A stretch of DNA of 60,699 nucleotides, the filler included, from Hausera hauseri (taxonomy: Eukaryota): NCBI GenBank assembly GCA_046269625.1. It is 10 parts of 10 records of this genome, joined end to end, with 100 filler letters (N's around TTAATTAATTAA, not from the genome) between each part and the next. Parts side by side here need not be neighbours in the genome. Positions count along the whole stretch, not along the records: positions 6,185 to 11,436 come from JBJURY010299167.1; 9 more parts are not named here. One strand, written 5' to 3'. The notes below the pieces were generated by a model. That model did no database searches, was not told the DNA's origin, and saw nothing but the letters and a program-made list of their open reading frames with translations. Of this stretch, positions 1 through 60,699 are shown piece after piece (position 1 is the first letter of the stretch; the number at the start of each line of letters is the position of its first letter). A program made the position numbers and the translations under genes.

Positions 1-3000
1 TAGGCGCGTAACATAATAAGTCCTTCACGTAATCAGACCATTTCCTAATAAGCACGTCACCCAATAAGTGCACCACCTAATAAATCCATCACCTAATAAG
101 CGCATCACCTATTAAGTGCATCACCTAAAAAGTGCTTCGAAAAATAAGTACATCACATAATAAGTGCATCACCTAATACGTGCTTCCCGTAATAAGAGAA
201 TCACCAAATAAGTGCATCACGTACTAAGTTAATCATCTAATAAGCGGATCACCTAATAAGCGCAGCACCTAATAAGTGCATCACTTAATAAGTGCATCCC
301 GTACTAAGAGTATTTCTTAATAAGGTATCACCTACTTAGTTCATCAGCTAATAAGCGCTTCACCTAATAAGCGCAGCACTTAATAAGTGCATCACCTAAT
401 TAGTGCATGTCGTAATAAGTGCATCAAATAAACCCTGCATCACGTAAGAAGCGCATCATCTAATAAGTGCATCGTCCAATAAGTGCATCACGTAATAATT
501 GCTTCACCTATTAACTGCATCACATAAGCAGTGCATCGCATAATACGTGCATTACCTAATAAGTGCATCACCTAATAAGCGCATCAACAAATAAACGCAT
601 CACATAATATGTGTATCACGTAATAAGCGCATGACCTAATAAGTGCATCATATAATAAGAGCATCAATTAATAAGCACATCACCTATTAAGCGCACCACC
701 TAAAAAGCGCGTCACCTAATAAGTGCATCACCTAATATGTGCATCACCTAATAAAAGCATAATCTAATAAGCGCTTGACATGATAAGCGCATCACCTAAT
801 AAATCCATCACCTAATACGACTATCACTTAATAAGCGCATCCCCTAATAAGCGCTTCACCTAATAAGCGCGTAACCTAATAAGTCCATCACCTAATAAGT
901 CCAAATCGTAATAAGTGCTTAACATAATAAGCGCATCACCTAATAAGTGCATCACCTAACAAGCGCTTCACATAACAAGCGAATCACCTAATAAGTGCAT
1001 CACCTAATAATTGCATCACATAATACGCGTATCACCTAATAAGCGCATCACCTAATAAGCGCATAAGCTAATAAGTACATCAACTAATAAGTGCATCACT
1101 TAATAACCGCATTACCTAATACATCCATCACCTAACAAGTGCATCATCTACTAAGAGCATCATATAATAAGCGCATCACCTAATAAGTCCATCACCTAAT
1201 ACGACTATCACCTAGTAAGCGCATCACCTAATAAGCGCATCAACTAACAAGCGCATTACCTAATAACCGCATCAACTAATAAGCGCATCATCTAATAATT
1301 CTTCACCTAATAAGACTATCACCTAAGAAGCGCATCACCTAATAAGCGCATCACCTAATAAGCGCATAACCTAATAAGTCCATCACCTAATAAACCAACT
1401 GGTAATAAGCGAGTAACCTAATAAGTACATCAAATAATCAGTCCACCTTCTATTAAGCGCATCACCTAATAAGTCCATCACCTAATAAGTGCATCACGCA
1501 ATAAGCGCATAAACTAGTAAGCGCATCACCTATTAAGCGCACCACCTAAAAAGGGCGTCACCTAATAAGTACATCACCTATTAAGTGCATCACCTAATAA
1601 ACGTACCATCTAATAAGCGCCTCACCTGATACGCGCATCGCCTAATAAGTGCATCGACAAATAAGTGCATCCCCTGATAGGTGCATCAGCTACTAAGCGC
1701 ATCACCTAATAAGCGCATCACCTAATAAGTCCATCAGCTAATACGACTATCACCTAGTAAGCGCATCAACTAATAAGCGCATTACCTAACAAGCGCATAA
1801 CCTACTAACCGCATCAACTAATAAGCGCGTAACCTAATAAGTCCAACACCTAATAAGTCGATCTCCTATTAAGCGCGTAATATAATAAGTCCATCACGTA
1901 ATCAGACCATCTCCTAATAAGCGCTTCACCCAATAATTCCATCACCTAATAAGCGCATCATCTATTAATTGCATCACCTAATAAGTGCTTCGAGAAATAA
2001 GTGCATCGCCTAATAAGTGCATCAAATAATAAATGCAATTCCTAATAGTTGCATCACCTATTAAGCGCATCAACTAAAACGCGCATCACGTAAGAAGCTC
2101 ATCACCTAATAAGTGCATCACCTAATACGTGCATCAAATAATAATTGCTTCATATAATAAGTGCATCATTTATTCAGTGCATTGCTTAACACATGCATCA
2201 CTTAATATGTGCAACACCTAAAAGCGCATCAATTAATAAAGGCATCACCTAATAAGTACATCACTTAATAAGCGCATCACCTAATAAAGGCAACAACTAA
2301 TAAGCAGATCACATAATAAGTGCATCAACTAATAAGCGCATCACTTAATAAGCGCATCACCTAATAAGTGCATCACCTAATAAATGCATCACCTAATACG
2401 CGCATTATCTAAAAAGCGCATTACCTAACAGACGCATCACCTAATACGTCCGTCACCTAACAAGTGCATAAAATACAAAGCGCGTCATCTAATAAGTGCA
2501 TCACCTAATATGTTATCACCTAATAAGACTATCATCTAATAAGTGCATCAGCTAATAATCGCATCATCTAAGAAGTTTATCACCTAACAAGACTATCACT
2601 TAATAAGCGCATCACATAATAAGCGCTTCACCTAATAAGCGCGTAACTTAATAAGTCCATCACCTAATAAGTCCAAATCGTAATAAGTGCTTAACATAAT
2701 AAGCGCATCACCTATTAAGTGCATCACCTAACACGTGCATCAACTAATAAGCGCCTAACCTAATAAGTCCATCACTTAATAAGTCTGTCTCCTATTAAGT
2801 GCGTAACATAATAATTTCATTACGTAATCAGACCATCTCTTAATAAACGCATTAACTAGTAAGTCCATCACTTAATAAATCCATCACCTAATAAGTGCAT
2901 CACTCAATAATTGCGTCATCTAATGGGTGCATCACCTAATCAGTGCATTGCCTAATAAGTGCTAAACCTAATAAGTGCATCGCTTAATAAGAACATCAAC

Positions 3001-6000
3001 AAATAAACGCATAATCTAATAAGAAATTTACTTAATAAGCGCATCACCTAATAAGTGCATCATCTAATAAGCGCGTCACACAATAAGCGCATCAACTAAT
3101 AAGTCCGTCACCTAATAATTGCATCACATAATACGCGAATCACCTAATAATGCATCACCTAAGGAGCGCATAAGCTAATGAGCACATAACCTAATAAGTA
3201 CATCAACTAATAAGTGCATCACTTAATAACCGCATTAACTAATACGTCCATCACCTAAGAGGTGCATTATATACTAAGAGCATCGTCTAATAAGCGCATC
3301 ACCTAATAAGTCCATCACCTAATACGACTATCACCTAGTAAGCGCATCACCTAATAAGCGCGTCACTTAACAAGCGCATCACCTAATAACCGCATCAACT
3401 AATAGGTGCATCATCTAATAACTGCATCGACTAATAAGCGCATCACCTAATAAGCGCATCATCTAATGAGCGCATCACCTAATAAACGCAACACCTAATA
3501 AGTGCATCAGCTAATAAGCGCATCACCTAATAAGCGCTTCACCTAATACGTCCATCACCTGACAAGTCCATCACGTACTAAGCGCATCATCTAATAAGCG
3601 CATCATTTAATAAGTCCTTCACCTAATAAGACTATCACCAAATAAGCGCATCACCTAATATGCGCATCACCTAATAAGCGCGTAACCTAATAAGTACATC
3701 AACTAATCAGTCCATCTCCTATTAAGCGCATAACCTAATAAGTCCATCACCGAATAAATTTATATTCTAATAAGCGCATCACCTAATAGGTGTATCAACA
3801 TATAAGTGAATCACCTAATAAGTGCGTCGCCTAATAAGTGCATGACCTAAAAGCGCATCCATAAACAAACGCATCACCTAATAAGTGCATCATGTAATAA
3901 GAGCCTCAACTAATAAGCGCAACACCTAATAAGCGCATCACCCAATAAAGGCCTCAAGTAAGAAGTGCATCACCTAATAAGCCCATAACCTAATAAGACC
4001 ATCACCTAATAAGCGCAAGTCCTAATTAATGCATCAACTAAAAAGCGCCTCGCCTAATATGTCCATAACCTAGTAAGTCCATCACCTAATAAGCGCATCA
4101 CCTGTTAAGCGCACAACCTAATAAACGCACCACTTTATAAGCTCATCACCTAATAAGTGCATCACCTAATACTTGCATCATGTAAAAGGTGCCTCAACTA
4201 ATAAGCTTATCACCTATTAATGCATCAACTTATAAGCGCTTCACTTAATAAGCCCATCACCTAATAAGTGCATCACCTACAAAGTTCATCACTTAATAAG
4301 CGCATCACCTAATAAGAGCAGCACCTGAGAAGCGCATCGCCTAATAAGTGCATCGACAAATAAGTGCATCCCCTGATAGGTGCATCACGTAATATGCGCT
4401 TCACCTAATAATCGCTTCACCTAAAATGTGCATCGCCTAATAAGTGCATCCCTTAATATGCTCATCACCCAATAAGTTCATCACCTAAGAAGTGCATCAC
4501 CTAATAAGCGCATCACCTAATAGTTCCATCACCTAACAAGTCCATCATATACTAAGCGCATCATCTAAAAAGCCCATCACCTAATGAGTGCATCACCTAA
4601 TATGCGCATCGCCTAATAAGTGCATAACCTAATGTGTCCATTAACTAATAAGCGCATCGCCTAATAAGCGCATAAACTAATAAGCGCCCCACCTAATAAG
4701 CGCATTACCCAATAAGTTCATCACCTAAGTAGTGCATCACCTAATAAGCGCATCACCTAATAGTTCCCTTACCTAACAAGTCTATCACCTACTAAGCGCA
4801 TCATCTAAAAAGCCCATCACCTAATGAGTGCATCACGTAATATGCGCATCGCCTAATAAGTGCATAACCTAATGAATCCATCATCTAATAAGTGCATCAG
4901 CTAATAAACGCGTCAACTAATAAATGCATCAGTTAATAAGCGCATCATTTAATAAGTTCATCACCTAATAAGTGCATCACCTAATGAGGGCATCACGTAA
5001 TAAGCGCATCACCTAAAAATTGCATCATATAATAAGCACATCACCTAATAATCGCTTGAACTAATAAGGGCATCACATAATAAGAGCATCATCTAATAAG
5101 TGCATCACCTAATATATGCATCAACTAATAAGGGCATCGCGTAATAAGTGCATCACCTAATAATCGCATCCCCTAATAAGTGCGTCGACAAATAAGTGGA
5201 TCACTTAATAAGTGATCACCTATTAAGAGTATTAAAGAGTAATCGCTTCACCTAATAAGTGCATCAATTAATAAGTGCATCGCCTAATAAATCCATCAAC
5301 TAATAAGTGCATGAACTAATAATTGCATAGTCTTATAAGTGCATCACATATTAATTGCATCACCTAATGAGCGCATCAACTAATAAGCGCATCACCTAAT
5401 AAGTCCATCACCTAACAAATCCATCACCTACCAAGCGCCTCATCTAATAAGCGCATCACCTAATAAGCGCATCATTTAATAAGTCCATCACCTTATAAGC
5501 GCATCACCTAATAAGCGTATAGCCTAATTAGCGCACCAACTGTTAAGTCCATCACCAAATAAGTCCATTGCCTAATTAGAGCATCATCTAATAAGTCCAT
5601 CGCCTAATACATCCATCACTTAATAAGCTCATCACCAAATATTTGCATCACTTAATAAGTGCATCACCTAGTAAGTGCATGACTTAATAAGCGCTTCACA
5701 TAAGAAATGCGTTACCTAAAAAGTACATCACATAATATGCGCAACAGCTAATAAGTGCGTCTCTTAATAAGTGCATTACCTAATAAGCGCATGACCTAAT
5801 AAGTACATATCCTAATAAATGCATCACTTAAAAGTGCATGAACTAATAAGGCCATCAACTAATAATTCCATCACTTACTAAGCGCATCACCTGCTAAGTG
5901 CATTACCTAATCAGTCCATCACCTAAGAAGCCCATCACCTAATTAGCGCATCATTTAATAAGTCCATCGCCTAATAAATTCATCAAATAATTAGTGCGTC

Positions 6001-6084
6001 ACCTAATACGTGCATCACCTAATAAGCGTATCACCTAATAAATGCATCACATAATAATCCCATCATCTAAGAAGTGCGTCACAT
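1..6084. repeat. Satellite array, 16-bp monomer CACCTAATAAG(C/T)GCAT, roughly 380 diverged copies with local higher-order blocks
   Basis: Continuous tandem 16-mers fill the whole contig. Diagnostic variant blocks recur, e.g. 4467-4634 repeats at 4707-4874 (offset 240 = 15 monomers). Confidence 0.97.
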
Positions 6085-6184
6085 NNNNNNNNNNNNNNNN
6101 NNNNNNNNNNNNNNNNNNNNNNNNNNNNTTAATTAATTAANNNNNNNNNNNNNNNNNNNNNNNNNNNNNNNNNNNNNNNNNNNN
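6085..6184. other. Artificial contig-joining linker (N44-TTAATTAATTAA-N44); also at 11437-11536, 16142-16241, 26295-26394, 31011-31110, 38273-38372, 45243-45342, 50160-50259, 54245-54344
   Basis: Nine identical 100-bp blocks. TTAATTAATTAA gives a stop in all six frames, and sequence content changes abruptly at each block. Confidence 0.98.
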
Positions 6185-6298
6185 GTATGTATCATTATGA
6201 TGAGACAGTACTCACAAAGTAAATGTCTATTGTTTACAATGAAAACAAACCGGTATGAACAAATTTGATATAAATACGGATTCAATTTCATTTCACTT

Positions 6299-6736
6299 TT
6301 GTCTTTAAATAATGTATTGAAAACAATTCAGCAGGTGACAGTCTCAAAAAAGCCACTGTACAGCCAATATTCGCTCAGAAATTCCCGGTTGTATAATAGA
6401 TACAACGTACATTATCTGCGCAATGCTATTCAATTGCCATTGACGCAAACGGTCAAAATCAAACCGGTGAAATATGGTCCATTGGTGAAAAAGATAAGCG
6501 ACGATGATTTTGATACAATGGAATACACAATTTGAAAAGTTGGCAGTGATTTGGTGTTGAGTAACGATATCCGAGACACATCGTTAATTTTTCTCAATGG
6601 AAATATGGCGAAAATTATCAGTTCACATGGCGGAGAGACAACAGGAAAAGCAGTTTTGCCACATTGAAATAGAAAATATACAACGATCTGCAAGGCATTA
6701 AATGACCAATATGGAAGCTGGGAAAGTTTATACTGA
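6299..6736 (+). pseudogene. Hypothetical small gene convergent with pPolB (possible element accessory gene), broken by in-frame stops
   Basis: TATAAA at about 6270. The frame continues past TGA 6533-6535 (KVGSDLVLSNDIRDTSLIFLNGNMAKIISS...ICKALNDQYGSWESLY*). AATAAA follows downstream. No family recognised. Confidence 0.4.
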
Positions 6737-6955
6737 TTTGACTTCGTTTTTTGATTTTAACTTATGATGATTAATAAATTTTATTGATTTTGTTTTCCAT
6801 ATTGTTTCTCGTCACATTAAGTTAAATAGATATATTAAATGATAATAAAACAAAAGGCAAAAACAACGAGCAACATACTTTATACAAAACAAACAAATCA
6901 CAATGAATTGTCACAGTAATTTGATCTGTCTGCACCGAATTCATGCGTGCATGTT

Positions 6956-9900
6956 TTATTCCAAACGCCAATGTCCGTACGCCCAATTCTTATTCCGCCC
7001 CACCCACTTACGCTTATTATCATTGCATGATAAAGCGACTTTTGTATTGGTCACCATATACAGCTGGTGTTCAATCGATCGGATGATCGTTTGAGACACA
7101 ACAGCCTTTGATTTTCATCTTTCTTCATAGATACGGCGATAATCACCGTGGTGTATTTCCGTCTGGGCCAACTGAACTCCTTTGGTGCTCATTTTCGGTC
7201 CACCGTCAGTTAAAAGCTATAGCATTTTGGCCGTAGAAATACCCATTCCTGATACTGAACCCTGCCTTCACTTTGATTCTTGAAGCAGCCGATTTTGTTG
7301 GTGATAGCGCTGCTGTACAGCGGATGATCCAGTGGATAGTTGGACGTGTCCAATAATCCATCTGACTGTATTTGCTGCAGTAGCTGTTCGCGATTGACTT
7401 TTTTCAGCCGCAGGAAAAACTGTCTGTGTCACCGGCAATTATACTAATGTCACAGCCGTCAAACATTTGCCGGCAACGTGCCAAATCGCGATATTGCAGC
7501 TCATACATCCGCAACCTGCTTAGGTCAAATACCACGTGTCCGATGTAACTTAGCCGGTCCAGAACGATTTCTCTGTTTAAAAGCACAGCAACCAATTCAT
7601 TAGCAATGTGCATTGGTCACCGAAACTGCGCCTTAATTGTGTACGTGACCAACCGCTTTTCGCTATTGTATAGGTGTACATTGAGCCGCTTTTTCAGATT
7701 CTGTACTGTTTTTCCATAGAGATAATTGTTTTTCAGCTTGTAGTAGTCCTTTTCGAACTTTGTGCAAGCTGCGGCTCCTTTCTCCGAATTTCCATTTATG
7801 TACGCCTTGAATATGGGAGCCTGAAGAAATCGGATTGCACGATGCAGCTGTGTGACGCGTACATCGAACTGCATGTAGAACTGTAGCAGACGCCAATGGA
7901 CCACGTAATTCAGCTTCGGTTCATGCGTCATGGGCAGTTTCTTCACCTTTGAGCTTGGCGAGCATAGGTTAAATGGTGCGACCGGTAAATCGTTCAAAAC
8001 GTCATGCAGCCCATCTGGTTTCTCGAGATCGACCTTCGTCAGGTATCCGACGTAGCCTGCCATGTCTGTTCGTGGTAGGTCGACCATTATGTCGTCCAGA
8101 TCTTGTCTGTCGACTAACCATTCAAATGAACCATAGGGCTATGGTTGCGAAAGTGCCCAGCCGTACAGGTTATTAATATCAATATACAGCAGTAATGTGG
8201 TATGGGTAGCACTGACCTGATGCTTGTTGACAAATGTCTTGCCGCCGCGAATACCAACATCAAACATTTGTATATTTGCGGGTCTTGCAGCAGCTCAATG
8301 TCTCGATCCGACAACATTAGAGTTGACGCCCAACACATTCCCGATATGGAATAAAAGTTGAGTGGCTCCAGCCTCTCTTTCGCCAGCTCTTTGGTCCGAA
8401 ATACTTCGAAAACGTCGGCTAATAAGTACACGTCCAGTGTAAGATACTGGAGCATGTAATACAACACGTTTCTACAGCCCAGTTCTGTCCAAGATTCTTG
8501 TGCTCTCCGATATTCATCTACGATACCTGTCCATCTCGGCTGTAATTCCTCTGCTGTCCGGAGTTGCTCATATAATGTTGTAAAGTTATATGGAAATATG
8601 CCTTTGCTGCGTGCAATGTGTGGGGAATTGTGTTAACTTTATCGACACATCCGGCAAGGCATTTACCAGCTTCGCCAATGATTCATTGACAAACCGCAAT
8701 CAATTGAGAAGCGTACCTGAAGCCAGTTTATGCGTGCTAAGAGGGATTATGGACAGTTCCCAGTGCGTAAATCCGTTGATGGCCAATTTCAGTATATGGT
8801 GACAGTCGTAACGTCGGAAATTATTAAAGATCACCGGTAGGAATGGCCGCACACGCCTTGTTAAATTGCATGCGTTGCATGCTGCTCCCAGGTATCGACC
8901 GGTGAAATGACTATGGTCCGGTACGAGCCGTTCCTGTTCATCAAAAGGCAATATTTTGTGGCAGGGGTAACATTCATCGGTGACAGCGAAAAGCAGCGGT
9001 TCATATTCGTCTGTCCATATCAAGGGCTTGGTGCTATGGTTATTGTACCACGATGCGATTTCCGTTTCCACCGTCGTTTCCAACTGTTGCAGGAAATCGC
9101 GTACACAGTTCTAGCCATGGAAAACGTAATATTGCAGTTGTCCGGCGGCTTTTATTGGAACAACCAACATACCGACTGCGATCGGAATGTGCTTTTGGTT
9201 GTATACGTTGTGCCGCGCCAGGATTGCCTCGATATCTGCATATACTACGCATGCCGGAATGTCTGTTTTCGACCAGTCACTGATTCTCAGCTCCTTTTTG
9301 ACTCGCATGATTTACATTGTTGTCCCTGATGAATTCTGTCTGCACAGCACCACGTGTTTTCCCATGTCGTTTTTGACCTGAAACTATGCAGACATGTAAG
9401 GCACCATTTACAATTTATAGGCTTTTTTGAATTGGTGGTGATCCATGTTCGTCAGTATGTTCAAATTGGTTACTGCCACGAGGAAAATTTATCTGCTTGC
9501 TCTAACAGCAACAAATTTACCGAGCGTCCATTCGGGTTCCGACTGCGATAAATTATATCCACGTATGGGTTTTTGTATATCTCTTCGTCTGCCGGTATTT
9601 CTACGATTGTGTTGTACCAGAACACGTTGATTGCCAGTGTCGGATTACGCCGTTCAAAAGCCGGAATGGTTTTGAGTTTCATCGTCATCCAACACTCGTA
9701 GTCCAATTTTAAGAAATACAGTACTGCTTTGGACAATTTGCATGATGTCTGGACACTTGATCATTTTTCAATATGGCCAGAATGCAGTATTCGTCGTTAG
9801 TATTTTGTACATTCACTACCGCCAGAGACTGCTTTAAGGATGGAGGTGTCGGTATGAATGAACGTCCAGACAGGTAAATCATATCGCTCGTCTTGGTCAG

Positions 9901-10581
9901 AGTAAGGCCGAGAGAGACAGTCTTTACAATTCGCCAACCACTGCCCTTTTCGGTGTAGTTGGCGATTTTTTCTTCAAGCTTTTTGCCTATATCGGCAATA
10001 AAATCCTCAGAGTATAGTACGACTCGATGTGACAGGTACCATTGCTTCCTGTCACCCTGCAGATTTTCAAATTCTTCAAGTGCATAATATTGCACTATGC
10101 AGTGGTGTTGTTGGAATTTGGCCACTTCTGATTCCAACCGGTTACGCACATTAGCGGGTACATCCTTTAATTACGTTGCTGTTTTCGCCGACATGTCCAC
10201 CTCCATATCCACGTACGATCTGTTCAGGTCGTACTTGACAGTAATGGGCGGTTCACGTTCTTGCTGCTGCTGCTATCTCTGACTTCTGTTGTTTTGAAAG
10301 TATTCGTCAAGGCTTGCTGATGCTTGACGTTTCCTGCTGCTTCTTGCTGCGTCCATTAATATTTCCTTTTTGGACCTCTGAAACTGGTTCAAGTGGTACT
10401 TGTTAATGTTGTGGAATTGTTCATAGTTGATTTCATCAATTATAGAACAACCAGGACAAACGTAGTCCCGTTTACCGTGCACCGTTGTGGTGCCATAGTA
10501 CTGGTCCATTACGCTATGGCAACCATCAACGTCATGCACTCTACTACTACTACAGTATTGCGGATGTGGAAAAATGCACAA
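6956..10581 (-). pseudogene. polB: Protein-primed family B DNA polymerase (Polinton/adintovirus type) with endonuclease VII domain, frameshifted, near full length
   Basis: Ordered motifs across frames: N-terminal Cys/His domain; GSGW..VVNVQNTNDEYC; ExoI VVYADIE; EndoVII DHSHFTGRYLGAACNACNL; ExoII VIFNNFRRYDCH; ExoIII YLTLDVYLLADVFE; YIDINNLYG; KLKNNYLYGK; IAGDTDS; C-terminal NDNKR..AYGH*. Confidence 0.93.
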
Positions 10582-10960
10582 CCATCATCTTGGACCGCGT
10601 GAACGGACCAAGATGATGCTTGTGCGTCTCATAAAAGTCGGCGTACAGGCATGTGTTTTGAATAAAACACACGAGACAAAGGTACGTGTCCTTGGCCACT
10701 GAATAATATTTGGCCATTTCCTTGTGGCATTGTCCACCTTCATGTATGCGGGAGATGCACTACATGGGATATTGAGAACATCTCTGAATGATAAACAAAT
10801 TAAAGTAAATGTTAAACAAAAAACAAACAAAAATGTATTAATTATAGATAAATAAATTTAATTACAATACACTAAAACTTATTCCCCTTACTTCAGTCTC
10901 AGTCGTCGCCTAAATCGGCTATAAACATGTATCAACATTACTACTACTACTCTAAATCAA

Positions 10961-11216
10961 ATGGAAGAGTATATTAAAAGTGAAATTCAAAGATTGATTG
11001 ATGACATTTTGACAGGACGTGTTTGATGTACAGTTTTTATGTGAGCACACAAAAACATGAATAATTAGCAGGCGAGAGTATATTTAATTGATAATCAGAT
11101 CTCTCTTCGTAAAACGTATCGAGGATGAAATGAGACGAAAACGACAACAACGACGTATTAATTTTCTCATAGGACTTGTATTTACTGCTTCGCTTTGTAT
11201 TGTAATGAAAAGTTGA
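10961..11216 (+). pseudogene. Small tail-anchored-like ORF, degenerate homologue of 14934-15269
   Basis: MEEYIKSEIQRLIDDILTGRV/DVQFL...SRREYI...RRKRQQRRINFLIGLVFTASLCIVMKS aligns by eye with EAEIERLVGEICSGKIDCVQFL...SKEDYV...RKRQINVLL...GAFVIFLSK. Confidence 0.55.
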
Positions 11217-11536
11217 TTGACCGTATTTAATCACAAATACATATTATTTTACTATATTTGTTTTGGTGAATAAATATAATTTATTTGTTACATTTCAGTA
11301 TAAGTACTTGTGCTGCTTTACTGTGTGACATTACGACATGACCCATTTAACAGAAATCATTCGTTTATATCACTCGTTCGACGGTCTCCGGAGTCACCTT
11401 TGCAATCTTGACCCACCTTTACATGATATGCGATTCNNNNNNNNNNNNNNNNNNNNNNNNNNNNNNNNNNNNNNNNNNNNTTAATTAATTAANNNNNNNN
11501 NNNNNNNNNNNNNNNNNNNNNNNNNNNNNNNNNNNN

Positions 11537-14500
11537 TACTACCACAGCAGATTTAACAAAAATGCCAAGTGCTGCCTAGGGTGCAAATTTTATAACAAAA
11601 GTTTTTCTTCAGACACCATTGTTTGCATTTACCACGCAAAGTTTAAAAATCAAGCCCGTAAATGCATTCTAGGCTGCACATTCAAAGCAGGTACAAACGA
11701 CTGACCTGCTACCTTTTCTTCTAATAGCCGTCCTAGTTCACCTTTTCAAAAAAAACTAAATTTGCCACCAGAAGTCACGACAAACTCTGGTAAAGACACT
11801 ACTTCACTTTCTGAATGCCGACACGCCTCTTTTGCTCTCTCTACTCTACAGGCTGCAATCATCGCTGCTACAACACAATCCGTTGATTTCCTCATTGATA
11901 CAAGTGCATCTATTTCCTCATTACCACAATCTTTTCCTGTACAAAATTCACCATTCAAAATTAAGCCCTTATAAACCGCTTCATGTCAACCGCTGCACAT
12001 TTCTGGCATGGCTAAACTATCTTTTATCTTACCACAATTTTCTTTACCTTTCCACTGGACGTTCACAGTTGCTAACGTTCAGACGGCAATTCTAGGGTCC
12101 GATTTTCTATCGCATTATAATTTATTGGTTGACTGCAGTCAACGATGTTTGAGGAGCGACATCACTGGCAGCATTACTGAGCATATAAATAGCATTTCGA
12201 CTACCTCACAGTCGATTGAAACGCGGAGATCAATTTTGAGAAAACCAAAAACTACTTTGAATTTTCTTAATATTTCACCTCGCAAATTTTTAAGTAATAA
12301 TACTGATATTCGATCGAGGTTCAATGTCGACAATTGTGGTACTTTCACCAATGTTCATTCACTTGACGAAACAACTTTATCAAATACCACGTTCAATTCG
12401 ACCATTTTACACCAAATACCACTTGACTGCACAGCATCAAACAATTCACAAATTGCATCCGCTACTACTCAAACCGTTTCATCATCATCACCGAATCTCT
12501 CACAGTTGCCTACAACTTTACAGCAATTCGTCAACACATAATGTCCACGAGTAATCAGAAAAGATCGTACGTTTACTCCTGCAAACAGCACTGTACATCA
12601 CATAATTATACAGCATTAACGACCAATACACCAAAAGGTACGACCACTGTCACCTCATCGTAGACAGGCCGTAGAAGCCGAATTTCATGAACCAGAACGC
12701 TCCGTTTCAAATCTCCTTGGTCGTCACCTTTACACGTTGTACAAAAAAGGATGGCACTTTTAGACTATGCGGTGACTACCGACAGTTGAACAACTTGACC
12801 ATCATAGATGCGTACCCTCTGCCACTCACTAAGGACATCCTGAATCGCCTTAATTCAACTGCAATTTATTCGACCATCTATTTGGCCAAAACATACCACC
12901 AAATACCCGTGGCACCCGAAGACATAGAAAAAACTGCTATTACTACCCCTTTTAGCCTCTATGAGTACCGGTTTATGACATTCGGTTTGCTAAATGCCGC
13001 ACAAAATTTTCTGCGACATATCGCCTCAATTCTCTCAGATTTTCCGTTTGCACGCCCTTACATTGATGATATTCTGATTGTTTCCTCTTTGGACAATCAA
13101 CACGAGGAACACCTTCGCGAAATATTCCAACGCCTTCACCACCACAATCTCCAAATCAATTTCGACAAATGCCATTTTTTCAAAAAACGCATCAACTTTT
13201 TGGGCCACGTTATTTCACCAGGTGTCCATTCTCTTCAACCAGACCAAGTTGAAGCACTTAAAAATATCCAGTTACCACGTACGACCACCGAAATTCTCAG
13301 CTTCCTCGGTACACTACACTTTGTACATAAATATGTACCATATTGCCCTGAATTTACAGCATCATCCGCACACTTAAGCGGTGGCAAAAACATCAGCCAA
13401 TCCAGTAGAAACCTAAGTTGGTTGACAAGTTTGATAAGCTACGCGAAGTAATTAAGACCGTCGACATTCTCGCTTTCCCCAAGCCTGATGCAGCACTCAT
13501 CCTTACCACAGACGCTTCAACCACTGCGGTAGGTGCTGTGCTTCACCAAATCCACAAAGGAGAAAATCAGCCACTAGAATTTTTTTCTCGCAAGCTAACA
13601 TTCCCTGAAACTAGATATTTAACTTTCGATCGGGAATTATTGGCTATCGTTCTTGCTTTAAAGCATTTCTCCCACCTACTTGTCGCTCTCCATTTTACCA
13701 TACAGGCCGATAACAAACCCTTACTTAACATCATGACTATGAAACATCCTTCCACACGCCAAGAATGACAGATATCATACTTGTCGATATTCAACTTCGA
13801 CATAAAACATATTAACGGGGTTAATAATTTGGTTTGCGATTGTTTATCTCGGTCGATTAGTTCGATTAATTATTCACCGATTTTTACCCAAGTTCAACTT
13901 TAACAGAACCAGCCACTTCAGAACATGATTAATTCTTTCAAGTCTTGCATAATCGTTGACGGAGTGGCTTTACACACTTCCAAACCAAATTATTCCTTAA
14001 TAATCCTTGCACCACCGTTGCAAAGGCAAGCATTTAATAGTGTACATTTGCTACACCACCGTGGTGCTAAAGCCACTTTTCGTTTACTCCACCGATAAGT
14101 AGTTTGGCCGTCAATACGTTCTGATGTGCAGGCATGGGTTAAGGAGTGTGTGTTTTACCAAAAGTATAAAACAACTAGGAATTTAAAGCCACCACTATTC
14201 CACTTCCCCTGTACATCGCGTTTCGAATCCGTGCATGTATACGTCGTTGGCCCTCTTCCTCCAGACAGCGGTCATCAATTCATTCTCACCATCATGGACC
14301 GTTCCTCGCGATGGCCAGAAGCCCTCCCTCTGCGGAGCATAAATACCGATACTATAGCTGAAGTTTTCATCCGTACATGGATTAGCAGGTTTGGATCACC
14401 TCGCTTCATCATCACGGACCAGGGTCCACAGTTTAAATCCAACCTGTTCAAATTCCTTGTTAACTGATTGGGGATCCATCACATACATACTACGCCTTAC

Positions 14501-14650
14501 CATCCCCAATCGAATGACCTTTTATAACGTTTCCACATAATACTGAAAACGTTACTAAGAATCCTTGCAGAGTCCAACACTAGTTGGACGAATCTTCTTC
14601 CGTTTGTTCTGCTCGGCTTAAAGAAAACTCCGTCTACTTCTACAGGATGC
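11537..14650 (+). mobile_element. Ty3/Gypsy LTR retrotransposon remnant (CsRn1/Kabuki-like): gag end, protease, RT, RNase H, integrase
   Basis: Gag CHCC motif CIYHAKFKNQARKCILGC; protease FLIDTSAS; RT RLCGDYRQLN...YIDDILI; RNase H TDAST..DRELLAI; integrase VVGPLP..ITDQGPQF. Domain order PR-RT-RH-INT, with many stops. Confidence 0.92.
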
Positions 14651-14933
14651 TAATAGATAGAAAGGAGCGCATTGCGTCAACCCCCTCCCCCCAGGGAAGG
14701 AAGGAAAAGATGTGGTTTGGTATAAGTTATGGGACAGGAAAACGATAAACACACGCAGAGTTAATATGGTGGAGATGGGTGGCATGCGGTGGTGTATTCG
14801 TGCATGAGAAGCAAGTGTACTGCATGGTTTTTATATATATTTAAAAATTCGAATTTGGCGCGTAAAAAATTTTGTTGTTTAAATTTTGTTCTTAATATTG
14901 GTGGTTGCGTATAAATGTAGGTGTGCAAATACC

Positions 14934-15269
14934 ATGGCGTTGTTTCAACAAATAGTACGACAAATAGTACGCTTTTTTAAATATGTTCTCCTAAATTATT
15001 TATATACTTATAATTACAAAATAGATTTAGAAGCGGAAATTGAGCGACTGGTAGGTGAAATATGCAGTGGGAAAATAGATTGTGTTCAATTTTTAAATGA
15101 ACTGGAGTATGAATACTTTTTGTCAAAAGAAGACTATGTAGAACTTGTTCAATCGATATTAATTACAAATATTAAAGAGTAATTTAGAAAAAGACAGATA
15201 AATGTTTTACTTGTGCGTAATATGCTTACTGGTGCATTTGTAATATTTTTATCTAAATTTATTCGATAA
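14934..15269 (+). pseudogene. Small ORF with basic patch and C-terminal hydrophobic segment, convergent with pPolB; one in-frame stop at 15180-15182
   Basis: TATAAA at about 14910, ACCATGG start context, homologue at 10961, AATAAA right after the stop. Confidence 0.55.
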
Positions 15270-15372
15270 TAAATGTTAACCTTTGTATGTTATAACTGTT
15301 CACAAACCAGTAAAAATGAAATGTATTTACTATGAGTAATAAAACAAAGACGGTAAAGAGTGACATATTTAT

Positions 15373-16141
15373 TTAAACAAAATATATTCGCATATTTGTA
15401 CAATAATGTCCATACGCAACACCTTTGTTCTTGTCAATCCACTGACGTTTATCGTCGAACGGATCCTATGCTTTCTTTTTTGAGCTGATTGTCATGAGTT
15501 GGTGGCTTTTACTACCAATTCGCTCCTGGTCCACGATGGTGCTATAACCGATTTCATAAGCCTATATGTAGCTGTCGAATTGCAAGTCTATCTGCTTGAG
15601 ATTGATCCCTTTGCATTTGAGGACTGGTTTGCTTTAGGTTTTGAGGGCATAGGATTTGGGCCGTAGGAAAATCGCCTCTTGATACTGAACGCTGCCCTTA
15701 CTCTCGTCTTTAAATTTTCCAATTGTGGCTATGAAACGTGTCGAGTACAGCGGATCATATTTATCTTAGTTCGAAGTGTCCAACTGCTCGTTTGCTATTA
15801 TTGCCGGTAAGAGTTGTGATCTCAAATCGACACACGGCATTCGATTAAAAACTGTCTGTCACCGGCAAGGATATTAAGTTCACAATTAAACTGTTGCCTA
15901 TGTCTCCAACTCGATATAATTCAGTTCATACATGCGCAACTCGGACAAATCAAATACGTCCTGTCCGATGTACGAGGGTCTATCTAATGTAACCATATCT
16001 TTATAGAGGAGAACTACAACCAAGTCATTATCTATAATAATACTCTCCTTAAACTGTGGCTTGCTGGCATATGTAATAAGCTTAGCATTATTACGTAGTT
16101 TTAAGTTGGACCTTTTCAGAAGATTTCCAAATGTTTTGAAG
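15373..16141 (-). pseudogene. polB: pPolB C-terminal fragment (close relative of 57894-60460)
   Basis: LDRPSYIGQ..DLS.LRMYE, ILAGD.DS, LDTSN, FKDES, FLRPKSYA, FDDKR..VAYGHYCT. Long nucleotide matches to 57900-58630. Confidence 0.9.
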
Positions 16142-16241
16142 NNNNNNNNNNNNNNNNNNNNNNNNNNNNNNNNNNNNNNNNNNNNTTAATTAATTAANNN
16201 NNNNNNNNNNNNNNNNNNNNNNNNNNNNNNNNNNNNNNNNN

Positions 16242-16485
16242 TTATCGGAAATTCGATATTATTGATTTTTGCACACTTGCACATGTGCTGCACACTTGCA
16301 ATTGCACCAATCAATGTGCACTCATGTGCAAGTGTGCAAAAATTAATAATATAAGATTTCCAATATTAGGCACTTTTTGAATCAATAGTGCACACTGTGC
16401 ACTATCGATCGGCACATATGCAAAATCGATTTATTGACCCCCGCCCACCCCCGAGTGGGGCAGAACCGCCATTTTCTCCATACTC
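16242..16485 (-). mobile_element. Terminus of a hairpin-rich repeat family (5'-GAGTA...), abutting truncated pPolB
   Basis: Reverse complement matches 54053-54160 and 30014-30120. Stem ATCAATAGTGCACA-C-TGTGCACTATCGAT at 16381-16409. Confidence 0.75.
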
Positions 16486-18220
16486 ACAAAATATTACCGC
16501 TTAACGCATTGGAACGGCCCGTACCGGATCACGATGATTTTAATAGTCGATACTTGAGAGCAGCATGTAATTCATGCAATTTGGCAAGACGGGTGCGGCC
16601 ATTCCTGCCGGTGATATTTCATAACTTCAGGGGTTATGACTGTCACCAAATTCTGAAATGGACCATAAATAAATTTCCGCACTGGGTGCTATCCATAATT
16701 CCGATTGCAATGGAGAAATACCTGTCACTGTCAGCACGTATAAATCGGTTCCAGGTACGCTTCTTTGATTCATTGCAATTTCTCAATAAATCATTGACAA
16801 AGCTGGTAAATGCCTTGCCAGATGTGCCGATAGCACTGATGAAGTTCCCGCACATACTGCACGCAGCAAAGGCATATTCCCATATGACTTTGTAAGATCG
16901 TATGAGCGACTCCGGACAGCAGAAAAATTACCGCCGCGATGGAAGGGTATAGCAGAGGATGAATACTGGAAAGCACAGAGGTGTTGGACAGAACTCGGCT
17001 GTAAAAACATGTTGGATTGTATGCTTTAGTATCTTAAATTGGTCGTGTACTTATTAGCCAATATGTTTCAAGCGTTTCGAGTGAAAGCGTTGGCTGAAGA
17101 TAGGCTAAAGCCACTCAAGTTTTATGCCATACCGGGAATGAGTTGGACGTCAACTCTAATGCCACTGGATTGAGACATTGAGCTGCTGAAAGACCCAGGA
17201 ATGTACCGGCTGTTTGATGTTGGTATTCGCGATGGCATGACATTTGTTAAAAAGCATCAGGTCAGTGCTACCGATACCACATTACTGCTGTATATTAATA
17301 TTAATAATCTGTATGGCTGGGCGCTTTCGCAACCCTTGCCGTACGGTTCATTCCAATGGGTTGTCAACAGACAAGATCTAGACGACATAATAGGTCAACC
17401 TACCACAAGCAAACATGGCATCTCAGTCGGATACCTGATGGTGGTCGATCTCGTGGTACCAGATGAGCTGCAAGATGTTTTGGATGATTTACCGGTCGCA
17501 CCATTTAACCAATGTCTACCAGTCTCAAAAGTAAAGAAATTGCTCATGACGCATAAACCGAAGCTCAACTACGTGGTCCATTGGCGTCTGCTACAGTTCT
17601 ACATGCAGCTCGGTGTACGCGTCACACAGCTGCATTGTGCAATCCGATTTGCTCAGGCTCCCATATTCAAGGCATACGTAGACAGAAATTTGGAGAAACG
17701 AGCCGCAGCTTGTGAAAAATTCGAAAAGGAATACTACAAATTGAAAAACAATTTTCTGTAGAAAAAAACAGTGGAGCATCTGAAAAAGCTGCTCAATGTA
17801 CGCCTATGCAATAGCGAAAAGCGGTGGGCCACGTACACGAGAAAGGAGCAGTTTCGACAGTCATTACTCATTGCCGATGGATTGGTTGCGGTGCTGTTAA
17901 ACAGGAAAGAAGTCATTCAGGACCGGCCAAGTTACATCGGACAAGCGGTATTTGGCCTGAGCAAGCTGCGGATGTATGAGCTACAGTTACGCGATTTGGA
18001 ACGATACCGGCAAATGTTTGACGGCTATGATAATAGTATAATTGCTGGTGACACAGACAGTTTTTTCCTGCGGCTGAAAACAGTCAATCGCTAAAAGCTA
18101 CTGTAGCAAATGCAGTCAGATGGATTACTAGACACGTCTAACTACCCACCGGATTATCCGCTGTAAAGCAGCGCGATCAACAACAAAATCGGCTGCTTCA
18201 AGGATGAAAGTGAAGGTCAA
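16486..18220 (+). pseudogene. polB: pPolB fragment (EndoVII to polymerase C-terminal region), close relative of 6956-10581
   Basis: RYLRAACNSCNL, PVIFHNFRGYDCH, YININNLYGWALSQPLP, KLKNN, IIAGDTDSFF, FKDES. Confidence 0.92.
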
Positions 18221-18436
18221 TGTCGATTAGTTGATATTGTAAATATCCACAATGGGAGAATAATCTAATCTCTAATATAGAAAAAATTCCGACTTTAGGA
18301 ACAAAATGTGATTATCTAAAACGATTTGTAATTACCCAAAATAAACGTAATATTTTTTTTAACAAAGATGGCTAAAAATCGATGTAAATAACTTTATTCA
18401 AAAAATCTATTTATTGTATAATATAATTTTCAATAT

Positions 18437-19511
18437 TTAAACAATTCGTTTTTCCAAAAACATGTTTACATATATAGTTATTTTTGTGTGGGCCAACGTG
18501 GACACCACAACCCCCGTGGCAAAGTAAGTGTTGTCTGGGGGAACCCAACGTTTATCGTCTGGATACCAGCACTCTTTGTCTGGCAGTTGCTGTTGCCGTT
18601 GTTCACCGATGAAATTAATTTCAGCTACAGTAGCCGGCATTCGAGACCTTCTAGACCAAGCTTGAAGAGTATTTGGTCGACGACGTTTCTAAAATTGTTG
18701 AATCTGGTGTGGAGAAATGCTACATAGAGCAGCCATAGGTGATCTATCGGAAAGAGGCCACGTTGGAGGTGGCATTGGTAGTAAACAAGTTGGCTGACCC
18801 CCAACACCGAAATTTGAATCAGAAAATTGCTCATTTGGAGATTGTAAAGAATCTATTTCAATAATACACTGACTGTGTGAAAGGGATGATCTATGGCTTA
18901 AAGATATTTGTTGAACGTTTGTAGGAATATTCTGATTGCTTGTTATTTGAACATTATTAAACGGTTTGTTTAGTATATTCGTGGATGGCAACTGTGCCAT
19001 TTTAAGTTGCTTTTGTTGCGCTGATAAATCTGACAGGAATAACTGGCCATCGTCAGTTTAAAATACAGCGATAATCTGATTAATGAAGTGTTGAATATTA
19101 CTACCGTCACGAAATTTGATTGAGCTATTAGCGGACGACGCAAGGTTAAGTGAGGAAAAGTAGATTTCGACGAACTCATTAGCATTAATACATTCTGTAA
19201 AGTCGTTAGCTTCCTCATGATCATTAGATGATACATATGATTCGACAATCTTAAGCGTTGGGTCTGTTATTTGCAGAAGGAAATTTTGTGCTTCCTTGTA
19301 CGGATCGTTTGAATCGAAGATTTGTGCAATTCCATTAAACTCCTGCAGAATCGGCGCCGGTAGGAGGGAGAAGAACGACAGACTGTCTGACCACATAGAG
19401 TGCATAAGGGTCCATGGTAATGCACTGCCGTTGTTGCGAAAGAATGGAGTGCATGGAAAATGATGGTGGGTTCCGGAAACGACGGTTTCTGACATCCCAC
19501 TTCTGACACCA
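18437..19511 (-). mobile_element. LTR retroelement 5' internal region: tRNA-Leu primer-binding site followed by a degenerate gag-like ORF
   Basis: Minus-strand TGGTGTCAGAAGTGGGAT at 19494-19511 is the complement of a tRNA-Leu 3' end including CCA. The ORF MSETVV..PFF..W...NDPYKEAQNFLL starts at its end. Confidence 0.65.
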
Positions 19512-21121
19512 GTGTGAAGTTTGTGGGTCTTAGATAAGGATTCTGTGATGCCAGTAGACTGTAGCCAGATTTGATGGAAATGAAGCCACGATTTGCTAGA
19601 GTTTTTGTTATCGATGAAGTAGTCAGTGCAGTGAGAAGTGTTGGTAGGGTTTTATGGGAATTTGCATCGAATGAAGAAAGTGGAGGGTTTAGTTTGGAGT
19701 AATAAAGGATGGGTATTAGTTTTTTGTGGTAGTTGTATCCGTGGTGTCAATGGTTGGTGGTGGAATTCATTCCACCACGGATACGGAGATGTATTTCGAA
19801 GCAAGTTTGATTAGACAAAGAGGAAATTTCGTTAAGATGAATGATAGCGCCGTGATGAGTAAGAAAGAAGTCGGAAGACCCAAGGGAAGAAGAGATGCGG
19901 GTCTGAAGGGTGGGAATGTGTAGGTGTTTTGTGTGGGCCGTATATTTGTGGGTATTATTATAGAAGAAGAAAAAGGAAATGGGGAAAGTAGTGGTAGGCC
20001 TGCGGGCGTGACCTGGAACCGATGTCGAAAAAGTCCCCCCCGCTGCTGTCGAATGCCAGCCTCATTCTTTACGTTCCTCTCTGCCTTCCGTGTCGTCATT
20101 TTGTCCATTATCGTCAATGACTTCTCCAATTTAAATCGAAATATATCTGATCGAAAAGTGTTCATCAACATACTCATTTATAAACTACTGACCATTGCCT
20201 ACATTAAATTCATCGTCCTCATTGGCATTGAGGCTGTCAATGTTATTTTGTCCATGTCCAAGGAAATTAAAGACAGACTGTTGAATCTAAGAACCAAATC
20301 GGCAGTCCAGTCAACATAACAAGACAATACCCGCCACGATTTACCCGTCTATTGACCCATGCTACTACTGACAAAGCGACTTCTGATTTTACATCAACAT
20401 AATCTATTAGTCAGAACCATTCGACAAGTGAAATGTGACTTCGAGTTTCACAACAAACGAATCGCCAAAATTGCATGAATATCCGACACCAAAGAAATTG
20501 CAAGGCGATAAAATCATTATACCTAATACACAAATTTATTCTATTGTCTGCTTTTTACTATTCTTGGTATTCGTATTCCCAATTGTCCAAATGTAAGCCG
20601 AGAAATATTTTTTGGATGATTATATCATTGTTACGCCATAACCTTGCTGGATTTGGTTGCCTTGTGTGTGGAGTGTGTGCAGTGTTTGTTTAAATATTGT
20701 ACATACGAGATTTTTCGACAACTTGATTTAAATAAATTGATTATGGCCATTTTACTTGGGACATTTTGAATTTTTACTGTGTCATTGTCAAACTCAATTT
20801 TTGGTCGTACGATTTTTAGATTTTATTTTAGAATTTCATCGTCATACATTTTTATTTGTGTAGATATTTATTTATAACGTTTTCAAATCCATTTGGGTTC
20901 ATTAACTATTAATTAGGGAATTTAGTCGTTTCAGCCGTTTCGATTATTTCTATCATTTTCGACCGACCGGCGCAAGGTTGGCGGTCAGGATCTCCGCCTC
21001 CGCGGGGCGGGCACCAAAATGCGGGGTGCCCGAATTTTCCACTTGAGGTGTGTTATCATAATCTGTTGTATAACACCGAAGTCCTTTGGGATCAAAATTA
21101 AAGTTTCTGCGATTATCAGCA

Positions 21122-21838
21122 CTATATTAAATAGGAATTGTTAATCCAAAATAATGAATATATAGGTAGCAACTGAGACGATTCGATGTCCCGTATTTTC
21201 CTTATCGCCGTGTGTTTCACGTAATTCGGACTCGGACTGGCACTCTTCGATAATTTCCCATCCGTTAAAACTGATGGACGAACCGGACGAAATGAACCAT
21301 CGTGGAATGTATCAAATCGGACTGTTACTAAACCAATTGTGTCGCTTTCCTTCTGAATTGCCATACGTCGCGGACTCTCGACAAGATAGACACTGTGCAC
21401 GTGCAATTTCTGTATTTTATCGATACTACCGAATATGACGTTGGGCTCGCTGACGAGTATGAGACAGTTTCTGCAAACACTGCGGTTTAATGGACGCGTT
21501 GCCGATACCTCGTTTTTCAAATTAGTACTGCTGAATAACAGTCGTCCATCGCTATAATGGATGATACTCAGATGATTGGAACAGACGAATACACGCAATT
21601 CGTGTGATTGATTGAGTGACGTCAACAATGACAATCGCATGTACGGGCCAGCACCGATGGTGACTCATCGTTGTTCCGTCAGCACGGCATCCAGCTATTG
21701 GTGTGTCAATGTCAATATGTCAATTTGGAAACGGATGAGACCGCCACCGTCTATGCCGACCATGAGATAAGGTAGCGGGTTTCTCATGAACTGGACAAGT
21801 AAGACTGATCGTGACAATGATTGTCTTTTGACCGAATC
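21122..21838 (-). pseudogene. DDB1: DDB1 (DNA damage-binding protein 1) internal fragment
   Basis: RSVLLVQF...YLMVGIDGG; VFVCS..IIHYSDGRLLFSSTNLK; FGSIDKIQKLHVHSVYLVESPRRMAIQ..S.TIG; RPS. These match DDB1 beta-propeller segments (TIDEIQKLHIRTVPL.ESPR). Frameshifted and truncated at both ends. Confidence 0.8.
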
Positions 21839-21841
21839 GTA

Positions 21842-23540
21842 TTACGTCGGATTTTGAACGGAATCTACTGTCTCTACGGTTTTCACAATTTTGGTGCAAT
21901 CAACACGAGGTTTTTCATAATCATTAAGGTTTTCTCGACTATTTCGAAAAGACTGAATTGATGAAAGCGTTTGACGAGTAAGGCTGTATGATATGCTCGG
22001 CTTTTTATGACGTCTAGAATTGTATATAGCAGGTAGAGATGTTACACCAACAGATTCTGTAGTATAATCGAGAAAAGGTCTTCGACTGTCCTTATCAAAA
22101 TGGTCAGGAAAAATCATGTCGCTGTGGTCGTTTTCTTGAGGTACATTATTTCTGGCAACATGGTCGTTGTGACTACTTATTTGATGTTCTTTCGTGGAAA
22201 GCGTAGAATGTTCAAGTAGTGAATGTTGATCAGTATTGAGCAGACCACAATTTCTTGTACTTTTTGTATTATTGTCTTCATCTTTGTCTGCAACTCGTTT
22301 CAGGCCTATTTGAGTATCAAAATCTATATTTTTTAATCCATCCTTTGTATCGTCATAACAGTTTTCTGCCAAACCATTCGTTTGGATCTCATCATTACTT
22401 TTAAAAGGAAGCTTATCGAATTCTAGGGTAGCAAAATTGTCAAGTGAATTTGAATTAACATCAGCCATTGTTGAGTCATTTAATTGGTACTTCAAGTCAA
22501 CAAGAGAAAATGCTTCCTTTAATCCATTTCCTGCATCTATAGATTCATTCGTTCGACTATAAGACTCAGTCTCGTATTGAGATGTTACTAAACCGCGAAG
22601 AGCATAATTTATTGTCGGACGTACGACTAGCCTGTTTTTGAATTCAAGCTTACATTTACATTTCGATCAATTAAAGGAACATGATAAATATTCATGAGAT
22701 AAGGCTTGGTTAGCAGAAAGACAATGTTGAGATTCAGTAACCAATAGTTGTGAAGTAAATTTCCTAGCAAGACTAAATGAATCTTTTTGTAATTGGTCTT
22801 CGAATTCGAATTGCCCTTTGGTTACGGAACTAAGTGTTTCTTCATTTGTTGAGCCCAAAAATGGAGACAAATTGATTAAAATAAAATACGCCAAAACTCC
22901 CATACTCCATCTCACTTTTCTGTGTTATTTCTTCGTTATTGGTAACTTCAGGAGCGATGTAATCCGGAGTTCCGAAAATTTCCTGAGCATGGCATTTCGA
23001 TAATTTCCTGGCAACATCAAAATCACAAATGGCAATGTCTGTGGACGGATATGAATAGCGCAGAAACACATTGTCAGCCTTTATATCAGGATGGACGATA
23101 TCGTTAAAGTGCAACAAATGAGGAGCCGACATCATTTTAGCAATAACAATTTTAACATAGGCTTCCGGTAGACCAATTTTGGAGTCGAGTACGGCATTGT
23201 AAGGCGAGCCGCTGGATGCAAACGGCAGAATTAGTGCAAGATCGACTGATGTAACGTGATAATCTAAAAGTTGAATGAAAGACGCATTTGAACTTTTCTG
23301 TAAATACTCCATGATCTTTACTTCTTTCTCAGCCGTTTTTTCTTCACCCGCATACTCGTAAACGTCATCCTCATTACTTAATTCTAGGTGATGAAATCCT
23401 TTAGCTTTATTTTCTTTAACTTTTTATGGTCAGCAAAAATTTGAAACTTTAGAATATCCACTTCGCTTTGATCTTGATTGGGAACCGGCATTGAACGCTT
23501 TGTCTGACACGAATGAAAAAGGTGAAACAACTGACACCAT
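21842..23540 (-). pseudogene. Intronless CAMK-group Ser/Thr kinase pseudogene, DRAK/STK17/DAPK-like, with long C-terminal tail
   Basis: GYSKV, EKEVKIM, IVHPDIKADNVFL, ICDFD, EIFGTPDYIAPE, WSMGVLAYFILINLSPFLGSTNEETL, LSANQALSHEYL. Contains frameshifts and stops. Confidence 0.8.
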
Positions 23541-24039
23541 TATATTGTAATTATAAAAAATAATATCTGATGATATAAAAGTTTGCAATGTCAAAATCTG
23601 CAATTCGATAGTCAATAAATCAAAACGTGATAAATATCTGATATAGAAAAGAGTATTCACTGAAAATCCGGAACAATATACGCTAAGCAAATTGAAATTC
23701 CAAATGTATAATTGTCTAATATTAGAAAAAATGGACACTGCAAATAAATCAATTTATTTCATATTGTATTTACAAAGTTAGAAACTAATATATAATTACT
23801 ATACTTAAACAAAAAAAATTTGAAATACACGGACGCACACATATCACAAAGGCGTATTTTAGCACTTAGACAAATTTCACTGATTTTGTTACATTTCTTT
23901 TCTTCGTTGTTTTTTTGGACAAAATAAAATATTGTATAAATATTGCAATCGATTATACCAAATGGATCATAAAATCACCGGAAATAGCTGTCAAATGCGA
24001 ATTCGTATAAAATCTCAGCATCGTTCCACAGATTTATTG

Positions 24040-24963
24040 ACCTGCTGATCAGTGCGAATAATGTAACATTCGTACAAACTTTGACGGGTTTAAACAATCG
24101 AAGACGATGGATTTCGATTTCAAACTTGCTACATCTGTTGCAAAATACGAGACCACATTTTTGACAATGATTTCGTCGTTCTGTAAACGAGAACTTAGCT
24201 TTGCAACAGGCTCACGCTTCCGCTTTTTTATCTAGTATCCAATGGTTTGCAATAGATCAATTAGGTTCGTTTGGGACTGACCAAATAAACATCATTCATC
24301 TATTATCACCGACGTAGATACTTCGATGGTCTTTAGAAATCGCAATTGCACTAACTGGCGATGGATTGGCGTTGTCATAACGTTCATATGCCGTGTGCAT
24401 GGTTAACGTACTGTGGAATATTAACTGCCGCTGCCATTGGAATCCTTTTCGTAATTTCTGTAGGTCCTTGGTTAAATAACCTTGTGACAGAGGTTTCAAT
24501 AAAGAGGCTGCTGACCTCGAACTCATAGATTTTCTCATTTTATAGCACCGGATAACTGGGCTGATTCTATGTCATTATGCTCAATAACAACAACATTATC
24601 TGAATTATCAATGGTTTTGTCATATGTATCAAAAGAGTAACCAGATTTCGACCTTGTAAGAGAAGCGGTTTACTCTTCCACAGATTTTGTAATAACGTCT
24701 TGTTCACAATCATCGTCTTCAATGTTAGAACTTCCACCGTAAGAAGAAACGGATTCATTCGGAACTGGAACAGAACTTATCCGGTTTGCATTCATTTCGA
24801 CGAAATTATGATTTGTTGAAGACTGAAGTGATTCAAAAACTTGAATGTATTTTAGACTCCACATTAGTATGACGCCATCGGTACCACCAGTTATAATGAC
24901 GTTACAGTAAAATGCCGATGGAAAAAATTTGGACATATCGAATGAACTGCTGACTTTTGTCAA
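24040..24963 (-). pseudogene. WDFY3: WDFY3/Alfy (blue cheese) C-terminal fragment: last WD40 repeats plus FYVE finger
   Basis: VIITGGTDGVILMWS; WQRQLIFHSTLTMHTAYERYDNANPSPVSAIAISKDHRSIYVGD; FYVE HWILD...FSFTERRNHCQKCGLVFCNRCSKFEIEI.RL....PVKVC. AT-rich 3'UTR-like sequence follows. Confidence 0.88.
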
Positions 24964-26144
24964 ATAAATCTTGTATTAATCCTTTAAAGTACACGTGGAC
25001 TGACTTGACTGTAGAGATGCTTGCTCGAAACTTGAACTGGTAAGATTTGATTTTATTGAGAGCCTAGATAGCTCGTTTATTAACTGCAGGTTTTCTTTGA
25101 TCAATATTGTTGAATTGGATCTTGGTAATTTGCTTTCACATGACTTCAATTTTCCTTCCTTGTACAGTTTGAATAATTGATTATGGTCATCGGGTTTTCA
25201 TTAACGTTATTTGGTGGTGAACGTCGTATTCTCTACGCACTTGATTCTTTTCTGAATCAACCTGCTTACAATGTACATGGATAATCTGCAACAACGTCTG
25301 TTATTAGTAAAAACAATGATTAAAATGAAATAGCTAGAGTTTTCCATATTAAAATTTTCCACTTGATTATTTCGGTGTTCGTATACAAATAAATGTGGTG
25401 CAATTTAACTTTGGTCACAGCAAACCTGATAAATCCATTTTTTTCATTTTCTAAGCGGAAAATCGGGGCCCGCCTATGCGCCCGTCGTGCCGGCGGTGGA
25501 AAACCCGGCCGTGCCCAACCGTATGGGCCGGATGGCAACAGTCGGCGCCGGCACCACATCCACCTTCGTAGTAAAATTTAATATAATCCAAAACGAAGTA
25601 ATTCCAAAATATGTTTCTGCTCAAAATTACAAAATGGAAGTGTTATTTACATAAAACGAAAGCAATTCAGTTATTTTATAATTAATTTTCCTATTTTTAA
25701 ACAATAGGAATTCCACTGATTAGTTTGTAATAATTTTTTATTTTACACAAGTAAAAGTGTCCTCTTCTAACCACTTCCCCCAAAGTTGACTTGAAAACCA
25801 GTTTTCCCCACCTATCTTGCAATTATGAGGATTTCATGTCTGGTGGTCGGAGATCCCCGTCCCAGGGAGAGAAGAAGGTCGGGAAATAGACTTCGGACCG
25901 AGATCAATCGGTAGAGCCGGACAAGGCGAACAAAAGTTAAATGCGCCGTGAAGCGGAAAAATGTAACCCGCCGGCACAGGAGTCAGAAGAAGAAAAACGG
26001 GCAATGTGCAACCGTCAACGCAACGCATGCTGCTGGTATACCGAAATTTTGTACAGAGGTAAAATTGATGTTGGCAAGTCGAATGGACACGGTTTCGTTA
26101 ACGTCCAACCAAGGGAACATGGGGAAAACAAGTTTGGAAAATTT

Positions 26145-26246
26145 CCGTCGGGTAAAATTTCCCCATGTTCAAGTCTGCCGGTGATGGAAATAAGTCTCAT
26201 ACATTACACATAAGTTGGGGAAAATTTCATACCATAACCGCCTCAC
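26145..26246. repeat. Dispersed repeat; reverse-complement copy at 29913-30014 truncates the pPolB there
   Basis: CCGTCGGGTAAAATTTCCCCATGTTCAAGTCTG...AACCGCCTCAC matches the reverse complement of 29913-30014. Confidence 0.8.
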
Positions 26247-26973
26247 GATCAGGCGACTTTAAGTCGGTGTGTGAAAAACGTCGCTGAAAATCATNNNNNN
26301 NNNNNNNNNNNNNNNNNNNNNNNNNNNNNNNNNNNNNNTTAATTAATTAANNNNNNNNNNNNNNNNNNNNNNNNNNNNNNNNNNNNNNNNNNNNACACGT
26401 GCTGTATCCAATTATTACATCATATATTCGAAAACTCGAAAACAAGTCGAACTTTCGAATAATTGATTTCCTATTCGATTAGAAGCAAAAATCGAAAAAT
26501 CTAGAAGCGTAGAGGGATAGAAACCCGAATATATGGAGAATTCGAATATGACGTCAGATATTCGAAAAGAGGCTTAAATAAAAAAACGATTTTTCGATCG
26601 AATTCGAATATTCGAATAGTACCATCGGCCTCTCCAAGTCCGAAAACCTTTGCAGACCACAAATTGGGTGTGCAAAGTGTTTGGAACAGTCTCAAAATGA
26701 ATAAAATATTTAAAAATTCGATAATATTCGGTCAAGCATGCATTATTGGAACAATCTGATCACTCCATTCCATTCCCCATGTATAAAACATATTTGGCGC
26801 CCAAGTGCATTTAATTTATTTGATGCATTAAAACAAAGTGTTCTAGAATGTTCGAAAATACAAAATTTAAAAATCCATAAATGAGGCAGTATGTGTTGAT
26901 ATGGCTATATGTTTCATTATTTTCAAAATCATATTCAGGAATGATGAGATTTTTATTTGTAATCCTCAAATAA

Positions 26974-29905
26974 ATGGCTGACTTTAGATGTGCAATCTAT
27001 ACAAACAGTGCTTGGCTCAAATCCACGAGCCTGAAAATTGCCACAACGTTATGCAGAAAAACTTCAGCCATCTATACAACAGGGCTGAGTATTATATATG
27101 CCCTACATGTGAGGTGGTGTGCCAGACCAAAAATGAAGACTTTTACAATGCTCATAAACAACACCCGATTCCATTCACTAAGTCGAAAAACAAATATTCA
27201 ATGCCACTATGCCAATAATGACTTCCATGCCTAAGCAAAATCAAAGATTTAGTTCATACGTGTATTGCACATGTGCAATACACAACCCTCAGAACTGTCA
27301 TAATGCCATGAGGAGCTATTATAGATACAAATTCAACAGGATCTTCTATTATATATGCCCAAAAAGTGAGACTGTGTGCGGCACAGATTACATACAGTTC
27401 TATTATGATCACAAACATCATTTGAGTCACTTCGCATCAAAGTCAAAGAAGGCCATCTTTAATGAGCAACATAATTTTGATTCATTTGCTTTGCAGTATT
27501 ATGCTTCATAGTATTCTGCCTCGCATTATGCTGCTGAACCCGGTGCAGCAGCTGCGAAGCATATTAGAGAATTAAAACTCGCAGCCACATCATGCGCAGC
27601 AGCATCAGGCGCAGCAGCATCAGGTGCAGCCACATCAGGCACAGCCACATCAGAAGCACCGGCTCCATCAGAAAGCCAAAGACAACGGCCAGTTGATGCG
27701 GCAGCATTAAAGAGAAAATGCCGCAGATATGTTATTGAAGCAACTGGTCAAACAACCCTCCAAGATTTCCTCTTATATATAAAGGATAAGACAAAGGGGA
27801 TTCTTCAGGACAACATGGCTGAGCTCAAAGCCCTTAAGGTGAATATGAAACTGGAGGCCACAAAATCCAATAGGGCCTTCAAGATCAAAAATAGACCCAT
27901 ATTGGAAAACACAAATATAGCAGAATTGATGCAAGAGGCGCACGAGAAACTGATCCGTGAAGCCGGGGAGAGCCAGGATAAGAAGAGCGTATGGACTCTG
28001 TCAACCATGAAGAGATTGATTGTGTATGTTCACAAGTACTCTCCCATGCGGGACAGGTCATATCTTCAGCTCCCTGAATGGATGATTAATTTAAAAAGCA
28101 TGTGTCAATGTCCATAATAACGACAACATGTGTTTCATGTATGTCATTCTATCAAAACTCGTAACGGATCAAAATCATACTTCACGAGTTTGGCTTTATA
28201 AGGATGTGCGGCACAATTATGACTTCCAATGTATCAAGTTCCCTCCATCCATAGGTGAAGTCAAAAAATTTTGAAAAGTCAACAACATGTTTATCAATAT
28301 CTTGGGATTGGATGAGGAGGACAAATTCTAATTCCTGCTGATATGCGATACTGAATTGGAAGATCATAAGGATTTGCTCCTACTACACGATGGAGAAAGA
28401 AGCATAATGTTTGGATCAAAGACTCTGAGCAGCTAGTCAGATCACAATTTACAAAACATCATGGATAAATATAAATATGTAAATGATGCGTGTCTCAATT
28501 CAGCGACGATGTAACTGTATTGAAGCTTGCACAGCACAAGATGTATTGCAAAAATAATTATTGTATCAGGCCATAATTTCCCAAAGAGGACTACATTGAA
28601 TTTAAGTAGTTCTAGAAGAAGATCATAATCCCAATAGTTATCTATTGCGACTTTAAGACTATTTTGCACCCAGTATAGAGTTGCAACCCAAATCCCCAAC
28701 ATAGCATCACAACGGTATACCAATTTCATGAGCTCTTATCATATTGCATGTATGCCAAAGGACTGGACAATGAACCATATCTATTCATGGATCCAGGCGC
28801 AACAGCTCATTTTATGCAACGACTTGAGGATATGGCTCATAGGATTTCAGATATGCTGCAGTAGCATAAGGATAAAATGAGCATGTCGAAGCAGCAACAA
28901 GAAGAATGGCGCAAGGCAACAGCATGTTACTTGTGCTCCAAATCATTCATTAAGTAGAATTGTAAAGTCAGGTATTATTGCCGTTTTACAGGCACACATC
29001 GAGGTGCGACATGCAACAACCACAATCTGCTTCGCAAAACATGTACATATGTGCATATAGTGTTCTATAATCGTAGTGGCTATGATTCCAATTTCATGGT
29101 TTGCGAACTGGGCAGCATTGAAGGAAGCATTGACGTGAGAAGTACATAACATTTACAATGCATGTAGAGAAAATCATGCTTCGCTTCGTAGACAGTTTCC
29201 GTTTCATGTCGCCTTCATTTGACAGTTTAGTGAAGAACCACCCATCAGAAAAACTCAATGAGACGAAGCGGTTCTTCCCTGCGACATTTGACCTAGTCAA
29301 GAGGAAAACGTGTTTCCATATAACAATATAACATCATGGGAAACACTGAAAGAGACCACATTGTCAGCCAAGGAGGACTTTTACAATATCCTTTCTGATT
29401 GAGATATCAGTGATATGGACTACCACAATGCTCAAAATGTCTGGCATGCATTTCCGTGCCGAACATTAGGGGAATACAGCGACATATACCTTAAGACGGA
29501 TGTGATGCTGCTGACGGATGTCTTTGAGAGTTTTAGGGATGTTACGATAAAGAGCCGTGCTTTGGATCCGGCTCATTTCTTTACGGCTCCAAGGATGAGT
29601 TGGGCAGCTATTCTGAGATATACCGGTATTAGGTTACAGATCATAAAGGATTGCGACATGATCCTCATGATCGAGAGAGGCATTAGAGGTGGAATATATC
29701 AGGACATTCATCGGTATAGCAAGTCCAACAACAAATATATGGCCTAGTATGATCTATCCGAGAAATCCTCATATATATCATACCTGGATGCCAACAATTT
29801 ATATGGATGGACAATGAGCGTCCTAATGCAATGTGATGACTTCAAGTGGATCGAGAATCCTGAAAACATCTCTATACTGGATCAGTTTTCACCCGGATCC
29901 ATTGG
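26974..29905 (+). pseudogene. polB: pPolB of a distinct subfamily with two N-terminal Cys/His repeats and an Ala/Ser linker; 3' truncated
   Basis: LKVNMKLEA..RAFKIKN; KYSPMR..SYLQLPEW; EndoVII-like C.FTGTHRGA; RFVDSFRFM; TLGEYSDIYLKTDVMLLTDVFESFR; IERGIRGG; YLDANNLYGW. Confidence 0.9.
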
Positions 29906-30013
29906 TCTGATAGTGAGGCGGTTACAATATTAAAATTTCCTCAAACTTATTTGCAATGTATGAGACCCGTTTCCATCACCTCAGACTTGAACATGGGAAA
30001 ATTTTACCCGACG

Positions 30014-30760
30014 GAGTAGGGTAAAAATTGAAATTCTGTCCCACCTCTCGGGGTGTGGGGTAATCGATAAATCAATTCTGCATGTGCCAATCGATAGTGT
30101 ACATAGTGCACTATCGATCGGTAATGTGCTAGGTGACGGTGCCATTAGGCACCGTTGCTATTCACATTTTTGTACATTTCACTTATCGATCGCTGCACAT
30201 TGCAAAATTGATTGAATCGATCGGCGAAAAGTGCTAATCGATAGTGCACATTAGTGCACATAGATTTGTGAATTGTGCAGGTGCGCAGCACATGTGCAAG
30301 TGGGCAAAAATCTATAATATCGGAAGCACATACGATGCACTGCATGAATGTGCTGTTAGAATTTAAATCGATCGATTAATTTCCGAATAATTGCCAACTG
30401 AGGGTTGACATATATAGGCCTTTCGGCTATAAAATGGAAATCAATAATATCAATATGGCACATGTACTGGCGGGTAGAGTACATGATGTACTATTGTTCA
30501 GTAAAATAATCGAGTCAATTGTCTTCTTGGATACGGTTGGTAAGGCACTTTTTCTCTTTTCACATATTTGTCACTGTACAGCGTAGGATGGATGGAATCG
30601 ATTGGGGTCAAGTGCAGTAGATAGAGCACATCGAGATGCATTTTGGTATGCACTATGCAGATGCACAGAACATGTGCAAGTATGCAAAAATCAATAATAG
30701 CGGTTTTATCAATCTGCATTTAGAATTTAAATTTACGGATTAGTTTTCGAATAATATCGG
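30014..30760 (+). mobile_element. Hairpin-rich 5'-GAGTAGGG repeat (same family as 16242 and 54053), with an internal second unit at about 30570-30760
   Basis: GAGTAGGGTAAAAA start, serial ATCGATAGTG..CACTATCGAT and ACGGTGCC..GGCACCGT stems. 30180-30390 resembles 30570-30755. Confidence 0.7.
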
Positions 30761-31110
30761 TCCAAAGTGCAACTGAAGCAGACTTCCATTAGGTTATATT
30801 TGCCCCTAGCACTCAAAATTCGATATTATAATTAATGAGGACAGATAGGAAATCGAATATGGCGATTTTGAATCTCAAGTCAGATGATCGAAATTCGAAT
30901 ATTTTCGAGCTCGAATGTCGAATATAAAACTTTTTAAAAAATCCTAATGCCGTCATTCGAATCCCCATATATAAAAACCTAATCGAATTTGGCGGCGCCA
31001 TGTATTTATTNNNNNNNNNNNNNNNNNNNNNNNNNNNNNNNNNNNNNNNNNNNNTTAATTAATTAANNNNNNNNNNNNNNNNNNNNNNNNNNNNNNNNNN
31101 NNNNNNNNNN

Positions 31111-32930
31111 ACTTTGTTGTAGGCGCTAAATGTCACTCTGCGTGCCTCACTTGATTGATTTGTGCTTGGCTGTTGAGCGACATTTTGTGACAGAAGTTCT
31201 GTGAGATTATCTGGTTCAATAGATGTAGGTAATGGAGGTGAGGAAAGTGGTGGAGATGATGACAGAGAGGAAAACAAGATGGATGGAGGAAATGATTATG
31301 ATTGAGTGTGACAGAAGAGTAATTGCTGCAACGGCGCAAAGTCATGGAGAAAGTTTGAAAATGGAATGGAAGGAGTAAGAGTTAAGTTTGAATCGGAGGT
31401 AGAGTTGGTATCCGGATTGTCATCAATGAAGAAAGCGGGTTTTAGATTCGAAATATGAACGTTGTAAGGTTTGTCTTGGCGTAAGATGGTAGGTGTATAA
31501 GATGAGAGATTCAGGAATTTGTATGGGCCAACATATTGAGGCCTAAAACCCGAAGGCGATTGATCCTTCAAACACAAAAACTTGGCCGAGTATAAATCTT
31601 TCGGAATGTACGATTTGTTATTGTTGAAGAGATGGCAGAACGAGTCTCAGCTGACCTCGTCAAAATGAGATTGTGCTGCACGAATATTTTCATCTGTGGG
31701 ATTGTCGTCGAGATCGGAAAGTTCAAATAAAGCCCGAATTGAAGTCCTAAAAAGTGCCTCGGCTGGAGCACAACCGGTGGTGGTGGAGGGTGTGTTGCAC
31801 CACCCTAGTAGAACAAATGGTAGAATGGACGTCCAATTACGATGATTGTCAGCCAAGATTTTTAAAGAAATTTTCATTGTTCGATGGAACCTTTCAAGGA
31901 GGCCATTCGCTTAAGGATGATATGGTGTTGTATAAAAATGCGATATATCCAAGCGTTTAATAAGTGATTTGAAGAGTTCCGATTCAAACTGTGGACCTTG
32001 ATCCGTTATTATGTAAAGCGGGGAACCAAAATGACTGATCCAGATTTTTATAAAGGCATCGGCTACTGAATCAGTGTTCGTTGAACGAAGAGGTACGGCT
32101 TCAGGCCAGCGAGAAGTAAGATCCATCATAGTAAGGATATATTGATATCCGTTGTCAGAATGTAAAGGGCCAATGAGATCAAGATGAACCGTATGAAAAC
32201 GTGATGTACAAGGGAAATGGTAAAGCGGCAGTTTAAGGTGTTTGTTGATTTTGTATTTTTGACCGGCTACGCATTCCTTAACCCAGCCCTGTACATCTTT
32301 GCGCATTGATGGCCAAACTACATGACGTTGAATCTTGCGAAAAGTTGCTTTCGAGCCCGGATGATGGAGTGAATGCGTATGAAGGAAGGCTGGCTTTTGT
32401 AAATGTGGAGTTAAAATGATCTTTTTATTATCGGAATTCGACGTATCAAAAGGAATACCATCAATGATTTCGAAGGATTTGAAAAAGCTAAGGAAGTCAT
32501 CAGACGGTTGATTGGCCTTTAATACTTCGGATGAGAAAATCGGCTCAATTGTAGTGGAGCCAACCTACCTCGATAGAAAATCTGCTACCAAATTGTCTGT
32601 ACCTGAAATGTATTGTAAAACAAAACTGAATGTAGACAGGTATGATATATGTCGTTCTTGCCTCGGTGACTGCTGTTTTAACGATATGATATGCAGGAAA
32701 GGCTTGTGATCAGTTTGAATAACGAATAGACGAGAGAGAAGTAGGTGTTTAAAATGTTTTACTGCCAGAACTGTGGCGAGTAACTCACGGTCAAATGTTG
32801 AGTAACGGATTTCGGGTTGTGTGAGTTTTCGGGAGTAGAATTCTAATGGTTTATCGACGCCGTTAGAAATCTGGTGTAGTACTGCACCGGTAGCTGTGGT
32901 AGAGGCATCGGTGGTAAGTATAAGACCAAA
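31111..32930 (-). mobile_element. Ty3/Gypsy pol remnant (RNase H + integrase), same clade as 11537-14650
   Basis: TTDASTTATGAVLHQI, FDRELLA, HHPGSKAT, HLDLIGPL, WPEAVPL, ITDQGPQFES, RPQYVGPY. Confidence 0.9.
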
Positions 32931-34076
32931 GTTTTAGTATCAATAAATTTACAACCGGATAGTCACTGAGAATGGACTTGCGAGAATTCCAAACGATCAT
33001 AAAGCGTAGTACATCGAAACCCGTGGAACTGCTGACGGGAAAAACAGAAGTTACAACGAAAATCATCAATTGGACGTATTTGGCAATTGTTGTTTATAAA
33101 TCCTGAAGATTACGAGCAGTTTTTGTTTCATAAAAATGATTTACATGAAAAGATACAGGAAACAACCAAGCCTGATAAAACGTTGTTGGAAACACTTAAT
33201 ATTATTTAATCATGTAAAACCTGAAGTCGAGGTTGCCTTTTCTCTGTTGAGATGCTCCTTGAAGGTACGTCAGAGGCTGGTGCGAGGAAAGACGCTGGCT
33301 TTGGTGTCCATAACGTGTCAGTGAGAGAAATCAGACGATGCAGCGTGAGCAGTGTTTCTAAGAATAATCCAGCGGGACAAGTAACAAACTTTGTCGTCCA
33401 GGTCATTCAATAGTCATTCCGGCTGTGTTCGTCCTGCGTATGCAGCTGTGCTTGGTTGCAAAAAGGCCCATGTTGCTCGTGGACTCTCGAATTTGGACAA
33501 GTAGGGTGGTGAGGCACTTAATGACTCGCTGCGGATATTCATATATGATTTCCTGATCTTGTTCTGACCACTTTGTCAAACTGTTTTGAGTGTATAATTG
33601 ACGCTATTAGAATTTCATGTATTTTGTTGTTTAATTCACCTTGAATTTGAGAGGATGACAATATTAATAGGATTCAGCAATTTTCGATCTCTATGTTGAT
33701 TGTGATATGAAAATCATGTTGAGTAATTTGCTTTATCAAAAAAAATTTACGTTTCAAAATTAAAAGTATTAGGGTGTCCCATAATTTTTCGAAATTATTT
33801 TAGATATTGTTTTCTATTTAATATATCGTCGTTGCATATAAAGTTTTTATGTGTTATATAACGTTTCCATCTACCGCAATAAAACTTTACAATACTCTTC
33901 AACAACAGTAAAGAAAACCTTACCATGTATGATAGTGATGACCGTAAATGTAAAAAAATAAAAGTGTACTTTAGAGATATTAAGTTTTCTGTTGAACCTT
34001 TTATATTAATTCATTATTAATATTGAACGGCTCAATGAATTAAATAAAAAGCGATCTAAAATTATCACCCGCTTAA

Positions 34077-37000
34077 CTCTCATGAGAACCTTACTAAAAA
34101 ATACGTTCCAGAACTTTGGGGTGTAAACATACAAATTATTGATTTATTATTTGACAAACCAAAAAAGTCTAAGCTTAAACATGTATTAAGTACTGTTTGT
34201 TTTAATGTTATTCATTTAATATCAATCAGTTATTTGCATTTGTTGCACAGTAGCCGAGTCAGCCTGTTGTCACCACAGACAGCATTGCTACAATTGTCGC
34301 AGAACTTTCTGACTTTTCTGTTTCTTTCGCGAGGGCAGACGTGGCATCTTACGTGATCAGGCATTGATTTTTCTTTCTTTTGAGCAGATCCTGTTTCAGT
34401 CACAATACCCAGAGTGGATATTGCAGCCTTTGTATGTTAACGGAGTGTCGTAGGATTTTCAGTGCGACGACTAATTTCCGGCTTCACCAAACTCCACGAC
34501 GAACTGTCGACGACGAAACCACTTTCATTCTTGACGCTAATCTGGAAATTTGGCTATCCACACATTAAAACTGGTCAGTGCTGCAACGTCAGTCATGTCC
34601 ATCGGTCACATGTTTATTTTACGCTTGCAAGAATACAGGCAAACCATATGGTCATAATTATCGGCACCACACTTTTTATCATTATAATGAATAATTATAT
34701 CTGGCTTATGTTTATGACCGTACATATGCCTGTCATGATGCATGGTATACAGTAGCATGACAGACTTTTCTTTTTAGAAACGTATGAAACCAGAGTTTTA
34801 TTCTCATGGAAAGCAAACATGGAGCTTTTCTTCACAATTACGTGCCAACATCGGTGGTGGAAAATCATGCTTGCTTTTCTCATGGTTTTAACGTATGTCA
34901 AACCCTGAGTCAGTAAGTGAGTTTTTCAGTAAGTGAAAAGCTTGTGAAGAGATTGTCACCAACTACATTACGACCACTGGCAGGTTTTCTTGGGATATAT
35001 TGACATAAATGGCATCTTTCACGGAAAGATAGGAGTTGTTTGTTTGCAGTTAGATCTGTGCTTGGAGTATAAAACTTTCTAAACCGTATTACAAACATTA
35101 TTCAGACATCACGAGTGGCAGTTAGTTTGTCAACTGCTCATCTTTTTAGCCGAATTGTTTTGTTATAAAAACGATAGAATTGAAGAAGCAACTTGAAGCG
35201 TTTTAGACTCGTTATTGTTAGAAAAATAGGTCGACCGCTCCTTTGCGACCACAGTTCGTGTAGTGACTCGTGACTATCGTGGTAATCACCGGCCAGTAAT
35301 AGCAGTCCTATGAAAGCCTTGAATTCCATCCAGTCTACTTCATTTCACTTTTTTGTGTTGTTTATACGAGCGTCATTCCATTCTTTATAGCATCGTTCTG
35401 TTTCCCGAGTAGTTTCTGTTATAATTATCGACTAAAGTTCGTCGGTCAGATATAGATGAAATACTTCGTTGATGTAGTCTTTTCGAGTTTCATTTGTTAC
35501 TCCTTGCTGGTGTCTGATAATATCTTGCACTTGTCGTCTGTTTACAGGTGGTGAATCAGTTGACCAAATTCGTCCCGTTCTATCTGTCAGTGTATTGAGG
35601 GAATTTTGATGGTCGTCGTCATCTTTTGGTGTTGTAATTCTGTCTCGTACTATGCGACATCTGTATTAATATCTCTTCCCCTTCTTCTTGATTGTTTGGC
35701 CGCTGGAGGAAGCATCTAATAAAATTTTAAAACAGTAGCAAATTGTACCAAAAATGTAATTCAATTACTATATGGATAGATATATTTCCTGATTTACTAA
35801 GTAGATGTTTCTACAAATGTGTAAACAAGCACGTTTTTGAAAAATACAACCTTTTTAGAAATCCACGGGAAATTTTAGGTGAATTTATTAAATCGATAGG
35901 GATATATGATTTTTAAAGTCAACAACTTGCGCCATTTTACAGAAATGGATAAAATTCAAATCCGTTCAGCAATCCATTATCTTTATTTGAAGGGATTGTC
36001 AGCCGCCGAAATTAAAAGGGACATGGTTGAAACATTGCATGAGTCTGCTCCATCATATCATATTGTTCGTTTCTGGTTGAACAATGTTTATGATGAAGAT
36101 ATAAGTGGACACCCAAAAGAAGTAGCTACGCCAGAAAGCATGAAAGATATCTATGGTGTTGTTCAAAAAGATCGCAAAATCAAGCTCAAAGAGATAGATA
36201 ATATTACAGACGTCATATATGACAGAATTTGGAATATATTACTTACATATTAGTATATGTAAAAGTTTGTTTCCCGGTGGGTGCTGCGCGTGCTCACAGT
36301 TGATCAAAAATGCGAACGAGTAAAAACTTTAAATGCCTGTTAAAATGTTCACTCACAACAAAAAAGATCTTTTGCGTCGATTAATAACAATTGATGAAAC
36401 GTAGATCCACCATTACCCATCTGAATCCCAAAAACGATTAGCACAATTGGTAGAACCAGGTGAATGTCAAGGGCGGCATCCAAATACATACAAGACTGCT
36501 GGAAAGGTTATGACCACAATATTCTGGGATTCCCATGGTATTTTGCATGTCGACTACCTCAAGAAAGGTAAAACGATAAATAGTGAGTATTAATGTTCAT
36601 TTCTAGAAAATCCGGATGCCGCGATCAAGATGAAACGACCAAAGTTGACGAAGAAATGCTCTTTTTGCAGGATATTGCACACAAGTTAATCAAAATATAA
36701 CTAAAATACATCAGCTACGCTTCGAATTACTTACACACCCCCGTATTCTTTAGATCTATATCCTAGCTATTATTTCTTTTTCCTAGCATTGAAAACATGG
36801 TTGCAGGGAAAGAGATTTTCCTCAAATAATGACGTCATCTACGAGACAAAGAGATATTTTGAGGAACTTGACAAAGCGAATTTTAAAAGGCTTAGAAATG
36901 CTAGAAAAACGCTGGATTAAGTGTAAAGAACTAAAAGAAGACTACGTAGATAAATAAATAAAGAAATTACCAAAAATATGTTTTAGTTAGTAAACGAGGA

Positions 37001-37626
37001 AACTTATCGATCCATGTAGTAGTAAACTGCAGTAATTATTGTGTTCTTAATTACTTCTTACCCACTTGATTAGGATGACTTTATTTCATATTCGGTGACG
37101 TGATCCTCTTGCTCTGAATGCTGGTCTATACCAGGAAGACCGCCACTAAAATCACTTTCATGTGCTTTCGAATATACGTCTTCGTCATCCAATCAAGTAT
37201 TCTGCGTAATTTCTCTGCTTTTGAATATCTAGTGGTTTTTTGATGTCTTTTCAATTATTAAGTCACATATATCGTGTATCAGACAATAGCTGCGACAACT
37301 AAACAAACAAAGAATAGCTATTACCATGACATCATTAATACTACTTCCACAGATTTCATTTCATGCATTTTAACTGTGAAATATTGGCATATTTAGTAAG
37401 TAATTACTCAAAAATGTTAAATACAACCTACTAATTGCACCTCTAACTTTAAACAATGACATGCTAAACATGTCACAGTATTTATTCGAATAAAATCATT
37501 TAAAATGTGCCGGTAACCTGTATAAACAATGTCTTAAAAGAAAACTTCTAAATTACAACACTTCAGGAAAAAAATAACTTTGTATGCGGTGTGGGGCATA
37601 TTTGCACCCAAAGGATCTCATAAGGA
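34077..37626 (-). mobile_element. piggyBac-family transposon, degenerate, interrupted by a mariner
   Basis: TTAA at both ends (34073-34076, 37627-37630). Imperfect TIR CTCTCATGAGAACCTT vs rc TCCTTATGAGATCCTT. Transposase pieces EFKAFIGLLLLAG, F.ERC...QYIP.KP, GRNVVGDNLFTS. C-terminal Cys-rich RCHVCPR...CDNC...VC. Confidence 0.85.
35768..37019 (+). mobile_element. mariner (DD34D, irritans/Himar1-like) element, defective transposase at about 35944-36953
   Basis: About 33-bp TIR CTATATGGATAGATATATTTCCTGATTTACTAA vs rc CTACATGGATCGATAAGTTTCCTCGTTTACTAA, TA flanks, about 1.25 kb. IHYLYLKG..AEI, SGHPKEV, WVLRVLT, TIDET, PYSLDL. Confidence 0.9.
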
Positions 37627-37799
37627 TTAAGTATAACGGTCCCTAAGACTACTGACAAAGTAATTAAGATGTAAGACAGTAAATAACAATTTAAGAAAAC
37701 TGCTTATTTGAAAAATCTGTTCATACGTCCATTAAGGTATTCAAACAAATTAAATATTATTAACAGTCTCACACCCCTCTATGTTGTCTAAAACATAGT

Positions 37800-38272
37800 C
37801 TGTTAGCCAATCCACAATGCAATCTGGAGGTTTCCTGATTCCTTTTTGACGAAACCCGAATTTTCTTCAATTTGACTTATCTGATGCTGAACATTTTGTG
37901 TAATGCTTGCCGACCTGATGTGACTTACAGTCTTTGGAATACATCTACTTTATTCGTCGCATTGTTGTTTGTTAATCGCGTAATTTTCCTTTATGGCCAA
38001 ACATCTTTACATCTAGTAAGGACCGGTTTCAAATAAACTTGATCGCTAACTGTGAAGCCATCATTATGGAATATATATCTCTGATTCTGATTCAACCCAT
38101 CGTTTCCGAGATGAGTAATTTTCTCTCCAAAAGTACCGTTGAGGGCGGATCCCCATTTTATGTTGGTTTCACATTGTACCAGAACACTTTTACCGGCTGT
38201 CGCTGCCATACGCTTGACTGTCCAGCATTGACAACGTTCAGCATCCCATTTCCAGAGGGCTTCATCGCGCGT
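37800..38272 (-). mobile_element. Probable Gypsy integrase C-terminal remnant
   Basis: Across frameshifts: SGNG..ERC..TVKRMAA, WYNVKP, F.VSDQVYLKP...RC...W. Confidence 0.4.
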
Positions 38273-38659
38273 NNNNNNNNNNNNNNNNNNNNNNNNNNNN
38301 NNNNNNNNNNNNNNNNTTAATTAATTAANNNNNNNNNNNNNNNNNNNNNNNNNNNNNNNNNNNNNNNNNNNNATCAGGCTGATGGCTGCCAGGTGGTGTC
38401 AATCAGCAGCCATCAGCAGGACAGGCTGCAGGCAGGCAGGACCCTTACACTTACATTCCTATAAAAAATATTAAAATAAAAGTTAAAGAATAAAAGGTTT
38501 CAAGTTTCATTTCTCAAATCCACAACCCATCAGGGAAGACAGGGAAAAGAGAGCATGATTTGCATGGGAGTTCAGCTCACACGAACAGTTACTTGTTGCA
38601 GCGTTTAAGCTTGGAACTCCTCATTTTTCAACTTGAACAGAGAAAGCTTCTTGAACGAG

Positions 38660-39006
38660 AGTTGAGAGGTCACATTTCTCCAGTTTTAACTTCTCTCCAT
38701 TGGCTCCCTGTCAAATGCAGAATAGAAATCAAAATCTTAATCCTAAAATAGCTACAAAGCTCTCAACAACCTAGCTCCATCTTGTATTAAAGATCATATT
38801 GCTACATATTTTCCTAACAGAGCACTTCACTCTCAGACTGCAGGTTTACTTGTGGTTCCTAGAGTTTTTAAAAGCAGAATGGAGGAAGATCTTTCAGTTC
38901 TCAGGCTCCTCTCTTGTGGAAACAACTTCCAGTTTCTGTCCATAAGGCTGACACATTGTCCAGTTTGAAGACTGGACTTAAGACTTTCCTTTTGATAAAT
39001 CTTAGA
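38660..39006 (+). mobile_element. L2-clade LINE ORF2 3' fragment (teleost type)
   Basis: HISPVLTSLHWLPVKCRIEIKIL..YKALNNLAP...RALHSQTAGLLVVPRV.KSRM...APLLW.QLP...LKTFL. Confidence 0.88.
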
Positions 39007-39718
39007 TAAGGCTGAGTGTAGTCTACATGTTTGTAATGGTTCTACCACAGTAAAGTTAGAAGTTGGGCATCGTTGAAGCCACGGAACGCAAATGTCCAAC
39101 GTAAAACTAACTTTACCACGGTCGGTCCATGTACTGTGCTTAAAAACCAAAGTACATTGGTTAGTACAATGTAATCATCAATTTATTTAGATTTTTAAGC
39201 ATACTGAACATTTCCAAATTTCTCTGATGCTTATATTTGAATACATGAACAGCAAACTTTGTACAACAGTTTGTATTAAAACATGTTTTAGAATTTATAA
39301 AACAGTATCAAAGCAAAACATGTTCAAGTATTAAGTAGTAAGTACAGAAGTATTAATTATACAATAATTTGCTGGATAGGCAAAGCGCTGCATACCGACA
39401 GATTAATACGGAAGCATTTAACTGTCGTTTAATGTATCATGACACACGTCTAATGATATGTCATGTATCATTGGACACTTTTAAGTGCTTATACTGAAAT
39501 TATTAAGCTTTTCTAGTGGGTATACTCTGTATACCTGCGTATCGCGTAGACTACACAACTGGTTTCCAGAGCTATCCCACAGTTATGCTGCTATAGGTTC
39601 AGACTGCAGACAAACTGTCCACATTTCCTCGCTCTGCAGCTGTATTTAGTCGCTCTACTCTCCATGTTTGTATTTGTAATTATTTCTGTCATTAACATGG
39701 TTTTCGTTGTCTTTCTTC

Positions 39719-40088
39719 TAGGGGTGCACCAGCTGCAGTTTTCTGGCCGATCATCAATTTCTAAAAATCCTGACCTGCCGATTCCAATTTTGGCCGATGC
39801 CGATTTTGTTTTATAAGCGACGCTGTCAGGTGTTATAAGGTCACGATGCACCTTCAATTTTCCAATATTATTTTATTGAAAAACATACCCTTGAACAATA
39901 TCCTAGAAACAATACAAACTCATTTCAACTGGCCATGAGGTAGTGCTCTGAAATATAAATGAAGTTCAGACAATTATTGTAAAAATTAAAAAAAAAAATC
40001 AGTAAAATCTGTTTCTCGTGGAAGTATCGGTCGATCGCAGATCATCCAAAATTAAGAAAATCAGGACCGATAAATCGGTGCACCCCTA
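39719..40088. mobile_element. hAT-like non-autonomous element
   Basis: TIR TAGGGGTGCACC...GGTGCACCCCTA, subterminal CCGAT repeats, imperfect 8-bp flanks CTTTCTTC / CTTCCGTC. Confidence 0.75.
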
Positions 40089-40398
40089 CTTCCGTCCTAT
40101 AGAAAGTACACCTGGACCTTTCGTGCTGGGTTCATCTGTCTCTATCCTGTCCTTTAACCTAGTCAAGGCAGAAATGGCTGCTTGTCCAGAGCCTGGTTCT
40201 GCTGGAGGTCTCTTCCTGTTAGAAGGGAGTTTTTCCTTTCCACTGTCGCCAATATGCTGCTCAAGATGGACGTTCACAACAAAGTGAAGATTCAACACAA
40301 TCTGCTGAAACCCTTAGATACAAAACTTTATTTTATAAAGTGCATGAATGTTTTTGTACAGAGGTCACTTTGTACATAATTAATTAATTCATACTTAC

Positions 40399-40439
40399 TC
40401 ATTGGCTTCCAGTGTTTTTCTCTCTATAGTAGATGCCAT
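40399..40439 (-). CDS. lmo2: First coding exon of teleost LIM domain only 2 (rest of the gene lies beyond the contig start)
   Basis: ATG GCA TCT ACT ATA GAG AGA AAA ACA CTG GAA GCC AAT GA|GTAAGT = MASTIERKTLEAN(E), the N-terminus I recall for fish Lmo2. GC-rich 5' region upstream. Confidence 0.85.
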
Positions 40440-40970
40440 TCTTGACTGTGGAGACAGGCGCGCACCTGCTGCCGTGCACCTTAAAGATCCTGGAGAAAAC
40501 GCGCTTTCAGATGATCTTTGGTGTCCAGCTCTACAGAACTGTCCTCGGAGGCAGACACGTCTCCTCTAAGCTGCTCTGCGCTGAAGGACACTGGCTGTCA
40601 TCATTTCCTGAGGCAGTCGCACGACCCCGTGCCTTTCGGGTCCAAAGCGGGACAGTAAACCCTGCTCAGACCGCACCGGTCCGATCAGAAGCTCAGCACA
40701 GAGGATCTCCGTGTCCGAGCCCCGGAGCGGACGCAGCGCGCGGCGGACTCGCTCCTGCACGTGAAGCCGCCGAGGAGCGGCAGCGGCATGATGTCCAAAG
40801 AGCGCAGGCCCTGCTGTCCTCTCTGCTTCTGTTCCTTCTTCCTGTTCACGAGCGCTTCACAATGACGGGAAATGGGTCTTAAAGCGACAGCGGGTCGTGA
40901 CGGAGGCTAATGGGCTGGGGGGTGGAGGTGGGGGTGGGGGGGTGATGGGACACAAGATAAAGAGACGCAC
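40440..40970 (-). promoter_or_regulatory. GC-rich 5'UTR/proximal promoter of lmo2 with ETS (CTTCCTG), E-box (CACGTG) and GATA (AGATAA) motifs
   Basis: CpG-rich island directly upstream of the ATG. Motifs at about 40838, 40758 and 40955. Function is inferred. Confidence 0.45.
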
Positions 40971-43868
40971 GATTTGTTTGTTTTTATTTCTAACGGCACA
41001 GCTGTCTCCTTCTTACCCATGTGAAGTGGAAAAACATGTTTAGGCAAATTACCTTAAAACTCTAGTTCAGATTTGAGGACGTGTCATCCTTTGGAAAGGT
41101 TTGAAGCAATAAACATCTTACCTGTTGTGGATAACGCTTTGAACAACATCAAGGCTCTACGAAATAGACATATCTTTTTTTTTTTTGCTGCTCCTGTATA
41201 AATGACAGATGGAGCTGGCCATGTTTCAAATTAACCCAGTTTGATAAATCTCTTTGTGGTGAACTATTTCTTTAAACTAAATACAAAGTTCCTGTGTGTC
41301 ATCATTCATCTTCCCTTGGTAATAATTTTGTTTGTTTGTTGTTTAGTCCCACAACGAGTTGTGCACTTACCACACGTCATCACTGCATCTCATGAGGCAC
41401 AAAGTTGGTTCACAGTTTCACATGTTGATCATTTCACCTCTGTCTCTGCACAGCACAAAGGCATATCGGGGATCTTTGATCCGTTCAAAGATCCCATCAA
41501 GACCCGGGGCACTTTCAATATAATTCAATTCAGTTCAGTTTATTTATATAACATCAACAGTAGTTATCTCAGGACACTGTGCAAATACATAAAAAGTCAA
41601 TTAGTAAAATTATTTATCTAAGGATATGATTATGAATGAACACGGCCATGAGACGTAGGGGTGTGGGTGATGCAGCACCCCTTGATGTAGAGGTCATGCA
41701 GGGTTTAAAAAACTGATAAAAACATGAACAAAATTGTAATTTTTGTTTATAAACCTGTGTGGAAAACTGTTACAGCTGCTTAAACCCCACAAAACATGTG
41801 TATTAGCAGGACAGGATTGCATTTTTTTGCACGTATTTCCAAAATATACAGCTTAATTTTAATAAGACAATGTGCACTGCCACAGTGTGTTACACCCTAT
41901 TTGTTATTGTGATAGTCTTCAAATGAATGTTTAGAGTCACACAAGTTCACATACAAATGGCTGAACAGGAGTATATTAATATGTCAGCTAGAATACACAT
42001 GTGATGTCAATCTGACAACAGTGTTAAAGATTATAACTTTATGACATGGCAGATGCTAACAGTGAATGTCTGTTTTGATTTGAGGCTTGCGCAGACTTTT
42101 GACATTTTAATCCTGAGAAACTTACATAAACTGAGGTTGTATCTACAACAGGTAACATATTAATTGTTCACAACCTTTAAACAAAACCACTTTCAAAGAT
42201 CATAAATATTATTTCAAAATTCACAGAACATGAAATGGTTTATTAAGTTGTTATAAGATAACTTTTATTGTAAATAGCAAATTGGATACAACAAAACACA
42301 TTTTAATAAAAAAAACATCTCAGATTAAAGTACTATATAAAAGCATCACATTGTATTAGTATTTACTTCTGCAACTTGTGACAGCATGCTTTGTTTTTTA
42401 ATCACCTTACCATTTTTAGATACAAAATAAAATTGTGTTTTGTTACCAGATCAGTTTTTGTCATCCCAAATCTGGTTAAAAAATAATAATAAAAAAATAC
42501 TTAACTGATATTTATATAACTTCCTGCTACTTGAACTGCTGTTGGACTAGTTAGGCAGGAAATCCAATTTATTCATTTTTCATTGCTTTTCCACACACAT
42601 TTGTCAACAGAACTTAAAAAAACGTTCATGAACTTTTGAGAATTATGCTCCAAAACCAATACCTGTCACCCCTCAAAATATCATCTGAGAAATACACACT
42701 ATTTATTTCTTGCTGGTTTCTTGGAGGCTTTCATTTACAAAGCAGAGCTCCTGTGGGTCTCTCTTATCTGCTGCCAGCGCTTCAGGGCTGCCTGCAGAGG
42801 GAGGGACGCAGGCAGCAGTTGGACTGTGAAGACAAAACACCTCAGCGCCAGCAGCCAGAAGCAGCGCGGGCTAACTCTAGATGTAGGCTGAAAGCTTCCC
42901 TGGGCTGTTCAGCTGCTGGACTACATAAAGGCTCGCTGGACGAACACCAAGCTGAACAGGCCCAGGAGCAAGGTGAACATGACTGCTGTGTGCCAGCTAC
43001 ACAGAAAGCTGAGCAGCTTTAGAGGGATCCAAACTCACACTGCAAATCCCTCAAATGAAAAAACAATCTGTGGTTTTTAATCTGTTGTCTTTGTACAGCA
43101 CAACAGCACAGTGGAGGGTCTGTGTTGCATTAAACTATAACAAACATTAATCCGTCAATGTTCCTCTCTGCAGATACTTGATAAAAACAATCTTGGCATT
43201 CTGCGCGGCTGATCAGGAGCTCCCCATCAGCTGATGGTGCTAGAAGCAGACAAAACACATTTTAATATGTTCATTTAGTACGTTGCAAAATTTTAATACT
43301 TTTTCAGTCACACAGTTCAGGACAAACAAAGTGAATGTATTATAATACATACATACATGTAACAGTACAATGAATACAATAAGGCCTATAATAAAAACAA
43401 AATACATTTATCATCTAAACATTTCTAAACAAGAAATTCTGGGTCAAGACTAGAAACGAGTGTTGATCAGTACATGTTACTGAGTAAATGGGACATGAGG
43501 TAGAAATAGATTTGGATATACAGTTAGCAGTGCAGAGGTTTTTAGAAGCAGAGATTCAGGTGCAAAAAAATTTATAGCTAAAAAAGACTTGTGCAGGTAG
43601 CTATAAATGTGCAAAGATGCAGGTAATAAAGGCATAGTGGTACTGCAGCTGACATATAAACAGATTAAGATATAAATAGATAAAGATCTTAAATGGCAAA
43701 CAAGTCTATTGTGTGTTTGTGCGTCTCTGAGTCCATCGTGTTTGACCTTTTACCTCATATATACACCATGTACCTGTATTTAGATACATTTAATACAGAC
43801 ATAATGGTACAGCTGCTGAGATATAAACAAAGATAGCATAATATATAAACAGATTAAGATATAAATAG

Positions 43869-44210
43869 ATCCATACATCTATCCATTAGCTGCCGCTTAT
43901 CTGGGGTTCAGGTCACGGGGGCAGCAACCTTAGCAAAGAGGCCCAGACCTCCCTCTCTCTATCCACTTCAACCAGCTCCACCGGAGGGATACCGAGCCGT
44001 TCCCAGGCCAGCTGGGTGTTATAATCTCCCCAGCATGTCCTGAGTCTTCCCCGGGGTCTCCTTTTGGTTGGGCTTGTCTGAAACACTTCACCAGGGAGGC
44101 AATCAGGAGGCCCGAACCACCTCAACTGGCTCCTCTCGACGTGAAGGAGTAGCAGCTCCATTCCGAGTCTGTCCCGAACTTCTCACCCTGTCTATAAGGG
44201 AGAGTCCAGA
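43869..44210 (-). mobile_element. RTE-clade LINE 3' fragment (Rex3/Expander-like)
   Basis: ELLLLHVERSQLRWFG..LPGEVFQ..PT.RRPRGR.RT.W.DY...LAWERLGIPP.EL.EV..EREVWASLLRLLPP, with a GATG-like tail at 43869-43887. Confidence 0.9.
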
Positions 44211-45579
44211 CTTAAACTCCTCCACTTGAAGCATTACAGACCCAGAGAGAACCATATAAATAGATTATAATACCAAATGCCAAACAAGACTATTGTGTGT
44301 TTGTGCGTGTCTGAGTCCATAATGTTTGTGTGTCGGAGTCCATCGTGCAGTATTTTCACCCACCTAAAATCACCTCCACTTAAACCAGTACAAAACCATA
44401 TGAAACTCTCCCGAATCGATTAGAAGACACAAAACCTGTAATTCACCTAAAAAAACACCCGATAACGTCCATGTAATTACTAAAAATGGCCACCAGAAGG
44501 CGACATTTATCCATGAATTCCAGAGCTCAATAAAAAAATTAATGTGGAGTTATTTGTCGGGTGGTGGGGGGGGACTAGAGCTTTTCTAAAATTTAAGCGG
44601 AATCTGCCATTCTGCTGATGTGGTATAGTCTGCCAAAGCTTTCATGATTATATAATATAAACAAATGCTTTAATTTTAGGAATTTGGGATTCACAAAATA
44701 AATACAGAAAATAGAACATGTTAAAGTAATTTGGGTTCTGTGGGTTTGGTGATCAGAGGTAGCAAAGGAGAATTGTACTGGAATAATGACTATCAGAGGT
44801 CATCTTATAGTCATGAAATGATGTATAAAGAATTTATTTCATTCATTTATTAAATGTGTAGTAGCACACAGGTGAAACACATGCAGATACCAGCAGCTCC
44901 ATCACCATTCCGTAAGTTATCTTTAGTATACTATATATTATTGTATTCTGTGAAGCAAAATTGTGTAAATGTTACCTCAGAATAATGTCAAATATTGACA
45001 TACTACTTATATAATTCTAGGTAAATAATTGGTTGTAGCTTAATAGTTCAATTAAAAATTTAAAAAGTATCATTTTCCTTTGGTGTTTTTTTTCCGCTTG
45101 CCTACCTGATTAAAGCAATCCCTCACTATTCCCTGTTTGAGAATTAAAATACGTAATGGTGGTTCACACCTCTTCACCTATTCAAATCACTTTAAATAGA
45201 TTAGAGGACACACAACACTTATAATTCCCCTCACAAGACGACNNNNNNNNNNNNNNNNNNNNNNNNNNNNNNNNNNNNNNNNNNNNTTAATTAATTAANN
45301 NNNNNNNNNNNNNNNNNNNNNNNNNNNNNNNNNNNNNNNNNNTTAATTATGAGATTACTGGTGAATCATTTTAGAAACTGTAAATACTGGATCAATTAAT
45401 TTCTACTATATTCATTCACCCTTTACTCTGTCAACAGTGCTGTTTTGTCGGATTTACCGGCCTTTTCTGTAAAAAAATTTTTATAGTCAAATGTGAAGTT
45501 TTGTTTTAAAACAATAAAAAAATTAACTTTCGCGTTGAACTTTTCCATATTGAAAGATTTATTTTCTTCTCAATTTCAA

Positions 45580-47799
45580 AGATTATCTAGAATGATTAAG
45601 CAATCGATGGATCTTGATGCGGTTCGTGATAAATTAGAAACGTATGCGTACAAAAACGAGCTGAAAATTTTGGCCGATGTCAATCTCATATTCAGCAAAT
45701 GTTGCGCTTATAAAGACGTTTCACGACTTGTACGCGACATTCCGGAAATATTCGACGAGAAGTACAGTAAAGTATGCAAATTAAGCAAATTGTTGGCTGC
45801 ACCGGCAGCCGTAGCAACTGTTATAAAGGCAGATCCGACGTTTGCAATTAAGCCAGTTCCTACTCCTGGATGCCAATTTGATGCAGCAACGGCATTTGAG
45901 TCATTTTAGAAGGAATATCCTCATTTGGTAAATTAGTTTGTCAATTGGGAAGGATGCATGTCTAAATTTTCTGAGGGGAGGAACACACCATACCAGCCGG
46001 CGTTATTTGATCACGTTAATGATTACGTCGGGTTACTAACAAAGCAATGCTTGGATTTGGATTGTTCGATTTATAATGAAACCAATAATTGGTGTCAGAA
46101 AATTTTTTCAGACATGTCGTGCTGCTCGGACGTTTGAATGTTGGACAATCATTTTTTCACGAAGGTAAGATTTTTTCGTAACATTTTCACGAATTATAAA
46201 CATCACAATGTCCTTGATAAAAGTATGGATTGAAAGGAGAACACGCTATATTGCAATTTTCTGAACATGTTTTTGAATACCTTATACAAGGTCCTCTTAA
46301 AAATGGCGAGTCAATCGTAACCAAATTTAAAATTAATAGAAGCGATCCAGAAGGAATAATAAGAAATCAATTAGAGGGTCATTCTGATGTTCAAGATCCC
46401 GCAGCCAATTGGGGTCTGCCGGGAATGAATAAAACCGAATATTCTGCGATAAGAGAGGAAGCAAGTAAAGTTGCTGCTGCTTTACAAAGTGCTTTAGAAT
46501 TGCCTGCAATCCAGCCATATTCTGAGCAACTTGGTCCATTGGGTGCCTACCAGGATCTGGTTGGTCTTGCTGAATGATACAAAAATCGTGCCGAGGAGGG
46601 TAAAAACGACCTTTTGCTATTGCGTAAGTATAGCAAGATTTATATCCAAGCTAGACCAAGCACCCGACGTCTTACACATTTTGAAATGGTCACAAATGAA
46701 GCAGGAGCTCAAGTCTGTCTTTACATTCCAGCATTGCCTTTCCATAAGAAAAAATTATTCGAACGTGCAACAACTGTGATAGGACGTATCGGATTGTTTA
46801 CGGAATCGGGAAGATACACAGATAATCGAGATGAAGTTGAGCCTGAAAGCAGAAATTATATGATTGTTATAAATAATGTTGACGAATCTCCGTCAAATAT
46901 TGGATCTACTCCTTCTCGTCCGTTTCTACCGTCTATGAATGCACCAGGTTTTGTGTCCACGGATATATCTGCTGGTAGCCTTTTTGATCAAGGGAGATTT
47001 GCAAGCTTCGGTAAACGTGATTTACAGTTGAATAACGAAGGAAACGCAATCAGAATGGCAGCTGAACGACAACAGGAAGAACTTTCAATATCCCATCAAG
47101 CCGAAGTACGAGTGTATGGCAGTTGAAGTGCAAATTTGAGAAGAATTACCAAAACTGAAAGCAATGCTCGAAGGTAGTCCTAGTGACGCGGAACAGGCCC
47201 ATGAATATATGCGAGAAACATCGGCACTTAATGGTCATTTCATGCCTTCTCAACGTGGTCGACACCAGCCACTTTCACCGTATGACGTTGCTGTCAATGA
47301 GGCGGCCTACCATCTTGTTAAAGGCAACATAGGCCTGCTTACATACCGAAAAGTATTGACAAAACTAGCTAAGAAGCTTGTCAGAGTATCTGGTTACTCT
47401 TTCTGCCACAGTACGATAGGCGACAAAAAGGATTATAACACAACGAATATGTGGCTGTACAATCAGGAAAATATTCCCGAACTTTATCTATCTCCGGCAG
47501 TTCGAGTACTAAGTGATTCTTTAGAAGTCGGATCGGCTTATTCGATGCTCAGTAGCACTTACGTTCCTGTTATTGTAGAAATGTCCGTGAAGTTGGATAG
47601 TGATGATGCCGATGAAGACATATACAAACCCGAAGAGTTTAAGAATCAGGAAGTACTGGGCAATATGAACGTTAATTGTGAAGCCGAAGGCAATGTACTC
47701 AACGAAAGCGCAATCTACATTTACACGAACACCGATCAATTAAAGAAAGTTCGAATACTGTATTTCAACAACTTCCTTTACAAGCATCATGCCGATTGA
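45580..47799 (+). pseudogene. Gene remnant: C-terminal half of a bromodomain plus two NAB conserved domain 2 (NCD2) repeats
   Basis: DYLE.IKQSMDL..V..KL....Y......DVNLIFSKCCAY (bromodomain). LRKYSKIY...LTHFEMVTNEAGAQVC...LF and MRETSALNGHF...LSPYDVAVNEAAYHL....LL..R..L..LAKKLVR (NCD2 signature RKYS.IYGRF...L..HEL.VNEAAAQ). Stops at 46575 and 47124. Confidence 0.7.
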
Positions 47800-49229
47800 C
47801 ATCAATTACTGCTACAATCTTGTCGATCTCAATCTGTACAACAATTTCATTCCCTACTTGCCCCGATGTCTCTTTCTACCAAATCTGATGAAACATAATC
47901 TCAGACGAAATCGATTTCTGACCGTTCCGCTTTTTGAACAATCCCCAAAATTATTTTCCGTTGAAATTGACGAGAACGTTTGTCCGAAGCTTAACAAAGA
48001 AAGTCTAGCATATTTCTGTTTGGAATTAACGTACATTAACGACAAAAAAATTGATAATTACTGTAAGGTTCCACATTACAAAAAATATATATTTGAATTT
48101 AATGAAACACTATTTAGGAATAATACCCGTCAAACCAAATGAGTAAAAATTATTCAATACTAATAAAATTTGAAAATCACAACATAAAATCACGGATTCG
48201 CCAAACATCAAAAATTTCTCAAAATTCCTACACGAAACAACATAAGAAACATAAATAAATTAAAAAACAATTAGGGGATTGCAAGTACTGGGGCAATCAG
48301 CACTTGTAGCCAACAAAAAAATCACAAAAACAAATCTGTGGATTTAAACTCATTTGTTTAAATCCACAGTTTAAAGTCTCCGGTCAAGTATTCAAAAAGA
48401 AAATGAGCGAATTGACCAGCGGTAGCAACAAGATGCTTTCCAAAAAAAACGAAAGAACCGACCAGTAATAGCAGCAAGATGCTTCCAACAGCCAACAACC
48501 ATGCCAAAGAGCAATTGTGCTCAACCAAGGCACCGAAACCTGGGGAACCAATCTCCAAAGAAGGCACAAAATTCACATTAGTCGGGATTGCCGAAAGGAA
48601 TATGCGTGTAGCTCCGAACTACCGGATACCAAAACGGCCTCAATCAGAGGTGACTACGGTGCGAGATCTAGACACCAGCCAAACCTCGACAGTCAAAACT
48701 GACCAGCCGTGCCTGACCCGGCGAGACACCGTCTCCAGAGAAAGACGACGCCGCAAGACCACCAAGTGGGCCTCGTACCGGTCCTACTCGGACTTTCTGA
48801 CGGTACGGGAGTTGCTACAACGGAGCCGCTTCGTACGGCACCTGACCAGGTTGGGATGGAATAACCCCTATTCCTTACCCGGTGGAACGCTCCATCGGTT
48901 TTATGAGGACGGGTAAAATTGACGTCTTTTCGACTCGTCGGTTTTCCTGACGGTCTTCCTGAGACTGATGGCGGCCGCCGACCGCCTCTACAAATCGCTG
49001 GCTCCATTGAAGAGCCAGTTGATTACCGACCGTCGAACCGCTGACAAGCCGCAGGCTAGGACAGTGAGCTCCAGCCGAGGCGGTTTGAGCCGACAAGGCT
49101 TTAACCAACATCAACCGATTCCAGTTCGGACGACGTTCCAACCGGTGTACGCCGAGGTCTCCGAAATGGCCCGGCATTGTCCTCTACGGACGCCTCGTAC
49201 TCCTCGATTGACTTGACCAACAATAATTG

Positions 49230-50159
49230 TGACAATTACCCCGTTTTTCTCATTGTCTTGTGACATTTTTAGTTTATTGTTTTATTACTATTACGAGGTG
49301 GGCCAGAGGTAAGGCCTGCATTAAGGCCCAAACTACTAAAATGGTGGCATCGGTTACCGCATTTACGCTTTTCAATACAAATTCAGCCATTAAAATCAAT
49401 CCGGCTTAAACACTGCACACAGCAGTTGATAACAATCCGGCTAAAATTCGCACAAGTGCCGTCGAAATTAATCCGCTCACACAATGGTGTATCAACAAGT
49501 ATGATCACGTAACACCCACTGACAGTTGTATCAGCAAAATCAACTACAATCAGATAATCACAATGAGTGATTCTGAACAAGTGCTAAAATATTCTAGCAC
49601 TAACACACGCGCCAACACCATAAAATCCGAATACAAACCGGATTATACGAACCGTGCCAAAAATAGCACACACAACAAGCGAAAATTCGCTATTTAACCA
49701 TTCATCCAATCGTCAGTCGATTGACATTGCCAACAAAATTCACTATGGTGAAACACCATCAACCGATTGTACGCCAAACGAAGTACAACTCATTGAACAA
49801 AATTGGCGTCATACGAAAACTCATCGCTTTCCATCTACTCTAGACATGTCGGGTATGCTGGACGTTTTAAAGCAACAATATCCCGAGCATACATTTTCCC
49901 ATAATGGAAAGATATTGGGTAAGAATAATTGCGCAATCAGCGCAATATTCACACAAAACAACACTATACTGGCGACTCCCGGACTAAATGAAGGCGTCAA
50001 CACTCATACATCCGACAAAAAAGCCGAAACTGCATCATCGGCACCGGCCAAACCTCCAAAATGAGCATGTCCAATCTTCTTAATAGGTTCGGACGGAACG
50101 CCATTGAAGTGGTTCCATGTGTTTGAAACATGGGCTACTCAATGCAGCATCACTGGCCA
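49230..50159 (+). mobile_element. LTR retroelement 5' region: tRNA-Leu-like PBS and gag start
   Basis: TGGTGGCATCGGT at 49342-49354 (12/13 match to the tRNA-Leu PBS TGGTGGCAGCGGT). Gag-like P..WFHVFETWATQCSIT at the contig end. Confidence 0.5.
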
Positions 50160-51534
50160 NNNNNNNNNNNNNNNNNNNNNNNNNNNNNNNNNNNNNNNNN
50201 NNNTTAATTAATTAANNNNNNNNNNNNNNNNNNNNNNNNNNNNNNNNNNNNNNNNNNNNTTTTATATTGCTAGTATTAATAATTGTGTTCAGAATGATGA
50301 TGGTTGTGTGAAACAGGAAGGGCAGAATGTAAGATGGGCCTGGGTGCCCAATTCTTTGAAAAGTTTATTTGTTTGACTTGCTCATCATGTGCGATGTTCA
50401 GCTGCATGATTGCAGTCGGAAGAACATGTTCATGCAGTTCTCACCACATCTCACCCATCACCAACTGTTTAACACCATTTGTACACACTTGGCCGTGACT
50501 TTGTTTACAAACATCTAAAATATTCAGCTAATTTAACATTTTCCTTGTGAAGATGTTTGAGCACCATCATTCCAGAGACAGAAATATGCCTCTCATGGCT
50601 GTGATTGCTGTTAAAGCTGCACATACTCAAAAGACATACATGAACAGTTATAGTCAAGTTATATGCACACGAAAGTCTAGTAGCCTTTGAATGACCCTTA
50701 TAGTTTATCAGTGTACCTGTCCCTCACACCCCCCCCCACCCCCCACCCCCCCATGTAGTGACTTCCAGGAAACAGAAAGGAAACGTATCAGCCAATGGGT
50801 ATAGAATCAGGATGGTCCACAGGCAGTGGTTGGTCACTACAAGAACAGTCATTTTGAGGGCTCGGCAACTCACTGCTCGGTGACATAATATCCACAAGTC
50901 CATTTTGGTCATTTTTATTGTTTTGTGTGCAGAAGTACGCTAGAGCTGCCCAGCCAATCATCTTGTTTCATTACAGATATTGATTTTGAGACTGTGATAT
51001 ATCTGTTTACTTTTCAATATTTTATCCATACAGGGGCGATGGGGAAGCGTACGTATTTCCAAGAGAAAGACACCGCTCAGCTGATTCTGCATGTGGTCAA
51101 GGAAAAGACGGATGAAAATGAGGATCACTCTGTTGTGAACCCAAATTCTCTTCCAAAGGTTTTCATTGTATTTGTTACATAGATTTATTGTTTTACAACC
51201 TACATTGTTACTATATGATCAATAACTGTAAGTTGTTATTTTACTCCTTTATCTCTATATTTTGATTGCTTAGTTCATTCATTTTGGTTAGACAATTTTC
51301 CTTGATGTCATCTTTGTTGTTAGAGTAATAGTAGTCTACTTAATTTTACGAACATTTTATCGGAATAAAATCGCATAAATAATTTAATAAAAATATAAAA
51401 AGGAAGTCCCTCTTTGTTTAACCGTCCCATAAGAATTGTTGTCTAAAATCACATAAATAAGGGGCACTGTCGATAGTGTGCATCCTAGCGATAGATTCAC
51501 ACCCTAGGACCAAATAATAATAGAGTAACCCATA

Positions 51535-53070
51535 CAGGTTACTGTAAATTTAATTAAGTGTACATTTGAGGTCGTGAGGCCCAAACCATATTAACAATTT
51601 CTAAACTTAATCGTCACACATAGGAAGCTAGAAATGTGCAAAGAAGACAAGTTGATACCGGCAAACCACACTGGTATACGGCTCGGAATGAGGAAGAAAT
51701 TCTGCGATGTTTTATTAATGACCCTAACACGTCAACCAACATTGTAGCTCGCCATCTTGGCATGTTCCAGTGGAAAGTTTGGTCTGTTGTTCACTTATCA
51801 GGACGACACCCGTATCACTATCAACTTGTGCATACATGAGAAGAAAGAGATCCGTCAAGACGGTTGGAATTTTGCCGCTTCATGTTGACTGTCGATGCCG
51901 ATCAGGCTGATTTTTTAAAAAGTATTTTGTGGACAGATGAGTCCAAATTTGATAAGGATGGAATAGCGAATTATCACAACCTGAACTACTGGGCACCAAA
52001 AGTTGAGAGAACCCCCAAAAATTAAAAAAACTGCATCTCGGCGCAGATTTTCTGTAATTGTTTGAGTGGGTGTTATCAACGATAAAATAATTGGACCACA
52101 TATCTTGCCTACTAACTTGAACGGTAAAAATTATGAAGATTTCCTCAGGAATAATTTACCAGAGTTACTTGTTGATGTTACCGAAGAGACAAGAAATAAT
52201 ATGATATTTCAACATAATGGATGTCCAGCACACTATCGAATGAGTGAGAGTGGTTAGATCAAAATTATCCAAACCGATGGATATGGAGAGGTGGCCCAAT
52301 TCCATGGCCTGCACGAAGCCCCGATTTGATGTCGTTAGATTTTTACGTCTGGGGCCACATGAAAGATTTGGTATATCAAGACTCAATTAGTTCAGTGGAA
52401 CTCTTAAAGTAAAAATTCTAAGTGATGCCGAAACTATGTGGACGGAATTCAGCTCAAAGGTCACCAAGACAGATGTGAGAGAACGGATTCGGCTCTGCAC
52501 AACAAACCGAATTGTTAATTATAAATGAATTTGTACGAATTTTTTATTCTTTTATTTTCCCAAAACTATAGTTTTGTTAATTATTTGGTACACCCTACTT
52601 GATACTATTTGTAGTTATCTGAACTAATTATTTTAAGTGTTTGTACTGACATTCATACATTTTTGAATAGCTGACATAATGGCAATTTTATGTTAATAAT
52701 TTGTACATTAGGTGTGATATTGTTTTGAGCTGGACAGTGTTTTTTATCACCTAAAAGTGCCGTTTAAGTTAAATAAAACGTTAGATCAGCGAATTTTTTT
52801 AAAGTGTTTGTATTTTTCGAATTCTAATTAGTATCATAGATCCGATATTGTGTCAACTAAAATGTTTTTTTTTTAAATTTAACCCATGCAAGAAGAACAT
52901 TTTTTTATTTTTCTTTAAATGGTTAATTCTGGAGGTTTTTGAAAAGTACCTAAAATTCCAATTTCTCGAAAACTACTGTATTTCGGTGGAACATTTGGTG
53001 GTTTAATTTGTTGAATTTTAACCCTACTATAACATCCTACAAGGAATACGTCGAGTTACCAGTAACTCTG
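51535..53070 (+). mobile_element. Tc1/mariner superfamily, rosa (DD41D)-like element, defective
   Basis: ILWTDESKF...NYHN..YWA, GVINDKIIGP, FQHNGCPAHY, RWIWRGGPIPWPARSPDLMSLDFYVWGHMK. Ends TA-CAGGTTACTG / CAGTAACTCTG-TA. Confidence 0.85.
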
Positions 53071-54052
53071 TATAAACCAAATTAATCAGAATTAGGATAA
53101 TTTTTGACCTGACAAAACATGATGGTACGTATATGTATCAAGAGTCTAGAAAGGGTTACGAGTCAAACATCAGATGGACATTTATGAGATTTACAAAACA
53201 ACAGGAAAACACAATTAGTCAAATATTAATGGTCGAGAAAATGGCAAAATTTTCTTTCTTTATAAAATTCTTCTGCGTGTTAGGGGGAAGGTGAATATTA
53301 TTAATCAACATAAAATTTTACACTTGCTCAACCTGTAGAACTTGTAAAACTGCAATTATCAGGAAGATGCTGTTTGTTGTAAGGATTAAAGGATCCAAAA
53401 GCAAAATAGCATTAAAGGAGCAAATTTAACTGAGTGTTTTAAATATTTCAAAATGGACTCCAAGAAGTCAAAATTAACAGATGACAAATGTAAAATTTTG
53501 GTTTAAAAGGATCAGAAAATCAGGCGATAAACCATTCGTCACGATAATTTAAAAGTCCAACGAAGAAGAACTTTGCCAACGACTGGATATGCTTCATCCA
53601 ATAATCCGACCAACAAATAAAGGAAAGAATCTATGCACCAACGGCATTTTTTGGATTACACACAAATATGCAATTCAGCAGAAGTCTTTGTCCTATCTAT
53701 CCTAATAAACCGAAGCACAAAAAATTAAATGTGACATTACACTGAAAGTATATTGTAATAAATTTGTGTGATTGCGTATTAGTAGAGATCAACCAATAGA
53801 AAAGCAAGTTATTTATATATTTAAAACTATCTCAAAAGACAACAAAGTTAACATGTTGAATTATGTTTCTTAAATTTCATGGAATTTAGGATGTTCATAT
53901 TGCTCTATTTCCATACACTTGAAAACGTGATTGAACAAGCATGGAGTTTTCATATTTTCGGTAAATTAAATGAGACTTCAATACCGTTATTTCTGCTTCG
54001 CTAACTGTTTGAGATAATCCCATATCCCGATTCCGTAATATCAATGTATTGA

Positions 54053-54244
54053 GAGTAGGGAGAAAATGCGGGTTCTGCCTCACCCTTGGGGGTGTGCGAA
54101 TCAATAAATCAATATTGCACATGTTCTAATCGATAGTGCACCCGGAGCACTATCGATCCATAAAGTGCCTAGCAACGGTGCCCTTATGCACCGTTGCTAG
54201 GCACATTTTTGCACATTTTACAAATCGATCGCTGCACAGTGCAG
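54053..54244 (+). mobile_element. Hairpin-rich 5'-GAGTAGGG repeat terminus (third copy)
   Basis: Perfect 17-bp stem GTGCCTAGCAACGGTGC/GCACCGTTGCTAGGCAC at 54165-54204 and 11-bp stem at 54129-54157. Colinear with 30014-30205. Confidence 0.75.
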
Positions 54245-54344
54245 NNNNNNNNNNNNNNNNNNNNNNNNNNNNNNNNNNNNNNNNNNNNTTAATTAATTAA
54301 NNNNNNNNNNNNNNNNNNNNNNNNNNNNNNNNNNNNNNNNNNNN

Positions 54345-55042
54345 CATATTTACATATGTAGCCTCTAGGAATAAATTTACCTTTATTGCATTTAACCGCT
54401 GAAGTTCATCTTTGATTATGCATTCTATTTCTGCCTTGTTGTTTTCCCGGAACTCCATGATGCTTTGGTCATTCTCATTTGCATATACGGAATATGTTCA
54501 CCTTTCGTTTCATGGCGTGATTATCGAGAATTCTTAAGCGTGGATTTTTATTGGTGCTGATAGACGGTTTTGTTTGTCGTTTTTGAGGAATTCGTTCATA
54601 TTGAGTCCGTAATACTTTGTTCAGGATTTCCAGTTTCTTCATTTATTGAAATTCTTCAAAATGATTCTTGTGCAGATTATGGAAATTTGAGAATTGTGAT
54701 TTTTCCGCTCTTTTGAATTTCGGACTAACGAAATATATCCCGTGTTTGACTTCATAATATTTTTCCATTTCTTCGGGATATGTGAAAGATATTGATGGGT
54801 TTAAGGCTGTCATAGGTTTGATTAATTCAGCCATTTGCTTCTTTGATCCTATAAACTGATTTAAATGATGCTTGTTTTTCATAAAAATCCAAATACAAAA
54901 TATCAACGTCGACAGATTTAGATTTAGGGCATAGATAATAATTATATCCATTTTTTTATTGTCTGTAATATCGTTCCATTGTCTGATGGCATTTCTCCTC
55001 ATCACGTATTTTCGAATTGCAGTAACTGTTATAGAAATTGCA
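54345..55042 (-). pseudogene. pPolB N-terminal region (subfamily like 26974) with two Cys/His-type repeats
   Basis: CNFYNSYCNSKIRDEEKCHQTMERYY..NGYNYYLCPK...NKHHLNQF, then a degenerate repeat MEKYY...YFVSPK...FHNLHKNHF, then IIKDELQRLNAIKVNLFLEATY (compare AELKALKVNMKLEAT at 27815). Confidence 0.7.
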
Positions 55043-55479
55043 CTAAAACAGTTGAATATAGTAAAGTTAAAAATAATCTATATTCTTTACTCATGTTGAA
55101 CGAGAGAGATAAAGTGACTGTTCAATAATGAAATAGTATTAATACGTGCATTATGCGTGTGTGTGGTTTCAACGTTTGATTTGTATGCAGTTTTTTTTGT
55201 TTTTAATAAATGTACATTATTTATCAAAGTTCAGCTCATGAATGATATCCACGTTTTTGTATACAAATAATTTTATTGTGTGCGTGTATTATTTTATATC
55301 ATTGTCTATATAGTTTTAACCACTAGCTTGCATGTTTGTGATACTATTTAATTGATTTTTCTCTATGTAAATTATGCTACATTCATATGATGAAAGTCTT
55401 TATATACATACACACATGCTGAGCACGAAACATCATGTGCCAGGCTTAGTATTTCAGCCTTCTTGCATACACGGTTTTT

Positions 55480-56760
55480 TTTATGTTGTTCGATTCGTCT
55501 CACTGAGACGAATCGAACGGTACCCATATCGATTACAGTTACTGAGCTACAGGTCATTTCCCGACCCCTTAAAACCATTGTTGCTTCGTCTTTTGCTCAT
55601 AACTCCGACCGATACAATCCACCTGCATCCCATGCGATGCAGCACAATGTGACGTATTAAACGATACCCGAACGGACTCAATCGGTCTGTTGTCGGCTGA
55701 GATACAGTACATTATCGGAAATTTGGCCGAAAAACCTCATCTGTGACAGAACCGGCATATTCTTTGTCGGGCTGCCAGAATGGTTGTACGAACATGTTAC
55801 ATATCATTCAAGTCACGATGCCATAACTAGGCCAACTGTGTAGAGAAACCGACAATATGGGTTTTCGTTCAGACTCAATTCCCAAAAAACCTCAAATGCT
55901 CACTGCTCAATCGAAATGAGTCGGACGATCGAGATCATTGCACCGTTCGACTCGTCTCCCAATCATCGTTCCAACGATATGCAGACCATTTCACTATCCA
56001 TTACCGTTCCAGAGTTATGGTCATTTTCCCGGTTTTTAACTTTAAATCGCTCTAGCGCACAATTGATTTGTACTCAAACTACTCAGTCGATAGATCTAAC
56101 CGAGTACTACACGAAGGAATTGATGAAAGCCCTGTGTGATGTGAGGATTTTGAGCAGTGCTCATTTCAAACTTTTTTTGCTCAGTTTTCTGCTCATAACT
56201 CCATCCCGTACAAACCAATGACGTGAGTCTGCGCTTCATCATCCTCATCTCATTGAGACGAATCGAATGACACCAAAACGAACTCTACGACTTCTACGGG
56301 CTGAGATATTGAATTTCCGACCATTTTCACCGAAAAACCGGAACTGTGACAGAATCGGCATACCCTTTTACGGGCTATCCAGAAAGGTTATCCATACAAT
56401 CCTTATATCGTTCGAACCGCGCTGATGTGCCTAGGTCAACCGTGATGAGAAAATTGCGATATATTTCTTCAGTCCGACACAAGTCCCCAAAAACCACCTT
56501 TTCTTTCAGGTTAATTTCTCGGTGTCCTTACGGGATTTTTGCAATTTTTCAATTCATAACACATGAGGACACGGCTGCTGCGCATTTTTGCATCATTTCC
56601 TGCTCAGATATTGCTCAACTTCCGGTGAAAATGGCATAAATTTGCGCAAATTTCACCGCAATTGACGCAAATTTACACTGGAAGTTGCGAAATTTCAGAC
56701 CGGATGTTACGCGATTTTTGGGGGCTGGGGGTCTGTGCCAGAACCGGCAATTTTATACTA
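55480..56760. repeat. Internally duplicated repeat (about 600-bp offset) ending in a terminus related to the GAGTA family
   Basis: GCTCATAACTCC at about 55595/56190. CTGTGACAGAA.CGGCATA at 55741/56344. GAGACGAATCGAA at 55505/56255. End rc AGTATAAAATTGCCGGTTCTG. Confidence 0.6.
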
Positions 56761-56879
56761 CTGTATTAAGTCGACAAAACGTCAACAAAACACAATTAGT
56801 CAAATATTAGATGGATATTAATACGGGGAAAGGAACACACTGGGCCAATATAATTTTCCTATTTCGGGCCACCCAGGAT

Positions 56880-57720
56880 TGGAAATGAATATTCAATAAT
56901 CAATTTTTAATTTTTTCAAATATTGATTTTCAAAATGTACAATATCGATTTTCGAAAGTGCAAATTTCGAAATTTTTCGAAAAGATGAAAAATGTTTATT
57001 TTCGAATTCTGTATATGATGGTATTATTAAGAAAATTTTCGAAAAAATTTTTTTGAACTCAAATATCTTTTCACCGAATTTTCGAATAATTTTGGTTGGA
57101 AAGGCAAAAATGTTCAGTTTTTCGAGCTCTATTCTGTACGACGATTTGAATATTTCGCAAAAAATTTTCAAGATGAAATATCTTGGGAACGAAAAATCGT
57201 ATTTACATGCGATCAGCTGGGTCGGTTGCAGAAAAAATTGTCTAACTTGGACATAAATTATTCGAAAAAATTTTTTCGAACTCGATTTTTCGATTTACCT
57301 AGTTTTAAAATAATTTTGAGTCCTACATGAAGAATGATCATTTTTTAGTTCTATCGACTGGTACAAGTCGCATGTCAATATGACTTACCGTTTCGAATAT
57401 ATATCGATTCGAATATTTCGAAAAATATTTTCAAAATGAAATATCTCCACAACGAAAAATTGTATTGACATGCGATCAAGTGGATTAGATATTTAGAAAA
57501 CAATTCTCTATCGACTACACTTAAAAGGATCGAATTTCATTTTAAAATAGTCGATTTTTAATGCTTAGAATATTCGAAACGCAATATCTCAGCCCCCAAA
57601 CGTCGTATTGACCTGTGATCAAGTTTGTCTGAATTAGGAAAATATCCTCTATCAAATAAAATCAAAATTATCGATTTCCAATTTTTTCGATAAAACTCGA
57701 TTTTGCAATATTTTTTCTAA
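56880..57720. repeat. TTCGAA-rich MITE/TIR-like repeat with recurring TATTGACATGCGATCA motif
   Basis: Motif at about 57200, 57463 and 57606, and inverted at about 57367. Similar TTCGAA-rich tracts at 26395-26700 and 30830-31010. Confidence 0.55.
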
Positions 57721-57893
57721 TATTTTTTCATTCTGTCATTTACGCCAAGTCAGTAGCTGTTATTTAAGCCAAAAAAACACCGCAAATATTGTTTGCATGC
57801 AATGATATTCACGTTTCTATGTAATAACGTAAAAATACAATTAACTTTTCATATAGCATGCAAATAAATTAAAAATATGTATAAATGAAATGT

Positions 57894-60460
57894 TTACACA
57901 TGTGTACAATAATGTCCATATGCGACACTTTTGTTCTTTGTTATACACTGGCGTTTGTCATCGAATGGATCCAACGCGTTTTTTCTCTAATGGATTGTCA
58001 TCAGCTGGTGACTTGGACCCAATTCTTTCCTGATACACCATGGTGCTTCAACCGGTTTCGTATGCTTGTAAGTAGTTGCTGAACTGCAAATTGGTTTGTT
58101 TGAGATTGATGCCCTTGCATTTGAGCACTGGTTTGGTTTGGGTTTTGAGGGCATAGGATTTCGGCCGTAGGAAAATTGCCTCTTGATATACAACGCAGCT
58201 CTTACTTTCGTTTTTAAATTTATCAATTACAGATGCGAAACGAGTCGAGTACAGTGGATCACTCTTGTCATATTTCGAAGTGTCCAACTGTTCATTGGCT
58301 ATCATTGTCGACAAGAGCTGTGTTAGCATATCAACTCCACGACACTCAAGAAAGAAACTGTCAGTTTCACCAGCAACAACATTATGTTCACACTGGAACT
58401 GATGCCTATATGACTCCAACTCTATGTAATTCAGCTCATACATTCTTAACTTAGAAAGATCAAGTACGGCCCGACCAATGTATGAGGGTCTATCTAAAGT
58501 GACCATGTCTTTATCGAGAAGAACAGCAACCAGATCATCAGCTATAATAATGCTCTCTTTAAACTGGGCCTTACCAGCATATGTAACTAGCTTTTTAGCA
58601 TTATTACACAGTTTCAAATTTAACTTTTTCAATAGGTTTTCAACTGTTTTCTCACATAAGCTATTGTTTTTCAACTTGAAGAATTCATTCTCAAAAGGAT
58701 TGTTTGCTGCAGCCCTTTTGGCAGTATTTAAGTCAATGTAATCCTTAAAGACATAGCCTTGGTCAAACTCAACACCTCGATGAACCTTTTCAACTATAGA
58801 ACCTAACTTGATGTACAGCTGTAAGAGGCGATAATGAGCAACATAGTTGGACTTACGCTCAAGTGTAAGCAACATTTTCTTTACTTTAGAACCGGATAGA
58901 CATTGGTTGATTGGCGCTAGAGGTAGTTGGTCCAACTTATTATGTTTGTCTGCCGGAATGCTTATGTCAACTTCAAAGACTAAGCCTCGTTTTTCTCTAA
59001 CACAGTCAATAAAAGGTAATTGTTGGATCAGACTGGCCAAGACGTCCTCATCGTAAATCCAAGTTAGATTCGCAAATGGCAGAGGTTGTGATAAAACCCA
59101 GCCATATAAATTATTTACATCTATATTCAAGAGACTGGTGCTTTCATCTGTTACAACCCTATGCTTATTTTCAAAAGTCATACCACCGCAAATACCCGAT
59201 TGAAAGAACTGATACATTTCAGGATCCTGTAAAAGTCAATCTTACAAGGACTTGTTTTCAGTGTTGTGAACCAAGACAAACCAGGAATAGAAACGAAATT
59301 AACCGCCTCTAATCCATTTTGCAACTTAACCTCTTTTCTAAACCGTTCGAAAACATCTCCTAACAAGTATACATCAAGTTTCATGTATATATAATCTAAA
59401 ATGCTGTTACAACTATATCTCGACCAGGTAAGTTGTGCTTCCTTATAGTCACTATCGCTAACAGCATCCCATTTAGCTGGTAACTCAGTAATAAACTCAA
59501 AATCAGTGAATGTTTTGACAGCCGTGTATAGAAAAATACCTTTTCCCTTAATAATGTCAGAAGGAAAAGCTGACTCAGTAAAAGGAGAGCTATCTAAGTT
59601 GGAAGCCAAAGTCTTCAGTAAAGCCGGTAGAAACTGGAACGAGTTTAGAAACCGAATAGATACTGACTTTTGAGCTGAACAGCGGATCATTGCCTGCATT
59701 GTTAAAAACTTTTCAGTTGTTTGCGAAATAACACTTAATTCCCAACTGTTGAATTTACTTACTGCGTGTTTTAAGACATAATGGAGATCATATCCACGCA
59801 AATTATGGAAAATAACAGGTAAATTACCCCTAATCTTACGAGCCAAGTTACACTGATTGCATGCTGCGCCTAAGTATTTACCTGTAATATGACAGTGACC
59901 CCGAACAAATGTAGTGCCCTTTTCATGACAGAGGTAACGAGTTGTTGCATTTTTAAAACGAGACCATTCAGCAGATGTTAACGGAATCATCGGTTCTTTG
60001 GCATTTTCTTACCATGGGAAAACTAAGGTTTTCACTATATTTTCCAGACAAGCTAAAAATTCGACTATACAATTTCCACCTACAAATTGCCTATATTCAA
60101 TACCTGTTGTGAAACTAACAAAAGATCGGCTGCAGCAGTCAAATGAATATACTTGATTTTATCATCAGGACACAGAACAGATTCAAAGTCAGCATATACG
60201 ATGAAAGGTGGACTTATGGATTTTGCCCGGTCCTTAAATTCACAAAACTTATTTTCGGGCATTTTGTATAAAGTCATGCATTTGTCTGAAAAATTGCACA
60301 TGGGTACATGCTTAAAATATGCAGTGTCAAGCCTAAATTCATGTAAACATTTCTCACACCAATGTTTACATTGAATACGGATTTTCTTACTATCTATATT
60401 TAATAGTCGCTTAAAATTGGGTACAGCACCATAGTGAAAGTGATCATTCTGGGTTTTAAT
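57894..60460 (-). pseudogene. polB: pPolB with endonuclease VII domain; best-preserved copy (389-aa and 270-aa open segments)
   Basis: FHYGAV.NF.RLL..C..C...H zinc finger; IVYADFESVL; HCHITGKYLGAACNQCNL; VIFHNLRGYDLH; LDVYLLGDVFERFR; IDVNNLYGW; FKLKNNS; VAGETDSFF; LRPKSY; AYGHY. Confidence 0.95.
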
Positions 60461-60699
60461 TTGTTATCATAAATCCAACAAACTGTGTAAAGAAAAAAAA
60501 CCCACAAGAAACAAATTATATTCAATAGTAAATTACTAATTATTAATCTTTTCAAAAATCAATTTTCTATATATATATACATTTATGTACAATTGTCTAT
60601 TGGAAGGTAATAGGCAATACGAGATTGTTACCGACGTATGCATTTGCCAACAATTTAAAATCCATCAATTTGTATCTGTCAATTTGTATCAAAGTTTGT

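Follow-up and report, generated by a model that had tools for sequence, protein, structure and literature searches.

Decayed Polinton-type polymerases in the Hausera hauseri genome, probably relics of a highly repeated endogenous element family

Contigs of Hausera hauseri carry broken protein-primed family B polymerases (pPolBs) that are best explained, with a probability of roughly 60%, as decayed endogenous Polintons with an Alpha-adintovirus-type pPolB, falling into three lineages and present at very high copy number in this animal genome. On our best reading, two of the three lineages belong to an unnamed Polinton branch with a clade-specific N-terminal module, and the contigs display only the polymerase part of the elements. 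The window analysed here (60,699 nt) comprises ten contigs joined by spacers, and pPolB loci account for 12,507 of 59,799 bases (21%). With 120 database homologues as tblastn queries, polymerase domains were found at five loci; a sequence-only reading had proposed six, of which these five stand and the sixth (54345) is a 5′ end only. The copies, and the nuclease insert of the most complete one, are:

6962..10566, minus strand: near full-length pPolB pseudogene with module copy 2, TP/vOTU region, exonuclease, EndoVII insert and palm
8859..9017, minus strand: endonuclease VII-like insert (Pfam PF02945, E 4.9e-6, above cut-off)
15379..16137, minus strand: C-terminal pPolB fragment (lineage 2) that stops at the contig end (tblastn match 15403-16137)
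16506..18241, plus strand: internal pPolB fragment of lineage 1, truncated on both sides within the contig
26991..29915, plus strand: two N-terminal modules, then the first two thirds of a distant-clade pPolB
54345..55045, minus strand: sixth copy, 5′ end, comprising two modules and the beginning of the region that follows
57906..60460, minus strand: pPolB of lineage 2, the least decayed copy

Including its N-terminal part, the 6962 locus gives a tblastn match over 6962-10792 (minus strand); this copy aligns in seven pieces with aa 8-1234 of the intact protein P0017 at 58-73% identity (tblastn), and its catalytic motifs are recognisable. Pfam identifies the protein-primed family B polymerase domain (PF03175) that characterises Polintons and Alpha adintoviruses, and the EndoVII insert claimed earlier is borne out by the piece at 8703-9110. 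All 58 aligned homologues keep the vOTU-type Cys and His; here the Cys is present in the 6962 and 26991 copies and the His in the 57906 copy; by position and motif these would be the catalytic Cys and His of an N-terminal vOTU domain (PMC11161782). A structural model of the intact relative P0015 (pLDDT 87) has phi29 polymerase as its best PDB match and bidnavirus/adintovirus PolBs as its best matches among viral models. The pPolB profile had no match among PDB sequences. The loci are thus protein-primed B polymerases with conserved vOTU Cys/His, exonuclease, EndoVII insert and palm, and the trees, together with the P0015 matches, support the proposed divergent pPolB-EndoVII family of Polinton/adintovirus type.

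All five polymerase copies are pseudogenes in the standard code. In-frame stops number 13 in the 6962 copy (seven aligned pieces), 9 in the 15403 copy (one piece), 6 in the 16506 copy (two), 13 in the 26991 copy (five) and 3 in the 57906 copy (four). An alternative genetic code was considered and rejected: Trp is encoded by TGG in the copies, and all three stop types occur. Between paralogous copies dN/dS is 0.44 and 0.16, showing that the copies diverged under purifying selection and decayed later; those in the window are relics that can no longer act as replicons.

The three subfamilies recognised earlier hold: the 6962 and 16506 copies (lineage 1) are 81% alike over 1733 nt, the 15391 and 57897 copies (lineage 2) are 77% alike over 756 nt, and the 26991 copy stands apart, its suggested pairing with 54345 amounting to weak matches. 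In the trees, the first two lineages belong to a clade of 74 database members, and the 26991 pPolB falls outside it, in a distant clade shared with the insect genome proteins P0104 and P0108 (support 99). The trees hold database sequences only, without Repbase or named reference, linear-plasmid or nematode polymerases, and the support quoted is that of a quick tree. On contig 10, the 57906 and 54345 copies lie head to tail on the same strand, separated by 2.85 kb of repeat-rich DNA that holds repeats only.

The N-terminal end of the 6962 locus carries the following features:

10354..10557, minus strand: N-terminal Cys/His (zinc-finger-like) module, copy 2 (profile E 7.7e-15)
10580..10783, minus strand: N-terminal Cys/His module, copy 1 (profile E 5.8e-13)
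10576..10625, no strand: 22-nt inverted repeat within the module-1 coding region, overlapping the module profile match
10784..10891, minus strand: candidate AT-rich intron with GT-AG borders, upstream of module 1, from visual inspection

This module is carried by 19 of the 74 clade members and by 0 of 129 others. Its residue pattern suggests that it binds metal, and we take it most likely to be a zinc-binding extension of the terminal-protein end that contacts DNA or protein; an Atlas feature search gave at best 0.77 (PHD fingers), below the useful range. It was not found in the main texts of the literature searched; supplementary sequence tables may already hold members of the clade. Two modules also precede the 26991 polymerase (profile E 6e-13 and 8e-15), the second in frame with the next region, so that this copy appears to be a chimera of clade-specific modules and a distant-clade polymerase; the module probably moved by recombination onto a second-clade polymerase within Hausera hauseri. 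At 54345, two modules (E 1.7e-7 and 7.1e-8) are followed by 45 aa resembling the post-module region (33%, E 0.002), and the contig ends before the catalytic domain.

Small ORFs accompany the polymerases:

6269..6733, plus strand: broken ORF, about 155 aa long, in convergent orientation to pPolB, inside the high-copy repeat
10961..11225, plus strand: broken small ORF of about 83 aa with a hydrophobic C-terminus, divergent from pPolB
15021..15266, plus strand: further copy of this hydrophobic-tail ORF, in convergent orientation to pPolB

Among the small neighbours noted previously, those at 10961 and 14934 proved real and mutually related: a two-piece match links the former to the natural protein P0271 (E 4e-6), and the 15021 ORF is 55% identical to P0271 across 83 aa (E 5e-25), with further homologues. 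The ORF at 6269..6733, which covers the neighbour noted at 6299, has no sequence homologue among 12 candidates. The position of the hydrophobic-tail ORF differs by lineage, upstream of pPolB in one and downstream in the other. The main texts of the literature searched did not contain this shared 83-aa ORF; an Atlas feature search with P0271 reached 0.83 at best, below the useful range, and PHROGs named none of 11 accessory proteins.

Polintons are defined by long TIRs and a 6-bp target-site duplication. Neither was seen, and no element end lies inside the 5.25-kb contig. Palindromes flanking pPolB had been suggested earlier, but none was shown to be an element end: the hairpin at 10576 was rejected since it sits in coding sequence, as was the repeat adjoining 16506 and 29915, which abuts broken gene ends and is also present on a contig without pPolB.

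The proposed expansion in the host is supported by run X1, in which 25,896 diverged contigs map onto the 5.25-kb contig and cover all 30 bins. Because these contigs span the whole contig, the family is highly repeated in the host genome, and because they cover the flanks too, the small ORFs are part of the repeat. The repeat reaches both contig ends, and no start or stop point shared by many X1 contigs is listed.

As the sequence-only reading had reported, no Polinton core gene is visible in the window, a low-power result given the short flanks: no capsid, penton, ATPase, protease or Polinton integrase was found, the 5.25-kb contig having 1.4 kb of flank, and the integrases in the window are of gypsy type only. 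Nor were capsid, ATPase, protease or integrase seen beside the 12 clade loci in the tree or beside L033. Flanks this short rarely show core genes (0 of 16 related pPolB loci with <1 kb of flank, 3 of 15 with 1-2 kb), so the failure to find them says little, and contigs of this length cannot show whether capsid and integrase genes are truly missing from the elements. At the clade loci L020 and L022, an ORF resembles a Polinton core protein (17.0 bits versus ≤8.4 in 1000 shuffles), with no significant profile-profile match; all its homologues lie on contigs of ≤2.2 kb.

A full-Polinton origin is favoured because the sister clade has capsid, ATPase and integrase, and because clade members reach contigs of 10-16 kb. 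The sister-clade locus L038 encodes an rve+chromo integrase, a weak A32-type ATPase match, Adeno_PX and a capsid of double jelly-roll fold (fold comparison with DJR capsid-family proteins, Z 10-12), to which the capsid of a second locus, L093, is homologous. Within the clade, 7 of 16 clusters include a contig of ≥10 kb, and 12 of 15 listed members of the P0010 cluster, known by size alone, lie on 10.9-16.3 kb contigs. Scans of IMG/VR with a window piece, two clade-specific DNA patterns, P0271 and the core-like alignment returned nothing; an alignment scan of IMG/VR gave 14 distant loci, and a scan of genome contigs gave 4 loci, which the trees do not include. By analogy with known Polinton biology, an active element would make a single pPolB polyprotein from which vOTU would free the terminal protein; the linear element would copy itself in the nucleus by protein-primed strand displacement, an rve integrase, its own or that of a co-resident Polinton, would insert new copies, and these would then collect stops, frameshifts and other repeats.

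We consider it possible, if doubtful, that the family instead consists of compact Polinton derivatives of about 6-7 kb, with pPolB and one or two small genes, that no longer have the virion module, and perhaps no integrase either, and that copy themselves while full Polintons insert or package them in trans. Clade contig sizes recur at 5.70, 6.05, 6.67 and 7.2 kb, and 35 of 73 clade contigs lie within 1% of a cluster mate's size versus 6 of 33 in the sister clade; however, the median size equals that of the capsid-bearing sister clade (6055 versus 6225), and clusters recurring at 5.7-7.3 kb also hold 11-12.6 kb members, so that the recurrence may reflect assembly breaks and does not decide between full and compact elements. 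On L020, the 481 nt upstream of the core-like ORF hold no ORF >43 aa, whereas at four Polinton loci the ATPase ends ≤44 nt from the core protein. The lineage-dependent position of the small ORF, the head-to-tail copies and the very high copy number also fit compact units, and 9 of 72 Polintons provide a precedent, having lost capsid, protease and ATPase together (PMC4028283); the repeat, however, runs to both contig ends, with no common contig start or end point listed. A stronger form, in which a widespread, undescribed clade of compact 6-7 kb elements has a zinc-finger-tipped pPolB and one or two small genes but no virion module or integrase, replicates autonomously, relies on helper Polintons for insertion or packaging, swaps its N-terminal module with them and numbers thousands of copies in this animal, is rather unlikely.

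That the copies derive from a segmented bidna-like (Vesanto-like) virus, as endogenised segments encoding its polymerase while its capsid lies on others, is improbable. Bidnavirus-like PolBs are among the top structural matches, clade contigs are often 4-7 kb, and Vesanto segments measure 3.3-5.8 kb with several PolB segments (10.1101/2020.10.16.342956), but both trees place the bidnavirus-like locus L011 (6543 nt, 272-nt TIRs, NS1) far away, the vOTU pair is intact here and reportedly inactivated in all known bidnavirids (PMC11161782), and the sister clade is Polinton. Scanned ORFs and short clade contigs showed no NS1 helicase, parvovirus-type capsid or TIR-bounded segment, and no clade locus has NS1 or a terminal TIR. 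Nuclear insertion of a mitochondrial or cytoplasmic linear plasmid would account for a pPolB with few neighbours and is very improbable: TGG-encoded Trp and the three stop types speak against mitochondrial plasmids, vOTU-type Cys/His are present, no RNA polymerase gene was seen, the close relatives L017, L027 and L041 have apparent GT-AG introns (by eye), and the clade nests among Polinton polymerases in a tree without linear-plasmid polymerases.

Should the decayed-Polinton reading be correct, the copies add an unnamed Polinton branch marked by its own N-terminal module, an instance in which lineages sharing a host exchanged that module, and an animal genome whose Polinton load is unusually heavy, which would help to date these elements and to study their amplification. 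Compact derivatives, if real, would stand between Polintons, bidnaviruses and linear plasmids as self-replicating, helper-dependent elements, and would imply that retention of the polymerase alone can drive massive spread.

Among known systems, Bidnaviridae and Drosophila Vesanto virus share a related PolB and small linear units, and L011 seems to retain a degenerate remnant of the same Cys-rich insert; they differ in their distance in the trees and in the active-type vOTU here, with no NS1, parvovirus capsid or TIRs seen. The capsid-less Polintons of Repbase (PMC4028283) lost capsid, protease and ATPase jointly, as the elements here may have done, and additional integrase loss would exceed what is reported for them there. 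10.1101/2023.08.22.554363 gives maxima of 388 and 259 for integrase-linked pPolB2 copies, apparently far below the copy number here, although the counts are not comparable; it also describes polymerase exchange between Polinton lineages, and nematode/oomycete pPolB2 Polintons whose HNH insert is likewise a nuclease domain within pPolB. Closest are the Polintons/Mavericks with an Alpha-class, OTU-bearing PolB and the Alpha adintoviruses (PMC8502044), from which our copies differ in the Cys/His module (one or two copies), the small hydrophobic-tail ORF and core genes not seen, and with which they share a PF03175 pPolB about 1200 aa long that has the vOTU-type Cys/His, the existence of decayed endogenous copies and a sister clade with integrase, ATPase and DJR capsid.

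Using the longest open piece of polymerase gene in the window (58051-59235) as query against proteins of 693-2000 aa, we retrieved 310 homologues, the best of the 120 listed being 50-56% identical. With these 120 as tblastn queries, polymerase domains were recovered at five loci on the ten contigs (4-10 kb apiece, with spacers between), namely 6962(-), 15403(-), 16506(+), 26991(+) and 57906(-). The sequence-only reading had counted six pPolB loci; the sixth is a 5′ end only. The principal features are:

Main contig (6185-11436), 6962 locus, minus strand: almost whole pPolB gene, 58-73% identical to the intact database protein P0017 (1235 aa)
54345-55045, minus strand: sixth pPolB locus, 5′ end only, the contig start cutting off the rest
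10354-10783, minus strand: doubled N-terminal module, profile match
26991-27466, plus strand: doubled module, profile match
54616-55045, minus strand: doubled module, profile match

Summed, pPolB loci occupy 12,507 of 59,799 window bases; this density describes the ten contigs and is not in itself a genome-wide measure. All five polymerase-bearing loci are broken, with in-frame stops of all three types across them, and four align in multiple pieces. Trp is encoded by TGG and all three stops occur, ruling out an alternative genetic code that would rescue the copies. Comparing paralogous copies gave dN/dS ratios of 0.44 over 557 codons and 0.16 over 228 codons, which indicates that divergence took place while the genes still worked and that decay came later.

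The proposed expansion in the host was borne out by public sequencing runs. Contigs from run X1 aligning to 6185-11436 numbered 25,896 (1,931 at 99% identity or above, 5,131 at 95-99%, 10,507 at 90-95% and 8,327 below 90%) and covered 30 of 30 bins; run X2 contributed 1,101. Summed X1 depth reached 2,263-111,067, against depths of 5-15 in the eight listed X1 pieces, and although depth is not copy number, we infer copies in the thousands. Because repetition in the flanks matches that of the gene, 47 X1 contigs extend past the ends and no site with a pile-up of contig starts or stops was listed, the main contig most likely lies wholly within the repeat.

In a FastTree phylogeny of 208 sequences, none a named Polinton or plasmid reference, 6962/16506 grouped with database protein P0017 and 15403/57906 with P0026/P0027, both inside one clade of 78 rows (support 0.997). 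The 26991 copy fell far away, beside proteins including two insect genome annotations, in keeping with the three subfamilies originally suggested. A 28-row quick tree from IQ-TREE, likewise lacking such references and with the 15403 fragment left out, concurred (SH-aLRT 100 and 99). The sister clade (51 sequences) includes the fetched locus L038, which encodes an rve+chromo integrase, Adeno_PX and a weak A32-type ATPase match; its 429-aa protein yielded a low-confidence model (pLDDT 56) matching double jelly-roll capsid-family proteins (Z 10-12). Another L038 product is presumably the protease, to judge by a motif. Sister-clade Polintons also carry a TATA-binding-protein-like gene (L038:7815-8399, Pfam TBP E 4e-12; L035:5194-5739).

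Of the 74 clade members, 19 carry the Cys/His, zinc-finger-like module, 6 of them in two copies; none of the 51 sister sequences or the 78 others has it. Six-frame scans of all 98 fetched loci found it in six clade loci only, and 5′ exons absent from database proteins could hide some occurrences. At 26991 the module pair precedes a distant-clade polymerase and its second copy shares the polymerase's reading frame, an arrangement that points to a swap between co-resident lineages. The neighbouring ORFs, initially all taken as unknowns, proved mixed: that at 6269 had no homologue by sequence (12 candidates), while those at 10961 and 15021 are connected by P0271 (83 aa, hydrophobic tail); a search of 1.84 billion representatives gave just 2 homologues. 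A convergent ORF in relatives L020 and L022 resembles the Polinton core protein (17.0 bits vs at most 8.4 in 1000 shuffles), but the profile-profile match was not significant. In L033, a close clade relative, a dual-specificity phosphatase gene (2926-3234) lies downstream, past tandem repeats.

The fetched loci served to build profiles of integrase, ATPase, capsid, penton, protease and core protein; in the window these matched only two gypsy integrases, in agreement with the reported lack of visible capsid, integrase, ATPase and protease. We then related core-gene detection to flank size at 94 of the 98 fetched loci, omitting 8 outside the tree. For loci outside the clade, the share with a visible core gene rose with flank length: 0 of 16 (<1 kb), 3 of 15 (1-2 kb), 6 of 17 (2-4 kb) and 21 of 25 (>4 kb). 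These rates are optimistic because the profiles derive from the same loci. The main contig has a 1.4-kb flank and each of the 12 clade loci placed in the tree has less than 1.3 kb, so failure to see these genes means little. In another pPolB clade (L040, L042, L044, L047, L050) a 134-144 aa ORF is shared. Long tandem repeats lie at one end of the L042, L044 and L047 contigs, whose flanks of at least 2-4 kb showed no core gene; in L050 both an ATPase and a core gene are present. L095-L098 are Polinton-type contigs within bacterial MAGs, probably contamination, L097 with a full gene set.

We favour ordinary Polintons viewed through short contigs (probability about 0.6). Compact Polinton derivatives are a distinctly less probable source: contig sizes recur within 1% in 35 of 73 clade cases versus 6 of 33 in the sister clade, which favours small units, yet the same clusters include members of 11-12.6 kb, and recurrence of this kind would arise equally from shared assembly breaks. 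For proteins of at least 1000 aa, median contigs are 6055 nt (clade) versus 6225 nt (sister), and 20 of 76 versus 5 of 35 contigs reach at least 10 kb; of the 15 proteins listed for the P0010 cluster, 12 come from contigs of 10.9-16.3 kb. An origin as segments of a bidna-like virus is improbable. Pfam identifies DNA_pol_B_2 and Endonuclease_7 in the polymerase, and a model was made of its intact relative P0015 (mean pLDDT 87, residues 1-72 unresolved); the model's best PDB match was phi29 polymerase, and its best viral-model matches were bidnavirus-like and adintovirus PolBs. All 58 aligned homologues keep the Cys and His at the positions expected of the vOTU active site, a pair that PMC11161782 reports as intact in polintons but changed in every bidnavirid known. 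Plasmid insertions seem very improbable indeed.

The data show a protein-primed polymerase gene with signs of purifying selection, high repetition and decay. By analogy with Polinton biology, an active element would be transcribed in the nucleus, its polyprotein processed by vOTU and its replication primed by a terminal protein, and an rve integrase, encoded in cis or supplied in trans, would insert it. Relatives show TATA-like motifs and apparent GT-AG introns, read by eye.

The host is an animal, judging by NAB-type NCD2 domains, a Mos1-type HTH and gypsy pol genes (Pfam). Decayed gypsy pol genes at 11760-14650 and 31296-32933 are mutually 64% alike, and ~370 nt separate the end of the former from the small 15021 ORF. 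Degenerate satellite (~73% self-identity at many offsets) fills 1-6084. A hairpin-rich dispersed repeat, probably a host non-autonomous element (16243-16495, 30014-30755, 54043-54244; also 26144-26252 and 29907-30015), borders two pPolB copies where they are broken off; a contig that lacks pPolB carries it as well. At 45343-50159 lies an odd cluster of disrupted ORFs, in which one bromodomain and two NCD2 (NAB) domains are encoded. Decayed Tc1/mariner transposases lie at 35900-36250 (Pfam HTH_48) and, presumably, by eye, at 51200-52600. We take 38373-45242 to resemble teleost fish DNA (L2 LINE 3′ region, read in translation), so the contig set may mix fish and another animal, e.g. a parasite.

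A literature search not directed at the module returned no account of the clade, module or such expansion. Nuclease inserts in pPolB and polymerase exchange between Polintons are known (10.1101/2023.08.22.554363), as are decayed endogenous adintoviruses (PMC8502044) and Polintons without capsid (9 of 72; PMC4028283); we also drew on PMC11071296, PMC13215967 and 10.1101/2020.10.16.342956. Set beside these systems, the pPolB family is real and abundant, and most likely forms a new branch of a known kind.
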